Part shown: one piece after another, positions 1 to 64,000 of the stretch | Layout of the letters: the number at the start of each line of letters is the position of its first letter | Position numbering within the stretch: the first letter of the stretch is position 1 | Origin: Candidatus Micrarchaeota archaeon | GTDB lineage: Archaea > Micrarchaeota > Micrarchaeia > Anstonellales > Bilamarchaeaceae | Direction of reading: 5' to 3' | Length of the DNA stretch: 64,000 nucleotides | Assembly: GCA_018812715.1 (NCBI GenBank) | Contig: JAHJCT010000017.1 | Coordinates: 204,019-268,018 of the forward strand | The notes under the pieces: generated by a model | What the model saw: the letters and a program-made list of their open reading frames with translations, nothing else | The model's database searches: none | Told to the model about the DNA's origin: nothing | Made by a program: the position numbers and the translations under genes

Positions 1-3000
1 CTGTTGATTCTTCTGGTTCATTTTCTCCTACCCAGCCTTCTAGTCTGCCATACATGTAATTGGCTGCAATCAACCATCCGGCATTTCTTGCCTGATCTTC
101 ATTCCAACCATAAAGATCGACGAACATTGTTGTCATATTCTGATACATTTCATCTGCTTCCTGCTCTACTACTCTGTATTCCCGAAGAAGATCGACTTCA
201 TTATATGCAACTGTTACTCCATACCCATATGTTTCATGTTCACTTGTTGGTACCTCATGCCTCCATCGTCCTCCTATTGTTGCCGGATAACCACCAATAA
301 GTCTTGCTTCCCATGAATGTGATAATGGATCTACGCGCATGCGCCTCCACATAAGTTCTCCGCTTCCATGTGCCCAATGAGTGTCCGTTACTCTTGCGGG
401 ATTTTCAGGATCTAATTCAACTGTCTGGGCTCCGCGATAGAATGCTGCATAAACATCTCTTTGTCTTCCACTTTGTAACAAGTTTGTCACTGCCATGCCA
501 GTTGCTTCTTCTATGTGTACAGGATCCATTGTACTTAGGTTTCTTACAAGCTCTCCAAAGAGAAGTGCTGAAACTGTATCTCCGTCATCTCCAGTTGGTA
601 TGGTAAATCCAACAGCAGCACCATCAAATCCAGCTGCTGCCGAATCTTCTGTGAGCATTTCACTTCCAACAAATCTTAATGAAGCAAGTATATTCTGCGT
701 ATTTACTCCCCCATAAAGGTAATTCATCAACTCTGCTTCTGTATTACGTCCAAATGCAAGCTGGTAAACATCTCCCTCTCCTGTTATGAAAAACAATCTG
801 CTTCTTATTTCTCCTTGTTCTTCCTGCAGTCTGTCTCTTGTTTGGTTTTCAATATCTTCCATTGTTATTCCATAACCTTCCAAAAGTGCATCTAATTCTT
901 CTTGTGCTGCTTCTCTGTCTTCTTCAGTTTCTCCATTTCTTGAAGTATCCAGAAGCGTATTTATATGCGAATAATTAACATCTTCAGGATTTTCGACCCC
1001 CATATCTGTTATATCATCTGATGTTAATCTCCATGTGGGAGGACCAAGAAGTTCTGGCACATAGGTACCTGCAACAAAGAAAAGCATATCTGTTCCGGAT
1101 TCTCTTGCTATCCTTTGGTATGACTCAAGCAGTCCATCTGTCCTCACAGCAGTTGTTACTTCCTCTCCTTCTACCATGCCTGTTGAACTTTCATAAGTAA
1201 ATTCTTCTCGTGCCCTGTGGATTCCTACTCCTTCTCCTCTTCTAAACGTATCAACAGGAACAAGTTGAAGTAAAGGAAGCGGGACTGGTCCAGTTAATGG
1301 ACTTGGAACACCTACTGCTTCTCCAGTATAATCGACCCTATGGCCACCAGTAACACTTTCTTCAGCTTCGGTTCTTTCTCCAGTATATTGCAGCTCCCAT
1401 CTTTCTCCGCCAGTGATGCCCCGTAATTGTCCTTCACCAAGAGCAGCACCACGTTCTGTAACACTTCCTTCTTCTCCTTCTACTGAGTAGTACATTCCTC
1501 CTTCGGCATTGCCACTTAACCAATAATCCTGATAATTCACTGGCATAGCTCCAAAGAGCTGGGTAATTCTTCTTATGATTGTAGATGAACCAAGTGCACC
1601 AATTCTATATCGTGCTGGCACGCCCATTCTGAACATTCTGTCGGTTGGAGGGCGTACTTGATCATACATGTTTGAGAATAATCCCATTGCACCTGAATCA
1701 AGTACATTCAATCCTAACATTGGTCCATTTGGCATTGTCACGCGTGGAAGCAAACTGAGTGGCTGTCCACTTTGTCCATAAAGTGTTGGCAATTGTTCTT
1801 CATCATATTGCCACCAGCCTGGTCTTTGTCTGTATAAAAATGGGCTAATGAAACCCTCATCAGTCATTGGCTCCGGAACCATACGCATTTCATCTTCTAA
1901 TCTATGATGATCAAATGTACTTGTAATTTCTGGAAGTTGTTCTCCAATTCGTCTAAATACTCCAAGGAAGTATTCTCTGTTTATTGCATTACTATACATC
2001 AGATATCTTTGACCTTCAGCATATCTTTGTGTAAACATTTGCCTGAATGCCGTCATTCCTGCAATCAGCGTCCGCTCATCCTGAGCAACTTCTAATAATG
2101 CTGGAAGAACATACAATAAATATGGGCCAACGAGATAAGGATCCCTGTGTGATATCACTAAAAGCGTGTTCATTAATTCTGTGGCTGCAGCTCTTTGGAA
2201 GGCTGATCCACTTCCAGAAATGCCCTCAAGAGCTATGCCCATATATACTGCATCTAATATTGTAAGTTCATTGCGTAATTGTTGAACATTCTCATCTGTA
2301 AATTCTCCTGTTTCAGGACTAAAACCAGTTTCATTTCTTTGTAATAGGTATTCAGTTTCCATACCTTCATAGAACGTTCTTCCGGCCCTTATCAATTGTC
2401 TTCCAGCATCTGTTTGGAAAAATCTGGCCAGTTCTTCTGGTGTAACCTCATCTTGTAAATAGTCTGGTATATCGATGTGATACTGCTGTCCAATGCGTGT
2501 AAGATTTTCTCTGAAAAGTTCAAGATTGAAATATTGATTGAAAAGATAGTTATTCTCTCCAAATTCTTGTCTGTATATGTTTACAGCCTGTTCAAAATTG
2601 GTTCCAAATTCATCACTGGGATTAGAGAATAGCAATGCATTTCTTAATCTTGCATATACGCCGGGCAATGTTCTTGCTACGTGGTCATAATTCTCCATAA
2701 AGTTTGCCCTTGTTGCCCCGGGACCCTCTTCAAATGCACTATAAAGTCTTTCCAGAGTTTCTTCAGGAATATTTTCAAGCTCACTTACTCTAGCGCTTGG
2801 TCTTTCCAAAAATCTCAATGCATTCATATTTTCATGTACAAGTGTTACAAGGTCCTCTCCATAAGCAACATTAAGCATCTGTATTCTTTCTTGGAATCTT
2901 TCATATTCTCTTGTTCCTTCTGCTGGTTCATTCAACCACACCGCATATATTGCTCCGAGTGCATAAAACAACTCTTCTCCTTGATTAAGATATGTTCTTG

Positions 3001-6000
3001 TCAAGACATCAATTGTTCTTGAATATGCAGATGAATATGCTGCCATAAGTTCTCCTCTTACATCTTCTGGCAGTTCCCTTACTTGATCTAGACCAACTTC
3101 TGATTCCAATAATGGTGCAAGATGTTCTCGTTGTGCTTCAACTGCAACTACGAACTCTTCTCCAAACAATTCAACCATTCTTGCCCTGTTTTCTTCTCCT
3201 TGTGGATTTACTAACGCACGGTGGCATCTGATTAAAATACTTGCAAAAAGAACATTTTCTCCTTGTCTTAAATCTTCTCTGGTTGTACCTGGGCTTTCTA
3301 AGAATTGTAAATGTGGCGCATGTGCTTCAACAAGCAATACGAATTCCTCTCCATAATTTCTGACCAAGTCTCTTCTGTTGCTTTCTTCCAAACCAGCATA
3401 TGTTCTTGTAAGTGCATTAAAGAATCCTCTTTCATTCATGCTTCCAACAAACTCGTATAGTTCAGGATCTGCCCCATGCAAAACACTTGCAACAATCTCT
3501 TCTACGACTGCCTGTTTTTCAGGTGTAAGACTTCCAAACCAATCTAACAATTCTCTTAACTCCTGACTGTCAACATCTACACTTACAGTTCCAATCGCTC
3601 CGGTTACCCTTGTTAAATCCCCACCAGTTTGCGCTACATGTATCAAGGAGTATGCCATTTCAACTGATCTGCGAAGTTCTTGCGGATTTAACATTGAGTC
3701 AGACAATGTTCTTTGCTCTTGCTCCAATCTCTCAAGTGATTCTGCATCGGATGTAAGTCTGGATCTTCTTACTATTTCTCTGTTTTGTATCTCCCACCTT
3801 CTTATACGCTCCAATAAAAGTGCCCTTGCTGGTTCAAGAACAGAATATTGCAATTGTCTTCTAATATCCCCAATGTCATTTGCAATAGTGTGGCTGCGTG
3901 ATTCTATTGCCCTACTCCCCTCGCCTTCGATAACTACTGTAGGTGCAGTTACCACTTCTCTTGATACCACTGGCCTTACAAATAATGTTCCAAGTGCATC
4001 TCTTGCATCGACAAGAGCAACTCCTCCTCTGTTAATCGATTGTCTTGCCCTAGCTAATGCTGCCACCAATTGTACTGGGCCATATGAGTAAATTCTTCCT
4101 GCCCTCAATTCTCTTGTAGTTTCATCAGTCCTTTCTTGCAAAGCTGTTTCTATGCTCTGGACATCCCCAGAGAGCCATTCTAATTCAGCGCGATTTGTTT
4201 CAACAAAACCAACAAGTTCTTCCCCATATCGACTAACAAGCCTGCTTCTGTCTGTGCTATTTTCGTAAATATCATGCAGTGCAATTGCAAATGTCCCATA
4301 GGTATATCCAATGTTTTGCTGTATTTGTGTAACAACAGCGTCTTCACTTCTTGTGCGCATACCTTCTTCTATTTGTTCTATTGGAAGTACTAACCAATGA
4401 AGATTTTCTATATTTGTTTCAACAAAATTAACAAACTCTTCCCCATATCTGCTAACTAGTTCTGCCCTTCTTTCCCTCATTGTTTGTACTTCACTATATG
4501 CTTGCGTGAGGACAGTGCCAGCATTATTACCATATCTGCTTATCAGAGCAGTTGCGAGCGGATCTGCTTCTTCTCCTCTGCGGGTTCTTGTTCTTCTTTC
4601 AAGTTCTCCTTGGGCATCAGCAGGACTCATGTCAGCAACCCATGAAAGCTGATCAAAATTTTCTTCAACTGTTTGCATTTCTTGAACAACGTTATGCCCT
4701 ATTGTTCCTTCTTGCACTAATCTTGCATTTCCTCTTATTCTCTCCTCACGCAAGGCACTATAAACTTCTATTAATGCAGCTCCCCTATTTTCAACATCTA
4801 TTTCCAGAAGTTGAAGTGCTAGTGTATCCTCAAACCCAACTCTTCTACTCAGTTCTCTTTCGGCTTGCGTTCCATCTCTCATTAACCAGTCAATTCTGCT
4901 ATTTTGTATTATTACATTGACAAGCTCAGGTCCATAGTCAGTTCTTAATCTGTCAAGATCTGGAGTTTCTCTTGCCAGTTCAGTATAAATATCTCTTATT
5001 GCAATCGGGAGAATGTTTCTGCCAAATCCTCTTATGATCGCTGCTAATGTTTCATCATTATTTAGTTCAGCCCTATATAATGCTTGGAATTCATTCCAGA
5101 ATGTCTCATTCTCCTCTATTGGTCTACCAAGGAATCTTCCATTGAGTATTCCTCTAAATTCATTGCTTGCCTGCTGACTTCCAGTTGCAATAACCTCATT
5201 CATTAATCTGATTGCATGTCCTGCTTGTCCTCTTGCAACAATGTCAAGTAATGGTCCAATTACCTGCTCGTTCATCTGCGTTATTTCTGTATCGCTAACA
5301 TCTCTCCTTAGTACATCGCGCATAAAGCGTTGAACATGCGCATCTACATCCTGTCTTGTACCAGTTATGGCAAGATTATATACTTCTCGAACTAGTGTTG
5401 CAAATTCGCCGGGCTCTATCCCACTCATAATTCTGTTATAATTCTGTGTTATACTTGCTAAACCAGATGCTGTATCATTGTATATTCTTTCACGAAACTG
5501 TTCTGTAAATGCATCTGTAAATTCATCACTTGTATTTGCATTCCATATTCTTACAAATTCATCTCTACTTGTTTGATCGCCAGTAAGTATGAAATTCCTA
5601 AGATGATCTATTGCTATTCTTGCCTGTTCTGCTGGCATGCTTGTTATAACTAATTGTGTAAGATTCTCTCCATATCGTGCAGAAAGTTCTTCTACTGCCG
5701 CTCTTTGCAATTCTTTTCTTACAGCATTATCAATGGTATATCCTTCTTCCATCAATGCTCTTACTCTTCCGACATCAGTATCTGCCCTTACTGCTGTGCT
5801 GGTTTCTACTCTTTCCCTTAATTCATCTACTGCATCATTATTAGGAATACTTCTTGCCAATCCAGCTCTTATATTATACAACGTATCGATGAAGTCAACC
5901 ATAACAACAGGTTCTAATGGCCTTCTATCCTCTCTATAAGCCTCTAAAAGAGCACTCACTTGCGGATCTTCTCTAACCCGTTCCATTTCTTCAGAAAAGT

Positions 6001-6349
6001 GAGCCATAAAAGTAGCATTTTCATTTAATGGAGCTCCTCTGAAATCTTCATTATATATTCTCCAAAACAAGTCTCGTTGTGATTCGTTTCCAGTGATTAC
6101 ATAATTCCTATAAGCGTCAGCAGCTTCAGTGCCTCTTTGCTGAAGATACGTGACGTCCTCTGCTTCAATACGTCCCTGTTCTGCCATAGCTTCATTACCC
6201 CCGAAGTAGTTTATATTGGTAACGGTACCTACGCCAATGCTTGCAGAGAGAAAATACTTCATCCATCTCGAACGCTTTACCCGATCAAGAATGCCTTCAC
6301 GGCGAATCGTCTCTCGCTGTTCGCTATAACAAAGTTTTGCTCCTGCCAT
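1..6349 (-). CDS. giant protein A, partial (>2116 aa; continues beyond window start), unknown function
   Basis: ATG at 6349 with an in-frame stop just upstream (6353-6355). The track shows no complete minus-strand ORF between 1 and 6421, consistent with one frame running off the edge. I hand-translated both ends: N-term MAGAKLCYSEQRETIRREGILDRVKRSRWMKYFLSASIGVGTVTNINYF, window end ...LYGWNEDQARNAGWLIAANYMYGRLEGWVGENEPEEST. At least 8 in-frame copies of an RYGEEFV-type motif. Confidence 0.8.
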   Translation of the reverse strand, partial: MAGAKLCYSEQRETIRREGILDRVKRSRWMKYFLSASIGVGTVTNINYFGGNEAMAEQGRIEAEDVTYLQQRGTEAADAYRNYVITGNESQRDLFWRIYNEDFRGAPLNENATFMAHFSEEMERVREDPQVSALLEAYREDRRPLEPVVMVDFIDTLYNIRAGLARSIPNNDAVDELRERVETSTAVRADTDVGRVRALMEEGYTIDNAVRKELQRAAVEELSARYGENLTQLVITSMPAEQARIAIDHLRNFILTGDQTSRDEFVRIWNANTSDEFTDAFTEQFRERIYNDTASGLASITQNYNRIMSGIEPGEFATLVREVYNLAITGTRQDVDAHVQRFMRDVLRRDVSDTEITQMNEQVIGPLLDIVARGQAGHAIRLMNEVIATGSQQASNEFRGILNGRFLGRPIEENETFWNEFQALYRAELNNDETLAAIIRGFGRNILPIAIRDIYTELARETPDLDRLRTDYGPELVNVIIQNSRIDWLMRDGTQAERELSRRVGFEDTLALQLLEIDVENRGAALIEVYSALREERIRGNARLVQEGTIGHNVVQEMQTVEENFDQLSWVADMSPADAQGELERRTRTRRGEEADPLATALISRYGNNAGTVLTQAYSEVQTMRERRAELVSRYGEEFVNFVETNIENLHWLVLPIEQIEEGMRTRSEDAVVTQIQQNIGYTYGTFAIALHDIYENSTDRSRLVSRYGEELVGFVETNRAELEWLSGDVQSIETALQERTDETTRELRAGRIYSYGPVQLVAALARARQSINRGGVALVDARDALGTLFVRPVVSREVVTAPTVVIEGEGSRAIESRSHTIANDIGDIRRQLQYSVLEPARALLLERIRRWEIQNREIVRRSRLTSDAESLERLEQEQRTLSDSMLNPQELRRSVEMAYSLIHVAQTGGDLTRVTGAIGTVSVDVDSQELRELLDWFGSLTPEKQAVVEEIVASVLHGADPELYEFVGSMNERGFFNALTRTYAGLEESNRRDLVRNYGEEFVLLVEAHAPHLQFLESPGTTREDLRQGENVLFASILIRCHRALVNPQGEENRARMVELFGEEFVVAVEAQREHLAPLLESEVGLDQVRELPEDVRGELMAAYSSAYSRTIDVLTRTYLNQGEELFYALGAIYAVWLNEPAEGTREYERFQERIQMLNVAYGEDLVTLVHENMNALRFLERPSARVSELENIPEETLERLYSAFEEGPGATRANFMENYDHVARTLPGVYARLRNALLFSNPSDEFGTNFEQAVNIYRQEFGENNYLFNQYFNLELFRENLTRIGQQYHIDIPDYLQDEVTPEELARFFQTDAGRQLIRAGRTFYEGMETEYLLQRNETGFSPETGEFTDENVQQLRNELTILDAVYMGIALEGISGSGSAFQRAAATELMNTLLVISHRDPYLVGPYLLYVLPALLEVAQDERTLIAGMTAFRQMFTQRYAEGQRYLMYSNAINREYFLGVFRRIGEQLPEITSTFDHHRLEDEMRMVPEPMTDEGFISPFLYRQRPGWWQYDEEQLPTLYGQSGQPLSLLPRVTMPNGPMLGLNVLDSGAMGLFSNMYDQVRPPTDRMFRMGVPARYRIGALGSSTIIRRITQLFGAMPVNYQDYWLSGNAEGGMYYSVEGEEGSVTERGAALGEGQLRGITGGERWELQYTGERTEAEESVTGGHRVDYTGEAVGVPSPLTGPVPLPLLQLVPVDTFRRGEGVGIHRAREEFTYESSTGMVEGEEVTTAVRTDGLLESYQRIARESGTDMLFFVAGTYVPELLGPPTWRLTSDDITDMGVENPEDVNYSHINTLLDTSRNGETEEDREAAQEELDALLEGYGITMEDIENQTRDRLQEEQGEIRSRLFFITGEGDVYQLAFGRNTEAELMNYLYGGVNTQNILASLRFVGSEMLTEDSAAAGFDGAAVGFTIPTGDDGDTVSALLFGELVRNLSTMDPVHIEEATGMAVTNLLQSGRQRDVYAAFYRGAQTVELDPENPARVTDTHWAHGSGELMWRRMRVDPLSHSWEARLIGGYPATIGGRWRHEVPTSEHETYGYGVTVAYNEVDLLREYRVVEQEADEMYQNMTTMFVDLYGWNEDQARNAGWLIAANYMYGRLEGWVGENEPEEST

Positions 6350-6421
6350 TGACTAACTACCTTTGTATTTATTGTGTTAAGAAAGCTTAAAAAGAGGTGT
6401 CACAATAAGGATTTTCAGGGA

Positions 6422-6688
6422 TTATCCTACCCCCAAAAATTTCTCATATTCTTTGTGGTCGCCAATAAAATAAAATTTCCGAGTTTTTATTCTTTCTTCT
6501 GAAACAAAAAGCACACGATATTGCCCGATCTCATCAACAAAGAATTCAAGACCATATTTTTCATGTCTAAAGCCATGCGTAGGGAATATTTTATATTTGT
6601 CTCTACGTTTCATAAATCTCTTTTGGATATCTGGCGGAAGCTTGTCAAAATAATTTTTCCAGGCTTCATCATATTCAAGGATGTACAT
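6422..6688 (-). CDS. RelE/ParE-family type II toxin-like protein
   Basis: 88 aa. The C-terminal pattern GQYRVLFVSEERIKTRKFYFIGDHKEY resembles the RelE/ParE core. It lies 9 nt downstream of a small partner ORF. Confidence 0.55.
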   Translation of the reverse strand: MYILEYDEAWKNYFDKLPPDIQKRFMKRRDKYKIFPTHGFRHEKYGLEFFVDEIGQYRVLFVSEERIKTRKFYFIGDHKEYEKFLGVG

Positions 6689-6697
6689 TTATCTCAT

Positions 6698-6922
6698 CTA
6701 TAAAAGATGTTGATATTTACCTGTAAATTCTTCATCGCCAATTGTTTTCCTTTTTCCTTTTTTTGCTTCTTCATGAAGTTCTTTAAGTACTTTTATTGCC
6801 TTTTTATCTTCAAGTGGCCTTACTCCCAACCTTTCATGAACTTCCTCTTCTAAGTAATTGATAATATCTCTGCATTTAAGTAGTTCTTCATACTCTTGCT
6901 TAGATATTTTGATATACTCCAT
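6698..6922 (-). CDS. putative antitoxin partner (74 aa, charged helical protein)
   Basis: Small ORF immediately upstream of the RelE-like gene on the same strand. No family recognised. Confidence 0.35.
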   Translation of the reverse strand: MEYIKISKQEYEELLKCRDIINYLEEEVHERLGVRPLEDKKAIKVLKELHEEAKKGKRKTIGDEEFTGKYQHLL

Positions 6923-6967
6923 TTTATTTCACAGTTATATTATGATTCAGCTCTTTAAAAATCATTA

Positions 6968-8533
6968 TCATTCTATTTGCAATACTCTTCTGCGCCTTGT
7001 CCCTTCATCTTGTGGTTGCGCTTCTGGCACTGTGACGTTTGGTATGCTCCTTGCCCAATCCCCAACAGTGGAAGTATGGTGATTCATTCTCCACGTATAA
7101 ACAGAAATAGCAGAAAGTGTTCTCATATCTATTATTCCATTAACATGAAGATCTGTTCGTGGAGTTCCTAATATGCTGTTATATAATAAGTTAAGATCTC
7201 CATTGAGGCTGTCAAACCATTCTTCATCTGTTCTAGTTGCTGAGAAATTTATGAATGCCTGCACTGCCCTTGCTACTAATCTTCTATCCGTGTCTGATGT
7301 GGTACTTCTTAAGCGTGTCGCTTCTCTTCCAACAGTTGCATATTCATCATGACTTTGTACAAATGCTAAAAACACCTCATCTTCATGCAGGTAGTCATTG
7401 AATATTCTCATAAAAGCATCATATACATCAGTTCTCTCTAATTCAGTTAATGCACTTTCTAAGGAATCGTATCCTTCCGGAAGAGTGCGCATGAGTGTTA
7501 TTATTGCCTCTGGCCTTCCCTGTTGCACTCCTTGATATAATTCAGTACTAAGATTGGCCCAATGGCTTTCAGCAAATTGTTGCAGTGGGGTTTGTCGTAC
7601 TTCGACTGCTAATACTTCTGTAGCTTGCCATACATCAATACTATCCTGGCTTACACCAGTTCCTGTTTCCAAATACCATCTTCTCAAATATAATGCAGCG
7701 GCTGTAAGTGTATCTGCATCCATTGCTACAGTACGGTATGTTCTGAGACTTTGCTCATTTCCAATTCTTGTATGAATCTCTGGTAATTGATCTATCTCTT
7801 GATGATATCTTGCATAATTTTCACGTGCTGCTTCAAATTCAAGAAGATAATACCGGGTAAAAGCAAGTGCTGTGTTTACCAAATTAGCATCTGCATTTAT
7901 CGCAAGTGTTGGGGGTTCTCCTTGTTCTGTCATATATGCCTGAAGCGCAGCATAATTCCCTCCTTCTCTTCCAGCAACAGATGAAAGGAATAATCTGAAT
8001 CTTGGTATTTGATAAAATTCATTGAAAATTGTAACTGCTGCTCCTCTTCTGTTTTCATCTGTAGAAAGAAATTGCTGAATGCGATCTCTGTTAGTGTGCA
8101 AGGTATTTACAGCATTCAATGCATCTGTGCTTCCTCTTGCTCTTAATTGCATTTGAATCCAATCAGTTGAAATTGTTGGTATTGGAGGTTGTTCTTCTAC
8201 TGTTTCTTCTCTTCTTTCTCGTCTGGGCCTTCTCTCACGCCTTGGTGCAGGTTCTTCTACAGCTGGTTCTTCTACTACAGGCTGAGGGTGCAGTTCTCCA
8301 TAAATACGTGTAGCTATTGCCGCTACATTTAATCCATCAATAGCATCAAAATCCTGATCTGCACATCTTCCGCTTGCCCAGTTTTTAGCGCGTCTCAGTT
8401 CTCCTTGCAGATCTTCAACGCTCATTTGATCGTTTACAGTTACTCCTGTGTTATACCTTCTTGCCTCTCCTTCTCCACCTGTACAAACTATTACTATCGT
8501 ATTATTTCGAAGCGTTACTCTGGCATCAACCAT
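6968..8533 (-). CDS. 521-aa Arg/Glu-rich, Lys-depleted protein of unknown function (giant-gene cluster member)
   Basis: ATG at 8533 shares one base with the TAA of the upstream 2854-aa gene (TAATG). PRRERRPRRERRE linker. Only one Lys by my count. The segment EDEVFLAFVQSHDEY resembles the repeat motif of protein A. Confidence 0.8.
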   Translation of the reverse strand: MVDARVTLRNNTIVIVCTGGEGEARRYNTGVTVNDQMSVEDLQGELRRAKNWASGRCADQDFDAIDGLNVAAIATRIYGELHPQPVVEEPAVEEPAPRRERRPRRERREETVEEQPPIPTISTDWIQMQLRARGSTDALNAVNTLHTNRDRIQQFLSTDENRRGAAVTIFNEFYQIPRFRLFLSSVAGREGGNYAALQAYMTEQGEPPTLAINADANLVNTALAFTRYYLLEFEAARENYARYHQEIDQLPEIHTRIGNEQSLRTYRTVAMDADTLTAAALYLRRWYLETGTGVSQDSIDVWQATEVLAVEVRQTPLQQFAESHWANLSTELYQGVQQGRPEAIITLMRTLPEGYDSLESALTELERTDVYDAFMRIFNDYLHEDEVFLAFVQSHDEYATVGREATRLRSTTSDTDRRLVARAVQAFINFSATRTDEEWFDSLNGDLNLLYNSILGTPRTDLHVNGIIDMRTLSAISVYTWRMNHHTSTVGDWARSIPNVTVPEAQPQDEGTRRRRVLQIE

Positions 8534-11500
8534 TAACGTTCCCCTCTTCTGCTAACATACTGCATGATATGATTACGCAGGCCATTTCTTGCAGTCCTTC
8601 TATCAACTTCTACACTTAAACCTTCTCCTTCACCACTTACAGTAAGTCCATATCCTTCACGTAATTGCATGTCTCTATCTATGGTGCTAGTAAGTAATCT
8701 GTACATCTCTGCTTTGATATCTGCTCTTACAACATCTCTTGCTCTTTCTCTTGTTTCAGCATCTTCTGAATTTATTTCAGGACCATATGCATTTACCATT
8801 GCCTGTGCATCCTCTGTTAATGTTCCATCATCGTTTCTAGCTTCAATCATTCTGTCTATTGTTCCATCCAACAATGGTGTTAATGTACTTTCTTCATTTG
8901 CATAAAATCTCTGTGCTTCAGGTGATAAAGTTGCTGGAGGTGCATGAACTTCTTCAACATCAATCTGATCCTCTCTTCTGGGAGTCATTACTTCAAATCC
9001 AGGCCGTCTAACATATTGTGCTTCAAATTCTTCTCCAACCGGCTCCACTGTTTCTTCTCTTGTTACAGTTCCTCTGCTTCTTTCTCTTTCTTCCCTGGCT
9101 TGTTCTTCAGCAGGTGTTGCTCCATCCCACCAGCCGTTTGATCTGTACACTGTAGCCCTGCGGTCTAGATATTCGTATATTTCAGTGTATCTTCCAGGTC
9201 CTGGGACAGTGCTATGTTGCGAAGCATCTTCTATTATTTCTAAAACATGCCCGCGGATATTGTCTCTGTGATCTAGCAGCCATCTCACAAAACCTAATCT
9301 TTCTTCATCTGATCTTTCTGCAATAAATGTAACTAAGTGTGCATTCTCAGGATCAAACAATCTTGGTTCCATATATCCAAGAACTGCTGAACCTACAAAG
9401 CCGCGTTGTCTTGCTGCTTCAACTGCTTCTCCTGGAGTTTCACTTTCTAATATTAATGCTGCAAGCTCTTGCGGATTTCCATAGATTGCGTCTCCTCCAA
9501 TAACTCTATTCTCTTCTCCGTATCTAATATCCTCAATATTAAATGCATTGAATGCAAGCAAGGCTTCATTATTTTCTCTATATTGATTGAGCAGTTGTTC
9601 ATATGTATCTCTGAATCCAGGATCAAGTGATGCCCTGACATCAAGCAATCCAAGGAATGAATTTTGTCTTATTCCTGTAACTGTTCCATCTTCTTCTATT
9701 ACTTCAATGTAAAGATTCTGTGATCTCAAATGTGCTTCAAGTACCTGATAGATATCTCTTTCACTAGTAACCTGTTGCCTTAATTCTGTTATCCTTCCTT
9801 CGCTTGTAAGATCATTCATTATATTATCTAAATATACACTGGGTATGTGTCCTCCTTGTACTGCTTCCCATAAGTAGGCAAATACATCTGTGTTTGAAGT
9901 AAGGAAATCTACTCTTTGTCCGCCTTCTCTTGTATATCTTCCGCTTTCCGCCTCCCCTTCACTGATCAAACCAGTATCTACACAGAATGCATCTGCAACT
10001 GCATCCCTGAAATCTATCACAAGTCCTCTTTCTCTCCATTGTGGTATACGCAGATCAAATAAATCCGTAATATCTACTTCTTCTTTTCTTTCTTGCGAAA
10101 GAATTCCTTGCACATCATCAACAGTCAATCCCCATGGTTCAAGGATTGCTGCAAGCTCTGCCTCTCTTCTATCTTCTGCATCTCCTCTCCTCATATCACT
10201 CAATAGATCATTTATGTCATCTAATCTTCCGCCCATCTCTCTTCCGTCAGCAACTATCTCTCCAAGTCTTCTTGGTTCTATTAGTATGTCTGTTCTTTGA
10301 AGCAATTGATTAAGATCTTCTACATTTCCAGGTCTCCTATCTCTACCTCTTGGAAGAGCATTGGGCATGTGGAAGAAGAATCGCCTCCCTTCTTCAGTTG
10401 CAAGCCATTCCAAATCTTCATCACTGGCTCCGGCACAAAGATTTCCAAAGTCTCTTTCGCATAGCCTTCTTCCTTCTTCAACTGATCCGGCACTATTAAG
10501 TGAATTGTACCATGGCAATAGAACATTATCCCACGCGTAATTTCCAATCACATACCAGGCTATAGCCTGCGGTATTAAGTAAGGAGAATTCCTTAATCCT
10601 GCTCTTATCCTCCCTCCCGGAACTGCATTTCTTATGGAATTAACAAATCTTCTTGCTCCCCAATTAGTGAGTGGTTCCCAATTGTTGAGAAATCTAAGAA
10701 TTCTCCATCCAATATTTATTGCATCGTCCCTTAATGGTCTTGTATCTCTTGCAAATACATCTGCAGCAGTGCTTGCTTGGTCTAAAACTTGATTTATTCT
10801 TGGTCTTAATGCATTTATTGCTGAAAATTCTTGTGCAAATGCCGGGTCTTGACTAATATTTCTTACAAAACCTTCTAACGGAGTTCTCATTTCTCTTGGC
10901 ACAAACTGTGGTTCTGCTCCTTCTACAGCTCTGCCTTGTTCCAATACATTCAATATCTCGTCTACAGTTCTATTATTTTGCACTGCATCTCTGTAAATCT
11001 CTGCAGCTTCCCTTCCATATCTTTCCCTTACTGCTCTTTCAACTTCAGGACTTCTCAGAATCTCAGTTAACACATCATTAACATTTCCACCTTGGGAACT
11101 ACGCTCAAGAAGAGTACGCCTAATTACATTTGTTACTGGTTCATCAGCTATTGGAATTTCTCTTATTCTTCCTTCCACACTGTTTTGAACTCCAGCCAAT
11201 TCGCGAACAAGCATCTGAGGCGGAATTATGTCACTACCTTCTAATCTAGGCAATAATGATGCTCTTTCCAGCGGCGTGTATTCAATTCCAAGCAATTCCT
11301 GTGTTCTTAAAAGCGGTGCCAATTCACCCCGTTGTGCTTCAATTGCCCTTATCATCACTTCTACATCATTTGCAGAAAATCCTTCACGTGCTTGCACTGC
11401 CATATAATCTTCAGGACTTATTCCAGCATTTCTTGCCCCGCTTTCAATTGTTCTTCCTGTTCTATTTAATATATCTCTAAGTACTGGATCTGTTTCAGCT

Positions 11501-14500
11501 AATGTTTCAAGTTGTGCCCTTACATTTGGCCTTGAGTATATGCGTCTTAATAAATTCCAATAGCCACTAGTCTCCCCTCTTGCCGTTTGTGCTGTGTCGT
11601 ATAAAGATTTCATGATATCTGCTATTCTCTGAGGACTAGAATTCAACAGGTTTTCAAGTTCTACTGCCTCTGTTCTTGCTGTTTGTGCTTCTTGCTCTGC
11701 AACCCTTATCTCTTCTGGTCTTGCCCCTCCTTCTCTAAGTTCTTCTACTCTGACTTCAAGTTCAGTAGCTCTTGTGCGTGCCCTACTTATTTCTAATTGT
11801 GCCAATTCAGGATCTAATACCATATCCAAAGTATTTCTAACTCCTTCGCCTGTTGTACTAAGTACTTCTTCAGCTTCAGGAAGTTCGGCCCTTGCATTTC
11901 TCTCTACTCTATCGCTTCTCCAATTTTGCCAGCGCTCTCTTCCAAATCTATACATTCGTTCAAAGCGTCCCCATCTTACTTCTGGTATTGGCCGAACTGG
12001 TCCACCACCTCCACCCTGGCCCCCACCAACGGTTGTATCAACAGGACCTATTCCTCCTTGTTGCACTCCTGGTGGCCTTGCTCCTCCCTCTTCAGCCATT
12101 GCTCTTACTTCAGGCATCTGCCTTATCATCATTGGACCTTCGCCTTCAACAAGATGAGGCCTGCGTGCCATTTCACTTGCAACAACATCTTCTATGTAAT
12201 AGTTGTAATCATTCACTGCCATTGCAACAGCTTCAGGTTCAAACATTGCTTCTATTTGTGATCTTGCATTTTCCAAAGCACGTTGTGAAAATGGAGTTGC
12301 TTCTCCAGTTTCAAAGTAATGCCTTACACTTGGATTCCTGATAAGTCCATCTATTATTTCTGCAACTTCAGGATTTTCTGCCCTTATATTCTCTAATGTT
12401 TGTTGTGCTGCAGCTCTATGAACTACATTTTCTCTTGCTGTTGTTCCTTCAGGTGTTAGCAATCCCTCAAGCAGCCAATCCAATCTTCCTGGCTGCAATG
12501 TTCCTGTGCTTTCAACTTCTGTTACTGGTCTTCCGCCTCTTGGCCCTGGCGTTGGAGGTTCTGGGCCTCTGAATATCATATCAATTACACTTGTCATATT
12601 TCCTCGTGCAAGTGGTGTCATTTCTCCTGTTACTAGGGCCTCTGGAACATGCATAAAGCTTGTATTTCCAATGCTGCCCGTCTCCATAAACTGCATTATT
12701 CTTCCTTGTACTTCCTCAGGCAGTGTTCTCAACCGTGCCTGTGCACCATCCCTTACAGTCGGGTCTTCACTTCTCAACTCTCTCATGAATTCAAACATTT
12801 CTTCTGGGGTTCGAAGTCTTTGTGCTTCTCTAACTGAAGGAATTTCATTAGGTTCTATTTCAATTGGAACCTCTCGCGGTTCCGGTGCCCTTATCTCTTC
12901 AGCTACAAGCTCAGTTTCTGTTCTTGCTTCTGTTGTTCCTCTTACTGGTCTGGCTCTCATAGCTTGCCATCCACGTGACCCTGCCATATGTGCCCATGGG
13001 AAAGCGGCCATTGCAGTTAGGAAAATTCCCTCCCGCATATTCCCTTCTGAAAAGGCATCAACTGCATGATATCCCATATATCCTGAGAAACCAACTCCAA
13101 TTCCAATGTTTGTATAATTAAGGGCTCTTACCACTTGTGTCATTCTAGTAGCATATGCAGTTCCTTGTGCAAACTGTGCTTCTGTACGTAAAACGCCTGC
13201 AAGTCCTCCGATACCCATAGTTGCTATTATCCCACCAAACATCAACCACGATGTCCAACTTGCTTCTCCTTGTACCCGGTATTCTGTAACTATCTGATCA
13301 AATGCCATAGTTGCAAAGAGCGACCCACCAAAAAGTTGTCCTCCAGGTACGAGACACGCTACAACCCCAACAGCAGTTAGTCCAACTGTAGTCCAAAATT
13401 GGTGGTCTGCTACTCGTTCCTGCATTCGATCTATGATTGCATTAGCATCATCAAATCTTCCCATGCCAACAAGGGCATATACATTGCCTTGATCGACAGC
13501 ATACTCTGCAAACATCTGGCTTCCTGAATCTGCAGGAATTGCGAATATTGATGCTTCAACAATTCTTGCACCATTCAAATCCAACTGCATTCTCTCTTGT
13601 GATCCAGACCCTCCTCTACCAAAGAGAATATAATGCATCGAATCTGTTTGCATTTCTCTGTAAGCATCCCAATAAGATCTATCTGGTTCGCTTCTCATAA
13701 ATTCTGCAAAATCTTCTGGGAAAAATATTGCCTCTCCTAATCGTTCTGCACCTTCAAGGAAGTTTTCAATACCTGTAGCAGTTAAATTCATCGCACTTCT
13801 TCCTTCATATGATGCCATAGCAGTTATCCTATGATCTATAGCAGCTTCATATGCTTCTTCAGCTTCCTGGAACCTTCCCTCCAAAATAAGATTTTGAGCT
13901 CTTTGCAAATCAGTATTACAATCTCTTAAATTATCTTCTGCTAAACTAAATCTATCTCCACCCCCAATTCTTATCATTCTTAGATATTCATCGTTTACTT
14001 CTATCTGCTGTCCTATCTGTGAATAAGCCATGGCTGCCCTGCTTTCTCCTTGCACTAATTCGAGCAGATAACTCATCACAGTTCCGCCTCTTAGCCCCTC
14101 TCCATATATTGGCAGATCATCTGTAGTATATTCTATCCCATCCATCTGTGTAAGCAGAGCATCTACTTCGGTAGAAAGATATATCACTTGCCTTAATCTT
14201 CCCATCTCAAGGTCTGATACTGCTCCAAATGTCTCTGGATGCTGTTCAATATAATCTGCCATTAAAGAAAGGCCATTGCTTGTTGTAGTAAATGCGCCTA
14301 CATCATGGCCATAATCCCATGCTGTTTGCCAAGCTCTTTCTCCTGTTGTTCCTCCTCCGCACATGTTTATGACATAAGCTCGGAATGCTTCAGTAAGTGC
14401 ATCATTTCCTTGCCTAAGTATTACTTCAGCATCTACTACTGTACTTCGTCTATGCACTCTTGTAGCAATTAATGACAATCGGTTCCAATATGTTTCACTT

Positions 14501-17097
14501 GCTTGTTCATATTCTCTTAAATTTCCACTAAAAGCCGCTTCTCTAAGTTCTTCAAGATCACTTCTTAAGCTATGCAATGGATAATCTCTGGCTATTGTTA
14601 AATCGCGCTCCCCATGACTTCTTTCATAACCTCTTATCTGTTCAGCAGTAACATATGCTGGAAATGTTCCATCCTCATTTCTTTCACCGAGTGGAATTTG
14701 TCCGGCTTCTACACCTTCTGCTATCGGCTCTCTTCCCCAGTAAATACCTGTTAATCTGTTATAATCAGCAATAAGCATTTCTGTTTGTACGATTCTTCTT
14801 GTTCCTCTATCAAACTGTTGTGCAGCTGCATAATGCTCTTCATCTGTTCCTGCATGCATTTCCATTTCTATTGCTTCAAGCATTATCCTTCTGCCTCTTC
14901 TGTATCCATATGGCACTTCTTCAGTTCCTTCTCGAATCATGCGTTCATGAGTAAATAGTTCATATCTCCAGCCTTCCTCTCTTCCTCCTTCAGCTGCACC
15001 ATAATAATCTCTTATATATTGCAGCAATAGATTTGCTCCCCGATAATCTCCAGCTTCGACTCTTTCTCTTACAATTCCTAATGCTTCATTTATTGTTGTT
15101 CTCCCAACTCCTCTTCTTTGTGCAAATGTCTCCAATCTGTTTGCTTCTGCTTCTATGTAAACTATCTGCGCTAAGTTGAAGCTTTCCATGAAGGCACCAT
15201 CATCACCTGGTTCGCCTTGTGCCATAGCCTGCAATTGTGTCTCCATTCCACTTAGGTGTATTGCATTTTCATCCGTAATTCTGGTGACTCTTCCATTGCT
15301 TACTACTCCAAGCCTTTGCACAGAATCAACATACATTGCAAGAAGTGTAAGTACTCTTGCTGCTTCTTGTGCATTCCCTTGTCTTGCAAGTTCTTCTGCA
15401 CGTTCAAGTGTTTGATTTACTATCCCTATCTGGAAAGTCATTCTTCTTGAACTCCAGTTTTCAATCAGTTCTCTGAATTGATCTGTTTCTCCTCTAACCT
15501 GGTGGTAAATCATTCCTATATTGAACTGCTCACTGGCATCTTCTCCTGCCATTTCACTTTGAAGTGCTTGTTCTATTGTTTCGCGTCCTTCCCAATCCCC
15601 CCAGCGATGCCCTTCATTTCTGTCATAATAAAATGAAATCATGTAAAGTAATCTTCTTGCTCCTTCGAAATCACCAAGCTTGAATCTTTCATCTGCAATG
15701 GCTGCTGCATTTCTGATAAGTTCTCTTCTCTCTTGCCCTCTTCTTCCTGTAATTGCTTGGAACCCTTCAATATCTACAAGCATGTGTGCCATGTCCATTT
15801 CAGTTGAATACTGTGCAAGCATTGATGAAGTAGGGCTTCTTCCTTCAATTATTATATTATATATTGTCTGATAACTCGGCAGATAATCTACTGCATGCCT
15901 ATCTAATTGTCTTGCAGACCGTTCAAGCAATCCTAAAGAAATGGCAAGTGCTGCAAGATTTCTATCTCCTCTTTGCAGTGCATCAAGTGCCTGTTGACCA
16001 TACCATTCCGGACTTTCTTCTGTTACTCTTCCTGTTCCACGTAAACTAGTAGCAATCATAGTCAGGTTTGCATCTCTTTCTTCTTCGCTTAATGGCATCT
16101 CTCTTCCAATTGTCATGAAATAGCTGGTTGTAATTCTTTCAAATTCCAACTGACCAATTATTTGTCCTTGTTCAAGTCTTCTGATTATTTCATCTAGTTC
16201 ATGCCTGAGATTTTCCATTTGCTGTCTCATCTGTTCATTTGTCTGTTGTTCTATTGCAAGTGCTATCTCATCTCTCCATTGGCTGAAGACTGTTGTGTTT
16301 ATCTCAGTCCATTGGTCCTTTATTGTTCCTATATTAGCTTCAAAAGACCAAAGCGATTGTCTATCTTCATGTTCCTGTTCACTAGTATACCCAATCCTTT
16401 GCCTCCCCTGGTTTCCTCTCTCCACTATAAAACCAAAGAGTGCATTTCTTTCCATTTCTACAGCTGAATTGTCGATATTGTAAATAGGAATATTCTCAAC
16501 GTACAATCTCCCTGCTTTTAGTACTGCCTCTGCTCTGCCGTGATTTGTTGTTGCAATATCTAATACAGAAGCTTCCAGGCTATCAAAAATAGTTTCAAGT
16601 GCATCTTCTGATTCCACGCCAGGAATCTGAATATTTTCAGGCATGCCCCCCGTTAGCATATGTAATTCTATATCAAATACATCTCCGACTGTTCTGAGCA
16701 TTGCCCTTGATCTTGTTATCATGTGGAATGATGCAGCAATGTTTCCTTCTCCACCAGTTGTTCTTGCATCATTTAATATCTGCTGAACTAAATCGAGTTC
16801 ATCCGTATACCTTTCTCCAAGTATTGGCAGTGCAGTTACTCTTAATCTCACTTGTTCCAATGTTTCTTCTGTTCTTTCTACTTCTGAATTAATGTATTCA
16901 ATAGTTGCATCATCAGGCCTGACAGTTAAGGTTCGCGCATGATCCTGGAGTGCACTAATCTCTCCAAGCACTTCATCCAATCCCTGTTCTAATTCTCTTC
17001 TTTGTTCATCCATTGCTTCTATTCTTGTTGGAATGATTGCAATTGGTAATCGTGTAATCTCCTCCTCTTCAGGTCTTTCTATTGTTGTTCCTCCCAT
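8533..17097 (-). CDS. giant protein B (2854 aa), unknown function, with a central multi-pass hydrophobic block and a conserved C-terminal domain
   Basis: Uninterrupted 8.5-kb ORF with ATG at 17097 and a strong SD. Helical TPR-like repeats (GDYRGANLLLQYIRDYY, GDFEGARRLLYMISFYY, GRFQEAEEAYEAAIDH). About 5 hydrophobic helices around aa 1235-1400. Trp-rich segment AIAWYVIGNYAWDNVLLPWY. C-terminal YRLLTS...YGLTVSGEGE domain shared with the 1463-aa protein. Confidence 0.9.
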   Translation of the reverse strand: MGGTTIERPEEEEITRLPIAIIPTRIEAMDEQRRELEQGLDEVLGEISALQDHARTLTVRPDDATIEYINSEVERTEETLEQVRLRVTALPILGERYTDELDLVQQILNDARTTGGEGNIAASFHMITRSRAMLRTVGDVFDIELHMLTGGMPENIQIPGVESEDALETIFDSLEASVLDIATTNHGRAEAVLKAGRLYVENIPIYNIDNSAVEMERNALFGFIVERGNQGRQRIGYTSEQEHEDRQSLWSFEANIGTIKDQWTEINTTVFSQWRDEIALAIEQQTNEQMRQQMENLRHELDEIIRRLEQGQIIGQLEFERITTSYFMTIGREMPLSEEERDANLTMIATSLRGTGRVTEESPEWYGQQALDALQRGDRNLAALAISLGLLERSARQLDRHAVDYLPSYQTIYNIIIEGRSPTSSMLAQYSTEMDMAHMLVDIEGFQAITGRRGQERRELIRNAAAIADERFKLGDFEGARRLLYMISFYYDRNEGHRWGDWEGRETIEQALQSEMAGEDASEQFNIGMIYHQVRGETDQFRELIENWSSRRMTFQIGIVNQTLERAEELARQGNAQEAARVLTLLAMYVDSVQRLGVVSNGRVTRITDENAIHLSGMETQLQAMAQGEPGDDGAFMESFNLAQIVYIEAEANRLETFAQRRGVGRTTINEALGIVRERVEAGDYRGANLLLQYIRDYYGAAEGGREEGWRYELFTHERMIREGTEEVPYGYRRGRRIMLEAIEMEMHAGTDEEHYAAAQQFDRGTRRIVQTEMLIADYNRLTGIYWGREPIAEGVEAGQIPLGERNEDGTFPAYVTAEQIRGYERSHGERDLTIARDYPLHSLRSDLEELREAAFSGNLREYEQASETYWNRLSLIATRVHRRSTVVDAEVILRQGNDALTEAFRAYVINMCGGGTTGERAWQTAWDYGHDVGAFTTTSNGLSLMADYIEQHPETFGAVSDLEMGRLRQVIYLSTEVDALLTQMDGIEYTTDDLPIYGEGLRGGTVMSYLLELVQGESRAAMAYSQIGQQIEVNDEYLRMIRIGGGDRFSLAEDNLRDCNTDLQRAQNLILEGRFQEAEEAYEAAIDHRITAMASYEGRSAMNLTATGIENFLEGAERLGEAIFFPEDFAEFMRSEPDRSYWDAYREMQTDSMHYILFGRGGSGSQERMQLDLNGARIVEASIFAIPADSGSQMFAEYAVDQGNVYALVGMGRFDDANAIIDRMQERVADHQFWTTVGLTAVGVVACLVPGGQLFGGSLFATMAFDQIVTEYRVQGEASWTSWLMFGGIIATMGIGGLAGVLRTEAQFAQGTAYATRMTQVVRALNYTNIGIGVGFSGYMGYHAVDAFSEGNMREGIFLTAMAAFPWAHMAGSRGWQAMRARPVRGTTEARTETELVAEEIRAPEPREVPIEIEPNEIPSVREAQRLRTPEEMFEFMRELRSEDPTVRDGAQARLRTLPEEVQGRIMQFMETGSIGNTSFMHVPEALVTGEMTPLARGNMTSVIDMIFRGPEPPTPGPRGGRPVTEVESTGTLQPGRLDWLLEGLLTPEGTTARENVVHRAAAQQTLENIRAENPEVAEIIDGLIRNPSVRHYFETGEATPFSQRALENARSQIEAMFEPEAVAMAVNDYNYYIEDVVASEMARRPHLVEGEGPMMIRQMPEVRAMAEEGGARPPGVQQGGIGPVDTTVGGGQGGGGGPVRPIPEVRWGRFERMYRFGRERWQNWRSDRVERNARAELPEAEEVLSTTGEGVRNTLDMVLDPELAQLEISRARTRATELEVRVEELREGGARPEEIRVAEQEAQTARTEAVELENLLNSSPQRIADIMKSLYDTAQTARGETSGYWNLLRRIYSRPNVRAQLETLAETDPVLRDILNRTGRTIESGARNAGISPEDYMAVQAREGFSANDVEVMIRAIEAQRGELAPLLRTQELLGIEYTPLERASLLPRLEGSDIIPPQMLVRELAGVQNSVEGRIREIPIADEPVTNVIRRTLLERSSQGGNVNDVLTEILRSPEVERAVRERYGREAAEIYRDAVQNNRTVDEILNVLEQGRAVEGAEPQFVPREMRTPLEGFVRNISQDPAFAQEFSAINALRPRINQVLDQASTAADVFARDTRPLRDDAINIGWRILRFLNNWEPLTNWGARRFVNSIRNAVPGGRIRAGLRNSPYLIPQAIAWYVIGNYAWDNVLLPWYNSLNSAGSVEEGRRLCERDFGNLCAGASDEDLEWLATEEGRRFFFHMPNALPRGRDRRPGNVEDLNQLLQRTDILIEPRRLGEIVADGREMGGRLDDINDLLSDMRRGDAEDRREAELAAILEPWGLTVDDVQGILSQERKEEVDITDLFDLRIPQWRERGLVIDFRDAVADAFCVDTGLISEGEAESGRYTREGGQRVDFLTSNTDVFAYLWEAVQGGHIPSVYLDNIMNDLTSEGRITELRQQVTSERDIYQVLEAHLRSQNLYIEVIEEDGTVTGIRQNSFLGLLDVRASLDPGFRDTYEQLLNQYRENNEALLAFNAFNIEDIRYGEENRVIGGDAIYGNPQELAALILESETPGEAVEAARQRGFVGSAVLGYMEPRLFDPENAHLVTFIAERSDEERLGFVRWLLDHRDNIRGHVLEIIEDASQHSTVPGPGRYTEIYEYLDRRATVYRSNGWWDGATPAEEQAREERERSRGTVTREETVEPVGEEFEAQYVRRPGFEVMTPRREDQIDVEEVHAPPATLSPEAQRFYANEESTLTPLLDGTIDRMIEARNDDGTLTEDAQAMVNAYGPEINSEDAETRERARDVVRADIKAEMYRLLTSTIDRDMQLREGYGLTVSGEGEGLSVEVDRRTARNGLRNHIMQYVSRRGER

Positions 17098-17101
17098 TTT
17101 T

Positions 17102-17108
17102 TCACCTC
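17102..17108 (-). promoter_or_regulatory. Shine-Dalgarno-like GAGGTGA upstream of the giant protein B start
   Basis: The minus strand reads GAGGTGAAAAAATG. The element overlaps the TGA of the preceding small ORF. Confidence 0.5.
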
Positions 17109-17421
17109 AAGTATATTCCTTACACATAAGTACAAAATCCTGCAGCCTCTCAAGTCTCGCCTTTTCATTATCTTTTCCTTTCACTGCTTTTTTCTGCCAT
17201 TCAACCAGCTCATCATGGAATTTTCTTATTTTTTCTATCTGTGGCTCCATACTCCTGCTTTTTACCTTTGAAGCCTCCCATTTTGCAAGGAATTTTTCTA
17301 TTACAGTAATAGTATGATTTACCCTGTTTATTGTATTTTTTTCAACAGAAGCAGCATCAGTCTTAACAGGTATTTTCTTCTTGGAGATTTTTTTCTTTTT
17401 TGAAGATTTTTTCTTAGCCAT
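17107..17421 (-). CDS. small Lys-rich protein (104 aa from the ATG), unknown function
   Basis: ATG at 17421 is preceded by AGGTG (the track start at 17430 is GTG). MAKKKSSKKKKISKKKIPVK N-terminus. Composition is typical of the host genome, unlike its giant neighbours. Confidence 0.5.
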   Translation of the reverse strand: MAKKKSSKKKKISKKKIPVKTDAASVEKNTINRVNHTITVIEKFLAKWEASKVKSRSMEPQIEKIRKFHDELVEWQKKAVKGKDNEKARLERLQDFVLMCKEYT

Positions 17422-17511
17422 CAGAAGCACCTAAAAATTTATGGCGCTCCAACTTTATAAATTTGTACTATTTCACATAGAATTAGAAAAATATTATAAA
17501 AAATAAAAGAA

Positions 17512-20500
17512 TTATTCATTTTCTCTGCCTACAAAGCTCAGAGTGTGTCTCTCTATGCCTCTTCTGGCTCTTCCCATATCTGTTATTTGAACAGCGAACT
17601 CTTCGCCTTCACCACTTACAGTGAGTCCATAGTCAGTACGGTGCTGTACGTCCCTTCGTATATCACTTGTAAGAAGTCTATACCACTCTGCTCTTATTGC
17701 CATTTCAGTTTGTTCTCTGTTCCCTTCAAATGCACTTCTTAGCAATTGACCGTCTTCTCCTTCATCAGTGAAGAGCCTTTCCAGGGTTCCGTCCAACATG
17801 CTGTTAAAGTCATTTTCAATAGTATAGAACTGTTGAGCCTCAGCGTTCAATTCTGTACCACTTCTCTCAGTTCCAGTTCCTCTAAATCTTTCTACTTCAT
17901 TGATGTATCCTGTATCAACAGCCCACTGTACACGAACACCTTGTGGATCTGAGAATGGATTATAGTCAGATACATTTCCACCATCTGCTTTGTGCCTTTG
18001 CAGTTCTTCAACAAATTCTTCAAGACGGTATCTGTTGAGTCTGTATCGTGCACCTCTGGTATCGACAAAGCTTGTCAGGAGCTCTCTTATATCCTGGTTT
18101 GTTGGCGCAAGAAGAGTGTATGCCATGCTATCTGAAATATCAAATTCAGAAAGTTCTCTTCTTAACTCCCTTCTTGCATATTGTTCAGAGGTATCTTCAA
18201 CCCATCCATTTGTTCTTGCAGTTGCCATTGCTTCATTGAATGTTTCTTCTAACATTACATCAGTTACAGGAACACGTCTTGTTTGCAATGTTTGTCCTTC
18301 CCCAGCTCTTGCTTGTGTTTTTTCTTCCCAAAGAGTAACAAATGCTTCTCTATTTTCTGGTTTGAGGTACTCGGTATGCTCTCCCCTTTCAGCCACTAAT
18401 GGAAGCATAAGTCTTCCTACTCTATCTCTTCCTTGTGCAAAGACAAAATCCACTAATCCAAGATCTGCTATATTATAATTATCCATTACTCTTTCTTGTT
18501 GCTCAGATACGAGGAATCCTCTTTCTACCCATTGCCTTGTATGTTCATTCATATAGTCATAGTCAACTGTTGCCCTCGTTCCCTCTTGTGCCATTAAATA
18601 ATCAACAAATTCATTTGTCATATTCCTGTTGAGTTTAAGGCCATCGGTTATCACAGTATATTCTACATCGATTATACAACAGAACTGATTTCCTGATTCC
18701 CATTCATCTTCAATTGCTAGTGGTTCCCAGTTTTCTACATCATCCATACTTTCAATACCAAGTTCTCTGCATGAATTAGGTATTACTAATCCCGGTGTTG
18801 CTGGAGGCCTTTCAACTGCTTCTCCTGTTCCCTCGGCTACTTCATTAGTTCCTTCAGCTACCTCGCCAGTTCCTTCTGCATTTTCTTCTCTAGGCGGAGG
18901 TTGTGCTCTAGAGGTAGAACCTGCACTTGTTTCCTGAGAACAATTAGCTATGTCATCATCATCCAGTTCGTTTACATCTCTAACATGTTTCAATGTTCTT
19001 CTCTCTTGGAAGAATGTAAGAACACCTTCATTATCATGTTCAACTTGATTATCCCTTAGCCAGTCTAATCTTTCCTCACCTGTAACTCCATATGCAGTTG
19101 TGTAATAACTATCCTCTCTTTCTGCAAGTCGTTCTGGAATGTCGTAACTATCATTTATCATTCTCTTATTTGAGAGCTCACCTTGCATCGGAGACCACCA
19201 TTCCCAAGGTGCTCGGTCGAAGTGGTTTCCAAAATGATTAAAGCTCCAACGCCATGGCATCGCATTCCATGAGAATGGATTGTACCAATGACCTGTAGTT
19301 GATGTACCAATGCGATAGGTCCAAGGTTTGTACCATGCTCCGTTTGGTGTTGTTGTCATCCATTCATTTGGTGATGTGAACCATGCAACACCAAAAGATC
19401 CTATCAAGTATGCTTTGAGTGCTCCTTTCCAAAGTCCCCTCAACCATCTCGGGTAATGTTGGTATGTGTGAGCCTTTCCTGTAATTGGATTTCTACCAAC
19501 AACTTGCTTATTCCAATTTCGTTTCTTAAGATCATCAACTGTTTCTCCAAAGCCCCAACTTGAAAGTCTTCTAAGACGCCCACCTCTAAAATTACCTTGT
19601 GACTTTCCTATCCATGCTTCGCTTGTAAATAATCTCCAGAACCATTTATCTTTGAACTTTTGCCATTTTCCTACAGTTACTTTTGGAGACGGATCCCAGC
19701 TTTCTTTTGTAGCTTCCCAGATCGTTCTTGCTATAACAAATTGACCTTGAGGTATTTCACCTAAGTTTTCAGCAGTTCTTTTATGAAGCATTTCAACTGA
19801 TTTTTCAGCTGCTTTTCCTAATGGCTTGGAATACTTATTTTCTATTTTTACCAGCATCTCTTCTAATGAAGCACGAGGATACTTTCTAGTTTCTATTGCC
19901 TTTACAACTGTCAGCATTCTTTTTCTTACTTCATCAGGCAATTCTGCTCCTTCTACTTTTGTTCTTAATGCAGTTGCTTTTGTATCAAATGCTTCAAGCT
20001 TATATCTGAAAAGTTCTTCGCTTTCACCTTTACCTTTTCGTTCTTGTATCACTGCATCATATTCTGCTTTAGTAATACTTCTTGCTCTAAGCAGTTCATC
20101 CAATTGTTCTGCAGTTTTTGTTCTCAATCCTTGTTCTGTTGAAGGAATACCAAACAATTGCTGGCAGTCGTCCATACGATCAAGAACTTTCTTTGTATCT
20201 TTCATCAATTCACTGATAACTGGATTGCCTAGCCACTCTCCTGCTCTATTTGGAAGTTCATGAATTAATTCTGTACTCACTTCTCTGCAGTCAAGCATAT
20301 GCTTTTTGAAGTTTTCAGAGTATGTCCGTACTACATTTTCAAATCTGCCATTTTCAGTTCCTTGTATTCCACCTAATTCTGCTGAAAGTGTATCAAATAT
20401 TTCTTTTGCTTGAGTATACTCGTCCTCTATTCTCGCCCCCCTAGCAGACAAACTCAGTCCACGGGTATTAAATTCACTAATTCGCTGTCTTGCAATTACT

Positions 20501-21903
20501 AATTCTTGTTCTGCAGTATCCTTCTCTTCAGTAGCTTTTCTTTCTGCATCCTCAATCTGTTTTTGTGTTGCTTTTGCCTTTCCTTCTGCAACAAGCTGTT
20601 TTAGTTTTACAACTTTATCATACTGTTCTGTTTTTTCTACAACAGTTGCTTCGGCTCGTTCAACCAGTCTCTCTGCATCTGCCCTTTCGTTTCTAAATTC
20701 TGAAATTTCGTCATCTATTGCATCTACTCTTGCTGCACTTTCTTCCATGACGCTTTCAGCAGCAGCTCTCCGTACCATCATGTCTTCAACAGTTTGTCGT
20801 TGGCTTGGTCTGCATGGTCCAAATCCTTCAACATCAACAAAATGACCTGTTCCTGGAATACCTAGCCCTTCAACTGTCTCATTTGTAGGTGTTAAAAGAA
20901 TTGCACGAACGAATTGCCTGAAATTATCTGCAGCCATATCTATTGCTATAGATGTTCTTGATTCAAGATAAGCATCCACATAACTTCCATCAAGTACACG
21001 ACGATTAGTTTCTTGAGTATTCTCCGAGTCCATGCTTCTGGTCCCAGAAAGTTGCTTTAAAACACTACCTATGAATTCTCCTTCTTTTCCTGGGCTGAGT
21101 CTTTGTGCGACATTTTCAAGAAATCTAAAGAATGCGTCTGGAGGTAACGCTACTCCTTCTGGCCATGTTTCATGAGTCCACAATGATTCATATAATTTAT
21201 CTCCCCTTTCATCTCTTACACAATTTCCTTGTTCATCTTCTTGCTCAATCGGATTCCCCTTATCATCTAATTTAAATCTAGATCCGATCATTTGCGAATA
21301 AATAATATCAATTCTATCAGCATCAAAATCTTCGACTCTTCCTTCACTTAACTCTTGAGCAAGTCTTTGCCTTACGGCATACATTCTTTCTGCATACGCA
21401 GTATCAAGTTCTTCAAGCGGTGTCGGCACCGTCGGTTTCTTCAACCCATCAATAAATTCTTTTCTGCATACAATCTCTCTTATAAGCATATCAAAGCCAG
21501 AACTTGTCCTGCCCTGTCCTCTTCGTATTGCATCTACCAATTCTAATGTAAATTTAGTCAAATACTCTGCATTTGCTGTATCAGCACCGCTTTGCGGGGT
21601 TCCTCCGGCACCATGCCGTGTATCTTTATCTTGCCCTCGTTCTCCTCTCAGTTCTTTTAATCTTTCTTCTTTAGCAAATTCAATTCTTGCGTCTTTATCT
21701 GCTCTTTTTCGAGCTTTATGATCTTTTCTTAATTCAGGACTTAATGCAGCCCCCAGAACGGGCACTCTCTCTGCCATATATTTGTAACTCTTTGCAGAGC
21801 GACTTTCTCCACCTCTTGCCCAATCAAATACTCTTTGCCTTATACCAGCTTTCTCAGCCTGTTTATCTCTTCCCTGAGCCCTATCTATAACACTACCCGT
21901 CAT
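17512..21903 (-). CDS. giant protein C (1463 aa), unknown function, with coiled-coil N-terminal part, extremely Trp-rich segment and conserved C-terminal domain
   Basis: ATG at 21903 with GGAGG 12 nt upstream. About 18 Trp in ~150 aa (KWQKFKDKWFWRLF...PWRWSFNHFGNHFDRAPWEWW). C-terminal AEWYRLLTSDIRRDVQHRTDYGLTVSGEGE matches protein B. Confidence 0.9.
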   Translation of the reverse strand: MTGSVIDRAQGRDKQAEKAGIRQRVFDWARGGESRSAKSYKYMAERVPVLGAALSPELRKDHKARKRADKDARIEFAKEERLKELRGERGQDKDTRHGAGGTPQSGADTANAEYLTKFTLELVDAIRRGQGRTSSGFDMLIREIVCRKEFIDGLKKPTVPTPLEELDTAYAERMYAVRQRLAQELSEGRVEDFDADRIDIIYSQMIGSRFKLDDKGNPIEQEDEQGNCVRDERGDKLYESLWTHETWPEGVALPPDAFFRFLENVAQRLSPGKEGEFIGSVLKQLSGTRSMDSENTQETNRRVLDGSYVDAYLESRTSIAIDMAADNFRQFVRAILLTPTNETVEGLGIPGTGHFVDVEGFGPCRPSQRQTVEDMMVRRAAAESVMEESAARVDAIDDEISEFRNERADAERLVERAEATVVEKTEQYDKVVKLKQLVAEGKAKATQKQIEDAERKATEEKDTAEQELVIARQRISEFNTRGLSLSARGARIEDEYTQAKEIFDTLSAELGGIQGTENGRFENVVRTYSENFKKHMLDCREVSTELIHELPNRAGEWLGNPVISELMKDTKKVLDRMDDCQQLFGIPSTEQGLRTKTAEQLDELLRARSITKAEYDAVIQERKGKGESEELFRYKLEAFDTKATALRTKVEGAELPDEVRKRMLTVVKAIETRKYPRASLEEMLVKIENKYSKPLGKAAEKSVEMLHKRTAENLGEIPQGQFVIARTIWEATKESWDPSPKVTVGKWQKFKDKWFWRLFTSEAWIGKSQGNFRGGRLRRLSSWGFGETVDDLKKRNWNKQVVGRNPITGKAHTYQHYPRWLRGLWKGALKAYLIGSFGVAWFTSPNEWMTTTPNGAWYKPWTYRIGTSTTGHWYNPFSWNAMPWRWSFNHFGNHFDRAPWEWWSPMQGELSNKRMINDSYDIPERLAEREDSYYTTAYGVTGEERLDWLRDNQVEHDNEGVLTFFQERRTLKHVRDVNELDDDDIANCSQETSAGSTSRAQPPPREENAEGTGEVAEGTNEVAEGTGEAVERPPATPGLVIPNSCRELGIESMDDVENWEPLAIEDEWESGNQFCCIIDVEYTVITDGLKLNRNMTNEFVDYLMAQEGTRATVDYDYMNEHTRQWVERGFLVSEQQERVMDNYNIADLGLVDFVFAQGRDRVGRLMLPLVAERGEHTEYLKPENREAFVTLWEEKTQARAGEGQTLQTRRVPVTDVMLEETFNEAMATARTNGWVEDTSEQYARRELRRELSEFDISDSMAYTLLAPTNQDIRELLTSFVDTRGARYRLNRYRLEEFVEELQRHKADGGNVSDYNPFSDPQGVRVQWAVDTGYINEVERFRGTGTERSGTELNAEAQQFYTIENDFNSMLDGTLERLFTDEGEDGQLLRSAFEGNREQTEMAIRAEWYRLLTSDIRRDVQHRTDYGLTVSGEGEEFAVQITDMGRARRGIERHTLSFVGRENE
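18820..18882 (-). repeat. three tandem 21-bp units encoding (V)AEGTxE heptads inside giant protein C
   Basis: Plus-strand units ttctcctgttccctcggctac / ttcattagttccttcagctac / ctcgccagttccttctgcatt. Protein reads AEGTGEVAEGTNEVAEGTGEA. Confidence 0.7.
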
Positions 21904-21990
21904 TTTTTCTAAGCCTCCAGTTATTACATTAAATAGTAAATAATGTGGCTAAAACTCTTTAAAAAAGTATGTTTCAGTGGTTTTACATGG

Positions 21991-22413
21991 TTATAATCTT
22001 TCCTTAACTAGCTCAACGAATTTCTTTGCATTTTCTAATGCCTTTTCTGCTTCTTCTTTTCCTACACTATCTGATTCTCCATATACGACGTCATGCCGTC
22101 TTACTCGATACCGATTAAATGTATTTGCTAATCCGATCGACTCTGCTGGAAAGACTGCTGCACAGAATTGAACTACCGCGAGATGATGGGCCTCTGATAC
22201 TGGCATATATCCTTTATACGTCATCAAAGCCCTACCAGCAGATAGCATAGCATTATACGCTATTGCCAGTGCCCAATCATAATTCTTATTTTTCAAATTA
22301 TCTGATGCTACCCTCAGGTCTCTTTCTGCCATCAATAGTATCTCTTTAGCTTTTTCTCTATCGCTTTCCACTTTTCTTACTAAATCCTTCTTTAACAATT
22401 CTGCTAAATTCAT
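21991..22413 (-). CDS. HEPN domain protein (toxin half of a HEPN/MNT pair)
   Basis: All-helical 141 aa from the ATG at 22413 (the track start at 22428 is TTG). Rx4-6H-like motif RYRVRRH. Located downstream of, and overlapping, a nucleotidyltransferase gene. Confidence 0.6.
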   Translation of the reverse strand: MNLAELLKKDLVRKVESDREKAKEILLMAERDLRVASDNLKNKNYDWALAIAYNAMLSAGRALMTYKGYMPVSEAHHLAVVQFCAAVFPAESIGLANTFNRYRVRRHDVVYGESDSVGKEEAEKALENAKKFVELVKERL

Positions 22414-22966
22414 CCTTCTCACCAACAAGCCAAATGATTTTTTTCTTTAAAATATTAGTCAAAAATGAACCTTTCTTTTTTATTTTTTCTTCGAAATCTT
22501 TCTCACTCCATAAAATGAAATTTATTGCTTTTTCATGTTCTTTTTGTATTTCAAATATTCTATTTGCAAGAGTTTCATCATTCACATCTCCAATAACTAG
22601 GATATCTATATCACTATGTTTTTTCTCCTGTTCTCTGGCGCTACTGCCAAAAATAAAGGCATATTTTATTCTACCAGTTGCTTGCAAAACACTCTGTAAT
22701 TTGAAAATTACGCCCTCTGTTTTTTGGTAAAGTTTTTTTAGATCATGTAAAAACGGACATGCTTTGTTTAAATTGAATGCGAGCTGATTCCCTCTTTTTT
22801 CTTTTAGTAATATGTTTAACTCTGTCAATATCTCAAGTTCTCGTTTTGCTTCATAAGGTGAAACTCCAGCTCTTCTTGCAATTTCTCTAAGATGAAGCCC
22901 GTCTTCAAATAATACAATCCCAAGAACTTTTACTTCAGCCTTTGAACGCAATAATCTCTCTAACAT
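22358..22966 (-). CDS. wHTH plus minimal nucleotidyltransferase (MNT) domain protein
   Basis: N-terminal ArsR-like wHTH (LHLREIARRAGVSPYEAKRELEIL). NTase signature FGSSAREQEKKHSDIDILVIGD (GS...DxD). Confidence 0.7.
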   Translation of the reverse strand: MLERLLRSKAEVKVLGIVLFEDGLHLREIARRAGVSPYEAKRELEILTELNILLKEKRGNQLAFNLNKACPFLHDLKKLYQKTEGVIFKLQSVLQATGRIKYAFIFGSSAREQEKKHSDIDILVIGDVNDETLANRIFEIQKEHEKAINFILWSEKDFEEKIKKKGSFLTNILKKKIIWLVGEKDEFSRIVKEGFSKKSGKR

Positions 22967-23006
22967 GTTATACTAAATAAAACAATTGTTATTTTAAATT
23001 TAACAC

Positions 23007-24365
23007 TTACTCAACGATCCGATTTACTATCTTAACTGGATCAAAGGCTTCTAAATCCTCATACCGTTGCCCAATACCAACATAGAGCACAGGTATGTCA
23101 GTCGTTTTATTTATAGAGAGCATTGTTCCGCCTTTAGGGTCACAATCTAATTTAGTTAGTATTATCCCATCAATCCCAATTTCCTTGTTAAATGTTTGAA
23201 TCTGCTCTATTATTGCATTACCAGCAATACTCTCTCCAATATACACTTTAATTTCAGGTTGAATAATTCGATTCATTTTCTTTATTTCATTTATCAGGCT
23301 TATGTTGGTATCTTGTCTTCCTGCAGTGTCTATAAGCACTGCATCAATACCGCGTGCTTTTGCATAATTCATTGCATCATAAGCAACAGAAGTAGGGTCA
23401 CTTCCATATTCTCTTTTTATCATCTTCACTCCGAGCCTGTCAGCATGAATCTCCATTTGTTCAATTGCAGCAGCCCTGAATGTATCTGCTGCAGCAAACA
23501 CAACTTTCTGATCATTTTCCATTAATAATCTTGCAACCTTGCCGATAGTCGTTGTTTTTCCAGCTCCATTAATTCCAAGAAACATTATTTTTACAGGTTT
23601 TTCAGATACTTTTACCTTTTCTACAATGTCAAAGATTCTTTCATTTGTTATCATCTGAATCAATGTTTCTCTGATAGTATTGCTCACAAAAGCATGGAGT
23701 TCTTCTTTCTTTATTTTTGCGCCAACAAGTCTCTCAGTTAATTCTAGTCTTATAGCTTCTGCAACAGATAATTCAACATCTGATTCGAGAAGTTCAAGCT
23801 CTAAATTTTCTAATAATTCTTTTACATCTCCTTCGGTTATTTCTACTTCACGAATTACAAAGCTCTTTATTTTACTAATTGCACCAAGTTTGATTCTTTC
23901 TTTTTCTTCTACTTTTGGTGGAGGTTCTTCTTTCTTTTCTTGTTGTTCGATTATCTTCTCTTTAGGTTCGACTACTTTTGGTTCTTCTTTTTTCTTTTCT
24001 GGTTTTTTTGGAATAACCCTTTCAATTACTTTCTCTATTATTGGTTTTTCTTTAACTAAAACTGGCTCTTCCTTTGGTATTTCTTCTTTAGGTTCGATTT
24101 TTTTAGCTTCAGTAACTATTTCAACAGTTTTCTTTGGTGCTTCTTTTTTCTTTTCAGATTTTTTAGGGAGTGATTTTTCTTCTACCTTTTGAGGTTCTTT
24201 TTTTGGTAGAACTTTTTTCTTTTCAATTTTTTTCTCAGAAATCTTTTCCTGTTTTTCTTTCTTTTCAGGGGCAATCTTTTCTTCTATTTCTTTAGGTGGG
24301 AGGTCTTCTTTTTTTGTAAGTTTATCTACAAAACCAGTGATTTTTTTCTTTAAAAAATCAAACAT
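23007..24365 (-). CDS. ftsY: signal recognition particle receptor FtsY
   Basis: SRP54-type GTPase motifs GINGAGKTTTIGK, DTAGRQ, TKLD. Long Lys/Glu-rich N-terminal region. Confidence 0.9.
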   Translation of the reverse strand: MFDFLKKKITGFVDKLTKKEDLPPKEIEEKIAPEKKEKQEKISEKKIEKKKVLPKKEPQKVEEKSLPKKSEKKKEAPKKTVEIVTEAKKIEPKEEIPKEEPVLVKEKPIIEKVIERVIPKKPEKKKEEPKVVEPKEKIIEQQEKKEEPPPKVEEKERIKLGAISKIKSFVIREVEITEGDVKELLENLELELLESDVELSVAEAIRLELTERLVGAKIKKEELHAFVSNTIRETLIQMITNERIFDIVEKVKVSEKPVKIMFLGINGAGKTTTIGKVARLLMENDQKVVFAAADTFRAAAIEQMEIHADRLGVKMIKREYGSDPTSVAYDAMNYAKARGIDAVLIDTAGRQDTNISLINEIKKMNRIIQPEIKVYIGESIAGNAIIEQIQTFNKEIGIDGIILTKLDCDPKGGTMLSINKTTDIPVLYVGIGQRYEDLEAFDPVKIVNRIVE

Positions 24366-24396
24366 AGAAACTTTGACCTCTTGCTAGATGAAATAA

Positions 24397-24855
24397 TCAG
24401 ATGTAATCCTCTCTTATATTACTATCTACGCGTTCACTTAGTTCTGCTTCATTTTGTATTTGTCTCATTTCTACTGCAGTGGTATGAAGTTTTGTTGTTA
24501 TTTTGTTGAATTCCTCTGTTAATCTTTCTACTGCTTTTTTTGTTGCCTCTATTCTTTTTTCAATTTCTGTGATGGCACTTTCCCTATCCATCTCTGCCAT
24601 ATATTGTGCCCCTATCGGAACAAGGATTTTTGTTTCGCTGATGGCGCTTTTTATCATAGCGCCGCCGCCTATCGGAACAAGAACTGATTTCTCCTTTGGT
24701 TCTTCTTTGATGTTCTCTATTGTAGTAAGTGCGTTTGTCAAATCTACAGTTGTTAATCCTATTCTTTCCGTTTCACGTTTTATTAATGCGATCTGTTCTT
24801 TGTATACTGCAAGTTCATAATTCAGTTGAGCTACTCTTTCTTCTATTGATGCCAT
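24397..24855 (-). CDS. pfdA: prefoldin alpha subunit
   Basis: Coiled coil, beta hairpins (VLVPIGGGAMIKSAI, ILVPIGAQYMAEMD), coiled coil. Conserved position between LX and ftsY. Confidence 0.8.
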   Translation of the reverse strand: MASIEERVAQLNYELAVYKEQIALIKRETERIGLTTVDLTNALTTIENIKEEPKEKSVLVPIGGGAMIKSAISETKILVPIGAQYMAEMDRESAITEIEKRIEATKKAVERLTEEFNKITTKLHTTAVEMRQIQNEAELSERVDSNIREDYI

Positions 24856-24856
24856 A

Positions 24857-25030
24857 TTATCCCTTTTCTATCTTCTCTATCTTAATATTATTCCTTTTCA
24901 CTCCATTTTCAGAACCAAAGAGTGCATAAACTCTTTCCGTTGCCGCTTTTTCGGTTTGGGCATCTACTGTTTTTGCAAATGTCCGCCTTTCTTTTCCAAG
25001 CATTAATGTTCCACTGATGGTAAACTCCAT
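24857..25030 (-). CDS. rplX: 50S ribosomal protein LX (57 aa; below the ORF-track cutoff)
   Basis: My translation is MEFTISGTLMLGKERRTFAKTVDAQTEKAATERVYALFGSENGVKRNNIKIEKIEKG. This fits the LX pattern and the conserved archaeal order L39e-L31e-aIF6-LX-PfdA-FtsY. Confidence 0.7.
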   Translation of the reverse strand: MEFTISGTLMLGKERRTFAKTVDAQTEKAATERVYALFGSENGVKRNNIKIEKIEKG

Positions 25031-25039
25031 GTTTTCACC

Positions 25040-25699
25040 TCATTTTATTAAACCCAGGGCCTCTTCAAGCCTTCCAAGTTCAAATGCTGTTGTGTGCTCT
25101 CCAGCCACATAACCATTCTTATTAACAATAATCCCATAAGATACAAATCCAGTTCCTGTGTTTACTGTTCCTTTACTTCCATATACTTTCAATGCGTCTT
25201 TCAATACTGCCATTTCATTTTCATTGCTTTTGTAATGTGCTAGGAATCCAGTATTTGTTGCTATACACGCACTTCCAACTGTACTATGCCCAGCGACTGT
25301 TGTAGGCACTAATTCAACTCCAAGTACCTCTTCCATCTCTTTAATCTCTTTTTTACTTATATTCGGATTGATTATGCCTCCCTTATCATTTACTGCTATA
25401 TTATTGCCATGTGCGTTATACCTCTCCGATGATATATACGTATTAAGTCCACATTTTTTTAGTGCATCCACTTCTTTTTCGTTTACAATATTTGGCAGAA
25501 TAATACCATTGGAGTTTATTGCAGTATAGATACCAAGAAGGTTTGAATCTGCAATTGTAGTCTTTATTATCTCAGTCTTTAGGTTACTCTCTATCGCTTC
25601 ATCAAGCTTCTTCATGCTGTCAACCGGCAGCATGGTTATTTTGTCATTTGTTTTGATAAACATCCCTATCCAAGGATTTCCAAAGTATGTAGTCCTCAT
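25040..25699 (-). CDS. eif6: translation initiation factor 6 (aIF6)
   Basis: 219 aa. The start MRTTYFGNPWIGMF and the pentein-repeat pattern are typical of eIF6. ATGA overlap with L31e. Confidence 0.85.
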   Translation of the reverse strand: MRTTYFGNPWIGMFIKTNDKITMLPVDSMKKLDEAIESNLKTEIIKTTIADSNLLGIYTAINSNGIILPNIVNEKEVDALKKCGLNTYISSERYNAHGNNIAVNDKGGIINPNISKKEIKEMEEVLGVELVPTTVAGHSTVGSACIATNTGFLAHYKSNENEMAVLKDALKVYGSKGTVNTGTGFVSYGIIVNKNGYVAGEHTTAFELGRLEEALGLIK

Positions 25700-26169
25700 T
25701 TCTTTTCCTCAACTTTTTCCTTCTTTTCAGGTTCCTTTGTTTTTTCCTCTACTTTCTTCGGTTCAGCCTTCTCTTCTTTCTTTGATTCTACTTTCTCCTT
25801 TGGCTTTTCTTCGACCTTCTTTGTTTCTATCTTCTCGTCAATCTTCTTTTCTTCCTTTTTAGGTTCAGCCTTCTCTTCGGATTTCTTTTCCTTAGGTTTT
25901 TCCTTCGGCACTTCATCTGAGAGATATGCATTTATCGTGCCATCCTCTTTGATGACTCTTATTTTGATTTTTCTTGGTGGTTTTTGTATGCTCCTTTCCC
26001 ATAAACTTTTGTTCAATGCTTCACTGATTAGTATCCTTTCTCCAGTAGCTTTCATATGCTTTGAAATAAATTCTCTGAGCAATTTTACTGCCTTCGGAAC
26101 ACGCTTATTTCTAGGGACCTCAAATGCATCTCCAAGCGGAACAGTGTAGATTCTTTCCAGTTTCACCAT
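25696..26169 (-). CDS. rpl31e: 50S ribosomal protein L31e with a ~70-aa Lys/Glu-rich C-terminal extension
   Basis: ERIYTVPLGDAF...PRNKRVPKAVKLLREF core. ATG at 26169 (the track start at 26178 is GTG). Confidence 0.85.
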   Translation of the reverse strand: MVKLERIYTVPLGDAFEVPRNKRVPKAVKLLREFISKHMKATGERILISEALNKSLWERSIQKPPRKIKIRVIKEDGTINAYLSDEVPKEKPKEKKSEEKAEPKKEEKKIDEKIETKKVEEKPKEKVESKKEEKAEPKKVEEKTKEPEKKEKVEEKK

Positions 26170-26178
26170 AAAAATCAC

Positions 26179-26337
26179 CTAATCTTCTATTCGGAGTTTG
26201 TCTGTCCTCCAATTTCTATTTCTTTTATTCTGTGTAACCTTTCTTTTGGTCCTGAGCATTACAAATGCAGGTATTCTCCTTATCTTTCTCTTTTCTTTAG
26301 CGAGTCTCATCTTCTTTGTCAATCCTTTCTTACTCAT
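26179..26337 (-). CDS. rpl39e: 50S ribosomal protein L39e (52 aa; below the ORF-track cutoff)
   Basis: My translation is MSKKGLTKKMRLAKEKRKIRRIPAFVMLRTKRKVTQNKRNRNWRTDKLRIED. Confidence 0.85.
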   Translation of the reverse strand: MSKKGLTKKMRLAKEKRKIRRIPAFVMLRTKRKVTQNKRNRNWRTDKLRIED

Positions 26338-26342
26338 AATGA

Positions 26343-26630
26343 TCACTTCCGCTGAAATTTTATTGTAGATTCTCTTTCAGTCTGTTCTTTTATTACAGTT
26401 AAAAGCGAGAGCAACTCACTTTCGCTTATTTTGCGACCCATTCTTTTGAACAACATAAGAGCATTTTTTGCAGCAGTAAGATAAAGCTCTTTATTAGCCA
26501 ACGAAACGTTTATGAGACGTTCATAGGCAGATTCATCAAGAGCATATCTCAAAGTTGCTTTCAATTGCTCTTCAGCTTTTTTTGCTTCAAACTTTTTCTT
26601 TTTTATATCTTCGACTTCTTCGTCGTCCAT
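26343..26630 (-). CDS. PDCD5/TFAR19-like DNA-binding protein
   Basis: Charged N-terminal helix followed by the ...ERLINVSLANKELYL...SESELLSLLTVI pattern. Conserved neighbour of S19e. ATG at 26630 lies 1 nt after the S19e stop. Confidence 0.6.
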   Translation of the reverse strand: MDDEEVEDIKKKKFEAKKAEEQLKATLRYALDESAYERLINVSLANKELYLTAAKNALMLFKRMGRKISESELLSLLTVIKEQTERESTIKFQRK

Positions 26631-26631
26631 C

Positions 26632-27039
26632 TTAAACGCTCTCTTTAGCAGCCTCATCTAAGAGCTTTCTTCCATTGGCAGAAACCTTTCTCCCGCTTTT
26701 TTCCTTGACTAGCAAACCTGCTTTCTCAAGCTCCTGCATAGCTTTTCTTATAATAGAACCGCCAGCAGGGCTATGTCTCGCTGGTTTTACTCCGCGTCTT
26801 TTTCTACCGCCATAGTGCCTTCTGAGTCTTTGTACGCCGACACTATCATTCACATATGCCTGTCTCAAAATTGAAGCACATCTGAAATACCAGAAATCTG
26901 GGTCTTGTGGCGGCCTCTCTGCTTGCGCCCCTGTTTTCACTAACCCTACGAATGCAGGCTTTGGAATCTTCATTTCCTTCAGCTTTTTAGCTGTAATTTC
27001 TATGAGCTTATTCGGCTCAACATCAAATGCTGTAACCAT
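26632..27039 (-). CDS. rps19e: 30S ribosomal protein S19e
   Basis: PDFWYFRCASILRQAY and GGSIIRKAMQELEKAGL motifs. Confidence 0.9.
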   Translation of the reverse strand: MVTAFDVEPNKLIEITAKKLKEMKIPKPAFVGLVKTGAQAERPPQDPDFWYFRCASILRQAYVNDSVGVQRLRRHYGGRKRRGVKPARHSPAGGSIIRKAMQELEKAGLLVKEKSGRKVSANGRKLLDEAAKESV

Positions 27040-27121
27040 CTGTACACCTCAACTGTTGCAACCCATGATACTAAATGTAAAAATTGGATACTTCTAACGT
27101 TAAGATACATAAGTAATAATA

Positions 27122-27493
27122 TTAAAAGATATCCTTTATCCCCAAGGACCGGCAACAATCCATTATATCGCTTTCAAGTGGGCTAAATCTTCCAAATATC
27201 GTGCGTTCTTCACTTTTATGCGCCCCAACCACTAATCTTGGTCTTTCTATTAACATATCTCTATTTGCATCAACTAATTCTCTAAATACCCTGATTCTCC
27301 TAGTTGCCGTTTCACCATCCAAATCTTTTGGTATACTAACTCCTAATTCAATACAGCCAAAGGCGTTCGTTATCTTTACTATGCCTAACTTCTGTAATTC
27401 TTCTTGTGAGAAATCTCTTAATGGAATTTTCTTTTTCTTTGCTAATATATACACATAATTCAGTGCTAGAGACCGATAACTGCCATTAGTCAT
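27122..27493 (-). CDS. hypothetical protein (about 124 aa; start uncertain, 27493 or 27511)
   Basis: ORF divergent from fibrillarin. No family recognised. Confidence 0.35.
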   Translation of the reverse strand: MTNGSYRSLALNYVYILAKKKKIPLRDFSQEELQKLGIVKITNAFGCIELGVSIPKDLDGETATRRIRVFRELVDANRDMLIERPRLVVGAHKSEERTIFGRFSPLESDIMDCCRSLGIKDIF

Positions 27494-27563
27494 TTTTGTG
27501 TTACTTTGCATAGATAGACATGATATTCTCAACTTATTAAAAAATATGCGCTTCTATCTCTAT

Positions 27564-28220
27564 ATGATGAAACCTATTCTTAACGGAGTTTATCAAATAG
27601 ACAATTCCCTGGCCACTCTTAGTGCTGATCCTGGTCGTAAAGTATACAATGAAAGATTAATCAAAAAAGAAGGCAAGGAATATCGCCTATGGGATGCCTT
27701 TCGCAGCAAACTTGCAGCTGCTCTAAAAAAAGGGCTGAAAACCTTCCCATTCAACAAAAACAGCAAAGTCCTTTATCTTGGCGCTTCTTATGGCACAACT
27801 GTTTCTCATCTTTCAGATATTCTAGAAGATGGTGAAATCTACGCTGTTGAATTTGCCCCTCAGTGTATGCATGATCTGATTGAACTTGCAGAGAGAAGAG
27901 AAAATATAATTCCAATACATGGAGATGCAAGAAAACCAGACCAATATGAAGAAGTTGGCGAAGTTGATATTATCTATCAAGATGTTGCGCAGCCAGACCA
28001 AGATGATATTCTGCTAAAAAACGCCAAAGTCTTTCTCAAAAAAGATGGCATTGCGATGTTTTGTATAAAAAGCCAGAGTATAGATGTTACTAAGGATCCA
28101 AAAGAAATTTTTGAAATGGTGATAAGCAATTTGGAAAAAGATTTCGAAGTCCTAGAGAAAATAAAATTAGATCCATTTGATAAGGACCATCTTTTCCTTG
28201 TTTTGAAATATCTTGGTTAA
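27564..28220 (+). CDS. flpA: fibrillarin-like rRNA/tRNA 2'-O-methyltransferase
   Basis: YRLWDAFRSKLAAA, VLYLGASYGTTVSHLSD, DVAQPDQ motifs. ATG at 27564 chosen over the upstream track start. No Nop5 gene is adjacent. Confidence 0.9.
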   Translation: MMKPILNGVYQIDNSLATLSADPGRKVYNERLIKKEGKEYRLWDAFRSKLAAALKKGLKTFPFNKNSKVLYLGASYGTTVSHLSDILEDGEIYAVEFAPQCMHDLIELAERRENIIPIHGDARKPDQYEEVGEVDIIYQDVAQPDQDDILLKNAKVFLKKDGIAMFCIKSQSIDVTKDPKEIFEMVISNLEKDFEVLEKIKLDPFDKDHLFLVLKYLG

Positions 28221-28260
28221 ACCTCATTTATACATCTTTAAAAACATTTTCAGCTTAATT

Positions 28261-28995
28261 ATGCTAATGGATCTTCTAGAACGCCTCAAGTCAAATACTA
28301 CTCTTTACCCACCAATGCAACCTTTCACATCTCCTGATCATCATCTTACTGTTTCTTCAGTATTAGCGCACTGCCAAAGATTAGCTGGCGGTCTTGCGTG
28401 GTTAGAAGATATGATGAATGCACCGCATCTGTTTGCATTTTTTGGAGGTGCTGTTTATGTTCCAAATCACACACCAAAAGATGTAGATGTTCTTTTTTTC
28501 TGTGCTGACGGCCCTAATCACATGAGTGTTTTTCCACCTAAATTTATCCATTTTCAAAAAATCTATGAAAATGAACACACATTTGGAATCAGTATCAATT
28601 GCTGGAAGTTTCTTGTTGCGCATGCGCTTCTGATTCATCCAACCATTCCTCCGGATTTTGTTCTAAAAAGAATTGAACAAGGCAGAGATATGATTCGTGC
28701 AAGTCCATTTTTTAATGGTGGAATTGGAGATCTTCTTCTTTATGGAGCATTCAAAGAACATGAAGATTTTTTTGATATAAAATGGAGCGAGGTTGACGGT
28801 GCAACTATGATGAATAAAAGCATTACACTTGCAGAACTCCATACTCAAATTAAGAGACAAATGTGTGGTATGGAAGATCATGAAATTATGACATTAACTA
28901 AAGCTGCCATGAGAAGGATGCGAGTAAATAATAAGAAAAGAGAAGCATTAGGAAAAAGATTTTTTCAAGAATTAAGAAAATTACAATTTCAATAA
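28261..28995 (+). CDS. hypothetical protein with a possible Pol-beta-fold nucleotidyltransferase motif
   Basis: FFGGAVYVPNHTPKDVDVLFF fits hG[GS]x9-13DhDh. ATG at 28261 (the track start at 28213 is TTG). Confidence 0.35.
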   Translation: MLMDLLERLKSNTTLYPPMQPFTSPDHHLTVSSVLAHCQRLAGGLAWLEDMMNAPHLFAFFGGAVYVPNHTPKDVDVLFFCADGPNHMSVFPPKFIHFQKIYENEHTFGISINCWKFLVAHALLIHPTIPPDFVLKRIEQGRDMIRASPFFNGGIGDLLLYGAFKEHEDFFDIKWSEVDGATMMNKSITLAELHTQIKRQMCGMEDHEIMTLTKAAMRRMRVNNKKREALGKRFFQELRKLQFQ

Positions 28996-29400
28996 GTTCA
29001 ATCCTGTTTTTTCATCTTTTTCTCTTTTGATTTTTGTTTTGAATTGGATTATTGCAATCTCACAGGTAGGACTAATTACTGCCCTTACCAAATGCCCGCC
29101 ATAAGAAGTGAAATCAGCATTAGCAACAATAATATGTGCATGTACCAGTGGTTCATCATCGAGCAGCGTTACATTGCCATTCAATGAAACAATCTCAAAC
29201 ATACCCTCTGTTATTTTTGAGTTATACTTTTTCTCTTTAGTGTCAAAATGGGCGATTTCAATTTCTCTTGTTGCACCTATCCCGCTAAATATTGCATTTT
29301 CAATATTTTCTTTTTTACAGATGCGAGTAAGCATCTCCATTATTTCTTCTCCTTCATCAAGACGCAGTACAATCTCATGTTTGCCTTTTTTATATCTCAT
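28981..29400 (-). CDS. PPC (DUF296) domain protein
   Basis: About 139 aa. The pattern GIGATREIEIAHFD...EIVSLNGNV...HAHIIVA...GGHL is typical of PPC/DUF296. TAATG coupling to pyrI. Confidence 0.5.
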   Translation of the reverse strand: MRYKKGKHEIVLRLDEGEEIMEMLTRICKKENIENAIFSGIGATREIEIAHFDTKEKKYNSKITEGMFEIVSLNGNVTLLDDEPLVHAHIIVANADFTSYGGHLVRAVISPTCEIAIIQFKTKIKREKDEKTGLNLLKL

Positions 29401-29831
29401 TATACTAGCTCCTCTGCTTCTACTAGTTTTTCACAATATCCACATCTATAATTCCCATCCTCCATCTTAAATCTATTTTCTGTTTCTTCGCTATTTGTTA
29501 TGCAATTTGGATTTGGGCATTTACCTGCTCCTTTTAGTTCAGCAGGGAGCTCAACTCTAAATTTCTTTTCTACTTTTTCATTTTGTATAATATTTATTGT
29601 GGCTCCGGGAGAGATCAAAGCAATAATATTTGCAGCTTCATCACCAACAATTTTTCCCTCAATCTTTACAATATCCTTTGTTCCTCCTTTCTTACTTGGA
29701 ACATGCATCATCAGTGCTACTCTGTGCGGGTAATCCTCCCCTATTTTCAAAACTTCAAGAACCCTTCCTCCTTTTCCTGCTTTTATGTGGTCTACTACAG
29801 TTCCCATTTCAATTGTATCTACCTTTAGCAT
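29400..29831 (-). CDS. pyrI: aspartate carbamoyltransferase regulatory chain
   Basis: GTVVDHI N-domain and zinc domain CPNPNCITN...YRCGYCEK. Confidence 0.9.
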   Translation of the reverse strand: MLKVDTIEMGTVVDHIKAGKGGRVLEVLKIGEDYPHRVALMMHVPSKKGGTKDIVKIEGKIVGDEAANIIALISPGATINIIQNEKVEKKFRVELPAELKGAGKCPNPNCITNSEETENRFKMEDGNYRCGYCEKLVEAEELV

Positions 29832-29835
29832 GTTA

Positions 29836-30723
29836 TCACCTTAGAAGATATTCAAGAACAGCCATTCTCAACGGTATGCCGTAATGCGCCTGTTCGAAGT
29901 ATTTTGCCTGTGGCATTTCATCAATAGAACTCTCTATTTCATTTATTTTAGGAAGTGGATGAAGTATTGCCAGGTCTTCCTTTGCATCTTTTAGATCTGC
30001 TTTTTTCACTCTGAACTCTTCCTGAACTCGTTGTGCTTCATATGGGTCAGCAAATCTTTCTGCTTGTATCCTACAAACATACAACACATCTGCATCAGAG
30101 TAATTTGGTGTATTATCTATCTTTACATTCAATCCAAACTTCTTATTTACTTCATCTAAATATCGGGGATCCATCTCAAGTCCTTTAGGAGAAACAAGTG
30201 TAATGTTTGCATTAAACATTGCAAGTCCATAAACTAGTGATCTCATGGTTCTTGCGTGTTTCATGTCTCCGAGCAAAGTAACGTTCAATCCTTTTATCCT
30301 TCCCTTACTTTTTCTTATTGAAAATAAATCAATCAGCGTTTGTGTTGGATGTTGGTTTCCTCCATCTCCCCCATTTACAACCGGTTTATTACTTACACTT
30401 GCAGCAAGCCTCGCAGAACCTTCTTTTGGGTGTCTTACTGCTAAAGCATCAGCATATCCAGTCACAGTCTTTATAGTGTCAACAAAACTTTCGCCTTTTT
30501 TCAAAGAGCTGCTTTCAGGCAAAAAATCCAATATTTCCATCCCGCATCTCATTGCAGCCGATTGAAAGGATAATTTTGTTCTTGTAGATGGTTCAAAAAA
30601 TAATGTTGCCAGTATTTTTCCCTTCAGATCAACTTCGTGTTCCTTGTTATGTATTTTTTCCGTTGTGTCAAGAATGGCCTCTATATCTTTCAGTCCAACA
30701 TCTCTTATAGAAATTAGATCCAT
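29836..30723 (-). CDS. pyrB: aspartate carbamoyltransferase catalytic chain
   Basis: FFEPSTRTKLSF, HPTQ and HPLP motifs. ATG at 30723 is preferred over the track start at 30783. Confidence 0.9.
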   Translation of the reverse strand: MDLISIRDVGLKDIEAILDTTEKIHNKEHEVDLKGKILATLFFEPSTRTKLSFQSAAMRCGMEILDFLPESSSLKKGESFVDTIKTVTGYADALAVRHPKEGSARLAASVSNKPVVNGGDGGNQHPTQTLIDLFSIRKSKGRIKGLNVTLLGDMKHARTMRSLVYGLAMFNANITLVSPKGLEMDPRYLDEVNKKFGLNVKIDNTPNYSDADVLYVCRIQAERFADPYEAQRVQEEFRVKKADLKDAKEDLAILHPLPKINEIESSIDEMPQAKYFEQAHYGIPLRMAVLEYLLR

Positions 30724-30796
30724 ATAAGCACCATAGACTATTGAGAATATAGTTTTATATACCGCTACCAACCCATAATTCATATAAATCTAACGT

Positions 30797-33700
30797 ATGT
30801 CATCTATACGATGCGCTATGAGTAGATCGTTGTTATTACTGGTTCTAAGTGTATTATTGCTCTCAAGTTTTGCTTTTGCTGCAACTCTTGAAGTTACTAC
30901 AGGCACAAGTTGTGTTGGTTCTCCTGATGGAACATTCACAACGATCCAGGCTGCAATAAATAACGCATCTACTGGTGATGTAGTAATTGTGTGTGATGGC
31001 ACGTATACAGAAAATGTTGAAGTGAACACATCGATAAACCTATCAGGTGAAACTCCTGATGTTACTGTTGTAGCTTTCAATGATACATTACCTGCAATTA
31101 CTACTTATGCCAGCAATGTTAACATTACTAATTTTACTGTTACTGGTGCAGATGGCATTGGTGATTATTCATGCGGATTATTAGTAGGCCGAGTATTAAC
31201 TGGCAAATTTCCTGATACTGAAAATGTTACTGTCTATAATGTAATAGCAGAAGATAATGATAATGGATTTTGTGTTTATGATGATACTGTTTCTTTGGTT
31301 GGTCTTGTAAATGTAACAGCAGATGGAAATGATATCGGCATTTTTCTAACATCATTGTCTACTACTTATGGTCCAAATTATGTGTTTGTAATTAATTCTA
31401 CCATGACTGACAACGCAGTTGGATTAAAGCTCTATAGAACTAATTATACATTTGTATATAACAACACATTTTATGCCAACAATCGTGATGCGGGCCATTT
31501 CGATATTTCAGGTGGATTTGGCGTATGGTCACAATCGCATGTAAGAAATCTTGATTTCATGTATAATAATATCTCTGAGAATGATGCTGGTTTTCTTGCT
31601 GGCTGTGATTGGCCTTGTATAACTCTTGGAGAACACCTGGCTGATGCAAGAATAGCTTTCAATAATTTCACTGATAATGTAATGTTGTCACTTGTAATGG
31701 ATCAGGATCATATTGATCCGTCTTCTCCTATAAATGTCACTGGAAATCGTTTTACTGGCGATACATTATTCCATTTTGTTACAGATGATATGTACAATCT
31801 TACTGTAGCTGATAATTATTTCAGCGATGCTGTAGCCTGTATTGGTTTTGGCTTTACCTCAGGACCGGTAGATATTTTTTCGAACTACATAACTGATTGC
31901 CAGGTTGGAATGGCTTTCTTAGAGCTTGAAGAAAATACATTGTTTGTGTATGACAATGAACTTGTTAACAATTACTTCAATTTTGGTGTTCTTTCAGCCT
32001 TTGGAAGCGGATATATCCAGAATATATCTACTAACAATACAGTTGATGGCAAGCCAATCTATTACTTTGTCAATGGGACCACTGGAGATGGAAATACTAA
32101 TTTCAATCCTGTTCCTGCAGATGCCGGATATGTGGCTTTAATTCTTACAAATAATTCAAGAGTTGAAAATCTCTTATTAGAACATAATATTAACGGGTTA
32201 GTTGCTCTCGAGTCAGTCAATGTCACTGTTGATAATGTAAGCATGGTGACTAATTTTTGGGGGGCATTCCTGGGAACAGTTAATTCTACTTATAGTAATG
32301 TAGAAATTAGCGACTGTAATAATCCTGTTATCACCCCATACCTGTCAACATATCTTGGTTATTTCATGTGCGGTTTGATTACAGCAGCATTCAACAATAC
32401 GTACAATAATTTTTCAATCTATGACCAGGAGGAGTGTTATCTTCTTGCAATGAATGCAACTGGATATCAAGGTTGGGCCCCTGGTTGGGGAGATACGATC
32501 TACGCAAACAACTTCACCATCGGTTATACTGAAACCACTGGTCTTATCAATTACAGATACTTTGAAATTCACGGCGGCGGATCAAGTACAATGAACCTCA
32601 CATGGCTTGTCCCAAAAGATCTTTCATTATTTAATGCAACAGTTTTACTAGATGACTTTATTGTCTTGATAAACGACTCTGATCCTGCAGTTGAACCTTA
32701 TTTCGAAAACCCGGCGAATGTTACATTATTGGGGGCTGGCTGTCCTTTGACATATTACAATGTAACTGGTTTCCCAACAACTGAAGCAGCCATACTCACA
32801 GCCGCAACAGAATTTACTCCAAATATCATCTCAGCTTGTAATGGCGGGCTAACAACCTTTGAAGTTCCTGGATTTACTGGCTATTTTGTTGCTGGACCAG
32901 AAGATGATGAAGATGATGGGGAGAATCAGATATCATTAGATTATGAAAGACTGGAATGTCCAGAAAATGGAGTTTTATTAACTGCAACTCGTGGCAATAC
33001 GGTTCTTTCTAATGTTGAATTTAGAGTTTTATTCAATAGTTTATTCTATGATCTTATTCCATCTGCACCTGGAGAGTATCAACTTATGCTAACTGCAGAA
33101 GGGGATTATGATATTACTGCAAGAAAGAGCAGTTACAACGATGACAGCGTTTCATTTACTTTTGAACTCTGTGAAGTAGATGAAACACATTTAGCGTGTG
33201 TGAATTCTGCATGTGTTAGAGTGAGTGGTGCTGGTGAAAACCTCTGTTCCTCAAGTGCAGATTGTGAAGAAACCCCAGTATACGAATGCTATTCAGATGG
33301 CGATTGCGATGATGCATACTTCTGTGATATTCCAGCAGGACAAATCGGAGGAACATGCGAACCAGTAACTGGCGAATGCGGCTATCCACAAAATCATACC
33401 TGGGTGCAATATGAATGTGGCAATGAAGTGGGATGTCAGCCATGCCCAGAAGGAGAAGTTTGCGTAAATCATGTATGTGCTGAAAGATTACTTACTGGTC
33501 CTGAAACCGGCTTTGTAGGAGACAATGTAACACTCAATGGAAAAGAAAACGGTGGGCCGTGTGCACTTTGTGATGTTGTCATACTTAATCCTGTGGGCGA
33601 AACCCTCTACGGCAAAACAAATACTAATGGTGATCTTAATCTTCCGTTAACTATGAAAGGAAATTATTCCATTGGTCTTCTTGCTCCAGATGGTGCAATC

Positions 33701-33862
33701 GTATCAACAATAATTGTTGAAGCACTTCCAAAGGCCCAACCTTCAGAACCATCAAAACCAACACAAGAAATGCCACCTGACTATACCTGGCTTTGGTTCT
33801 TGATTTTACTCCTGATATTGGCAGCAGCATTCTTCTATTTGAGAAAAAGAGGCAAAAAATGA
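30797..33862 (+). CDS. large surface protein: signal peptide, right-handed parallel beta-helix (PbH1/NosD-like) repeats, beta-sandwich, Cys-rich module, C-terminal TM anchor
   Basis: N-term MSRSLLLLVLSVLLLSSFAFA (start 30797 or 30818). TIQAAINNASTGDVVIVCDGTYTENVEV start of the beta-helix. Many NxS/T sequons. C-terminal WLWFLILLLILAAAFFYLRKRGKK. Confidence 0.8.
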   Translation: MSSIRCAMSRSLLLLVLSVLLLSSFAFAATLEVTTGTSCVGSPDGTFTTIQAAINNASTGDVVIVCDGTYTENVEVNTSINLSGETPDVTVVAFNDTLPAITTYASNVNITNFTVTGADGIGDYSCGLLVGRVLTGKFPDTENVTVYNVIAEDNDNGFCVYDDTVSLVGLVNVTADGNDIGIFLTSLSTTYGPNYVFVINSTMTDNAVGLKLYRTNYTFVYNNTFYANNRDAGHFDISGGFGVWSQSHVRNLDFMYNNISENDAGFLAGCDWPCITLGEHLADARIAFNNFTDNVMLSLVMDQDHIDPSSPINVTGNRFTGDTLFHFVTDDMYNLTVADNYFSDAVACIGFGFTSGPVDIFSNYITDCQVGMAFLELEENTLFVYDNELVNNYFNFGVLSAFGSGYIQNISTNNTVDGKPIYYFVNGTTGDGNTNFNPVPADAGYVALILTNNSRVENLLLEHNINGLVALESVNVTVDNVSMVTNFWGAFLGTVNSTYSNVEISDCNNPVITPYLSTYLGYFMCGLITAAFNNTYNNFSIYDQEECYLLAMNATGYQGWAPGWGDTIYANNFTIGYTETTGLINYRYFEIHGGGSSTMNLTWLVPKDLSLFNATVLLDDFIVLINDSDPAVEPYFENPANVTLLGAGCPLTYYNVTGFPTTEAAILTAATEFTPNIISACNGGLTTFEVPGFTGYFVAGPEDDEDDGENQISLDYERLECPENGVLLTATRGNTVLSNVEFRVLFNSLFYDLIPSAPGEYQLMLTAEGDYDITARKSSYNDDSVSFTFELCEVDETHLACVNSACVRVSGAGENLCSSSADCEETPVYECYSDGDCDDAYFCDIPAGQIGGTCEPVTGECGYPQNHTWVQYECGNEVGCQPCPEGEVCVNHVCAERLLTGPETGFVGDNVTLNGKENGGPCALCDVVILNPVGETLYGKTNTNGDLNLPLTMKGNYSIGLLAPDGAIVSTIIVEALPKAQPSEPSKPTQEMPPDYTWLWFLILLLILAAAFFYLRKRGKK

Positions 33863-34425
33863 AGCTTGTAGTTATTGAGGGTATAGACGGCTGCGGGAAG
33901 GAGACTCAGATAAAACTCCTAAAAGAAAAGTTCCCTAACGCAGTTGTATTCAAATACCCAACGAAACGCTATTCTTTACTCAATGACTATCTTGAAAAAA
34001 AAGCTGAATTAAACCCAAAAGCCCTTTTCCTTTTATTTCTCTCAGATATAGCCAATGAGCAGAAAAAAGTAAAAAAAACCCTTGAAGATGACAAACTTGT
34101 AATTCTGGATCGCTATGTTTTCTCAACTATTGCCTATGAAATTAATGGCATCTCTTACAAACAAGGAAAAAAAATTGTCGAAGATTGTGATTTTCTAAAA
34201 CCCGACATGGTTCTTCTCCTTGATATAACCTCAGAAACTTCACAAAGTCGTAAGAAAAAGCAAAAACAGCTCGATCGTTATGAAGAAAATGCAGAATACC
34301 TCGAACAAGTAAGATCAAATTTTTTGAAACTCTCTGAAGAAAGGTTTTTAACACCTAATTGGCACAGAATTGACGCTAGCAAGGATATAAATTCAATCCA
34401 TGCAGAAATAATGAAACTTCTTTAG
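33859..34425 (+). CDS. tmk: thymidylate kinase
   Basis: MKLVVIEGIDGCGKETQ P-loop and DRY motif (LDRYVFS). ATGA overlap with the upstream surface-protein gene. Confidence 0.85.
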   Translation: MKLVVIEGIDGCGKETQIKLLKEKFPNAVVFKYPTKRYSLLNDYLEKKAELNPKALFLLFLSDIANEQKKVKKTLEDDKLVILDRYVFSTIAYEINGISYKQGKKIVEDCDFLKPDMVLLLDITSETSQSRKKKQKQLDRYEENAEYLEQVRSNFLKLSEERFLTPNWHRIDASKDINSIHAEIMKLL

Positions 34426-34609
34426 CTGCGTTCGTCTAGTCCGGCCAAGGATAGTGGACTTTCACAAACTTTTTGAAAAACAGCAAAGAACTTTGTTCTT
34501 TGTGCCCCATGAAAACCATTCGGTTTTCATTCGGGAAGTTTGATCAAAAACCAAATCTCGAAAAGTTTGAAGAACTCCATTGACCTGGGTTCGAATCCCA
34601 GACGCAGCA
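34425..34609 (+). tRNA. tRNA-Glu(UUC) interrupted by a 110-nt intron at the canonical 37/38 position
   Basis: Acceptor GCUGCGU/ACGCAGC+A. D-loop AGUCCGGCCAA typical of tRNA-Glu. Anticodon arm GUGGA-CUUUCAC-UCCAU after splicing. T-arm CUGGG-UUCGAAU-CCCAG. Exons 34425-34464 and 34575-34609. A T-run follows. Confidence 0.85.
34465..34574 (+). other. tRNA intron with canonical helix-bulge-helix-bulge-helix splice motif
   Basis: 3-nt bulges CAC and AAC are separated by 4 bp (CUUU/GAAG). These are flanked by the anticodon stem and an 8-bp intron helix AAACUUUU/AAAAGUUU. Internal hairpins are CAAAGAAC-UUU-GUUCUUUG and AUGAAAACC-AUU-CGGUUUUCAU. Confidence 0.75.
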
Positions 34610-34707
34610 TTTTTTCTTGAATAGCAGATGCCATTCACCAATATGTAATTTGCTCAAAAAATAACCGTACCAAACTATTTATAGCGTAAGGGCATATCTT
34701 TGAAACA

Positions 34708-35181
34708 ATGAAGGCCATACTTTTCGAGCCGAAATACCAGAAAGCAGTGCTTGAACTGAACGAACTTGCATTGAAACGATCGAAATACATAGGAAAAACA
34801 GTGGACTCTAACTGGCACGATGATCTCGTAAAAATAAAGGAATTATATTTGGATAATAATGGTGCTTTTTTGCTATGGCTTGTTGGTGACAAGCTAATAG
34901 GAATGGGTGGTCTTCTCAAAGTTGATACAAATACCGCCAATATCAAGAGAATAAGGGTACATCCAGATTACCAGCATAAAGGATTATCTAGCGAAATTTT
35001 AGCAGAACTGGAAAAGAGAGCGAGGGTGCTTGGTTATAATCGACTAATCACAAACGTTGCTAAAGGCAACATCCCTGCAGAAAAAATGTTTCTTAAAGCT
35101 AATTTCAAACCAGTTGAAGAAAAACATTTCTTTTCTGTACTCTGCACTGTTTTTGAAAAAAAGTGCGAAGTACTTTATTAA
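34708..35181 (+). CDS. GNAT family N-acetyltransferase
   Basis: IRVHPDYQHKGLSSEILAELEKRA (R/QxxGxG/A-type acetyl-CoA motif). TTTATA box about 27 nt upstream of the ATG. Confidence 0.75.
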   Translation: MKAILFEPKYQKAVLELNELALKRSKYIGKTVDSNWHDDLVKIKELYLDNNGAFLLWLVGDKLIGMGGLLKVDTNTANIKRIRVHPDYQHKGLSSEILAELEKRARVLGYNRLITNVAKGNIPAEKMFLKANFKPVEEKHFFSVLCTVFEKKCEVLY

Positions 35182-35207
35182 CCTGGCGTTGAATCCCAGA
35201 ACTGCAA
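35181..35207 (+). repeat. degenerate copy of the tRNA-Glu 3' end (T-arm/acceptor)
   Basis: acctggcgttgaatcccagaactgcaa compared with the tRNA acctgggttcgaatcccagacgcagca. The blocks acctgg and gaatcccaga are identical at the same spacing (17 of the first 20 nt match). Confidence 0.45.
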
Positions 35208-35269
35208 TCCGTTTAGGATTTGCTGAATACAAACACAGTATTATATTAAACAAACCCATATTTTTGATT

Positions 35270-36175
35270 ATGCGAATTTTTCTTTTCCTTTTCTTAATTT
35301 CTCTTACATTTGCAGCAAATGTAACTCCATTTCTTAATTTAGAATTAGAAACTAGTTGTCCAGGCAATTTCCTCAACATAACAACCATCTTATCTAATGG
35401 TACAGCGGCAGCAGATGTAGAACTTCGACTTGTACGTCATATTCCCTATCAAGGCCTTCGTGCTATTCAACATACTAATGAAAATGGGACAGCATCTGTA
35501 GAATTAACAAACACAGGTGAATATCGTATCTACATTGAAAACAGCGATTACTACAATAGTGATACATTTGTAGAGTTCAATTACTCTGAGATGTGTCCTC
35601 TTCCTCCTCCAGAAGAGTTTAATCTCTCTATTGAAGTAAATTGCAATGCCAGCATCCTCAAAATAACTGCAAGTAAAGATGGAATCCCATTGGAAAATGT
35701 TTTCATAAACACACAGAATTGGTCTTCTCTCACCGGAACTACTGGAACTGTTTTCTTTCTGCTTGAAGAAGGTTGGACTTTGATACGTGCAAATAAATCT
35801 GGATATGTTTACAAAGAATCAATTATAAACATAGTTTGCACACCGCCAGAATGCATTACAGATGAGAATTGCACCTATAATCAATATTGCTTCAATGAGA
35901 GTTGCATCAATCTCACTGGTGTATGTGGCTATCCAGAAAATCATTCATGGATTGGATATGAGTGCTGTGAAGATGGGGGTTGTGAAATGAATTTTGTATG
36001 TCTGAATAACAGCTGCATTTCATTGCCTCCACAGCCTGAAAATATAAACAATGTTTCCCTAAACCAAACTGTCTCTCAAGAAGAACCTGCAGAACCCCCC
36101 TGTATTGCGGCATTATTGCTACTATTTATTTTGCTATTGACCACTTTATTGAACTACGTTCAATATGCGCCTTGA
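35270..36175 (+). CDS. secreted/anchored glycoprotein-like protein: signal peptide, beta-sandwich domains, Cys-rich module, C-terminal hydrophobic anchor
   Basis: MRIFLFLFLISLTFAANV signal peptide (the track N-terminal extension from 35057 overlaps the GNAT gene). About 16 NxS/T sequons. CGYPENHSWIGYECC module. C-terminal PCIAALLLLFILLLTTLL. Confidence 0.7.
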   Translation: MRIFLFLFLISLTFAANVTPFLNLELETSCPGNFLNITTILSNGTAAADVELRLVRHIPYQGLRAIQHTNENGTASVELTNTGEYRIYIENSDYYNSDTFVEFNYSEMCPLPPPEEFNLSIEVNCNASILKITASKDGIPLENVFINTQNWSSLTGTTGTVFFLLEEGWTLIRANKSGYVYKESIINIVCTPPECITDENCTYNQYCFNESCINLTGVCGYPENHSWIGYECCEDGGCEMNFVCLNNSCISLPPQPENINNVSLNQTVSQEEPAEPPCIAALLLLFILLLTTLLNYVQYAP

Positions 36176-36251
36176 ACTTTGTTCAAGTGCGACCCATTTA
36201 CTTTTGCCATTAGAATAACATAAATCAGAAGTAATTGGAGTGGGCTTTCTG

Positions 36252-36296
36252 CTTGAAAATAAATTTTCAAGATCAGCCAACTTTGCATAAGCAAAG
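36252..36296. terminator. two AT-rich perfect hairpins between convergent transcription units
   Basis: cttgaaaat-aa-attttcaag (36252-36271) and ctttgc-ataa-gcaaag (36281-36296), bracketed by the direct repeat agtgggctttc (36239-36249 and 36295-36305). Confidence 0.35.
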
Positions 36297-36548
36297 TGGG
36301 CTTTCCAGTTAGCCTTGACATGAATATAAGGAGCCAATATCCGCTACTCAATCCTGGATCTTATAAGCACGGAACGATACATTTAGGGCTGCTTCTTCCG
36401 ATCTGACCCGGTTCATATATAATCCCGCCACATAAGGCAGGACGTCAACGCTTAAGATACTGGGCATACATCCACGGCAAAACGCCCCAGACCTTCGAGT
36501 CGCCTAAGGGGATTTGCGATGCCGGGACCCCTAGCCCCGCTCTAGCCC
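36290..36548 (-). ncRNA. signal recognition particle RNA (7S/SRP RNA); 3' end uncertain (36235-36330)
   Basis: ORF-free GC-rich island. The minus strand starts GGGCUAGAGCGGGGCUAGGGGUCCC with two 5' hairpins. It has a helix-6-like UCCUGCC-UUAUGU-GGCGGGA. It has the helix-8 signature CCGGGUCAGAUCGGAAGAAGCAGCCC (compare the universal GGUCAGGUCCGGAAGGAAGCAGCC). Confidence 0.7.
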
Positions 36549-36569
36549 ATTATTATAACGAAATTCTCC

Positions 36570-36578
36570 TTTTTAAAA
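36570..36578 (-). promoter_or_regulatory. TATA-box-like TTTTAAAAA 22-30 nt upstream of the SRP RNA 5' end
   Basis: The position matches the archaeal box A spacing. It lies inside the end of the Bud32 gene. Confidence 0.4.
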
Positions 36579-37115
36579 CGCATACCTAACTCTTTTTTCT
36601 ACATTTTTAACTCGTTTCAATATGCCTTTGGCTTTAGAATAAGATTCATATCCTTTGATGAAACTTTCTTTTTCAGAGATTGCCCTTAACATAGTAAAAA
36701 CATCAACTGCTTTATCTTCAATATCATTAGAAACAAATCCTAATCCAAAATCTATGACAAACATTTCTCCATCAACAAAAAGATTTGCCGGGGTGTAATC
36801 ACCATGAATGATATCTGATGTATGTAATTTAGCAAGCAGCTCTCCCGCTTCTTTTGCTTCTTCATTATTCATCTCAGGTCTTTTCCCTGCAATAAAACTC
36901 ATTGTTATGGCAAATTCCTCTACTTCAAGAACTGTTGGGCATGCGACCCCTGCAATCTTTGCTTTATGCAAAAGCCTTGCCTCTCCGCGCGTTCTTTCTC
37001 TTCTTAATTTTTCATCTAAATTCTTATCTCTGTAAGCTTTTGCGATTCTCTCTTTAATCACTACTGGCTTTCCTAAAAGACTAGTTTTATGCAATACTGC
37101 TTCAGCACCCCTCAT
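36573..37115 (-). CDS. bud32: Bud32-type (KEOPS) serine/threonine kinase
   Basis: Small RIO-like kinase: VVIKERIAKAYR, IIHGDYTPANLFV, VIDFGLG. ATG at 37115 (the track start is TTG). Confidence 0.75.
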   Translation of the reverse strand: MRGAEAVLHKTSLLGKPVVIKERIAKAYRDKNLDEKLRRERTRGEARLLHKAKIAGVACPTVLEVEEFAITMSFIAGKRPEMNNEEAKEAGELLAKLHTSDIIHGDYTPANLFVDGEMFVIDFGLGFVSNDIEDKAVDVFTMLRAISEKESFIKGYESYSKAKGILKRVKNVEKRVRYAF

Positions 37116-37119
37116 CTTT

Positions 37120-37851
37120 TCACCCAAAAGCCAATTTAGAGAAAATTAGTACAATGACTAATAGTATAGCCCAATTTAGAACCATTGCAGGGCTTATGAA
37201 TATCCATCCCAAAGCCAATACTACTAATGTTATTGCAGTCCAAACAAGCCTGCTCCATCTAAATATCTTACTTCCATCCAATGGAAATGCCGGTATAGTA
37301 TTGAAGAGTGCCAGCAAAAGATTAATTGCAGCACCGAACTGCCATACTTTGAATACACCGTTACTTATTCCAAGTCCTCCAAATCCATCTCCTAATCCAA
37401 CTAAGAATGAAAAGTATTGATTCACTGGAGCAATCAATTCAAGACCGAGGAAAAAGAAAAATAACAAAACATTTAGCACCGGGCCAGCAATTGATATAAT
37501 GCCATTTTGTCTGACGGTTATCCTGTTTGAATAAATATAAACTGCACCAGGAGCTGCAAAAAGCAGACCAAAAAGAGACATCAGCAACATCAGCACTAAT
37601 CCTTGGGTCCACATTTTGAATTTTGCCTTTGCTCCATACATTATGGCAACAAGCTTATGGGCCATTTCATGTAATACAAATCCGCTTCCAATCGTCACCA
37701 TTAAAGGTGCCATGAAAACGAAAAATTCTACTGGATACTTCAACATTCCACCAATTTCTGCGAATACTAATCCTAATGCAAATGAAATAGCCACTACACT
37801 GATGATTATTTCTATTGCCTCATCTGCTTCTATCGAAAATATCCTATGCAA
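37120..37851 (-). CDS. membrane zinc metalloprotease (M50/site-2-protease-like)
   Basis: Polytopic membrane protein with HEMAH inside a TM helix. Apparent TTG start directly after the upstream stop codon. Confidence 0.55.
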   Translation of the reverse strand: MHRIFSIEADEAIEIIISVVAISFALGLVFAEIGGMLKYPVEFFVFMAPLMVTIGSGFVLHEMAHKLVAIMYGAKAKFKMWTQGLVLMLLMSLFGLLFAAPGAVYIYSNRITVRQNGIISIAGPVLNVLLFFFFLGLELIAPVNQYFSFLVGLGDGFGGLGISNGVFKVWQFGAAINLLLALFNTIPAFPLDGSKIFRWSRLVWTAITLVVLALGWIFISPAMVLNWAILLVIVLIFSKLAFG

Positions 37852-38232
37852 TCAATCAACCAACTTTTCTTCGTAAATAATACGAATTTTTGCAGGAGTT
37901 ATAAGTCCCGTATAACTTTCTATAATTCCTAATACCTCAGTTCCATTATTAAGTGTTATCTTTATCTGGTCATTTTTTCTTCCATTCGCAGCTGCCTTCC
38001 CAACCCTCCCTATAATTCCAGGAAGGGCCGAATCTGTGACAACTGCTACCTTATCTCCTGATTTTACTCCTCTAACATCGGGATATAATGCTGTTGCTCC
38101 TATCGAAATAACAGTGCTAATTGCAAATATCTTGAGCGTAGTAATGATAGTAATTTCTGGCAGCAACCCGAACGCTAACAATGAAATGCAAATAGAAATT
38201 AACATCAATTTGAAGAACATCGCAATTCTCAT
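37852..38232 (-). CDS. membrane protein (2 TM helices plus a small beta-rich domain), unknown function
   Basis: Hydrophobic N-terminal half. ATG at 38232 or 38244. Confidence 0.45.
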   Translation of the reverse strand: MRIAMFFKLMLISICISLLAFGLLPEITIITTLKIFAISTVISIGATALYPDVRGVKSGDKVAVVTDSALPGIIGRVGKAAANGRKNDQIKITLNNGTEVLGIIESYTGLITPAKIRIIYEEKLVD

Positions 38233-38236
38233 TGTT

Positions 38237-40384
38237 TCACCCATACATAGTAGATGCCGTAGTTTTGAATTTCTTCACACTCTCAACATCCTCTTTCTTA
38301 ATACTTGGCACTATTGATTTGAACGAGAGTTCGAAGTGCCTTGTTTCAACCTTTTTTGCCCCTTCCCTTATGGCAGCCATTCCAGCTTCTCTTACAAGAT
38401 TTTCTATATCTGCACCAGTGTAGCCATCTGTAAGTTTTGTCAAATCTTTGAGATTTACATCATTACTAAGCGGCATATTTCTGACTGCTATTTTGAATAT
38501 ACTGAGTCTTGCTGCTTCATCTGGTGCCTTTATTTCTATAAATCTATCAAATCTTCCTGGCCGCATAAGTGCTGGATCAAGAATATCTGGTCTATTTGTT
38601 GCAGCGATAACTACAACATTTTTGAGGCTCCTTAAACCATCCATCTCAGTAAGTAATGTGTCAACTATTCTTTCAGTTACTAATGCGCCCCCCTCACCAT
38701 ATCCAGTTCTTCTCACAGCAACTGCATCCATCTCATCTATGAACAATACGCATGGTGCTGCCATTCGTGCTTTTTTGAAAAGTTCTCTTACTGTTCTTTC
38801 AGATTCTCCAACATACTTAGACAACACCTGTGCCCCGCTTATTGATATGAAATTGGCTTCGGTTTCATTAGCTACGGCCTTAGCAAGTAGTGTTTTTCCT
38901 GTTCCCGGTGGACCGTACATTAAGATACCTTTAATCGGTCTGATACCCATTTTTTCAAACATTTCGGGCATTTTCAATGGCAATTCTACTGCTTCTTGAA
39001 TCTCTCTTTTCACTTCTTCAAGACCTCCGATATCCTCCCATTTGACTGATGGCCTTTCAACAAAGACCTCACGAAGTGCAGATGGTTGTATCTCATGCAT
39101 TGCATTGAAGAAATCATCTCGCGTTACTTTTATGCTTTCAAGTAATTGTGGAGAAAGATTTTCCTCATCCATATTTATACTTGGAAGAATCCTCCTCAGT
39201 GCTTTTATTGCAGCTTCTTTTGTAAGCAGAGCAAGATCAGCACCAGTATAACCATGAGTAACATTTGCCATTTCTATGATCTTAAAGTTTTCTTCAAGTG
39301 GCATGCATCTTACATGGATATTCAATATCTCCTCTCTTCCTTTTTTGTCTGGTACTCCTATTTCAATTTCCCTGTCAAATCTACCCGGCCGCCTCAATGC
39401 CGGATCCAATGAATCTGGCCTATTAGTAGCCCCAATTACTATTACCTCCCCTCTCACTCTTAGGCCATCCATGGTGGTAAGCAATTGTGATACCATTCTT
39501 TTTTCTACTTCACCAACAACCTCTTCACGTTTTGGGGCTATGGCATCTATCTCGTCTATGAAAATTATGGATGGTGCAGTTTCTTGTGCCTCTGCAAACA
39601 ATTTACGCAGTCTTTCTTCACTCTCTCCGACATATTTGCTTATTATTTCTGGCCCACCAACATAGAAGAAATTTGCATCACTTTCATTAGCCACGGCTTT
39701 AGCAAGTAATGTTTTTCCTGTTCCTGGAGAACCATGAAGCAGAATTCCCTTTGGTGGTTCTATTCCCAAACGCTCGAATAATTCCGGATGCCTCAAAGGA
39801 AGTTCAATCATCTCACGCACTTTTTGTATGGTGTCCTTTAAGCCGCCAACATCATCATAGGTAATATTCGGTATATTCTTCATCTCTTTAATCGGTTCTT
39901 TGTTTATATGTACTTCAGTATCTTCGCTTATCACTACTGGCCCTTGCGGGAAGACCTGGGCTACTATTAATGGTATAGAAGTTCCGAAAATACCAACAGG
40001 AAGTAGATTTCCTTTGAGTACTGCTTTGCCAATCAATCTTTTCTTTACATATTGGTCAAATCCTACTGAATATCTTACACTTTCCTGAGGCGCAAGAACA
40101 ATCTTTTTCGCATTTTTCACCTGTATTGGTTCTACTCTTATCCGTTCGCCAAGTCCAATACTGAGGTTTTGCCGCAGAATTCCATCTATTCTTATCATAT
40201 CTAATCCTTCGTCATCTTGGTGGGCCTGCCAAACGATAGCAAGTGCAGATTTTTTTCCAGTCAGTTTGATGATATCTCCAGTAGAGACTCCCAATTGACT
40301 TTTTGCTTTGGAGTCAACCCTTGCAATTCCTCTTCCGATATCATTCTGGAATGCTTCAGCAATTTTTAGTGATATCCCAGCCAT
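38237..40384 (-). CDS. cdc48: CDC48/VCP-like AAA+ ATPase
   Basis: N-domain plus two AAA modules (GSPGTGKTLLAKAVA and GPPGTGKTLLAKAVA; DEID/DEMD Walker B). Confidence 0.9.
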   Translation of the reverse strand: MAGISLKIAEAFQNDIGRGIARVDSKAKSQLGVSTGDIIKLTGKKSALAIVWQAHQDDEGLDMIRIDGILRQNLSIGLGERIRVEPIQVKNAKKIVLAPQESVRYSVGFDQYVKKRLIGKAVLKGNLLPVGIFGTSIPLIVAQVFPQGPVVISEDTEVHINKEPIKEMKNIPNITYDDVGGLKDTIQKVREMIELPLRHPELFERLGIEPPKGILLHGSPGTGKTLLAKAVANESDANFFYVGGPEIISKYVGESEERLRKLFAEAQETAPSIIFIDEIDAIAPKREEVVGEVEKRMVSQLLTTMDGLRVRGEVIVIGATNRPDSLDPALRRPGRFDREIEIGVPDKKGREEILNIHVRCMPLEENFKIIEMANVTHGYTGADLALLTKEAAIKALRRILPSINMDEENLSPQLLESIKVTRDDFFNAMHEIQPSALREVFVERPSVKWEDIGGLEEVKREIQEAVELPLKMPEMFEKMGIRPIKGILMYGPPGTGKTLLAKAVANETEANFISISGAQVLSKYVGESERTVRELFKKARMAAPCVLFIDEMDAVAVRRTGYGEGGALVTERIVDTLLTEMDGLRSLKNVVVIAATNRPDILDPALMRPGRFDRFIEIKAPDEAARLSIFKIAVRNMPLSNDVNLKDLTKLTDGYTGADIENLVREAGMAAIREGAKKVETRHFELSFKSIVPSIKKEDVESVKKFKTTASTMYG

Positions 40385-40387
40385 TTT

Positions 40388-41359
40388 CTAACCTCTAATA
40401 AAAACTTGACCTTTTTTCTCCTCTATTTTAACTGCGATTCTAGTATTTATTAAAGTTCCTCTTTTAAGTTCCACGACGGTAGAAAGGGCAATATCATCAG
40501 CCACTTTAATTCCCAAGAACTTAAGGGCATTTTTACGATTTAAAGAAACAGTTTTGTTATTTACATCCACTGAGAGCATTTCATCTTTGCATGTTAGCTC
40601 TTTCACTGTCCCAATAAGCATATTCTCTTTTCTTCTTGTCTTTATTCTTGAGGAGTGATCAAGAGTTATGTCTCCTTTATTGACATGCCCACCTTCAATC
40701 AAAATCTCATCACCTTCTTTGAGCTTTTCTCCCCTCTCAACATTTTCACATATCACAACCCTTCGTTCTGTTTTTCCATTTGATATCATGAATGAGAATC
40801 CCATCGAGCTTCGCCCATCTCTTACAAATTTGTCATATCTTTCAATCTTGCTTATAATTCCCTTCAGATGTACTATCTCATCATCTTCCAGCTCATCTAA
40901 TTCAGAAAATGGGGACTTTTTCTCAATCGTCAACTTTCCGCTATACCCAAAATGAAGTTCTCCTGATTTTTCATATACTCCATTTACATTAATCTCATCA
41001 TTCACTCTAACGCTCTTTACTAATTCGGTATCTTTGTTCCAAAATACCAACGGCATCTCCCCAGTTTCATCTTTCACTTCTACAACCTGCGAGCATTTTC
41101 CTGAGGGGTAAGTTACTAGTGGCCAGATCTTTTTTACATGTGCTCTAAAAGCCATTTTTCTGATTCCTTTGGGTGCCTCACCAAGTTTGTAGGTCTCTTC
41201 CTTTTGTTTAAGTATGTCCCTTTCCTTTGCTATTAATCTTACTGCAACTTCTCGAGTAAGCAGGCCATGAAACGATGCAATTTTTTGTTTTATCAACTGC
41301 TCTAATTCGTCTTTTTCAATTAATTTGAGCAGTTCCCCCTCCATGTCCATGAAAAGCAT
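40388..41359 (-). CDS. multi-OB-fold protein, RPA/SSB-like (tentative)
   Basis: Repeated pattern ...V.D.TGE.PLVFW......V.V.DEI.V.G... is suggestive of OB folds. ATG at 41359. Confidence 0.4.
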   Translation of the reverse strand: MLFMDMEGELLKLIEKDELEQLIKQKIASFHGLLTREVAVRLIAKERDILKQKEETYKLGEAPKGIRKMAFRAHVKKIWPLVTYPSGKCSQVVEVKDETGEMPLVFWNKDTELVKSVRVNDEINVNGVYEKSGELHFGYSGKLTIEKKSPFSELDELEDDEIVHLKGIISKIERYDKFVRDGRSSMGFSFMISNGKTERRVVICENVERGEKLKEGDEILIEGGHVNKGDITLDHSSRIKTRRKENMLIGTVKELTCKDEMLSVDVNNKTVSLNRKNALKFLGIKVADDIALSTVVELKRGTLINTRIAVKIEEKKGQVFIRG

Positions 41360-41400
41360 TTGCACCCAAATAATTTAAACGTAAATGACTATTTTCATAC

Positions 41401-42369
41401 ATGCGAAAAATGTCAAATCTAGAGTATTCATTTATAGTCAAAGAACTTTCTTCTTTACTTGGTAAGCACTTCTCAAAAATACGCAAAATGAACGAGGATA
41501 CCTATCGTATGAAAATAGGAAACATTGAAATTCTTTGTCAATTAGGCGTCCGCATCCACAAAACTAAATATATAGAAGAACCAGAACCACATGACAAATT
41601 TGTACAAAAATTAGAAAAAGAACTTGTAAATGCAAAGCTTCTCTCAATAGAACAACTAAACAACGATCGCATTATTTCATTCAATTTTGATAAAGGAAAT
41701 CTAGTTTTTGAAATGTTTGGAAAAGGCAACATTATCCTGTTGAAAGATGAAAAAATCATCTGTGCTTATAAAAATGAAAAATGGGCAGACAGGGAAATTA
41801 AGGTTGGCCTTGGTTACTCCCCACCAAAGAAGCCTTCAGATGAAATCGAAGTTTCAGATCGATATATCATAGTATCATTGACAAAACTTCCTCTGGGAAA
41901 GGAGTATGCACTTGAAGTACTGGCAAGATTGGGAATAGATGAAAAAACACCTGGAAACAAACTTAACACAGAACAACTTTCTAAACTTGAAAAAGAAATT
42001 GAAAAAATCAAAAAAAGCTGCCAGCCCTGCATGTTCATTCAAGATGGAAGACCATTTGATTTCTCACTTACAGAACTATCCTCTTATTCAACCCACGAAT
42101 CTAAGAAATTCCAATCTCTCAGTGAGGCAATTGATGAGTTTTATTATGCACGTGAAGCACCAAATGAACAACTTGAAAAACTGAAAAAAAGACTAGAAAA
42201 ACAGAAAGAAAGATTGGAATCTTTGAAAGGGGAAGAAAAAGAAAATCGGCAGAAAGGCGATCTGATATATGAAAATTACAGTAAAGTAGAAGAAAGTATA
42301 AAAGCTGCCAAAGCGGATAAAATTAAAAATTTAAATAAAAAAGAAAAATCAGTTGAAACCGACCTTTAG
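41401..42369 (+). CDS. NFACT-N (FbpA/Rqc2 N-terminal) domain protein with coiled-coil tail; short form
   Basis: N-term LEYSFIVKELSSLLGKHFSKI...RIISFNFDKGNLVFEMFGKGNIILL matches the NFACT-N pattern. At 322 aa it appears to lack the C-terminal half of typical archaeal homologues. Confidence 0.5.
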   Translation: MRKMSNLEYSFIVKELSSLLGKHFSKIRKMNEDTYRMKIGNIEILCQLGVRIHKTKYIEEPEPHDKFVQKLEKELVNAKLLSIEQLNNDRIISFNFDKGNLVFEMFGKGNIILLKDEKIICAYKNEKWADREIKVGLGYSPPKKPSDEIEVSDRYIIVSLTKLPLGKEYALEVLARLGIDEKTPGNKLNTEQLSKLEKEIEKIKKSCQPCMFIQDGRPFDFSLTELSSYSTHESKKFQSLSEAIDEFYYAREAPNEQLEKLKKRLEKQKERLESLKGEEKENRQKGDLIYENYSKVEESIKAAKADKIKNLNKKEKSVETDL

Positions 42370-42773
42370 TATACTGATTCATTAGCCAATAAATTATCCT
42401 TCAGAATCAGTGCTGTTTTTCTTGGGTTGTCCACCATCAATGACAGTACTGTTGTTTTACCATCTTTAGAAATCATGTGGACATTTTGTATATTCACTCC
42501 CTCTTTTGACAGTGAACTAGTTATTCTGTTTAATTCTCCTGGTTTGTCGTCAAGTTTTACTACAACTGAATTAAGTTCTTCAACCTTGAATCCTGCGGAT
42601 TCAAGTACTTCTTTTCCTTTTTCTGCATCGGAAAGAGTCAAAGTAATAATTCCTTTTCCTGAAATGACATCAGCACTTATCGATTCAATATTTACTTTTT
42701 CTTTTGCTAAGACATATGAAATATCTGCCAAAAGACCTACTTTATCATTTGATACTATAGTTATAGTTCTCAT
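42366..42773 (-). CDS. tandem ACT domain protein
   Basis: Two DKVGLLADIS / DKPGELNRITS beta-alpha-beta-beta-alpha-beta units. ATG at 42773. Confidence 0.65.
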   Translation of the reverse strand: MRTITIVSNDKVGLLADISYVLAKEKVNIESISADVISGKGIITLTLSDAEKGKEVLESAGFKVEELNSVVVKLDDKPGELNRITSSLSKEGVNIQNVHMISKDGKTTVLSLMVDNPRKTALILKDNLLANESVY

Positions 42774-42784
42774 ACAACCACCTC

Positions 42785-43081
42785 TCACAATCTATAAATT
42801 TGGACATAAGGAATTTTATTTATATACATAATTTCTTCTTTATCTATTATATCCATAGAAATAGCAATACTTACACATCTACTCCCAACTAAATTAGCAG
42901 AATCAAATTCTTTTAAAGCACTTTTAACGTCGTCATCTCCTGCTCTTTCTCCAATGTAAAATGCCCTATGCCTGTCAAGATCCATATACACAGTTCCATC
43001 ATCAAGAACCTTTCCAATTAGTTCTTTATCACAAATAGCAACTATGCGTCCTGTTTGAGTTTCGTGTATCTTCAAATACAT
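42785..43081 (-). CDS. DUF424 family protein
   Basis: MYLKIHETQTGRIVAICDKELIGKVL...FYIGE pattern. Confidence 0.5.
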   Translation of the reverse strand: MYLKIHETQTGRIVAICDKELIGKVLDDGTVYMDLDRHRAFYIGERAGDDDVKSALKEFDSANLVGSRCVSIAISMDIIDKEEIMYINKIPYVQIYRL

Positions 43082-43103
43082 AAAAAATTCTATATGTTAA
43101 TCT

Positions 43104-44213
43104 TTATCTGCTTTTGCAATAGTGCAAAGCCAATGCTTTATATGCATCTTTCCATTCTTTGATGCTTTTCATTCCTACATGTTCATTGGATCGATGAATT
43201 ACTTTGTTACCATTTTCATCATAACCAGTTGGTCCCATGCTAATAGTCGGAATGTTTTTCTCTGTGAAAAAATGCCCGTCACAGCCGCCCAATTTAATTC
43301 TAAGCTCTAACTTCCTTTCAAGTACTCTCTCTGCTACTTCTTTTGCATTTACAACTAATTCGTGATCTGGAGCAGTATACATTCCCTTAATCTTCATACT
43401 TATTTCAACTTTTGATTTTTCATCCATGAGACTCTCAAGATACTTCACAACGTTTTCCATATCTTCATTCACTGGCACTCTAATATCAAGTCCAAAGTAA
43501 CACTCTTCAGGTATTACATTGATTGTTTCTCCACCTCTGAAAAGTCCAATATTGCATGTTTTTAGATTAACTGATTCATCTCTAGTTGCTTTCAATATCA
43601 GTATTTTATCTTCAGCTATTTTGTTGATGATACGAATTGCTCTAAGAACAGCACTATCACCTGCATAAAGGCGTGACCCGTGTGCTCGTTTTCCAAATGT
43701 TTTTACATCTGCCCGAACAAGGCCTTTGTGCGCATATGCAATTCCTTCTCCACTTGGTTCCCCAATTACCATTCTTTTTGCATACAATCCTCTTTCTATA
43801 AGAGTCCTTGTTCCATGCTCTCCTCCTTTTTCTTCATCCCCAACAACCTGCAGAATTACCTTTCTCGAAAGATCCTCTTCAGCAAGTTCTAAGTATGCTA
43901 CAAGCATAGCTGCTAATCCGCCTTTCATATCAGTGGCTCCTAACCCGTAAAGCTCTCCACCTTTTATCACAGGTTCAAGCGGATCCGTTTCCCACCCAGT
44001 TCCTGGCGGCACAGTGTCATAATGTCCATTAAATCCTATCTCTGCCTCCCCTTCTCCAATGGTAGCATGTATATTCTTCACACCATTTGATTCAATTATT
44101 GACATTTCTATTCCAGATGTTTCAAGAAGTTCCTTTATGTAGAAAAACGGCCCATCTGCTCCATCATAACTTTTAAGCGCTATAAGGTCTTGAGTTATTT
44201 TTACTGGATCCAT
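43104..44213 (-). CDS. M20 family metallopeptidase (ArgE/DapE/LysK-like deacylase)
   Basis: GHYDTVPPG and GLGATDMKGGLAAM motifs. The ATG shares one base with the upstream TGA (TGATG). Confidence 0.75.
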   Translation of the reverse strand: MDPVKITQDLIALKSYDGADGPFFYIKELLETSGIEMSIIESNGVKNIHATIGEGEAEIGFNGHYDTVPPGTGWETDPLEPVIKGGELYGLGATDMKGGLAAMLVAYLELAEEDLSRKVILQVVGDEEKGGEHGTRTLIERGLYAKRMVIGEPSGEGIAYAHKGLVRADVKTFGKRAHGSRLYAGDSAVLRAIRIINKIAEDKILILKATRDESVNLKTCNIGLFRGGETINVIPEECYFGLDIRVPVNEDMENVVKYLESLMDEKSKVEISMKIKGMYTAPDHELVVNAKEVAERVLERKLELRIKLGGCDGHFFTEKNIPTISMGPTGYDENGNKVIHRSNEHVGMKSIKEWKDAYKALALHYCKSR

Positions 44214-44869
44214 CAAATCAAACCTGCAATAGAATTCAATATCAAAATGCCAAACATACTAACTACTACAAAGAAAAGAAAAATATTTGCTAATTTCATA
44301 AGTTCGAATACATCTTCTACTGATTTCTTTGTTTGCCCCAGTGTTTCTCTTTGGGATTGTACTCCGTCTTTTATATCGCCGATGTCTTCTCCCAATTCAT
44401 TTACTGTTGTTTTTTGCTCTTCAAATGCGGATACTGTTTCATTTAATTCCTGTGCCGATTCTTTTAATGATTCTGCAGCTTCCATATACTCTTCTTCAGG
44501 CATATCTACTCCAAGGCCTTCAATTCCAGATAATATCTCGCCAGTGCTGTTCAATGCATCTGCAGTTGATTGCAGCCCTTCTGAAAGTGGTTCTATCGAT
44601 TCCTGAAGAGATTCAAGTGCAGTGTCAGTAGAATTTAGCCCGCCTTCCAATGTTTCAAGTGTTTCTTCCATTTCAATCATATTTTGTCTTGCTTCTTCAA
44701 GATTGTTCAAAAGAGAGTTTTTGGTTTTGTCCATTGCATCGTTTATGATGAATACCAATACCAACAAGATAAAGCAACCTATAAATGCAATCGCCAATGA
44801 TGCTGCACGAAGAGGTTTTTTCAAATGTTCTAGTTTGAATTCATCCTCTTCAGATTTCTTTTTGGCCAT
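44213..44869 (-). CDS. membrane protein with two TM helices flanking a coiled-coil ectodomain, unknown function
   Basis: TM at aa ~20-45 and C-terminal FLFFVVVSMFGILILNSIAGL. Confidence 0.5.
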   Translation of the reverse strand: MAKKKSEEDEFKLEHLKKPLRAASLAIAFIGCFILLVLVFIINDAMDKTKNSLLNNLEEARQNMIEMEETLETLEGGLNSTDTALESLQESIEPLSEGLQSTADALNSTGEILSGIEGLGVDMPEEEYMEAAESLKESAQELNETVSAFEEQKTTVNELGEDIGDIKDGVQSQRETLGQTKKSVEDVFELMKLANIFLFFVVVSMFGILILNSIAGLI

Positions 44870-44927
44870 AGTTCTATCACTACATCTTTATTCTTAAAAT
44901 TTTGTTTTATTTTTTAGTTAAAAGTAT

Positions 44928-45039
44928 AATGCAGGAGGCGCTTGAATCGAGCTTCATTACAGTCAGTTTTTTGCCTCACTTTTCAAGGATCAGTTTTTTG
45001 GTTCTTTTTTCCTAAAAAAGAACAATGCAGGAGGAAGGA
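44928..45039 (+). repeat. direct repeat copy 1 (core 44951-45039) flanking the VapBC cassette
   Basis: The 89-bp core is 88/89 identical to 45812-45900. It contains a perfect 10-bp hairpin gttctttttt-cct-aaaaaagaac and starts and ends with AATGCAGGAGG. Confidence 0.85.
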
Positions 45040-45087
45040 CATTCGTAATTAGTACAGTGCAGACCCCCGAAATCTCGAGGACAGAGT

Positions 45088-45507
45088 TTATAACTTCTGC
45101 CCCAGCATTTCAATGAGTTCTTTTGTTGTGAGAACCTTTACCCCTTTCTGTTTCTTGAAGTGTTTATCATCACTCCAAATAGGAGCTTTGGTTGCCAAAG
45201 CTGCCGCAATGAACGGGACATCAGCTGAATCTATTTTTTCCATTATCCCCTTTGCTTCTCCCATGTATATAACAATTATTTTATCGTCTAGAATAGTCAT
45301 TTTTGAAAAAAGCTTGTTCAGAATCATCTCGAGATCTGTTTCTGATATTTTTGCTTTCTTGAGAATCTCCTTCTTATGATTGCCTAGTTCTTCCATTGAA
45401 AAGCCAATCGTAATGAGTTCTCCATCGAAATGGGTGATGATTTTCCTGGAAACCCCATCTCGCACTAGGGCAGCGATGATTCTGTTGGTATCTACAACAA
45501 GCCTCAT
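45088..45507 (-). CDS. vapC: PIN domain ribonuclease (VapC-like toxin)
   Basis: MRLVVDTNRIIAAL start and a late SDDKHF acidic motif. 4-nt overlap with the upstream antitoxin gene. Confidence 0.7.
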   Translation of the reverse strand: MRLVVDTNRIIAALVRDGVSRKIITHFDGELITIGFSMEELGNHKKEILKKAKISETDLEMILNKLFSKMTILDDKIIVIYMGEAKGIMEKIDSADVPFIAAALATKAPIWSDDKHFKKQKGVKVLTTKELIEMLGQKL

Positions 45508-45725
45508 TTTGAGAACCTTTTTCTCATTTTAGCTTTTACGTCATGGCCTATTCTCTCGGCATCTTCTTCAGTCATCTTACTGTTCTTCAGAACTTCGTCC
45601 ATCCAATGCAGCTCTCTAATTTTCTTCTCGAAAGCCTGTCTGGCCACGTCGCTCCATTTGAGCTCTGAATGGGCAATCATCTCTTTGTAGAGTTCTTCTG
45701 GAATCGAAAGCGTCATGTTAACCAT
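45504..45725 (-). CDS. vapB: VapB-like antitoxin (RHH-type N-terminus)
   Basis: MTLSIPEELYKEM beta-strand/helix start. Coupled to the PIN gene. Confidence 0.5.
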   Translation of the reverse strand: MVNMTLSIPEELYKEMIAHSELKWSDVARQAFEKKIRELHWMDEVLKNSKMTEEDAERIGHDVKAKMRKRFSK

Positions 45726-45786
45726 AATCTCACCTATTTGTATTATGTGCTAACACATATTTAAAGCTTTGCTACAAAAATGAGAA

Positions 45787-45900
45787 AATGCAAGAAAGGC
45801 ACTCGAAGCAAGCTTCATTACAGTCAGTTTTTTGCCTCACTTTTCAAGAATCAGTTTTTTGGTTCTTTTTTCCTAAAAAAGAACAATGCAGGAGGAAGGA
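45787..45900 (+). repeat. direct repeat copy 2 (core 45812-45900)
   Basis: See copy 1. The upstream extension is more diverged (aatgcaagaaaggcactcgaagca versus aatgcaggaggcgcttgaatcga). Confidence 0.85.
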
Positions 45901-46177
45901 TTGACGGCACTATTTTAGAGCACCAGTTTTTGGTGCAGCTTTCTAAAAAGGTGCATTCGAACCTTCGAAGGCGCGTAGCCCATGTGCCTTTTAGTAAAAG
46001 GCACCCCAAAACGGGGAGTTACATGTTAAGCCAGCAGATTTCCCAAACCGCAATTGGAAAAGGAAAATAACGCGACTATTTACGACCTTGTTTGTTGTTC
46101 CTCAGGCCTTTTTCCAGGGTTTTTGGCCGTGGAATGGCAGAGGTCAAAAGGCCCCTTGAGTCTGCCACGTTTGACCG
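45901..46177 (-). ncRNA. candidate structured ncRNA of unknown class (strand and ends uncertain)
   Basis: Locally GC-rich and has no credible ORF. Perfect hairpins at 45920-45936, 45984-46004, 46004-46016 and 46105-46128. Two interleaved perfect 7-bp helices at 46135-46176 suggest a pseudoknot. A promoter-like repeat lies immediately upstream on the minus strand. Confidence 0.3.
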
Positions 46178-46241
46178 CTTCGCTACTCCTGCAGAAACTT
46201 TCCTTAGATGAAACAATTGTTAAAGTTTCATCAAACTTCCT
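46178..46241. repeat. 64-bp perfect direct repeat, copy a
   Basis: cttcgctactcctgcagaaactttccttagatgaaacaattgttaaagtttcatcaaacttcct is identical to 46295-46358. Contains the 8-bp inverted repeat gatgaaac/gtttcatc. Confidence 0.9.
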
Positions 46242-46294
46242 GAGTTTTCCTCAGGATTGGAGTTGCGAATCGTGAACGGATTGCCGTTCAGGTA

Positions 46295-46358
46295 CTTCGC
46301 TACTCCTGCAGAAACTTTCCTTAGATGAAACAATTGTTAAAGTTTCATCAAACTTCCT
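46295..46358. repeat. 64-bp perfect direct repeat, copy b (period 117 bp)
   Basis: Identical to copy a. The 53-bp spacer carries two perfect 6-bp hairpins (cctgag-ttttc-ctcagg and gaacgg-attg-ccgttc). Confidence 0.9.
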
Positions 46359-46373
46359 AAGAAAAAATAAAAG
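46359..46373 (-). terminator. oligo-T stretch after the ferredoxin gene
   Basis: The minus strand reads CTTTTATTTTTTCTT directly after the stop codon. Confidence 0.4.
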
Positions 46374-46646
46374 TTAATACTCTACAACCACCTTGCCTTT
46401 CTTTATCTTGCATTGGCAAAGCAATCTTTCATCAGAACTTCCACCAAAAATCTCCAAACCTGCCTTTTCTGTTTCATTGGCCGGTTCAAGATTCTCCATT
46501 CCTTCAAGAACTTTCACTTTGCATGATCCGCAAGTTCCTGCTTTACATGCAAAAAGAATAGAACACTTTCCTTCTAGTTCAACAAGTGATGAACCATCGG
46601 GAACTTCAATTTTTTTTCCTTCATTTTTGATTTCTACAGTTGCCAT
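46374..46646 (-). CDS. 2Fe-2S ferredoxin-like protein
   Basis: CKAGTCGSCKV...C Cys spacing (Cx4Cx2C...C) in a 90-aa beta-grasp-sized protein. Confidence 0.7.
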   Translation of the reverse strand: MATVEIKNEGKKIEVPDGSSLVELEGKCSILFACKAGTCGSCKVKVLEGMENLEPANETEKAGLEIFGGSSDERLLCQCKIKKGKVVVEY

Positions 46647-46658
46647 AAAATCACACCA

Positions 46659-47240
46659 TCATTTTCTTGCGAAAACAAGATAAGCTGTATGCATAAGACC
46701 AAAATGCTTGGGTCTGAATCCTCGCTCTCTTGCCTCATATTCTCTTACAATTCCTTCTATTGTAAACACTTCACTAAAAACCCCTTCAGCAGCAATATGG
46801 AGTGCTTTTGCCTGTTCTGCATGCAAACAATGTGCTGCCAAATATCCATTCTTCTTCAGTGCCTTGTCTGCCATTTCAACTACTTTTTCTGCTTCTGCTA
46901 TATCACAAAAAACAAGATCCCAGGACCCATCGTTTTCATCTATTCCCTCCAGTACATCTTTATGCCTGAAAGTAACATTTTTCAATCCGCTGCGCTCAAC
47001 ATTTTTCTGTGCAAGGGCTAAAAATTCATCTCGTTTCTCATAACTTACGACTTCTTTAACAATATTGGCCAGTTGGACTGTCATAAAGCCTGTCCCTGAA
47101 CCAAGTTCAATTACTTTTGATTCTTTGCCAATGCCAGTATACCCAATTATCAATCCTGCATCCTTTGGTTGTGTTACTGCTGGGCCTCCTCTTTTCAATT
47201 TTGTCAATAATGCAGGAAAATGAAATTCAGTTTTCTTCAT
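46659..47240 (-). CDS. trmI: SAM-dependent tRNA (adenine-N1) methyltransferase, TrmI/Gcd14-like
   Basis: VIELGSGTGFMT motif I and a C-terminal ...RPKHFGLMHTAYLVFARK typical of TrmI. Confidence 0.65.
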   Translation of the reverse strand: MKKTEFHFPALLTKLKRGGPAVTQPKDAGLIIGYTGIGKESKVIELGSGTGFMTVQLANIVKEVVSYEKRDEFLALAQKNVERSGLKNVTFRHKDVLEGIDENDGSWDLVFCDIAEAEKVVEMADKALKKNGYLAAHCLHAEQAKALHIAAEGVFSEVFTIEGIVREYEARERGFRPKHFGLMHTAYLVFARK

Positions 47241-47287
47241 AGAAACTTTCCTCCGGCCATTCTCATGTTAAAGTTTCATCAAACTTC
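47241..47287. repeat. third, partial copy of the 64-bp repeat in the trmI 5' region
   Basis: agaaactttcct and gttaaagtttcatcaaacttc are identical to the repeat with the same 14-nt spacing, and only the central 14 nt differ. On the minus strand it abuts the trmI ATG. Confidence 0.7.
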
Positions 47288-47294
47288 TTAAGGT

Positions 47295-47732
47295 TTACTC
47301 CTTGAGTTTTTCTTTAAATTCTACTAATTTTTGCCTTAGTTCTGGATCACTTATTGCAAGTATTTCAATAGCCAGAATAGCCGCATTCTTTCCATTATTG
47401 ATTCCAACACTTGCAACTGGAACATTGGGTGGCATTTGGGCAATGGAAAGCAATGAATCAAGTCCTCCAAGGGCAGCATCAATAGGAACGCCTATAACTG
47501 GTTTTATTGTCTTTGATGCAACAACTCCTGGGAGTGCTGCACTCAGACCTGCAATTGCTATAAACACATCAGCAGTACTTTCTTTTACAAGCATTTCAAC
47601 TTTCTCTGGATTTCTGTGTGCAGATGCAACCTCAGATCTGTAAGATACTCCGAAAGCACTCAGCACACCCTCTACCTTTGTTACTATCTCCTCGTCGCTC
47701 TTGCTCCCGCTTAAAATAAGTACTTTTTCCAT
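47295..47732 (-). CDS. purE: PurE (N5-CAIR mutase / AIR carboxylase catalytic subunit)
   Basis: ILSGSKSD, ASAHRNP and AGLSAALPGVVAS motifs. Confidence 0.85.
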   Translation of the reverse strand: MEKVLILSGSKSDEEIVTKVEGVLSAFGVSYRSEVASAHRNPEKVEMLVKESTADVFIAIAGLSAALPGVVASKTIKPVIGVPIDAALGGLDSLLSIAQMPPNVPVASVGINNGKNAAILAIEILAISDPELRQKLVEFKEKLKE

Positions 47733-47781
47733 ACTAACGTCTTATGCTAAACTCTTTAAAAACATTGAACAGAGTCTCTTT

Positions 47782-48093
47782 ATGGTAAAAGTGCTTTCCT
47801 TGAAAAAAAGATACATTGCCTTTGAGCTCCGCGGAAAAGAAATGAATGAAAAGGAACTCAAACATGCCATTTATACAGAGGCACTCACATTCTTTGGTGA
47901 ATATGGCCTTTCTTATGCGGCGCTTAAACTAATTGAGTATAATCCAGTAACAAAAAGAGGAATACTTCGATGCGAAAGGGATTACAAAGACAAAGTTCTT
48001 GGTTTTTTAGCACTTTCTGAAATTCGTTTAGTGGCTCTAAAATCAAGCGGAACTCTCAAGAGCTTAGAAAGTACGCTTTCTTCTATCCATTGA
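47782..48093 (+). CDS. rnp2: RNase P protein component 2 (Pop5/Rpp14 family)
   Basis: KKRYIAFEL...FGEYG...GILRCERDYKDKV...SSGTLKS pattern. ATG at 47782. Confidence 0.6.
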   Translation: MVKVLSLKKRYIAFELRGKEMNEKELKHAIYTEALTFFGEYGLSYAALKLIEYNPVTKRGILRCERDYKDKVLGFLALSEIRLVALKSSGTLKSLESTLSSIH

Positions 48094-48374
48094 ATATATT
48101 CAGTATTGCCCCCCTCAACATCTATCTTCAATATTTCAGCTACTTTATATGGGTGATTCTGTTTGATGTACATCTCCAGTTGCTTGTATGCTTTTTCAGT
48201 TGTTTTTATCACAAGGAGGTATTCTGGACGTTTCTCTATTTTCCCTTTCCATTTGTAAATTGAATTTTCAACCTTGATCACATTAACACACGCAGCGAGT
48301 TCCTTTTCAACTAAATTCGTTGCTACTTCTTCTGCTTTTTCCTTATCCGGATATGCTGAAAGAACAATCTTCAT
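47982..48374 (-). CDS. cutA: CutA1 divalent-cation tolerance protein with a ~30-aa C-terminal extension
   Basis: ELAACVNV...YKWKGKIE...EYLLVIKT...HPYKVAEI pattern. The tail overlaps the 3' end of the Pop5 gene. Confidence 0.7.
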   Translation of the reverse strand: MKIVLSAYPDKEKAEEVATNLVEKELAACVNVIKVENSIYKWKGKIEKRPEYLLVIKTTEKAYKQLEMYIKQNHPYKVAEILKIDVEGGNTEYIQWIEESVLSKLLRVPLDFRATKRISESAKKPRTLSL

Positions 48375-48375
48375 A

Positions 48376-49566
48376 TTACCCCTTTTTCTTGAAAACAATC
48401 TCAACAACATCTCTGTGCTTTAGCACATGCTCCTTTCCAATTACCTGTTTTTTCTTTACATCTATTGCTTTGATGAAACCATTTCCTATATCGCTATGCA
48501 ATCTGAATGCAAAATCAATTGCAGTGGTGCCTGGTGGCATTAAATAGCAATCAGGGATCACATTTCCCTGCGAATCTTCTAGTTTTCCTACCCCGCCAGG
48601 AAAAACAGCTATATACTGAAGGAAATCAAATACGGCCGCATTCAAGCATTTTTGTACTCCTGTTCCGTTGCATTTATCACACACATTTTTCAATATCCCA
48701 AGTGCCTTTTTTTGCTGTTCATCTGCTTTTTTTATCTCAAATGTTTCATCGCCTGGGAGATAAGATACATACTCGTGCTTAGCAGCTTCTTTCAGGGCTA
48801 TCTCAGCTTCTGAAGAACATGGGATAATAAGATAATCTGGAAATTCTTTTTTCAATTTCTGATAATTGCCCCATCCATGCGGAAGATCACACTTATTTGC
48901 TGCGATTATTGTTGGTTTTCCCATATGCCTTAATTTTTTTGCAAGTGCCATCTTTTCTTCTTCTGTCCATTCTTCCAGGGCCTTCTCCTCGAGATTAAGG
49001 CTTTTCAATACTCTCCCAACTATCTCTCTATTCATGCCAAGCCCACTAAACTGTTCGGTAAGTGCATCTTCATTTTTGCCTTTGTGCTTTGCTTCTTTTT
49101 CTAGTTTTTTCCAATTCCTATCTAGAATTCCCTTTATCCAGAAATCAAGTTCTTCTTCAAGAAATCTTACATCATTACATGGATCGTAGCTGCCTGCAGA
49201 AACTTTCTCACCCACTTCATTTGTGGATCCGCTTGCATCAACAATATGAACGAGCACATCTGCCTGTCTCAAATCATCAAGAAATTTATTTCCTAGTCCT
49301 TTTCCTTCATGTGCTCCTGGTACTAGGCCAGCTACATCCAGAAGTTCAACCGGAACGAATCTTCTAGAATCTATACAATAACCAGCTCTTGGATTGCATT
49401 TCTTTCCAAATTCCTTATCTACACATTCTACTTCAACATAAGCCATCGCATGATTTGGTTTTATTGTAGTAAAAGGACGTGGCGATCGCTCTACAGTTGC
49501 AGATGTTGCTGCCATGAAAAATGTACTTTTCCCCGTACTAGGTTTGCCAACAATTCCAATAAGCAT
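48376..49566 (-). CDS. Obg-family GTPase (YchF/Ygr210-like) with C-terminal TGS domain
   Basis: [16 protein letters not shown]1 motif, DVAGLV G3, NKCD G4, and a TGS-like C-terminus. Confidence 0.8.
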
Positions 49567-49596
49567 GATTAATCACTTTGTCATTTTCTTTTATAA

Positions 49597-50739
49597 TTAC
49601 TTCTTCAAAACCACAATACTCTCTCTTGTTTTTATTTTCTGTGGTTTTACATCTGCTATTCTTTCTGCACCAATGATTATTTCTGCTTCAAAGCCAATCC
49701 TCTCCCCTATCTCAGCAAGAATCTCATCAACAAGCACATGTGTCTGATGTATTACTGAATTGGAAACAATTATGTGTGTGCTTCCCCCATCCTGCAAAAC
49801 TCGGTACATTTCAGCTATTGACTGTTCCATATCTTTGAAATACGTGCCTATTATTGGAATCCTATATCCTATTTCTCCAACTTCTGGGGGCATTTCTTGG
49901 ACATCCATTTTCTTTCCAATAAATGATCTCACTGCGCGCATTCTCGTTTCTTCAGCCTCTGCTTTGCTCATATGCAATAAGCTCAATTCAAGTCCATAAA
50001 TTTTGGAATAATCTATGTTGTTTAAATATGGTGGGGAAGTTACAACCAAATCAACGCTTTCTTCAGGTAAATCCAGCCCTCTTGCATCACCTAAGAAAAC
50101 TTGCGGAACTGGTTCAAGTGCTTCGTTTTGTTCCAAATCCTCCAGTATTTTTTTCACTTTTCTTTTGAATATTTCTTTTGCAGGAAGCGCTCTCTTTCTT
50201 CGTGTTATTTTCAAAACTCCGCCATCCTTTACAATGATACTTGCCTGAGGAAGAATAGATAATAATGCTAAGAGCAAAAGATCACGTCCTTTCCCTTCCT
50301 CCTGCTCTATTGCATTCCGCAATGCCAGAATTTGATTGTAATTCCTTTTTGGGAATGCAGCACGGGCATCAAACAACTCAAACTCCCAACGTAGGGGACG
50401 CACGCCCTCTTCTGGTTTTATCTTTGTTGCTAAAAATGATTTAACGGATTCAATATCTTCTTTACTATAATTCTCGGTTTTTGTTTTTGAAATAAAAACT
50501 GCAAGAGAAGAAGCATCAACACCAACGGATTCAATTCCCCCCTGTTTTGCAGTTAATAACGTTGTCCCAACTCCACAAAAGGGATCTAGGATTATTTTTG
50601 GTTTTGAATTTCCAATTGCATATTCGACTATCTCCGGAGCAAATCCTTCTTTATACCAAAACCAGTTATGTGTTGGTTTACTCTTGGAATATTCAAAGGT
50701 CATATACTTTCCAAGATCATAATTTTGTTTGATTTTCAT
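49597..50739 (-). CDS. N6-adenine/N4-cytosine-type methyltransferase (SPPY motif), orphan; start uncertain (50739 or 50703)
   Basis: LDPFCGVGTT (motif I) and VVTSPPYLNNIDYSK (motif IV) are about 180 aa apart. No restriction endonuclease is recognisable nearby. Confidence 0.6.
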   Translation of the reverse strand: MKIKQNYDLGKYMTFEYSKSKPTHNWFWYKEGFAPEIVEYAIGNSKPKIILDPFCGVGTTLLTAKQGGIESVGVDASSLAVFISKTKTENYSKEDIESVKSFLATKIKPEEGVRPLRWEFELFDARAAFPKRNYNQILALRNAIEQEEGKGRDLLLLALLSILPQASIIVKDGGVLKITRRKRALPAKEIFKRKVKKILEDLEQNEALEPVPQVFLGDARGLDLPEESVDLVVTSPPYLNNIDYSKIYGLELSLLHMSKAEAEETRMRAVRSFIGKKMDVQEMPPEVGEIGYRIPIIGTYFKDMEQSIAEMYRVLQDGGSTHIIVSNSVIHQTHVLVDEILAEIGERIGFEAEIIIGAERIADVKPQKIKTRESIVVLKK

Positions 50740-51133
50740 TTCTTTTTCCTCGTTTTGCACCTTCTTTTGATAATTCATCTGCTTCGTTGTTTTTCTCACG
50801 TGGTATATGTTCAAAATGTACCTTAAGACCTTTACAAAGTTCATCTATTCTTTTTTTGAGTGGTTTCAATTTCAGATCTTTTACTTTATACTCATTATTT
50901 AATTGTCTAATCACAAGTTGACTATCACTTTTGATGTGTACCTCGCGTTCTCCCATCTGGTGAGCAGTTTCAAGTGCTTTAATCACTGCAGTATACTCAG
51001 CTATATTATTTGTCCCATTCCCTAAATACTCACTCAATTCTTCTACACATATCCCTTCACGATAAATTACAATGCCAATTCCCATAGGGCCGGGGTTTCC
51101 TAGCGAGGCTCCATCAGTATAAATTATCAGCAT
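50717..51133 (-). CDS. rnhA: ribonuclease HI
   Basis: IIYTDGASLGNPG, NNIAEYTAVIKALE, SDSQLVI and NNEADELS motifs (DEDD). Confidence 0.8.
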   Translation of the reverse strand: MLIIYTDGASLGNPGPMGIGIVIYREGICVEELSEYLGNGTNNIAEYTAVIKALETAHQMGEREVHIKSDSQLVIRQLNNEYKVKDLKLKPLKKRIDELCKGLKVHFEHIPREKNNEADELSKEGAKRGKRNENQTKL

Positions 51134-51183
51134 ATCTTAACCTTGCCTCATGCTTTTTATAATCTTTGTCGTTAGGTGTTCAC

Positions 51184-51633
51184 ATGTCATATTCCTTCAA
51201 TCCTTACCCCGTGGTTGGAGCAGTTCGAGCCGCTGTTATAGCAGCACTTTTCTCAATTTTCTTGTTATTTGTAACATTCTTTCTTGGCCCATGGACATTC
51301 ATTATTATCATTCTCGTTTGGGCATTGACCCTACTAAGAATAGTATCTGTATTCTTAATGGCCAAATATCAAGTTTTAACCTTAGAGAAAAATAGCATAA
51401 CTTATAGGGTTGGCGTTTTTTCTCATAGCAGCGTTGTTCTTCCTTATCAAAAAATCACAGAAGCAAGTTACAGTCAGGGCTTTATTCAACGTATTTTTGG
51501 GGTTGGAACGTTAAGATTAGATAGTGCGGGGGGCTCTCAAGTTGCTATTTATGTACAGGATGTTCGTCATGTCGATGTCCAAAAGACACTTCGTGAAATA
51601 GATGAGAAAGGTGGCAAGGTAGATACTAAATGA
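51184..51633 (+). CDS. membrane protein with bacterial PH (bPH_2/DUF304) domain
   Basis: Two TM helices followed by ...LPYQKITEASYSQGFIQRIFGVGTLRLDSAGG. ATG at 51184 is preceded by AGGTG. Confidence 0.55.
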   Translation: MSYSFNPYPVVGAVRAAVIAALFSIFLLFVTFFLGPWTFIIIILVWALTLLRIVSVFLMAKYQVLTLEKNSITYRVGVFSHSSVVLPYQKITEASYSQGFIQRIFGVGTLRLDSAGGSQVAIYVQDVRHVDVQKTLREIDEKGGKVDTK

Positions 51634-52112
51634 AATTCGATACGGATTATCTTGTAATTAATGATCGATCTCTTATACTTAAACTCCGTAGCCTTGGGGC
51701 AGGCGTAGAAGAAGGAGATGAAACAAAAATAACCTATCTTGAAGCTGCCTATTTTGCAGATCGTGGAGTACTTCCAGCAGATAAAGAAAAACTCCTGAAA
51801 CACGTTAAGGAAGACTTTGCAAAAGAAAAATATATTGTTATAAAGTACCTCAGAGACCAAGGCTATATCATTCGGCCAAGCCTTGATGGAAGTGGTTATC
51901 TTCGCCTCCATAGAAAAGGATATCGCCCTGGTGAAGATAAAACTTATTATCTGATTAAAGTAGTTCCAAAAGACTGGAAATGCAGCTCAGAATCCCTTTT
52001 GCCTTCTTTGGAAACCGCAGGAAAATTACGTAAGGAACTCGCTATCGCGATTGTTGATCCAGAATATGACAAACCTTTGTTTATAAAATTCGGAAGAATG
52101 AATTTTGATTGA
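51630..52112 (+). CDS. endA: tRNA-splicing endonuclease family protein, probably a non-catalytic (structural) subunit
   Basis: LEAAYFADRGVL, KYLRDQGYIIRPS, GYLRLHRKG, YYLIKVV and AGKLRKELAIAIVD align with the EndA C-terminal domain. The catalytic Tyr and His positions appear to be His and Thr. Confidence 0.6.
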   Translation: MKFDTDYLVINDRSLILKLRSLGAGVEEGDETKITYLEAAYFADRGVLPADKEKLLKHVKEDFAKEKYIVIKYLRDQGYIIRPSLDGSGYLRLHRKGYRPGEDKTYYLIKVVPKDWKCSSESLLPSLETAGKLRKELAIAIVDPEYDKPLFIKFGRMNFD

Positions 52113-52147
52113 TATACTTATAAGGAGTTCACTTACAAATAATTTTT

Positions 52148-53647
52148 ATGGAACTTGGAACTATCATAGTTACAGATGGGACTCCTTCTACTACTGATTT
52201 TTCATTTGTCCTTAAAAATCCTGTAAAAAAAGGCCAGTATGTTCAAGTAAAAAACAATGATGATATTCTTTTTGGTTATATTTCTGAAATAACAAAAGCA
52301 AATAGATATTTTGAACGTGCTGAAAGCGTAGCAGAATTTGAAAAATATTCTGGCATGGAATCATTTCCTTCAAGTTCATGGGAATATGTGCTTGCAACTG
52401 TGAAAGTTCTTGGAGTTTTTAAGGATAACCAATTTCAAAGGGCATTCGTTCCACCATCTCCAGGGATCCAAGTATTCAATGCAGATAACAATGTTCTTCA
52501 CACTTTCTTAGGATTTGATAAAAACGGCCTTCATCTTGGCTCTATTGAACATCATGATGTTCCTGCAAAATTATCCATGACCAGGTTATTCCAGAAGCAC
52601 ATGGCCATTCTTGCAATGAGTGGTGCAGGAAAATCACATTTAGCAAGTGTGCTTCTCGAAGAAATACTTGAACGTAAAAAAGAGGATGGTCGTATTGCAG
52701 TTATCTTAATCGATATCCACGGAGAATATATAGGTTTTGCCCACGATCCAGTGTTTGGATCAAAAACTGAAGTAATTGATGGCAAAGATATCGCAATTCC
52801 ACTCAAGAAAATAAGTCCGGAACTTATCATGGGGTGGTTACCTAATCTTTCCTCACCCCAAAAGGATGTACTACGTCATGCACTTTTAACTCTGAAAAAA
52901 GAGAAAAAAGATGCTACAGGTTATAATTTCAAAGAACTTATAGAAAAAATCGATGCTTCTGATATTTCCAGAGATGAAGTAAAACGTGCACTTAAACGCA
53001 GCCTAAGCGAACTTAGAAGATACCGATTCGTCTCCAAAAAAACAGAAAAACCTCATCTACTATCAGATATTAAACCAGGAAAACTCATGATTCTTGATTT
53101 CAGCACAATAGATTCTCTTAGAAAAAAACAAATCTTAGTATCTCTAATAGCACGAAGACTTTTCAATCTCAGAAAGAAAAATAAAATTCCTCCATTTTTG
53201 CTTCTTATTGAAGAGGCCCATAATTTTGCAAGAGAAAAAGCCGAAGCCAGTGAGGCAGTCTCAAGAAGCATAATTGAAACAATTGCGCGTGAAGGGAGGA
53301 AATTTGGGGCATCACTATGCCTGATAAGCCAGAGACCAGTAAATCTTAGTACTACTGCCTTAAGTCAATGCAATACTCACATAATTCTCAGGGTTACAAA
53401 TCCAAATGATCTTGATCACATTCAAATGAGTTCGGAGGGGATAGATTCAAGAGTAGCAAGAAGTATAACTGGTCTTAAAGTAGGAGAAGCAATAGTAGTT
53501 GGGTCAGCTGTCAATTACCCTGTTTTTATCAGCGTAAGAGATAGAAAATCAGAAAAAAGAGAAAAAGGTGCACCTCTCCATACCCAAGCTATTGACTTCG
53601 AAGAAAAACAAGAAAAAAAGGAAAAGGCGGTTGAAGCCTTCATCTAA
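52148..53647 (+). CDS. HerA-like (DUF87) P-loop ATPase
   Basis: N-terminal barrel-like region, Walker A AMSGAGKSHL, Walker B LLLIEEAH, and RKFGASLCLISQRP. Confidence 0.7.
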   Translation: MELGTIIVTDGTPSTTDFSFVLKNPVKKGQYVQVKNNDDILFGYISEITKANRYFERAESVAEFEKYSGMESFPSSSWEYVLATVKVLGVFKDNQFQRAFVPPSPGIQVFNADNNVLHTFLGFDKNGLHLGSIEHHDVPAKLSMTRLFQKHMAILAMSGAGKSHLASVLLEEILERKKEDGRIAVILIDIHGEYIGFAHDPVFGSKTEVIDGKDIAIPLKKISPELIMGWLPNLSSPQKDVLRHALLTLKKEKKDATGYNFKELIEKIDASDISRDEVKRALKRSLSELRRYRFVSKKTEKPHLLSDIKPGKLMILDFSTIDSLRKKQILVSLIARRLFNLRKKNKIPPFLLLIEEAHNFAREKAEASEAVSRSIIETIAREGRKFGASLCLISQRPVNLSTTALSQCNTHIILRVTNPNDLDHIQMSSEGIDSRVARSITGLKVGEAIVVGSAVNYPVFISVRDRKSEKREKGAPLHTQAIDFEEKQEKKEKAVEAFI

Positions 53648-53679
53648 CACTTTTTAATTCTTAATGCGGATATAGAATC

Positions 53680-54486
53680 ATGCTCAGAAGATTGTTCGTC
53701 GTATCTCTTATTTTGCTTTCATTAACGTTTTCCATCGCTATTGTTTCTCCAGTTAATGCTGATGTAGACGAAAGTGATATCATTGATCTTGGTATTATCG
53801 GTCCAGGCCAGACAATTTATGTACAAATTGATCCTATTGTTAGTAGCGGTGGAACCCACGGTATTGGGGGCACCTATGATATGGCTGTTGCAGAAAACCT
53901 TCCTGAAGGCTGGGAATCAAGTGAAAGTAAGCTCTACCAAAACCCTCTCCAGGTTACTATTACAGCCGATCCAGATACCCCTGAAGGCAATTATAGTGTA
54001 AGAATAAATGTCATTGACGAATTCAATGGTGAAAATCTTGGGAATGTTAGTTTTATCCTAAGGGTTCAAGTCACCTGGGATGTTCTAGATTTTGAAGTTA
54101 CTCCAATCAGCCAAACAGTTGGTCCTGGCCAACCTGCTGTTTTTGATATAACCATCAAAAATAAAGCATCCACAAGTGATGCCTTTCAAGTAAGTGCCGA
54201 AGGTGCTAGAAGATGGGAATTTACAAAGCCTGTTTTCGTACCTGCCAAAAGCTCAAGAACTATTTCTTACGAAATTGTAGGTACTGAAGAGGAGAATTAT
54301 GCTGCAACTATTAAAATTGTCTCTCTTGCAAGCAGCAACATTGCAGACGAAGAAAACGTAACTCTTTCTATTGAATCTAACCTGCTAGGTGATTATAAAG
54401 CAACAAACAATGGAGCCATTGTTTTCCCTATATTTGAGCTTCCTATTTATTCCTTAGCTGGTTTACTCTCCAACTTCTTCGGATAG
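53680..54486 (+). CDS. secreted protein with two Ig-like (CARDB/NEW3-like) domains and a C-terminal hydrophobic tail
   Basis: Signal peptide MLRRLFVVSLILLSLTFSIAIVSPVNA. PEGNYSVRINV and PAVFDITIKNKAS patterns. Confidence 0.45.
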   Translation: MLRRLFVVSLILLSLTFSIAIVSPVNADVDESDIIDLGIIGPGQTIYVQIDPIVSSGGTHGIGGTYDMAVAENLPEGWESSESKLYQNPLQVTITADPDTPEGNYSVRINVIDEFNGENLGNVSFILRVQVTWDVLDFEVTPISQTVGPGQPAVFDITIKNKASTSDAFQVSAEGARRWEFTKPVFVPAKSSRTISYEIVGTEEENYAATIKIVSLASSNIADEENVTLSIESNLLGDYKATNNGAIVFPIFELPIYSLAGLLSNFFG

Positions 54487-54519
54487 TTCTTTTAAATTAA
54501 ATCAAACAATCTATCCTCA

Positions 54520-56028
54520 ATGACGAGAAGAGAGGCTATAGATTATATCATAGACAGACTCATTGCTGGAGAGGAGGATCTAGGGCAAATAAAACGCGAA
54601 GCAGGAAACAAATTCAAGATCTCATCAATGATAACAAATCCAGAGATTCTTGCACAGTTTCCAGCTTCAAAACTCACTTCAAAAATAAAAGATATGCTGA
54701 TAAAAAAACCAACAAAAACCATCTCAGGAGTCACACCTGTTGCTGTAATGATAAAGCCTCAAGATTCTTGCAAATATGCCTGCATTTACTGCCCATTTAC
54801 AGGGCTTGCTGCAAAAAGTTATCTAGGTTATGAGCCTGCTGCTTTACGGGGAAGAAATTTCTCTTTTGATCCTTACATGCAAGTTTCAAGCAGAGCAGAG
54901 CAATTTGAAACGGGTGGCCATGCAACTGATAAATGCGAAGTCATAATCATGGGTGGCACATTCCTAGGTATGGACAAAAACTACAAAGAATATTTCATAA
55001 AAGGCGTTTATGAGGGCCTTAATGGAAAGAGATCTCATACGCTTCAGCATGCAATCAAAACAAATGAAACAGCAAAACACCGGGTAATTGGCCTTACAAT
55101 TGAAACCAGACCAGATATGTGCTCTCAATACATAGATGAAATGCTTTCTTATGGCGCTACGCGTGTAGAATTAGGAGTACAGCATGCTGATGATGAAATC
55201 TATAAAATCATAAATCGTGGGCATACAACTGCTGATGTCATAAGTGCAACAAGAGATCTGAAAGATGCAGCATTCAAGGTTCTTTATCACATCATGCCTG
55301 GCCTTCCTGGTTCTAATATGAAAAAAGATATTGCTTTTGTAAAAAAACTCTTTAATGATAAGAATTTCAGGCCAGACATGCTCAAGATATACCCTACTCT
55401 TGTTGTGGGTGGCACTGTCTTACAAAAATGGGCTGAAGAAGGTAAATACAATCCATACACTACAGAAGAGGCGGCAGAAGTAATCTCTGAATTCTACCGT
55501 TATATCCCCAAATATGTTAGGGTAATGCGCATCCAAAGAGACATTCCTGCTGGCAGAATAAATTCAGGTGTAAGAAAAAGTAATCTAAGAGAGCTTGTAG
55601 AAGCAAAACTTAGAGAAAAAGGCATCATTCCGCAGGAAATACGTTATAGGGAAGTAAAAAGAAAACACATCAAACTTGCTGATTTTGAACTAAAAAGATT
55701 AGATTACGAAGCAAGTCAAGGTAAGGAAATTTTCTTATCATATGAAAATGAAAATCTTATTGCAGGGTTTCTAAGATTAAGGTTTCCTCAAGAAACTTCA
55801 GTTGCATTTGTAAGAGAATTGCATGTTTACGGTTCTGAAGTTCCAATAAGTGGAAATGGGAAAGTCCAGCACAAAGGTTTTGGCTCAAAATTATTACAAG
55901 AAGCTGAAGAAATAGCAAAAGAAAATGGAAAAGAAAAAATGCTAATTATTAGCGGCGTGGGTGTAAGGCCATATTACTCAAAATACGGCTATTCATTTTC
56001 AGGATCTTACATGTGTAGGAACCTATGA
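54520..56028 (+). CDS. elp3: Elp3-like radical SAM/GNAT tRNA uridine(34) modification enzyme
   Basis: CKYACIYCP radical-SAM cluster motif and a C-terminal GNAT domain (HKGFGSKLLQEAE). Confidence 0.85.
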   Translation: MTRREAIDYIIDRLIAGEEDLGQIKREAGNKFKISSMITNPEILAQFPASKLTSKIKDMLIKKPTKTISGVTPVAVMIKPQDSCKYACIYCPFTGLAAKSYLGYEPAALRGRNFSFDPYMQVSSRAEQFETGGHATDKCEVIIMGGTFLGMDKNYKEYFIKGVYEGLNGKRSHTLQHAIKTNETAKHRVIGLTIETRPDMCSQYIDEMLSYGATRVELGVQHADDEIYKIINRGHTTADVISATRDLKDAAFKVLYHIMPGLPGSNMKKDIAFVKKLFNDKNFRPDMLKIYPTLVVGGTVLQKWAEEGKYNPYTTEEAAEVISEFYRYIPKYVRVMRIQRDIPAGRINSGVRKSNLRELVEAKLREKGIIPQEIRYREVKRKHIKLADFELKRLDYEASQGKEIFLSYENENLIAGFLRLRFPQETSVAFVRELHVYGSEVPISGNGKVQHKGFGSKLLQEAEEIAKENGKEKMLIISGVGVRPYYSKYGYSFSGSYMCRNL

Positions 56029-56030
56029 AA

Positions 56031-56456
56031 TCAGTCTGGAGGGCTGAAACACATTGATAAGAACATTCTTGAAAACATATAGTCATTTCTAATATCATCT
56101 CTTGTTTCCCATCCTTGAGAAAATGCATACCTTGCTTCATCTTTAAATGTTCTATACGCATCGAATACAAGTGTCATTATGGTGTGCACTTGGGCATCAA
56201 ATCCTTCGCGGTCACCACTTTCTCCATAAGTAGTTAAATCATCCATTGCATCACTGAGTGCATCTCTTTTATCTTGCAGTGATTGCGGAGGAGTCGAATA
56301 GTAACCTTGGGCAGTCGCCAATAAATTATCTGCAGAATTATACCAACAATATATGTTACCATATTTATTATTCATATAATCGTCTTCAAATAATGGCTTT
56401 GCAAATCCAACACTTGCAAGCAAAAGTATCCCTAAAATAATGAATTTTTTCATCAT
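56031..56456 (-). CDS. small secreted protein (141 aa), unknown function
   Basis: MMKKFIILGILLLASVGFA signal peptide. The ATG lies 2 nt after the stop of the upstream beta-helix gene. Confidence 0.5.
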   Translation of the reverse strand: MMKKFIILGILLLASVGFAKPLFEDDYMNNKYGNIYCWYNSADNLLATAQGYYSTPPQSLQDKRDALSDAMDDLTTYGESGDREGFDAQVHTIMTLVFDAYRTFKDEARYAFSQGWETRDDIRNDYMFSRMFLSMCFSPPD

Positions 56457-56458
56457 AC

Positions 56459-59400
56459 TCACCTCTTTTTTCCTCTTCTTGAAAGCACTAAGTATGCTAC
56501 TCCCACAACTACGGCCAATACTAAAAATAGTGTTATGCATGGGAACTCTTCTTCTTGTTGCGTTGCTTTATCTGTTTCAATACTTTCTTCAGGAGCAAGT
56601 GATTCTCCAATTGCACCCATTGCTTGTATTGCATATTCTTTTGCTGCTTTATAATCGCCAGCTTCAAATGCCTCTTCAGCCAGTGCATAATATTCCAGGG
56701 CAGCTGTAACATTTTTGCCAGCTTCCTCAGCAGCATTAATCGCAGCACTTGCATCATCAAGTGCATCTTGTGCTTCTTCCTGTGTTACCTCTTCAGGAGG
56801 TAATTCTTCAGGTGGTTGTTCCTCCTCAATTATACATCCATTACTGGTGCAAACTTCCCCTTCAGCACAATCTTCATCATTGCAGCATTCATATGGAACG
56901 CATTCATGATTCTGCACGACTCCACACTCACATTCAACAGCAACACAAGCTCCCCCAATACATTCTTTTGTTGTAGGACAATCCGAATTTTCTGTACAAC
57001 CTACTGGTTCTTCTTCACATAGTGTGTAATGGATCACATACGGATTAGCATAATCATACCCAGCTTTGCTCAGATAAGCTCTGTATGTAGCAGTTGCTGG
57101 CATATCAAACGTTATCTCCCCATTACTGTTGGTGTATTTTGTTGCTATTACTCCTACAAACGGAGTATATTGCGTGAGTTTTATCTCAACATTAGTTACG
57201 GGACTTCCACTGTTTGTTATAGTGAATTCAACACCATCACAATCTGTTTCTGTTGTTACGCTCAATTGTTTTAGAGCTTCATCACCGCCACTATCTGTGC
57301 TTCCACTTGCAGTATACCCTGAAAATCCAGCAACTTCAAATGTTGCTGTTCCTCCTGCACATGATGAAGAAGCTGGCGTGAATGTTGTTCCGCTTAGAAT
57401 ATCAAGTCTTGTCAATGGGAATCCTGCTGCTTCATAAAATACTAAATTGTCACAACCGCCTGCGTATACACTCACTTCAGCTCCGGTGTTTAGTTCGTCT
57501 ACATCTATGTCACTATCATTTAGAGAAACAAAATTGCGTTCTAGTAAAAGATTATCCTCATTTGCATCCGTACCGGTAAGCATTACTGTGGGCCATAGGA
57601 CACCTTGAGTTTCACTGTAACCCATCCAAAGATCAGTTGCAGATACTGTACCACGAACTATTATCCAAGAATCATCATTGCCATAAATCATGAAGTTGTC
57701 GAGTGTTACAATTCCGCCATTGGCACCAAATCCATAGACTCCTGTTGAATGATCGTGTGATGTACAGTCAGTAACTGTTGCACTGGTCCCCTCAAAGTAA
57801 TAACCCCGTGCTCCATCATTGTATGCTTCATCATCTACTAGTAATGCATTGTCACTATCTACAATAGAAAATCCTTCCCATTGATTATTGTAAGACATCG
57901 TTTCTGTGATGTTTGCGTTATCTACATCATAGAGATAAATCCCCCCCCAAGAGTCATAAACTTCCGTATCGTTTATTATAAGATTCTGAAAGCCATTTCC
58001 TTGTATCCCATATTGATTCCATCCATATCCGTTTGAGTATAACGTTTCTCTCTGGAGTTCATTATCGTATGAGTTTACCAACCAATAACCTGAGCCCCCA
58101 TTATCATAGATCGTATTCCCTGAGAAGTACCCGTCATCAGTAAATTGAAGGCGTAGTCCTCTGAAATCATTATCATAAATTTCGTTATCAGTTACTCTTA
58201 CATTATCAGCATTGTAAAGATATATCCCCTCATCACCGTTTTCAAATATATAATTTGGATCCATAACAGCAAAAGCAGAATCAGTAATATCTATCCCACT
58301 ACCATTATTATTTCCTATTTCATTATCATTGATGGTTACAAAATCAGTCGATACTATTGTTATTCCGCTGCCTATGCCAGTCACAAATCCGTTCCCTGAA
58401 ATATTATTATTGATTATATCACTTGTATCGCCATTGAAGATACGAATACCATCACCGCCATTGAAGATAATGTCGTTTTCTTCTATCAAACTTGGATATA
58501 CTTGAAGGAAATAAATACCGTTATCCGTACTACCTAATATTGTGTTATTCGTAACATTAATGTTTGTTGTTGGGTCGGCATACACTCCATAATAGTTGCC
58601 ACCTATTAAATTATCATGAATATCAATGGCATCAGAATCTTCGATGTATACACCTGCAGCCAAGAAATCATCATTTGAAGTAATACTATTGTCATATACT
58701 TCTACATTTGTTGCTTCTGTTATATACAAACCATTACTATTCCCCATAATATTATTTTCATATACTAAAGAATCATCACACCAAATATCAAGCCGTATTC
58801 CATCATCAGGATTATCATAGATATAATTATTGCTTATATTTACTCCATATGACCAGTATAAGTAAATACCATCATCACCGTTACCATAGATCGTATTATT
58901 AGTAATTATAGCATAATCTAGATACTCACCATATATTCCATCTTGTAATCCATTGTCGTGAATACTGTTGTTATCAAACACTAAGTCAGGATTACTACCC
59001 CAAGCAGATACATGTACCTCAATACCATTATTTGTATTATCATATACCTCATTATCTCGGAATGTTACTGTATCTAAATCATACGCCATTATTGCAAACA
59101 TATCATTCTGATAGACCTCATTATCCTCTATAAGTGCATCAGTTACCATTTCAAGATATAATCCAGCATAATCATTACCCTCTATAACATTAGATATAAC
59201 TTCCACACTACTTCCATCTTCAATATCAAGACCAACATAATTGTCAGTGAAATTATTATCAAAAATATAATCATCCGAACCAGCTAGATACACCCCCCAT
59301 ACAACATTGCCAGTAAACTCACTTCCCACTATATTTATATCGTCACCAGTGATGTATACCCCAGATCCATCATGATTCTCGAATGTAGAACTTTCTATTG

Positions 59401-60028
59401 TAACATTGTCAATCTGCGCAAGCTGAATTCCACCTAAAATATCTCTCGCAGCAATCCCAGATAGTGCTGTTCCTGGGGGGCTTACTCCAATAACACTACT
59501 AAACAACGTATTATTTACAATTAATCCGCTTGTTGGTACATTACTATAAGTTATTTGATCTCCATAGCCAGGAGAAAGACCAGTGTAATACAGTTCACTA
59601 TCTTCAATTGTTACGTTTGTTGCCCCATCTACAAAAATATTACCAACATCATTTCTTCCAACAGCCCATCCAAAGTCGTAAATATTACAGTTTCTAATAG
59701 TTACATTATCCATTCCTGGCGCTATATAAATTCCGATTTCCCCCATGCTTAGAGGGCCTAAACTGCTTCCATAAATGGGCATTGCATTACAGTCTATAAT
59801 CACATCAGAAGTCCAAACCTCCATACATGTGCGGCCAACTGGACTACCAGAAAAAGTTCCATCATATGACATTGGTAGTCCGTTACCTATGTACTCTCCA
59901 GGAGTAACTATCAGTATAGTTCCTGTTGGAGCACCACAATCAAGTCCCGTGCCAGGACCAAATGCTGTTAGAGCAAAACTCAAACCACCAATTAAGAAAA
60001 GTATCAGAATAATGATGTTGGCTTTCAT
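56459..60028 (-). CDS. giant surface protein (1189 aa): signal peptide, more than 20 parallel beta-helix (PbH1) repeats, beta-sandwich, Cys-rich module, acidic linker, C-terminal TM anchor
   Basis: MKANIIILILFLIGGLSFALTA signal peptide. Repeated NxIxxNxxxGI units (ITNNTIYGNGDDGIYLY, ISNNYIYDNPDDGIRLD...). C-terminal FPCITLFLVLAVVVGVAYLVLSRRGKKR. Confidence 0.85.
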   Translation of the reverse strand: MKANIIILILFLIGGLSFALTAFGPGTGLDCGAPTGTILIVTPGEYIGNGLPMSYDGTFSGSPVGRTCMEVWTSDVIIDCNAMPIYGSSLGPLSMGEIGIYIAPGMDNVTIRNCNIYDFGWAVGRNDVGNIFVDGATNVTIEDSELYYTGLSPGYGDQITYSNVPTSGLIVNNTLFSSVIGVSPPGTALSGIAARDILGGIQLAQIDNVTIESSTFENHDGSGVYITGDDINIVGSEFTGNVVWGVYLAGSDDYIFDNNFTDNYVGLDIEDGSSVEVISNVIEGNDYAGLYLEMVTDALIEDNEVYQNDMFAIMAYDLDTVTFRDNEVYDNTNNGIEVHVSAWGSNPDLVFDNNSIHDNGLQDGIYGEYLDYAIITNNTIYGNGDDGIYLYWSYGVNISNNYIYDNPDDGIRLDIWCDDSLVYENNIMGNSNGLYITEATNVEVYDNSITSNDDFLAAGVYIEDSDAIDIHDNLIGGNYYGVYADPTTNINVTNNTILGSTDNGIYFLQVYPSLIEENDIIFNGGDGIRIFNGDTSDIINNNISGNGFVTGIGSGITIVSTDFVTINDNEIGNNNGSGIDITDSAFAVMDPNYIFENGDEGIYLYNADNVRVTDNEIYDNDFRGLRLQFTDDGYFSGNTIYDNGGSGYWLVNSYDNELQRETLYSNGYGWNQYGIQGNGFQNLIINDTEVYDSWGGIYLYDVDNANITETMSYNNQWEGFSIVDSDNALLVDDEAYNDGARGYYFEGTSATVTDCTSHDHSTGVYGFGANGGIVTLDNFMIYGNDDSWIIVRGTVSATDLWMGYSETQGVLWPTVMLTGTDANEDNLLLERNFVSLNDSDIDVDELNTGAEVSVYAGGCDNLVFYEAAGFPLTRLDILSGTTFTPASSSCAGGTATFEVAGFSGYTASGSTDSGGDEALKQLSVTTETDCDGVEFTITNSGSPVTNVEIKLTQYTPFVGVIATKYTNSNGEITFDMPATATYRAYLSKAGYDYANPYVIHYTLCEEEPVGCTENSDCPTTKECIGGACVAVECECGVVQNHECVPYECCNDEDCAEGEVCTSNGCIIEEEQPPEELPPEEVTQEEAQDALDDASAAINAAEEAGKNVTAALEYYALAEEAFEAGDYKAAKEYAIQAMGAIGESLAPEESIETDKATQQEEEFPCITLFLVLAVVVGVAYLVLSRRGKKR

Positions 60029-60061
60029 GCCTTAGTAACTAACTTAAGTTTTTTAAATCTC

Positions 60062-60853
60062 TCAGACATTCACTGAAAGCCTTTCCTCATCATTAAATTC
60101 CTTAAGTAATTCATCCTGCTCTTTCAATAGATTAAGGTAAGCGCCTTGGAATTCTTCAAAGTCTTTTTCTTCTTCTTCACTGAATTTTTTTACATACCGC
60201 ACTGCATTCATAAGCTGGATCTTTGTATTAACTTCCTTCATTTTCTCAAGATTCTCTCTTAGCTTCTCTTTTGTATTTAGGTCTACCCAAACACTTTTAG
60301 TGGCCAGTTCTATACATTCTTCGTTCTTACTGTCATTAGGGACAAGCATTCCCTCTTGAATATCGCAGCCTATCCCACATCTTCTCATAAATCTAACTAA
60401 ATTCTTTGCAACTTTTTCTTCAAGAGTTATTGAAATATTGTTCTCTACAGCCCCTAATTTCACTGCATCCGAAACTGCTGTTTTTTCATCTTTCAGCATT
60501 GAAATAATTACAGAAAGCTTTGCAATTTCAAGGCGGTTTTTGTAATTTTTCTTTATTATTTCCCCTCGTTCACAAAGTATATCAAATGCCTCGCCAGTTT
60601 TATTAGTAATCCCATCTTTGATTTCTTCTGCTGAAAATTCGCTTAGTTTCCCAGTCATATCATCTAATTTATTCTGATTAGGACAAACAATCTCTACTTT
60701 TGCCGTTTTTCTTTGCAATTCAGTTACTCTTTGATTAATGATCTCTAATTCTTCATCACACTCTCCATCTAATATCGCTTTCTTGAACTCAAACTCTGCC
60801 TTTTTTTTGTTTAGCTCTATTAGGTTTGCGATATCCTTTACGTTGATTTCCAT
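60062..60853 (-). CDS. hypothetical coiled-coil protein (263 aa)
   Basis: Long ORF with no family recognised. Its first 65 nt overlap the upstream protease gene. Confidence 0.45.
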   Translation of the reverse strand: MEINVKDIANLIELNKKKAEFEFKKAILDGECDEELEIINQRVTELQRKTAKVEIVCPNQNKLDDMTGKLSEFSAEEIKDGITNKTGEAFDILCERGEIIKKNYKNRLEIAKLSVIISMLKDEKTAVSDAVKLGAVENNISITLEEKVAKNLVRFMRRCGIGCDIQEGMLVPNDSKNEECIELATKSVWVDLNTKEKLRENLEKMKEVNTKIQLMNAVRYVKKFSEEEEKDFEEFQGAYLNLLKEQDELLKEFNDEERLSVNV

Positions 60854-62477
60854 ATGTTCTCATTATTAGAACGATGATAATAAATAAAAATAGTAATACC
60901 ACTACACCAGCAAGAAATACAACATCAACACTCTCTTCTTCTGTCTTCTCAACTACTAATTCTGCCTTCATTTCTTCTGTTGCCTGTTCCAATCCTTTAG
61001 CAAACTTAATTGTTCTATATGCTGCATCGTATTCATTCATTTCATAAAGAAAAACGGCATGGGAGTGGTATATCTCCCCCCAAAGCGAATCGTATTCTTC
61101 CTCTAAAAGCGGTTCAATATCATCCATTTCTCCACTTAAGATCTCAGCATCTGCTTCTTCCATTGCTATTACATAGACTGCATCAAATATTGCTGCTCCA
61201 TAATTGCCCTGTTCATATGATTTTTCTGCAATAGCCAATCTATTTTGTGTATCTAATGCTGTTATCCCAACCTCGCTGGCTTCTGCAATTTTGTCCTCTG
61301 CTAATCCCTCCCAACTGCTTTCATTTATGGCATTTCCTCCTTCTGGTGCTGCTGCAGTAAGTTCTTTTGCAACATTGCACCAAGCTTTTGCATATAATAA
61401 CTCATGGTATACTACAAATTCTTCATCTGTTAGAAGATCATCTAGTGTATTAGTTTTATTCCATCTATCATATGCCCACGCCTGCCTTAAATCTGAGCCA
61501 ACTACCCACTCAAAATTTTCATTTGTTACATTTGGTCGAGTTATTCCAGTAAGGCAAATTCCTATTTCCCCTTTCTTGCGTGATAAATCTGCTTTTCCTT
61601 TTATGATAGCTGCAACTGTTGAAATGTCCATATAATTAAGAAATGCCTCATTTGCCGCACTGAAAACATAGCCATCATCCATCAGGCTTTCTTGTCTTTG
61701 TATCTCATTCTCAAAAAATTCCTTTATCGCAGTAGTTTCATTATCCTCTACACTGATCGATACAAGCACCTCTTCCTCAAAATAGACCATTTTCTCAGCT
61801 ATAGGAATAAATGCCTCTAATTTTGAAGTATCATAGGCAGGAAGTTCAGGTATCTCACGCTTTTTTGCACTAAATGGTTCCTGTACTATTGTTTCATTAT
61901 CCATCATGAATCCTATAACATCTTCAATCCGATCTACTTCAAGTACTGTAATCTTGTCCTCAAGATTTTTCAGAAGAAGTGTTTCATATAAATTGCCCTG
62001 TGGCGCTATGAAGTATGTTGCGCCCTTTGCAGCTGCACCTTTTACCTTTTCATAAACGCCACCAACAGCGCCGACGTTTCCCCCGCCATCTATACTTCCA
62101 GTTATTATTGTATCATTTCTCATGGTTTTATTTTCTAATAAGGCATATGCCATTACAGTAAATGCGGCCCCTCCACTCGGCCCTTCAATATAACTGGTTG
62201 GATAATCATGGCCAAATGTAAATAAGATGCTACATCTTGTCTGTTTTCCTGATAATAAATAGGCGTAACTTACAGCTTCAATTATTGATTGTTGTGTCAT
62301 CAGACCTGTTGTTGGATATACTGTTGAATATACATTTCCATTTCCGGGTATTAACTCCACACTTACATTTATGAGTCCGCCATCAGTACCTATTACTGCT
62401 GGGACATACTGTGATATTTCACCTTCACATGCAAACGATAATGTGGCAAAAACTAACAGGAGGAAAACAATTCTCAT
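60789..62477 (-). CDS. membrane-anchored Lon-type (S16) serine protease domain protein with helical TPR-like region
   Basis: Signal peptide MRIVFLLLVFATLSFA. GPSGGAAFTVMAYALL (catalytic Ser) and GGVYEKVKGAAAKGATYFIAP (Lys) motifs. C-terminal TM helix plus basic tail. Confidence 0.6.
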   Translation of the reverse strand: MRIVFLLLVFATLSFACEGEISQYVPAVIGTDGGLINVSVELIPGNGNVYSTVYPTTGLMTQQSIIEAVSYAYLLSGKQTRCSILFTFGHDYPTSYIEGPSGGAAFTVMAYALLENKTMRNDTIITGSIDGGGNVGAVGGVYEKVKGAAAKGATYFIAPQGNLYETLLLKNLEDKITVLEVDRIEDVIGFMMDNETIVQEPFSAKKREIPELPAYDTSKLEAFIPIAEKMVYFEEEVLVSISVEDNETTAIKEFFENEIQRQESLMDDGYVFSAANEAFLNYMDISTVAAIIKGKADLSRKKGEIGICLTGITRPNVTNENFEWVVGSDLRQAWAYDRWNKTNTLDDLLTDEEFVVYHELLYAKAWCNVAKELTAAAPEGGNAINESSWEGLAEDKIAEASEVGITALDTQNRLAIAEKSYEQGNYGAAIFDAVYVIAMEEADAEILSGEMDDIEPLLEEEYDSLWGEIYHSHAVFLYEMNEYDAAYRTIKFAKGLEQATEEMKAELVVEKTEEESVDVVFLAGVVVLLFLFIIIVLIMRTYGNQRKGYRKPNRAKQKKGRV

Positions 62478-62529
62478 GAATTTTTCACTCGTGTTATATT
62501 AATAAACATGTTCATTAACAATAATTCTA

Positions 62530-62961
62530 GTGAATCAACAACTAGAGCGCAAGCTTGAAAACCTTAGAAAAAGTATACGGAAGCTGGATAGTGCAATTGT
62601 TACATATACAGACAGTATAGACGATGCATTTCTTCTAAGAATCTGTCGTGATGAACTTGGTGAAAAAGCAATTGCAGTAACCATATGTCCTGATGATTAC
62701 CTAGAAACTGAACTTTCTATTACTGAAAGTGTAACCAAGGTTCTAGGAATAAAACATATAGTTACTAAAAAATCTCAACTCAAGAAGCTTGCAACACGTA
62801 TGAATATTCAGAATATACTAGTTGGCATAAGTAAAGGTAATCCAGCATCACTTATTATTGGTGTGAAGTGCCCTCTTCTTGAATGCGGACTTACCAAAGC
62901 AGAGATAGAGTTCTTGGCAAAAGAATTAGGTGTTGATAAATTAAAAAAGAAAAAATATTAA
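62530..62961 (+). CDS. PP-loop ATP-pyrophosphatase-like protein (LarE/ThiI-like fold) with a degenerate P-loop
   Basis: The N-terminal coiled helix and the VTYTDSIDDAFLL segment occupy the position of the SGGxDS motif. GTG start. Confidence 0.4.
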   Translation: MNQQLERKLENLRKSIRKLDSAIVTYTDSIDDAFLLRICRDELGEKAIAVTICPDDYLETELSITESVTKVLGIKHIVTKKSQLKKLATRMNIQNILVGISKGNPASLIIGVKCPLLECGLTKAEIEFLAKELGVDKLKKKKY

Positions 62962-63521
62962 GCAATTTTTTTGAATGCAAGTGTTCCTTTTTCTGTTCTA
63001 TGAAATTCATAATCTTCTGAAAGAAATAATTTCTCTAATTGACTCCCAGCCTCTCTTATATACTCAGAAATATTCCCTTTTGGCAGATCTTCATAAAGAT
63101 AGCTTATTACATACTTGAATTCTGATTCTGTAGCTTCTTTCTCTCTTTCTTTCAATAATATTCTTCTGATGCCCCTTCCTTCGTAAGCCAGCAGGACTGC
63201 TGGATCTTCTAGATAAAGTGCATTAGGATCGCCATGCATAATTATCATCTTTTCAGCATCTAACCTGGCTGGCCATGATAATCCCACGCCAATGAGCATG
63301 CGGTTAACAGTTGCTCCAAAGCTTTTTTCATAATCCACTATACTTTTTACTTCTGCCTCTGTAACATCAAATGCGCATTTTCTCATAACTTTTACACATT
63401 CTTCAATATCTTCTTCTCCAAGCCTTTTTACCTCTACTTCTTCCTCATCTAGGAGATGGATGAATTTAGGTTTGAATTTTTCTTCCTCCTCATCTTTCTT
63501 CTCTTGTTTGAATGATTCCAT
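62958..63521 (-). CDS. GNAT-like acetyltransferase (tentative) with acidic N-terminus
   Basis: LLAYEGRGIRRILL resembles the R/QxxGxG/A motif. Confidence 0.4.
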   Translation of the reverse strand: MESFKQEKKDEEEEKFKPKFIHLLDEEEVEVKRLGEEDIEECVKVMRKCAFDVTEAEVKSIVDYEKSFGATVNRMLIGVGLSWPARLDAEKMIIMHGDPNALYLEDPAVLLAYEGRGIRRILLKEREKEATESEFKYVISYLYEDLPKGNISEYIREAGSQLEKLFLSEDYEFHRTEKGTLAFKKIA

Positions 63522-63527
63522 AATTTC

Positions 63528-63863
63528 TCACACGAGACGCACATTACATGCTGGACAACGTGTATACATTGTATCCATTTTATATCCACATCTAGGGCAT
63601 ACATAATAAGTTTTTTTCGCTCTTTGCAATTCTGCCTCAAAATCATATCTGCACTGTCTGCATCTCTGTATATCTAATTCGTTCAATGTGTTGCATTTAG
63701 GACATTTTCTACGAAACATGCTCTTTATACGTACGCCGCATTTAGGGCAGCGTTCCATGCTTAAATTAACTGTTTCACTACAACTTGGACATTTCCTTGG
63801 CGGTCCTTTGGATACTGGTTTGCTACCTTTGAACAAGCCACTAAGAAAATCTCCTAATCCCAT
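63528..63863 (-). CDS. triple zinc-ribbon protein
   Basis: Three CxxC...CxxC pairs (CPSC..CPKC, CPKC..CRQC, CPRC..CPAC). Confidence 0.6.
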   Translation of the reverse strand: MGLGDFLSGLFKGSKPVSKGPPRKCPSCSETVNLSMERCPKCGVRIKSMFRRKCPKCNTLNELDIQRCRQCRYDFEAELQRAKKTYYVCPRCGYKMDTMYTRCPACNVRLV

Positions 63864-63867
63864 ATTA

Positions 63868-64000
63868 TCAACTGTATGAACATTCTATTGTGTAATCTCG
63901 TATTGGTGATTGTTGGAGGCCACAGAACGTACTAATCTCTCCAATTTGTGAGGTGGTACTTCCAAATCCACAATCTACGTTTTCATAGCCGCTTTTTGGG
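63868..64000 (-). CDS. 3' end of an unidentified gene entering from the right edge (partial)
   Basis: One frame is open from the window edge to the TGA at 63868-63870 (…GYENVDCGFGSTTSQIGEISTFCGLQQSPIRDYTIECSYS), 4 nt before the next ATG. Confidence 0.25.
   Translation of the reverse strand, partial: PKSGYENVDCGFGSTTSQIGEISTFCGLQQSPIRDYTIECSYS

Follow-up and report, generated by a model that had tools for sequence, protein, structure and literature searches.

The window, by which we mean the whole 64-kb stretch of DNA analyzed here (AT-rich, with a G+C content of 38.2%, and part of the genome of a Micrarchaeota archaeon of the DPANN group), harbors a tRNA-Glu(UUC) gene at positions 34425-34609 of the + strand, the only tRNA called by ARAGORN when introns were allowed. 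This intact gene consists of a 5' exon (34425-34465), an intron of 110 nt (34466-34575), and a 3' exon (34576-34609), and because of the intron it was detected neither by ARAGORN with default settings nor by Rfam. CCA is not encoded at the 3' end, which is directly followed by a run of T. The pre-tRNA was predicted to fold far better than shuffled sequence (z = -6.7), its anticodon helix being extended. Removal of such an intron requires a tRNA-splicing endonuclease, and a gene for one is present in the same window; the open reading frames (ORFs) at 51630-52112, 52148-53647, and 54520-56028 (all + strand) encode this endonuclease and its neighbors, a HerA-like helicase and an ELP3-type radical-SAM/GNAT protein.

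An intact ORF of 157 aa (34708-35181, + strand) that encodes a GNAT N-acetyltransferase (Pfam PF00583, E = 3.7e-16) begins 98 nt 3' of tRNA-Glu. Comparison with NCBIfam gave RimI-like matches only, all of them sub-threshold. In an alignment of 12 sequences, all conserved columns were present and the C-terminal tail was 2 aa longer than that of the closest orthologues. The composition of the gene is host-like (36.7% GC and GC3 of 0.34, versus 34-38% and 0.24-0.32 for its neighbors). DNA homology to the chromosomal GNAT loci of L002 and L024 covers 34658-35172 (+ strand), hereafter the GNAT cassette, which comprises a promoter region of ~50 nt and the coding part without its own stop codon. The promoter region contains CTATTTATA at 34675-34683, followed by TTTGAAACAATG, and is conserved in the DNA alignment. 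The gene does carry its own TATA-type promoter, predicted to be leaderless, in line with the TATA box that the original prediction had read from this sequence. We considered a toxin-antitoxin module of the TacT/AtaT type and rejected it, because the 98 nt upstream contain only the promoter and no RHH/DUF1778 antitoxin gene neighbors the GNAT gene here or at the orthologous loci.

The cassette is separated from the end of the tRNA by 48 nt (34610-34657, + strand) starting with the T-run of the tRNA. This stretch showed no significant similarity to the tRNA flanks of relatives or to the other sequences compared, and it may come from the host flank or from incoming DNA. On the other side, 69 nt (35201-35269, + strand) precede a gene for a secreted protein of 301 aa (35270-36175, + strand). 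Beyond it, an SRP RNA gene (36296-36550, - strand) lies between the secreted-protein gene and that of a Bud32-like kinase; it scored 65 bits with the Rfam model Bacteria_large_SRP, barely exceeding the gathering score, even though the genome is that of an archaeon. Other features of the window are giant ORFs on the - strand, namely one of more than 2117 aa that runs off the window start (2-6352) and others of 2854 aa (8533-17097), 1463 aa (17512-21903), and 1189 aa (56459-60028), and a 415-aa protein (49597-50844, - strand) with a DNA methylase match (N6_N4_Mtase) and further methyltransferase domain matches.

A degenerate copy of the tRNA-Glu 3' part at the end of the GNAT gene

A repeat search and local alignments delimited a direct repeat of the 3' part of tRNA-Glu. 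The left copy (34561-34602, + strand) begins within the intron, of which it takes in the last 15 nt, and continues through the 3' strand of the anticodon stem and the variable loop into the T-arm; the right, orphan copy lies at 35159-35200 (+ strand). Without gaps, the two copies are identical at 33 of 42 positions on the same strand, with a start-to-start distance of 598; alignment of 34569-34602 with 35167-35200 gave 29 identical columns out of 35, with two 1-nt indels. The 6-mer ACCTGG and the 10-mer GAATCCCAGA are identical in tRNA-Glu and in the downstream copy, with the same spacing of 4 nt, just as the original prediction had described them. The prediction had built on a 27-mer said to start right behind the GNAT stop codon. 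Its position (35181-35207) was correct, but its first base is the last base of that stop codon and the similarity extends further to the left. Thus the repeat spans parts that are specific to tRNA-Glu (the anticodon stem 3' strand and the variable loop) as well as the T-arm, beyond the generic T-loop. The match in the acceptor 3' strand is unconvincing (CGCAGCA in the tRNA versus ACTGCAA in the copy), and this mismatch could be due to decay or to a small deletion.

To assess significance, the 3' exon of tRNA-Glu was aligned with both strands of the 64 kb. The orphan copy was the top non-self match (score 17; runner-up, 13), and this score was reached in 4 of 300 whole 64-kb windows simulated with a first-order Markov model and in none of 3000 simulations of the 2 kb downstream on the same strand. 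The observation of a degenerate duplicate of the tRNA 3' end behind the GNAT gene was confirmed, and the case for it turned out to be stronger than had been claimed. A separately assembled 1.5-kb contig of the same sample (L001) spans both junctions with an identical sequence.

The segment 35173-35200 corresponds to a degenerate tRNA 3' exon with a broken T-stem and T-loop; the stem contains a C-C mismatch, and the loop reads GTTGAAT, lacking the conserved TTC. No tRNA family of Rfam matched the orphan copy at E <= 10, RNA structure prediction for the scar region was not significant (z = -1.3), and the copy is too decayed to be called as a tRNA by any of the tools used (ARAGORN by default or with introns, and Rfam). 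It is non-functional as a tRNA.

At its 3' end, the GNAT gene runs into the tRNA-derived copy, which holds its two final codons and its stop codon (CTT TAT TAA, 35173-35181). In the same register, tRNA-Glu reads CTC CAT TGA, and all three substitutions between them are transitions towards A/T; in the orthologous genes, the homologous stretch leads straight into the stop (GAA CTA TAG). Because the GNAT frame continues into the copy, these three codons are contributed by the tRNA fragment. Immediately before them, 35159-35172 resembles both the native 3' end of the GNAT gene (18 of 22 alignment columns versus L024) and the 3' end of the tRNA intron (11 of 14), and is therefore the likely crossover zone. 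The right junction lies in the last codons of the GNAT gene, in a zone of microhomology that probably contained the crossover. The cassette fills the insert up to the right repeat, which leaves no space for the debris of a larger element.

The tRNA-Glu locus in other Micrarchaeota

Scanning of species-representative genomes with the protein of the neighboring thymidylate kinase gene (Tmk) yielded 17 Micrarchaeota loci with 59-75% identity, and a scan of metagenomes with the exact tRNA 3' exon added two more, L028 and L029; the relatives compared are related at the genus level or more distantly. In exact-protein look-ups for strain variants, the GNAT protein and p130 were found only in the same sample (SRR2540949), and Tmk and the secreted protein, with the start codons as chosen here, gave no record. 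The conserved order of the neighborhood is aspartate carbamoyltransferase (-), Tmk (+), tRNA-Glu (+), a variable gap, the secreted protein (+), the Bud32-like kinase (-), an M50 protease (-), a 130-aa protein (-), and Cdc48 (-). The tRNA-Glu gene adjoining Tmk is kept in ~15 relatives. Its intron content (L006-L023, L028, L029) varies strongly across Micrarchaeota: no intron is present in L018 and L029, the other loci have an anticodon-loop intron of 48-187 nt, and the 5' part is also interrupted in L007, L009, L011, L015, L017, and L023. This variation suggests rapid intron turnover.

No relative of the GNAT gene was found by tblastn in the 17 syntenic tRNA-Glu loci. The orthologue of the secreted protein is located 3' of tRNA-Glu in relatives (tblastn synteny) and follows it directly in L016, where the tRNA ends at ~8791 and the orthologue starts at 8877. 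This gap of ~85 nt resembles an empty site, the arrangement anticipated by the original prediction for related genomes. Orthologues of the GNAT protein, on the other hand, were found elsewhere: 11 of them, with 64-78% identity, occupy five unrelated chromosomal contexts. In the two closest relatives (L002 and L024), the gene is located after 2-hydroxyacid dehydrogenase and before dCTP deaminase; other contexts include positions after a T2SF-like gene, between an HTH regulator and a CDP-alcohol phosphatidyltransferase, and beside ATP synthase subunit D. The GNAT loci of five other genomes are without tRNA-like sequence or flanking repeats. Neither the 2-hydroxyacid dehydrogenase nor the dCTP deaminase gene of the ancestral neighborhood is present in the window. 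We also inspected L031, which carries the next-best dehydrogenase homologue, as an ancestral GNAT site and discarded it, because no GNAT gene adjoins the dehydrogenase and the GNAT protein encoded nearby belongs to a different family.

Since the GNAT gene is absent from this site in the relatives and its orthologues reside elsewhere, we conclude that it is a lineage-specific insertion and that the tRNA fragment is its junction scar. The gene's own promoter adds to this argument for a scar of insertion at the 3' half of the tRNA. Taken together, 35159-35200 is very probably a real insertion scar of the GNAT gene beside tRNA-Glu.

The 69 nt that follow the scar (35201-35269) are probably the original downstream flank of the tRNA together with the promoter of the secreted-protein gene. 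Alignment of this flank with the tRNA-Glu-proximal flank of L018 gave a weak match (score 16; p ~0.002, without correction for the 12 tests made), and the 9-mer ACTGCAATC within it is common to the tRNA flank of L029 (p ~0.04). When the two flanks were compared with each other outside the tRNA part, two weak and mutually inconsistent matches were obtained, in which TTTCTTGAATA and ATTTGCTCAA both pair with 35217-35229. A blastn-short search with both insert flanks against the comparison sequences gave no match.

The interval after tRNA-Glu differs in nearly every relative. In detail, it contains a conserved gene of ~200 aa in three high-GC genomes, TnpB/OrfB of the IS605 family directly downstream of tRNA-Glu in L006 (1620-2864, - strand), an FkbM methyltransferase in L010, a DEAD helicase in L017, and ferredoxin-thioredoxin reductase, cytochrome b5, and C39 peptidase in L028. 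In L011, it holds a small defense/toxin-antitoxin islet (9283-13788) with an AbiEii/AbiEi toxin-antitoxin pair, an HTH_10 regulator, and a MazF-like toxin. Other genes are found on the opposite side of the tRNA, between Tmk and tRNA-Glu: TnpB/OrfB of the IS605 family in L012 (8705-9901, + strand), a free-standing LAGLIDADG-type endonuclease ORF in L023 (8651-9286, + strand; PF14528), and an ORF for a similar 211-aa LAGLIDADG-type protein in L017 (8640-9275, + strand), PF14528 having been tested on the L023 copy. Across Micrarchaeota, the tRNA-Glu/Tmk locus is a hot spot at which gene content changes.

We searched 15 other tRNA-Glu loci for partial tRNA copies and obtained a significant result only in L018 and a marginal one in L029. 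In L018, the last 14 nt of tRNA-Glu and its flank are copied 772 nt downstream on the same strand (29 of 34 positions without gaps, extendable to ~60 nt), and the score of this repeat was reached in 0 of 3000 simulations. The direct repeat (8646-8705 and 9431-9488) brackets a PsbP-like lipoprotein gene (8778-9347) that is present in no other locus compared; L018 is a parallel, independent single-gene insertion at tRNA-Glu. Motifs rich in GTTTC/GAAAC occur in inverted orientation near both ends of this insert. In L029, the closest relative, ATCaCAGACGCAGCA at 626-640, 391 nt after the tRNA, matches the 3' end of tRNA-Glu at 14 of 15 positions. This match, which lies behind an ORF for a 96-aa membrane protein, is marginal (51 of 3000 simulations) and is also part of a 7-bp hairpin. 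Partial tRNA matches in L012 and L014 were dismissed as chance, because they are inside the Tmk coding sequence.

Origin of the insertion

We searched for an integrative element that might account for the scar. No integrase or recombinase domain was found by Pfam in the ~40 ORFs of the window, and none in the variable gaps after tRNA-Glu of the relatives. The insert of ~0.6 kb contains the GNAT gene alone. Viral contigs scanned for GNAT and for two patterns of the tRNA-Glu 3' end gave no match. In the literature, no provirus was detected in a survey of 1356 Micrarchaeota genomes (PMC13573593), and DPANN viruses are reported to be largely lytic (PMC12647753). An insertion sequence, transposon, or MITE was excluded, since the insert ends carry no terminal inverted repeats, no transposase is present, and the duplication of 35-42 nt or more is at odds with a short target-site duplication.

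Our main reading, to which we assign a probability of roughly 0.5, is that 35159-35200 represents the orphaned right-hand (attR-like) junction of a lineage-specific insertion of ~0.6 kb that arose by an att-type single crossover and put one gene, GNAT under its own promoter, in between tRNA-Glu and its original downstream neighbor. One reciprocal (Campbell-type) crossover would have taken place in the 3' half of tRNA-Glu, between the chromosome and incoming DNA carrying the GNAT gene and its own copy of the tRNA-Glu segment. Integrative elements that target tRNA genes insert in this manner, and the resulting geometry (an intact tRNA, the insert, and a displaced partial 3' copy in direct orientation) is their hallmark. 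The recombinase would have been provided by an element lost later or would have acted in trans. The right copy, not being under selection, would then have degenerated through substitutions biased towards AT and two 1-nt indels, and its acceptor part would have been lost. Several observations are consistent with this att-type route: the repeat starts at the boundary of anticodon loop and intron and runs 3'-ward for 35-42 nt, the two flanks differ and the right one weakly resembles the tRNA flanks of relatives, the spot after tRNA-Glu is variable in relatives, and L018 offers a parallel case. The repeat length falls within the 29-69 bp reported for crenarchaeal att sites, and 3'-distal targeting, including that of intron-containing archaeal tRNA genes, is documented (PMC6563490); tRNA fragments left by such insertions are common in archaeal genomes (PMC9897764). 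Against an att-type route, there is no integrase or element gene and no viral match, the host-like GNAT protein has ordinary chromosomal orthologues, the insert is free of debris, the right junction falls within a coding sequence in the microhomology zone, and the acceptor part expected in an att duplicate is unrecognizable in the orphan copy.

The position of the right junction in the microhomology zone would fit recombination independent of an integrase equally well. According to this explanation, which we regard as possible though rather doubtful, the GNAT cassette was copied or joined by microhomology-mediated recombination and the tRNA 3' exon was duplicated as a by-product; candidate events are a template switch during replication, homology-facilitated illegitimate recombination involving DNA of a relative, or break repair at the tRNA intron-exon junction. 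In the process known as homology-facilitated illegitimate recombination or template switching, a foreign or ectopic segment is joined at a microhomology of a few bases with no dedicated recombinase, and duplication in the recipient can occur. The double resemblance of 35159-35172 to the GNAT 3' end and the intron 3' end is as expected of a microhomology crossover; moreover, the GNAT gene lost its own stop codon at the junction, the insert is a chromosomal unit of promoter and coding sequence with no other DNA, and no integrase was found in the window or in the gaps of relatives, Micrarchaeota being without detected proviruses. LAGLIDADG endonuclease genes adjoin tRNA-Glu in L017 and L023, and ATTTGCTCAA, which ends at the left boundary of the cassette, recurs as ATTTGCTGAA after the scar (p ~0.05, an estimate). 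The lineage-specific acceptor pair G4:C69 is common to both tRNA halves, as would follow automatically if both copies derive from the same gene. However, the 3' half of the tRNA was hit independently in the window and in L018, which is the pattern of a site-specific integrase and would be a coincidence for random breaks; illegitimate recombination or template switching does not predict such recurrence at tRNA-Glu, and we know of no preference of these processes for tRNA genes. Flanking duplications of 35-90 nt are also uncommon for end-joining, the flanks beyond the tRNA part are not clearly alike, and no donor copy of the GNAT gene is at hand to show copying.

Other explanations were considered as well. 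The 27-42-mer behind the GNAT gene could resemble the tRNA by chance, the gene having come by ordinary rearrangement: the copy is short and degenerate, its acceptor part is unmatched, its left end is partly explained by native GNAT sequence, and the window had been screened for many kinds of features. We consider this very unlikely, given that the copy is the top match in the 128 kb searched and its score was so rarely reached in simulation (4 of 300 windows; 0 of 3000 downstream), that it sits exactly at the boundary of a segment missing in all relatives examined, that it matches parts specific to tRNA-Glu rather than the generic T-loop alone, and that L018 provides a parallel case. A relic of a second, complete tRNA-Glu gene from an old tandem duplication, its 5' half overwritten later, would agree with the direct orientation and the proximity of the copies. 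Yet no relative has two tRNA-Glu genes at the locus, and since GNAT coding sequence conserved among the orthologues reaches the copy, there is neither trace of nor room for the 5' exon or intron of a second tRNA; the probability of this origin is accordingly minute. Split and otherwise unusual tRNA genes are a known trait of DPANN archaea, and the copy lies directly at the end of the ORF, so it might be a functional tRNA-like element that serves as the 3' half of a split tRNA, as a signal for processing, or to terminate the GNAT mRNA. The broken T-stem and T-loop and the failure to match Rfam speak against any such role, as do a fold no better than that of shuffled sequence, the absence of a T-run after the copy, the absence of a partner 5' half with a D-arm from the window, and the absence of anything comparable after the GNAT gene in five other genomes. 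We give function hardly any credence, and for the split or permuted tRNA half gene in particular the damaged T-arm, the Rfam result, and the failure to find a partner half in the window argue against it.

The att-type reading places the scar among known systems, of which we compared the SSV-type elements, the pNOB8-type "gene capture", the PYG1 island of Pyrococcus yayanosii, and the integrated mobile elements of thaumarchaea (PMC6563490, PMC9897764). As in the attL/attR scars of these archaeal elements, an intact tRNA is accompanied by a displaced partial 3' copy in direct orientation that brackets the insert, the repeat is a few tens of nucleotides long, the target is 3'-distal (intron-containing tRNA genes included), and the insert is missing from relatives that keep the flanks. 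Unlike in those scars, the two copies of the repeat have diverged (29 of 35 columns identical), no acceptor part is recognizable in the orphan copy, and the junction is inside the coding sequence of the cargo. The archaeal elements measure 5-25 kb and carry an intact or split integrase and element genes, whereas we found ~0.6 kb with one host-like gene, no integrase gene or fragment in or near it, and neither element-type cargo, foreign composition, nor a free element with a matching attP. We know of no related element with an integrase, either at this site or in the phylum Micrarchaeota. Cis-mobilizable elements (CIMEs), the integrase-less remnants of bacterial ICEs in Streptococcus, have att-type repeats at the 3' end of a tRNA or other gene and no recombination module of their own. 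The repeat-flanked DNA at the tRNA 3' end described here is similar in lacking such a module, but CIMEs are several kb long and recognizably derived from ICEs. As for a CIME-like or trans-mobilized cassette, att-type repeats without a recombinase are present, but recurrence with att sites elsewhere is not seen for the GNAT gene in five other genomes. Some sequences annotated as tRNA genes are known to be fragments that arose by partial duplication at insertions of foreign DNA (van der Gulik et al., 2023; PMC9897764); ours is likewise a partial, non-canonical tRNA sequence, and unlike them it is too decayed to be called as a tRNA by any tool. Since the structure is attL/attR-like and comes without integrase, element cargo, or free element, we file it as a tRNA-fragment insertion scar of uncertain catalysis. 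The original prediction of a decayed tRNA-targeted element thus holds as far as an insertion scar at the 3' half of the tRNA is concerned; a decayed element is a possible origin, but no integrase or debris was found in the window and the GNAT gene is host-like.

Insertion scars of this kind are familiar; the present one stands out only by its one-gene length and in that no integrase was seen. Its main use is in annotation, as default tools overlook an intron-containing tRNA gene and the GNAT gene owes its stop codon to a tRNA. For the biology of the organism, the scar dates and delimits the relocation of a single gene in a reduced DPANN genome, and it records tRNA-directed recombination in a phylum that has yielded no integrated elements so far. 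A bolder idea, which we think unlikely at present, is that the 3' end of tRNA-Glu serves Micrarchaeota as a place where single genes are captured, recurrently and in the manner of cassettes; the gene would travel with a tRNA-half recombination site and be mobilized in trans or inserted without a dedicated integrase. The GNAT gene of the window and the PsbP-like gene of L018 would be two independent examples, and recurrent capture of one gene at tRNA-Glu without a resident integrase is drawn from these two cases only. If more one-gene insertions without an integrase are found to adjoin tRNA genes, they would point to an unrecognized route of gene capture in small archaeal genomes.

Follow-up and report, generated by a model that had tools for sequence, protein, structure and literature searches.

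The vapBC cassette

The window, by which we mean the whole 64-kb stretch of DNA analysed here, carries a vapBC toxin-antitoxin operon on its minus strand. The vapC gene (45088-45507) encodes 139 aa with a PIN_2 domain (Pfam PF10130, 97.2 bits against a cut-off of 22.4, E 1.2e-27), and its product would be a PIN-domain RNase toxin. This VapC is identical to a recorded protein from a Candidatus Micrarchaeota MAG; in the collections searched the nearest VapC besides the window's own is 89% identical, exact look-up in the contig index gave no match, and no contig near-identical to the window was found. The predicted antitoxin gene vapB (45504-45725, minus strand; 73 aa) lies upstream and overlaps vapC by a 4-nt ATGA, as antitoxin genes do in type II VapBC systems. 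Its family label, RHH_12 (PF26688), is a precomputed annotation on homologues of 88-93% identity; VapB itself matched the NCBIfam VapB family weakly (E 0.006) and gave no match to our local Pfam copy. With the antitoxin family taken in this way from homologue annotation, nothing unusual was detected in the two proteins relative to type II VapBC.

The operon has its own predicted promoter (45744-45765, minus strand), a TATA box TTTAAATA (45758-45765) abutting the palindrome TATGTGTTAGCACATA (45744-45759). The palindrome arms, TATGTG-TTAG-CACATA, form a putative VapB operator, as type II autoregulation would predict. Downstream of vapC is a 3' tail (45040-45087, minus strand) that contains CTGTACTAATTAC (45045-45057). 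The whole module is about 0.77 kb, and between the repeats described below there is this one operon with its promoter and no other gene.

The flanking repeats

The cassette is bounded by direct repeats at 44951-45039 and 45812-45900, identical at 88/89 bases. Ungapped extension gives 44936-45039 and 45797-45900 (104 nt, 95% identity, 861 between starts). Identity falls sharply past the near-identical part, from 99% to about 75%, and similarity of about 75% runs on beyond the extension to 44928 and 45787. No comparable repeat pair appeared in 100 dinucleotide shuffles, no further copy of the 89-nt unit lies within the 64-kb window, and GC content across the repeat-bounded region is unremarkable. 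Neither terminal inverted repeats nor target-site duplications of the kind expected of a transposable element were seen at the locus.

Each repeat holds a perfect hairpin (10-bp stem, T6/A6 runs), at 45862-45884 and 45001-45023, both copies reading GTTCTTTTTT-CCT-AAAAAAGAAC. Exact copies of the motif AATGCAGGAGG start at 44928, 45024 and 45885, and there is a degenerate one at 45787 (AATGCAAGAAAGG). The original prediction described this pair from the letters alone, and its statements on repeat length, identity, spacing, hairpin and motif all hold, as does its remark that weaker similarity continues past the cores.

A concealed tRNA-Leu gene

The proximal repeat runs into a predicted tRNA-Leu(CAA) gene at 45887-46192 on the minus strand, recognized by in-silico splicing and by ARAGORN on orthologues. 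Default tRNA detection missed it because it is split by three intervening sequences (115, 52 and 55 nt): default ARAGORN reported no tRNA in the 64-kb window, and Rfam reported nothing at the locus at gathering thresholds and, at relaxed E-values, only chance-level Atu_Ti4 and SNORD57 matches far under gathering scores. The exons are 46192-46155, 46039-46027, 45974-45955/6 and 45900/45899-45887, and the third interruption (59/60 or 60/61) lies within the T-loop. Micrarchaeum tRNAs are reported to have as many as three introns, with 59/60 among the intron positions (PMC3239211).

Spliced in silico, the window sequence folds into a perfect 84-nt tRNA-Leu(CAA) cloverleaf. ARAGORN with introns allowed placed a tRNA of matching ends at the orthologous site of both L006 and L012 (related loci are denoted by L numbers), calling tRNA-Leu(CAA) in L006 and mis-assigning the anticodon in L012. 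The anticodon stem shows covariation between the window (GCAGA/TCTGC) and L006 (ACAGA/TCTGT). In the same mode ARAGORN called tRNA-Leu(TAA) in L001; this gene and that of L006 both end in ...GGTTCGA(A/T)TCC(T/C)(T/C)CCTCCTGCA. The 3' end that the window's tRNA carries also occurs on the tRNA-Leu genes of L006, L008, L009 and L012. A search for a bulge-helix-bulge at the predicted 55-nt T-loop insert found no clean motif, and strict candidates yielded no correct splice product.

This gene identifies the repeat. Reverse-complemented, the motif AATGCAGGAGG reads CCTCCTGCATT, which is the acceptor 3' end of the minus-strand tRNA-Leu(CAA). The proximal copy (45797-45900, minus strand) consists of the last tRNA exon (TCCTTCCTCCTGCA), TT, the hairpin and T/A-runs ('unit A'), and it starts at 45900, the first base past the T-loop insert. 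The distal copy (44936-45039, minus strand) is a displaced tRNA 3'-end core behind vapBC, followed by unit A; it adjoins the cassette tail, which is conserved in L001 and L004. An att-like core, TCCTTCCTCCTGCATT, is thus present on the predicted real tRNA (45885-45900) and at the 3' end of the vapBC module (45024-45039, with the TCCTTCCTCCTGCA copy at 45039-45026), both on the minus strand. Two weaker minus-strand resemblances to a tRNA 3' end close the two flank units. One is the degenerate motif GCCTTTCTTGCATT (45787-45800) at the end of proximal unit A, with the vapBC module beginning 15 nt later. The other, the pseudo-core GCGCCTCCTGCATT (44928-44941), closes distal unit A; with a T-loop-like TCGATTCAAGC before it, it resembles what is left of an earlier tRNA 3' end. 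L009 carries a counterpart of this pseudo-core, GGTTCAAGCGCTCCTGCA, 118 nt past its distal core.

Unit A lies directly 3' of the real tRNA in L008 and 3' of the distal core in L009 and L006. Its hairpin is retained 3' of the tRNA-Leu core in L008 and of the distal cores in L006 and L009, with compensatory changes in three base pairs (GTTC..GAAC versus AAAC..GTTT). Judged from these alignments, unit A is the native 3' flank of tRNA-Leu. The hairpin, with T-runs on both strands, is probably a bidirectional terminator; one copy sits directly past the tRNA 3' end, and the other is placed to terminate the vapBC transcript.

The repeat therefore comprises the 3'-terminal exon of the predicted tRNA-Leu(CAA) (T60-A73, 14 bases) and about 90 nt of native 3' flank, which makes it a duplication of the attL/attR type and not a dispersed intergenic repeat. 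The original prediction, in which the cassette had inserted into, or been captured between, copies of a repeated intergenic element, gives way here: in the window the unit is confined to this locus, where it is a tRNA exon with its terminator region, and the arrangement is the one that marks integration at the 3' end of a tRNA.

The module in related Micrarchaeota

The same vapBC module was found in at least six contexts among related Micrarchaeota. In independent contexts, at two isoacceptors, tRNA-Leu(TAA) and tRNA-Leu(CAA), the module ends in a tRNA-Leu core; the core reads CCTTCCTCCTGCA (or CCTCTCTCCTGCA) in L001, L004 and L021 and TTTCCTCCTGCA in L006 and is truncated in L023. The flank is unrelated in L001, L004, L021 and L023, yet the module keeps a 13-16-nt tRNA-Leu core. 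Duplication is limited to the core (about 14-16 nt) in L001, a tRNA-Leu(TAA) site with a 16-nt direct repeat, and in L021, where an intron-less tRNA-Leu(TAA) is followed by a vapBC-only element with 873 nt between cores. The left homology edge over all loci is CAAAGCTTTAAATATG, and 44-47 nt of promoter are 100% identical in L001, L002, L006 and L007 and 97.8% identical in L004 and L005. DNA identity is 84-88% for vapBC versus 65-73% for the neighbouring housekeeping genes (methyltransferase, Fer2 and PurE); by this measure the module has diverged less than its host-gene neighbours.

Just inside the cores of L001 and L004 are inverted-repeat arms, TAGTACTTAGTACAG... and ...CTGTACTAAGTAC, and the CTGTACTAATTAC of the window's cassette tail is one arm of this inverted repeat. 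Beside the core the arms read CTGTACTAAKTAC. For L001 and L004, the reconstructed attP is imperfectly palindromic around its core.

Sites without vapBC and sites with other cargo are found at the corresponding position in relatives, on the evidence of gene order and alignment. L008 and L009 lack vapBC here and share synteny with the window to either side (methyltransferase, Fer2, tRNA ... p98, p140, NFACT); the order in L008 is tRNA-core-A-TFB, and in L009 the TFB gene lies between cores. L006 has four cores with an ATPase_2/DUF234 gene, vapBC and a CPT-family kinase gene in series, and a 98-nt flank repeat (89% identical) downstream of two of the cores. In L004 the series is an HTH-regulator gene, then a methyltransferase with vapBC. 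The interval from tRNA-Leu to p98 (a 98-aa ORF, the next conserved gene) is a variable integration hotspot in this clade. Core-less copies of vapBC also occur, on the distal side of L012 and in L016 and L024-27, and in L014 the repeat duplicates, over 59 nt, the 3' end of a protein-coding gene, not of a tRNA.

The core-plus-hairpin pattern matched 1 of 185,579 species-representative genomes and two metagenome contigs, every match at the orthologous tRNA-Leu locus, and a 35-mer of hairpin plus motif had 0 matches in the genome-collection scan. The original prediction reserved a simple local duplication for the case of a repeat unique to this locus, with the toxin-antitoxin genes linked to it in all relatives and no empty sites. 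Uniqueness of the repeat is borne out; constant linkage is not, since empty and other-cargo sites exist. Its view of the operon as a discrete, repeat-bounded insertion agrees with the module's other contexts and with the syntenic loci that lack it (L008, L009), and two direct repeats of 89-104 nt would allow the excision by recombination that it envisaged.

Search for a recombinase

Scanning 30 ORFs of the window against Pfam (a set that includes nearly all those of at least 180 aa) revealed no integrase, and there was none among the genes called around nine related loci. Viral contigs were scanned for core plus hairpin, tail plus core, the tRNA-Leu T-arm plus acceptor, and the inverted-repeat arms, with no matches or unrelated ones. 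None of the unrelated matches has an integrase: L018 is a phage tRNA array, L020 an ordinary tRNA-Leu near ParB-like and IstB-like genes, and L019 a 22-mer inside an SNF2 helicase ORF that may be a chance match. Neither a BLAST search of plasmids with the reconstructed attP nor one of phages with the entire unit returned a match, and these viral, plasmid and phage searches turned up no parent element.

Three other origins for the repeats were tried and rejected. The hairpin ends of IS200/IS605 elements (Y1 transposase) do not fit; a Y1_Tnp gene is near the L006 locus but outside the vapBC unit, and the family is not known to generate direct repeats from the end of a tRNA. Integron attC sites were set aside on the consensus boxes, which do not match. 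A long target-site duplication, by transposition or by a Cas1-type integrase, would be too long at 89-104 nt, which is far outside the known ranges, and the target here is always the same.

Origin of the locus

Our preferred explanation, which we hold to be probable, is an integrase-less mini-element, resembling a cis-mobilizable element (CIME), in a tRNA-Leu integration hotspot. One repeat copy would lie on the tRNA and the other behind a vapBC module that ends in its own tRNA-Leu 3' end. The module would have arrived by site-specific recombination at the core. It would be an integrative element in decayed or miniature form, moved in trans either by a recombinase encoded elsewhere or by an incoming element. 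The inverted-repeat arms of L001 and L004 fit recombinase core-type sites.

A plain att crossover should duplicate the core alone, about 14-16 nt, and does not explain why the repeat stays identical so far beyond the tRNA. Near-identity reaches 73-88 nt past the tRNA end into the native flank and then drops sharply, which points to homologous recombination or gene conversion. We suggest a second step that would have made the long identity: either the identical core served as the starting point for gene conversion or homologous recombination, or a circle excised together with flank integrated. By either route, the first ~94 nt of two older paralogous flank units would have become nearly identical, the two units being about 75% identical in their last 25 nt. 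The hairpin/T-run copies would act as terminators, one for the tRNA and one for vapBC, and VapB would repress the operon via the palindrome at the TATA box.

The same long identity is what recommends an origin by homology or replication alone, with no site-specific recombinase and the tRNA-like core as merely part of the homology. Such an origin could run through a Campbell-type single crossover of circular or linear DNA bearing vapBC and flank homology, through local duplication or through gene conversion, and besides the abrupt end of identity it can draw on the 98-nt flank repeat of L006, on the 59-nt repeat of an unrelated target in L014 and on the lack of an integrase in our searches. We think it unlikely, because homology alone predicts neither a 13-16-nt core shared at the module end amid unrelated flanks, nor the recurrence at two tRNA-Leu isoacceptors with the core alone duplicated, nor the arms that flank the core. 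Somewhat less likely again is a cassette platform analogous to an integron and anchored on tRNA-Leu, at which a specialised trans-acting recombinase would insert, excise and shuffle promoter-bearing mini-cassettes (vapBC, a STAND-type ATPase, a kinase, TFB), each ending in a copy of the tRNA-Leu 3' end. Serial cores with differing cargo in L006, L009 and L004 suit this proposal, as does the palindromic attP of L001/L004, and the duplicated flank units of the window and L006 would be expected from re-integration of excised multi-unit circles. Against it, no recombinase was identified in our searches, the arrays are short (2-4 cores), the cassettes have their own promoters and lack an attC-type R/L box architecture, and tandem accretion of decayed integrative elements gives the same pattern (PMC5704250, PMC6563490).

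Two further possibilities we regard as very improbable. A dispersed MITE- or REP-like intergenic element, with the cassette inserted into one copy or captured between two, would account for a near-identical pair sharing a perfect hairpin and a terminal motif; the terminal motif is a tRNA acceptor end, however, the single copy pair in 64 kb shows neither terminal inverted repeats nor target-site duplications, and the matches in genomes and metagenomes lie at orthologous tRNA-Leu loci. Least credible of all is a mis-join during assembly. The source is a metagenome-assembled genome, but the copies differ by one base and have divergent extensions, GC content is ordinary across the region, and analogous arrangements are present in independent assemblies (L006/L007, L001/L002/L003 and L021/L022).

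Comparison with known systems

Archaeal iMGEs with attL/attR direct repeats at tRNA 3' ends, as summarized from She et al. and Williams 2002 in PMC6563490, are among the closest parallels. They share with the window a direct repeat containing the 3'-distal part of a tRNA that is regenerated, the displacement of the old 3' end and native flank to the far side of the insert, and insert-less or other-cargo sites in relatives; arrays arise by re-use of the site (PMC6563490). The window element differs in having no integrase, replication or virion genes and in its size, about 0.8 kb with the TA operon alone. Its repeat of 89-104 nt extends far into the flank, whereas reported archaeal att sites measure 8-69 bp (PMC6563490), and the tRNA it targets contains three intervening sequences, with the repeat starting exactly at the last exon.

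CIMEs have lost the integrase but still have attL and attR (PMC5704250). Like those of Streptococcus and other bacteria (PMC5704250), the window element is bounded by attL/attR-type sites, its integration genes are lost or absent, and tandem placement with other att-bounded units at one target gene is shared as well; it has two cores, its cargo is the TA operon only, and it carries no integration or transfer genes. By analogy, it could be mobilized by a recombinase acting in trans or in cis. CIMEs, however, are bacterial, usually several kb long and demonstrably derived from ICEs or IMEs, whereas the host here is a DPANN archaeon, and our searches found neither a parent element nor an integrase.

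Chromosomal integrons carry TA cassettes, and the likeness extends to small single-operon units, bounded by recombination sites and lying in series, and to the site beside the anchor, where new units would enter. In the window, by contrast, the anchor is a tRNA gene, IntI was not found among the ORFs tested, and the sites are copies of a tRNA 3' end, not attC. Sites of the attC type are imperfectly palindromic, with R''/L''...L'/R' boxes (RYYYAAC...GTTRRRY), and integron cassettes usually lack a promoter. The hairpin arms in the window, GTTCTTT/AAAGAAC, depart from the GTTRRRY/RYYYAAC consensus, and the window cassette has its own TATA box and putative operator.

Implications

Integration at the 3' end of tRNA genes is a long-established principle, and at this locus it replaces a mystery repeat with a testable structure, a missed tRNA-Leu gene together with an att-type duplication. 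For annotation the lesson is that intron-rich tRNAs conceal integration sites from routine pipelines. The precise att core (CCTTCCTCCTGCA), the cassette boundaries and the comparison loci are handles for a recombinase hunt. Mobile elements of DPANN archaea are poorly known; what emerges here is a mini-element of about 0.8 kb with TA genes only, present in several Micrarchaeota genomes at two tRNA-Leu isoacceptors, between which it would move, as far as our searches extend, without an integrase of its own.

A tRNA-Leu gene at one of the repeats

The direct repeats on either side of the vapBC operon proved to be as the original prediction described them, and its statements on the repeats, motif, hairpin and cassette were all correct on re-derivation. 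The segments 44951-45039 and 45812-45900 are identical at 88 of 89 positions (no comparable pair arose in 100 dinucleotide shuffles), and ungapped extension yields 44936-45039 and 45797-45900 (104 nt, 95% identity, spacing 861). The motif AATGCAGGAGG is exact at 44928, 45024 and 45885 and degenerate at 45787, and each repeat copy contains one hairpin with a 10-bp stem (45001-45023 and 45862-45884). Two genes lie between the repeats, both on the minus strand: vapC (45088-45507; Pfam PIN_2 match, 97 bits) and vapB (45504-45725; 73 aa), which overlap by ATGA; vapB homologues 88-93% identical are annotated RHH_12. The TATA box (45758-45765, minus strand) abuts a palindrome, TATGTG-TTAG-CACATA (45744-45759, minus strand).

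The reverse complement of the motif, CCTCCTGCATT, is found just downstream of vapC in all loci of a first set encoding VapC relatives. At two comparison loci from other genomes, L006 and L001, the same string also closes ...GGTTCGAATCCTTCCTCCTGCA, a T-arm followed by the acceptor 3′ strand, and ARAGORN, when run so as to accept introns, places tRNA-Leu(CAA) in L006 and tRNA-Leu(TAA) in L001 exactly at these positions. The 470-nt 'non-coding' stretch between the Fer2 gene and the repeat holds the orthologous tRNA-Leu(CAA) (46192-45887, minus strand), with three inserts: 115 nt in the anticodon loop (37/38), 52 nt in the variable arm and 55 nt in the T-loop (59/60 or 60/61). Their removal in silico, as predicted splicing, leaves a perfect 84-nt tRNA-Leu(CAA) cloverleaf, and the anticodon stem covaries (GCAGA/TCTGC in the window versus ACAGA/TCTGT in L006). 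For the T-loop insert no clean bulge-helix-bulge motif giving the right splice product was found. Intron-rich tRNAs are documented for Ca. Micrarchaeum, including introns at position 59/60, and archaeal tRNA genes can have up to three introns (PMC3239211). Default ARAGORN reports no tRNA anywhere in the 64-kb window; a tRNA-Glu(TTC) with a 110-nt intron (34425-34609, plus strand) is likewise found only with introns allowed.

The promoter region of tRNA-Leu together with the first 15 nt of the tRNA (GCAGGAGTAGCGAAG) occurs twice on the minus strand, at 46178-46244 and, 117 nt upstream and 99% identical, at 46295-46361. The upstream copy runs on into a rod-like hairpin (TACCTGAACGGCAATCCGTTCACGATTCGCAACTCC); copy and hairpin are kept in another locus, L012 (7397-7450), with changes in the hairpin loop, and may represent a small RNA or a tRNA 5′-end remnant. 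The promoter part recurs a third time, more weakly matched, ahead of the methyltransferase gene (47226-47292). Elsewhere in the window, the SRP RNA (36296-36550, minus strand) reaches the gathering score only for Rfam Bacteria_large_SRP (65 bits), not for the archaeal model, and two giant minus-strand ORFs (8533-17097, 2854 aa; 17512-21903, 1463 aa) have in common an internal repeat, 70% identical (8622-8718 and 17601-17697).

Structure of the repeat

Read along the tRNA strand, the first base of the repeat is 45900, directly after the T-loop insert, so that the repeat opens with the last tRNA exon (TCCTTCCTCCTGCA). There follow TT, the hairpin and two CAAAAAACTG runs, a stretch that we name unit A and that carries T6 runs on both strands. 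Its first ~55 nt are conserved in relatives, directly after the real tRNA in L008 and after a distal core (a short copy of the tRNA-Leu 3′ end) in L009 and L006, a distribution that marks unit A, by sequence comparison, as the native 3′ flank of tRNA-Leu. Among the relatives compared, three base pairs of the hairpin have changed in a compensatory manner (GTTC..GAAC versus AAAC..GTTT). In L008 unit A lies between the tRNA and a convergent gene for a TFIIB-type transcription factor (TFB), and this setting, with the T6 runs on both strands, would fit a bidirectional terminator; each hairpin copy in the window would be placed to terminate one transcript, that of the tRNA or that of vapBC. A decayed motif resembling the tRNA 3′ end closes each unit A (44928-44941 and 45787-45800), with an equivalent in L009, 118 nt past its distal core. 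The minus-strand order is tRNA, core, A, pseudo-core, [promoter, vapB, vapC, tail], core, A, pseudo-core and the promoter of a gene for a 218-aa protein.

Variable cargo at the tRNA-Leu site

By tblastn, the gene order in the window is PurE, methyltransferase, Fer2, tRNA-Leu, the variable part, p98 (a 98-aa ORF, 42785-43081), p140 (a 140-aa ORF, 42366-42788) and an NFACT-domain protein. L008 and L009 have the order common to both sides of the site without vapBC (tblastn). At the site itself L008 has tRNA, A and TFB (2258-3196), while in L009 the TFB gene (4693-5625) stands between the true tRNA end and the distal core with A. Since TFB lies outside the tRNA flank in L008 but between the tRNA end and the displaced core in L009, this paralogue of a basal transcription factor behaves like hotspot cargo.

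Two loci more distant from the window by their housekeeping genes, L006 and L012, have vapBC after the same tRNA. In L006 (GCA_016926175.1, JAFGPA010000004.1; 3249-9500) four tRNA-Leu 3′-end cores in series (3249, 5175, 6568 and 7616) separate an ATPase_2/DUF234 gene, vapBC and a CPT-family kinase, and a 98-nt flank repeat, 89% identical (3338-3435 and 6625-6722), lies downstream of two of the cores. Genes for an IS200/IS605-type Y1 transposase and a reverse transcriptase follow the series.

Between the window's repeat and p98 lie genes for the 218-aa protein, a coiled-coil membrane protein, and an M20 peptidase (43104-44869, minus strand). L008 and L009 have no counterpart of either in their syntenic intervals, and both genes may also be variable cargo of the hotspot; no further core is found beyond them.

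The vapBC module in other contexts

The module sits at tRNA-Leu(TAA) in L001 and L021. The latter is the cleanest analogue of the window: its tRNA has no intron, vapBC is all that the insert contains, 873 nt separate the cores and the direct repeat measures 13 nt. In L004 and L023 a core flanks the module on each side, with no tRNA visible; in L012 the proximal core, borne by the tRNA, is the only one, and the vapBC copies of L016 and L024-27 are without cores. Homology of the module across loci runs from CAAAGCTTTAAATATG to the core. In five loci vapBC DNA is 84-88% identical to that of the window, and four of the loci show 100% identity over 44-47 nt of the promoter; for the methyltransferase, Fer2 and PurE genes of syntenic relatives the figure is 65-73%. 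This higher conservation of vapBC and its promoter than of the neighbouring genes would fit horizontal spread. L001 and L004 have 13-14-nt inverted repeats just inside both cores (...CTGTACTAAGTAC-GGAGGACCTT-core and core-T(T/A)TAGTACTTAGTACAG...), the layout to be expected of putative recombinase binding arms around a crossover site.

L014 (GCA_964490215.1, GC-richer; VapC 73% identical to that of the window) independently shows vapBC bracketed by repeats at a target other than a tRNA. Here a 59-nt direct repeat (7683-7741 and 8436-8494; 92% identical, spacing 753) brackets the module and consists of the 3′ end, stop codon included, of an upstream gene for a 136-aa protein. The 3′ ends of protein genes are another known target type of archaeal integrated elements (PMC6563490).

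Origin of the repeats

The evidence best supports integration, at tRNA-Leu, of a small element that carried an attP-like copy of that tRNA's 3′ end and left attL/attR-type repeats behind, the site-specific step having presumably occurred at the core. A plain core crossover explains neither the identity that runs 73-88 nt past the core into the native flank nor its abrupt fall from 99% to ~75% over the last 25 nt. Most economically, two older paralogous units (A plus pseudo-core) would have been present beforehand, and a recent event that began within the identical core would have made the first ~94 nt of both alike, by gene conversion or homologous recombination; alternatively, a circle excised together with unit A could have re-integrated at the tRNA core. 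The 98-nt duplicated flank segment of L006 is comparable to the window's long flank identity.

Less probably, the repeat arose by homology alone; such a mechanism would not lead one to expect the same short core by itself at other targets. An integron-like platform is more doubtful still, and the vapBC element is not an attC cassette. Mis-assembly is an unlikely source of the arrangement, given that the two repeat copies are not identical and that analogous structures occur in independent assemblies. The original prediction had raised the possibility of a repeated intergenic element; this dispersed-repeat reading is not supported, since the window has no other copy and scans of the collection match only orthologous tRNA-Leu loci, and on the same evidence the repeat is not MITE- or REP-like.

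Neither the vapBC element nor the 30 scanned ORFs of the window include an integrase, and none was found among the called genes surrounding nine related loci, so that an element integrated at the core would be a relic or have moved in trans. A viral contig (L019, IMGVR_UViG_3300018083_000050) has a 22-nt match to the tRNA-Leu T-arm and acceptor end (10867-10888), within a SNF2-family helicase ORF; it may represent an attP or be due to chance (~0.4 hits expected by a rough estimate).

Relation to known elements

The locus resembles an att-flanked integrative element at a tRNA 3′ end in that the repeat contains the tRNA end, relatives have insert-free sites or other cargo at the site, and the vapBC element recurs with the same core; it differs in that the defining integrase is absent from the element. 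In structure it fits the definition of a cis-mobilizable element (CIME) and may derive from a larger element and be mobilisable; the concept of CIMEs and tandem accretion corresponds to an integrase-less element that is a relic or moved in trans (PMC5704250). Distinctive here are a mini-element with only a toxin-antitoxin pair and no integrase, recurring at two tRNA-Leu isoacceptors in DPANN archaea, the unusual length of the repeat and a target tRNA split into four exons. Integration at the 3′ end of a tRNA gene is a textbook principle. Whatever their origin, the two repeats would permit loss of the 861-bp unit by homologous or site-specific recombination. For the mobilome of the Micrarchaeota, useful leads come from the tRNA that default detection misses, from the precisely delimited att core and from the series of cassettes.

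Follow-up and report, generated by a model that had tools for sequence, protein, structure and literature searches.

The 64,000-nt stretch of Micrarchaeota DNA analyzed here, referred to as the window, carries a perfect 64-bp direct repeat, raising the question of what its two copies head. The first-pass annotation took them for duplicated modules, either promoters or 5' leaders, that resemble the 5' region of trmI and point on the minus strand into non-coding DNA. The duplication, the strand and the kinship with trmI were all supported, whereas the non-coding target had to be abandoned: the downstream copy adjoins a 306-nt tRNA-Leu(CAA) gene and the upstream copy heads a recurrent leader hairpin. 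The repeat is probably a tandem duplication of a gene-start unit, consisting of a promoter cassette and the first 15 nt of tRNA-Leu(CAA).

The 64-bp repeat and the tRNA gene behind it

A repeat search returned 66 identical positions out of 67 between 46178-46244 and 46295-46361, with a start-to-start distance of 117 nt and perfect identity over the first 64 nt, in agreement with the repeat originally annotated (46178-46241 and 46295-46358). The third copy described next to trmI was recovered at 47226-47292 with an overall identity of 64% and retained the outer blocks, AGAAACTTTCCT and the 21-mer GTTAAAGTTTCATCAAACTTC, at the equal 24-nt offset; on the minus strand it runs to the trmI start codon at 47240 as ...GGAGGAAAGTTTCT-ATG, exactly as had been reported. 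The 21-mer occurred at exactly three sites in the window (46219, 46336 and 47267), tolerating up to three mismatches added none and the chance expectation from 100 shuffles was 0.00. The two hairpins noticed earlier in the 53-nt spacer, GAACGG/CCGTTC and CCTGAG/CTCAGG, were also found. On the minus strand each 64-bp copy contains a 46-nt cassette, GAAGTTTGATGAAACTTTAAC-N17-AAAGTTTC, followed by a T and then by GCAGGAGTAGCGAAG, which corresponds to nt 1-15 of tRNA-Leu(CAA). The elements involved are the following:

47242..47287, minus strand: third cassette, which includes GGAGG as a Shine-Dalgarno sequence, fills the 54-nt purE-trmI spacer and stops 1 nt short of the trmI ATG (47240)
46295..46358, minus strand: upstream 64-bp copy, made of cassette P1 (46356->46311), T46310 and X', a copy of tRNA-Leu nt 1-15 (46309->46295)
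46311..46356, minus strand: cassette P1, same sequence as P2, 17 nt 3' of the ferredoxin stop codon
46254..46309, minus strand: leader 'mini-element', a rod hairpin of roughly 55 nt formed by pairing of the tRNA nt 4-14 copy with its downstream complement UUCGCAACUCC, with GAACGG/CCGTTC as its apical part
46239..46255, minus strand: small hairpin CCUGAG-GAAAA-CUCAGG between the mini-element and P2; in L026 the stems are kept and the loop differs
46178..46241, minus strand: downstream 64-bp copy, made of cassette P2 (46239->46194), T46193 and the true tRNA-Leu nt 1-15 (46192->46178)
46194..46239, minus strand: cassette P2, GAAGTTTGATGAAACTTTAAC-N17-AAAGTTTC, with TTTAAC from -32 of tRNA +1, box 1 GAAACTTT and box 2 AAAGTTTC
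45887..46192 (46192->45887), minus strand: tRNA-Leu(CAA) gene, 306 nt, from hand-splicing, ARAGORN and ortholog comparison
46192-46155, 46039-46029, 45976-45955 and 45899-45887, minus strand: tRNA-Leu exons
46154-46040, minus strand: intron 1, 115 nt, position 37/38 (anticodon loop)
46028-45977, minus strand: intron 2, 52 nt, variable-arm loop
45954-45900, minus strand: intron 3, 55 nt, T-loop

Since tandem repeats can arise from collapsed or chimeric MAG assembly, an artefact, or a chance similarity, was taken into account, and either appears extremely improbable. No chance matches are expected, and a two-unit architecture with diverged sequence is also present in the orthologous loci L026, L043 and L042. 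Moreover, an independent Logan assembly of SRR2540949 (L001), 100% identical to the window over trmI-Fer2, terminates at the last unique k-mer ahead of the repeat; as the repeat has two copies, a de Bruijn break is expected exactly at this boundary.

Past the downstream copy, CGGTCAAACGTGGCAGACTCAAG provides the D arm and the anticodon arm of a tRNA with anticodon CAA, and about 300 nt beyond, GAAGGTTCGAAT...CCTTCCTCCTGCA provides the T arm and the acceptor 3' strand. Once 115, 52 and 55 nt were removed, ARAGORN called an 84-nt tRNA-Leu(CAA) with a long variable arm and A73. The spliced molecule forms a regular cloverleaf: its acceptor stem has 7 bp, the D, anticodon and T arms are all present, the T-loop is GGTTCGAAT, the variable arm reads U-GGC-UACGC-GCC-UUC and the discriminator A comes after CUCCUGC. 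On the unspliced window ARAGORN detected no tRNA of any kind, and Rfam gave no tRNA match over 45870-46330 even at E<=10. At the gathering threshold the sole Rfam match in the whole window was an SRP RNA located elsewhere, and permissive Rfam scans of 44850-46420 and 45870-46330 returned chance-level matches only. Both tools miss the gene because it carries two insertions more than its ortholog in L026, three introns in all. This ortholog, from another species with the syntenic order Fer2-trmI-purE-Pop5-CutA-GTPase, spans L026 725-916 (192 nt) and scored 40.2 bits with Rfam RF00005 (gathering score 29); it holds one insertion of 111 nt, in the anticodon loop, so that the 52 nt in the variable-arm loop and the 55 nt in the T-loop are the further insertions of the window.

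A metagenome scan with the 5' exon gave 38 further tRNA-Leu loci. Orthologs L039, L046 and L063 are intron-less, and L064 also reads so, while most orthologs have the 37/38 intron, ranging from 23 to about 180 nt. The variable-arm intron occurred at the same site in L042, L044 and L069 with a covarying junction helix (CATGT/ACATG vs CGCAT/ATGCG), and the T-loop intron was shared with L047 and L049. In intron 2 a 5-bp helix lies close to both junctions and covaries with L044. Local folds of introns 2 and 3 showed helices, and the textbook 3-4-3 bulge-helix-bulge motif was absent from them. Introns at various positions, including 59/60, and a splicing endonuclease of broad specificity have been described for the tRNAs of Micrarchaeota (ARMAN-2) (PMC3239211). 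On the basis of the spliced ARAGORN call, the score of the ortholog, the recurrent intron sites and these published introns, we read 46192->45887 as a putatively functional three-intron tRNA-Leu(CAA) gene.

Other interpretations of the region were rejected. No Pfam match was obtained for the ORFs over 45780-46275, which lie across the tRNA gene and were taken as spurious. A split tRNA of the Nanoarchaeum type was discarded, as the upstream unit holds nt 1-15 only and pairs with itself, and an intact tRNA follows in cis. A 15/16 intron with the two X copies as alternative exons was likewise discarded, the junction flanks not being complementary and thus forming no bulge-helix-bulge.

The cassette across Micrarchaeota

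The first-pass annotation had proposed searching for the 21-mer upstream of other genes. Exact copies were retrieved from 31 loci in other Micrarchaeota, distributed over about 15 Micrarchaeota/Bilamarchaeum MAGs, and most of them indeed lay against ATGs or tRNA 5' ends. AAAGTTTC followed TTTAAC after 16-17 nt in 36 of 36 aligned instances, and in 16 of the 36 the ATG of an ORF of at least 50 aa was located 0-2 nt downstream of the cassette. From their N-terminal sequences alone, we take the genes behind cassettes to encode RNAP subunits A', N and E', aRF1, L37Ae, GlyRS and HMG-CoA reductase; in L009 the gene, presumably EF-1alpha by the same kind of reading, starts 8 nt past the cassette with its own Shine-Dalgarno sequence in front. 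The L005 cassette finishes exactly at tRNA-Pro +1. Cassettes occupied orthologous positions at the same genes in different species and their interiors had diverged, tracking the local GC content, which argues that the cassette is old and under constraint.

The element was also found in other arrangements. In reversed orientation it constitutes the tRNA-Trp intron of two species (L010, L027) and abuts the stop codon of an ORF of about 180-240 aa in five (L003, L006, L013, L022, L028); in L006 a 111-aa gene, which we assume from its N-terminus to encode NAC, lies downstream on the same strand. L011 contains a plain 42-nt tandem array of cassettes, L020 a 19-nt sequence repeated on either side of two tandem cassettes, and L010 three tRNA-Trp 3' halves interleaved with cassettes. 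Duplicates flanking cassettes were seen in some cases only, such as L020 and the window. Exact copies numbered about 2-5 per genome, even with contigs of 240-480 kb, and the window holds three full cassettes and one partial near 24374. Among its 47 genes only trmI has a cassette, so that a role as the general promoter of this genome was dismissed. A CRISPR-like array, evoked by the GAAAC/GTTTC ends, was dismissed as well, spacers being absent and arrays of the L011 type being plain 42-nt repeats. The same applied to a box C/D sRNA: the 21-mer contains UGAUGA, but the 36 aligned instances have no conserved CUGA D box, and no Rfam C/D match was significant, the best being SNORD57, elsewhere, with 17.7 bits against a gathering score of 47. 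In the searchable literature we found no description of the cassette motif and nothing relevant on Micrarchaeota or DPANN promoters.

The trmI copy differs in history. At twelve orthologous purE-trmI junctions without a cassette the purE stop codon overlaps or abuts the trmI ATG, and the trmI upstream regions of L071 and L072 have an ordinary TATA-like sequence and no cassette. As the cassette is missing from orthologous junctions, its trmI copy is a lineage-specific insertion, and trmI is not where the element originally resided. The neighbouring genes in the window are purE and those for an Rpp14/Pop5-family RNase P protein, CutA, a GTPase and the 2Fe-2S ferredoxin.

The position of the conserved blocks suggested a promoter. 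Counted from tRNA +1 or from the ATG, TTTAAC begins at -31 to -33. In 12 of 39 tRNA-Leu upstream regions TTTA[AT] or TTTTA started between -35 and -29, while six other bins of 7 nt counted 0-2 each; its position was the same with and without a cassette, and the cassette-free orthologs included textbook boxes such as AACTTTAAAATA. Mainly because TTTAAC takes the TATA position of cassette-free orthologs, a placement that also agrees with box A in the tRNA promoters of Nanoarchaeum equitans, we infer that the cassette acts as a core promoter, with transcription probably starting at or next to the first nucleotide of the gene. A gene-start cassette so sharply conserved and common to many Micrarchaeota, organisms with almost no experimental genetics, could serve for predicting where transcription starts and which genes are highly expressed.

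Two observations go beyond this assignment. GGAGG preceded AAAGTTTC in 16 of 16 ATG-adjacent cassettes versus 4 of 20 others (Fisher p = 7e-7), a restricted distribution indicating a genuine Shine-Dalgarno sequence that must be transcribed. A start at the cassette end cannot supply it, and it presumably enters the transcripts by read-through from the upstream gene. Secondly, box 1 GAAACTTT and box 2 AAAGTTTC form an inverted repeat, and their complementarity outlasts sequence change, as in the compensated arm pairs GAAAATTT/AAATTTTC, TAAGTTTTT/AAAAACTTA and GAAGCTTT/AAAGCTTC. In alignment A1 all cells were paired and four of eight pairs had changed on both sides; the covariation score of the two boxes was 0.42 compared with 0.13 after shuffling, and none of 500 shuffles reached 0.42. 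This covariation lies outside the predictions of the promoter model. In 14 of 40 tRNA-Leu loci, versus 3.7% in shuffles, an inverted repeat with perfect arms of 6 bp or more finished at -0 to -4 of tRNA +1, with loops of 2-30 nt and at least seven arm sequences, and L071 and L072 hold more variants. Where the loop is short (2-4 nt), box 1 cannot serve as the TATA element if transcription is to begin where box 2 ends. The reversed cassettes described above and the small number of copies in the window also speak against the promoter model. A site for a dimeric transcription factor was disfavoured, as different compensatory arm variants coexist in one genome. An RNA-hairpin function is therefore a serious rival of the promoter function, or a second layer over it. 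The covarying inverted repeat and the hairpin mimicking the tRNA 5' end, described below, bear on how signals for transcription, processing and translation are packed into intergenic spacers of 50 nt.

The upstream copy and the two ends of the tRNA gene

The leader mini-element headed by P1 was present in 14 of 40 tRNA-Leu loci, 13 besides the window, with the general form GCAGGAGTAGCGA(AG), a variable hairpin and (A)TCGCCACTCCTGC. All 15 instances folded as rods, with z-scores from -1.7 to -5.8 and different apical sequences. The hairpins of L065 and L048 lie directly against the tRNA, leaving no space for a promoter in between, and about six mini-elements, in sequences read by eye, carry a TATA-like box placed 31-34 nt ahead of their first G. 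From these features we conclude that the mini-element probably represents the 5' end of a leader transcript. As candidate roles, the hairpin may neutralise the duplicated acceptor strand, stabilise the leader or mark a processing site. The layout of X', its complement (antiX) and the true tRNA start (X) suggests an origin by partial duplication with template switching.

A second cassette directly before the tRNA was found in the window, L026 and L043. The arrangement in L026 is the same, with a diverged P1, an intact 15-mer and stems retained with different loops. Estimated by eye, the identity of P1 and P2 is about 70% in L026 and about 79% in L043, and it reaches 100% only in the window; in general the two are more alike within one genome than across genomes. 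Their perfect identity in the window alone points to a recent gene conversion.

These elements can be combined into a model in which a duplicated promoter cassette heads a three-intron tRNA-Leu(CAA) gene, the account that we favour as the likeliest. Here, GAAACTTTAAC would be the BRE/TATA element and transcription would start at the end of AAAGTTTC or 1-2 nt from it. From such a start it follows that P2 would give a nearly leaderless pre-tRNA. P1 would produce a leader RNA of 117 nt beginning with the tRNA-like 15 nt, folding on itself and probably reading through into the tRNA. RNase P, of which the window encodes an Rpp14/Pop5-family protein, would trim the leader, and the splicing endonuclease would excise the introns. 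The X'-antiX-X layout would stem from an old event in which the 5' end of the tRNA was partially duplicated in direct-inverted-direct order, and the trmI copy from the later insertion of a protein-gene version of the cassette provided with the GGAGG ribosome-binding site.

The 3' end of the tRNA gene is duplicated as well, as indicated by the following elements:

45797..45900, no strand assigned: first copy of a 104-nt direct repeat, from 1 nt before tRNA exon 4, comprising the tRNA 3' end and 90 nt downstream
45088..45725, minus strand: vapBC-like pair between the 104-nt repeats, a PIN_2-domain protein of 139 aa and a 73-aa partner
44936..45039, no strand assigned: second copy of the 104-nt repeat, 95% identical
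about 44925-44938: third, partial copy, CCTCCTGCATT

The octamer TGCAGGAG occurred eight times in the window against 2.3 expected, and the five sites listed by the first-pass annotation were all retrieved (44930, 45026 and 45887 on the plus strand; 46193 and 46310 on the minus strand). Its interpretation as a terminator of the VapBC-flanking repeats was replaced: the octamer is part of the tRNA acceptor stem, being a T plus the acceptor 5' strand GCAGGAG or, when read on the plus strand, the sequence complementary to the acceptor 3' strand and discriminator CTCCTGCA. The two minus-strand octamers came with the promoter duplication. On the plus strand, 45887 is the true tRNA 3' end, and 45026 and 44930 are displaced copies, the tRNA 3' end having been duplicated together with the vapBC insertion. 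The vapBC pair is absent from this position in the syntenic L026, and its segment resembles the degenerate remnant of an insertion at the 3' end of the tRNA gene. The ORFs of 43000-49500, of which ten were scanned against Pfam, showed no integrase or transposase.

Competing readings and known systems

The cassette might instead be mainly an RNA element, a palindromic hairpin within the transcript whose base coincides exactly with the beginning or the end of a functional RNA. It could stabilise the RNA, mark a site of processing or 'punctuation', or act as a translational operator with the Shine-Dalgarno sequence in its loop; the 64-bp copies would then be duplicated leader structures within one long Fer2-tRNA transcript. 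We consider this possible, if on balance unlikely. The compensatory covariation of box 1 and box 2, with variants even within a genome (P1 versus P2 in L026 and L043), speaks for it, together with the inverted repeats at tRNA +1 in 14 of 40 loci and the further arms in L071 and L072, the Shine-Dalgarno sequence conserved before protein genes only and the presence of the element in either orientation at gene 3' ends and in the tRNA-Trp intron. However, GC-rich genomes lack a TATA-like sequence upstream of the cassette, which would thus still need to provide the promoter itself, and TTTAAC matches the TATA box position of cassette-free orthologs. Correction of a quasi-palindrome by template switching could also maintain the pairing of the arms without selection on RNA, and no archaeal nuclease is known to cut at the 3' base of such a hairpin, which counts against this reading. 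A broader proposal, that the cassette is a palindromic RNA 'gene boundary' element throughout Micrarchaeota and the leader hairpin a regulator or decoy of tRNA maturation, seems doubtful. If it were true, boundary hairpins at start codons, tRNA 5' and 3' ends and stop codons would punctuate or control the transcripts of a few core expression genes, and the hairpin mimicking the tRNA 5' end would be functional rather than the scar of a duplication.

Scars of mobile DNA, either MITE/PATE-type cassettes or att duplicates left by decayed elements integrated in tRNA-Leu, are an improbable source of the repeats. The cassette does have inverted termini of 8-11 bp, its trmI copy is a lineage-specific 54-nt insertion and both tRNA ends are duplicated, the 5' end as two copies of 15-64 nt and the 3' end through the core CCTCCTGCATT, present three times around vapBC. 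The flanking 19-nt repeats of L020, the interleaved tRNA-Trp 3' halves of L010 and the 42-nt array of L011 fit the same origin. On the other hand, a genome has only about 2-5 exact copies, orthologous positions with diverged interiors tracking the local GC content point to old vertical inheritance, the ORFs between 43000 and 49500, ten of them scanned against Pfam, include no integrase or transposase, and the leader hairpin recurs in many genomes with its fold kept and its apical sequence changed. Among palindromic repeats that carry promoters, the Correia elements of Neisseria and the bacterial REP sequences are short, have inverted termini, lie beside genes and can provide promoters or RNA hairpins. 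The cassette is distinguished from them by its low copy number, its exact placement 0-2 nt from an ATG or tRNA +1, its conservation at orthologous positions and the lack of a known transposase.

The preferred promoter cassette and its tRNA gene have their closest counterparts in the fixed-distance tRNA promoters of Nanoarchaeum, the tRNA introns of ARMAN-2 and the duplications of tRNA ends at integration sites. As in tRNA-gene integration sites, direct repeats from within the tRNA 3' end flank vapBC and a third core copy follows, but the neighbouring ORFs scanned contain no integrase. Unlike a simple att duplication, the 5' duplicate is accompanied by an inverted copy and forms a hairpin that recurs in other genomes.

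In Nanoarchaeum equitans the tRNA promoters have box A 26-27 nt upstream of the start, and identical promoter-leader duplicates occur at its two CRISPR leaders (PMC3491384). The cassette resembles the promoters of this DPANN archaeon in having a TTTAA-type box about 26-32 nt before tRNA +1, a promoter type that N. equitans reuses for tRNA fragments. It differs in the longer conserved block, a 21-mer and an 8-mer at fixed spacing with a covarying inverted repeat, and in serving protein genes as well, with an embedded Shine-Dalgarno sequence. Moreover, the organism studied here, unlike N. equitans, retains an RNase P protein (Rpp14/Pop5 family).

ARMAN-2/Ca. Micrarchaeum and the Thermoproteales possess several introns per tRNA, at 37/38 and at non-canonical positions including the T-loop, which standard finders miss (PMC3239211). 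The tRNA-Leu of the window is likewise a multi-intron gene, interrupted at 37/38 and in the T-loop and overlooked by standard tools; compared with those genes it combines introns in the anticodon loop, the variable-arm loop and the T-loop, three being the reported maximum per gene. The recovery of a tRNA-Leu(CAA) that standard finders do not see matters for counting tRNAs in DPANN genomes and for estimating how complete these genomes are.

Intron 1 of tRNA-Leu(CAA) and the 3' end of the gene

Window 46040-46154: intron 1 of tRNA-Leu(CAA), position 37/38
Window 44925-45900: segment at the tRNA-Leu 3' end
Window 45088-45725: vapBC-like pair, within that segment

The long 37/38 intron of tRNA-Leu(CAA) shows sequence conservation of its own across species, as judged from the window and its orthologs in seven metagenome loci of other Micrarchaeota (L026, L035, L037, L045, L051, L062 and L067), and the motifs common to these introns include GGCCAAAAACCCTGGAAAAAGGCCTGAGG, TAGTCGCGTTATTTTCC and GCGGTTTGGGAAATCTG. 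This sequence conservation suggests that the intron may have a role additional to its removal by splicing.

At the 3' end of the same gene, the vapBC-like pair is flanked on both sides by 104-nt direct repeats, which start 1 nt ahead of the final tRNA-Leu exon, and their core, CCTCCTGCATT, occurs in a third copy beyond the two repeats. The syntenic locus of another species, L026, does not carry the insertion, and no integrase was found among the ORFs scanned near it. The segment looks like a decayed, integrase-less insertion at the tRNA-Leu 3' end.

Cassettes associated with tRNA genes, tRNA fragments and ORFs

L010 5177-5530 and L027 3412-3539: tRNA-Trp(CCA) intron, reversed cassette
L004 1271-1360: cassette and apparent tRNA 3' half
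L011 999-1134: tandem cassette array, 3.2 units of 42 nt
L020, about 4030-4160: two tandem cassettes
Window 24366-24420 (-): partial cassette, ...TTTCATCTAGCAAGAGGTCAAAGTTTCT-ATG, upstream of a 453-aa ORF

In two species the promoter-like cassette, in reverse orientation, makes up the tRNA-Trp(CCA) intron, and in L010 this gene is followed by two further cassette-plus-3'-half units, one of them truncated. In L004 the cassette is directly followed by an apparent tRNA 3' half alone, consisting of the T arm and the acceptor 3' strand and ending in ...CTCAGCGACCCCA; this locus returned no tRNA call and may represent a split or fragmented tRNA gene. An identical 19-nt sequence, GTCAACAGCGTCTGACCAA, lies at both sides of the L020 pair. 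The partial cassette has the 12-mer AAAGTTTCTATG in common with trmI, and it also contains the TTTCATCTA motif of the tRNA-Leu cassettes.

Recurrent hairpins and the SRP RNA

Window 45985-46005 (intron 2), window 45860-45884, L027 1581-1776 and L071 4995-5015: N4-5 TTTT / AAAA N4-5 hairpins
Window 36296-36550 (-): SRP RNA, Rfam Bacteria_large_SRP, 65.2 bits (gathering 60)

One hairpin type, N4-5 TTTT followed by a 3-nt loop and AAAA N4-5 (for example GTGCCTTTTACTAAAAGGCAC, GCGCCTTTTCCCAAAAGGCGC and ACCTTTTACTAAAAGGT), is found repeatedly in different Micrarchaeota, within tRNA introns as well as in leaders and trailers, and the short-loop cassette variants follow the same pattern. The SRP RNA is picked up by a bacterial SRP model and not by an archaeal one; the rest of the genome is archaeal.
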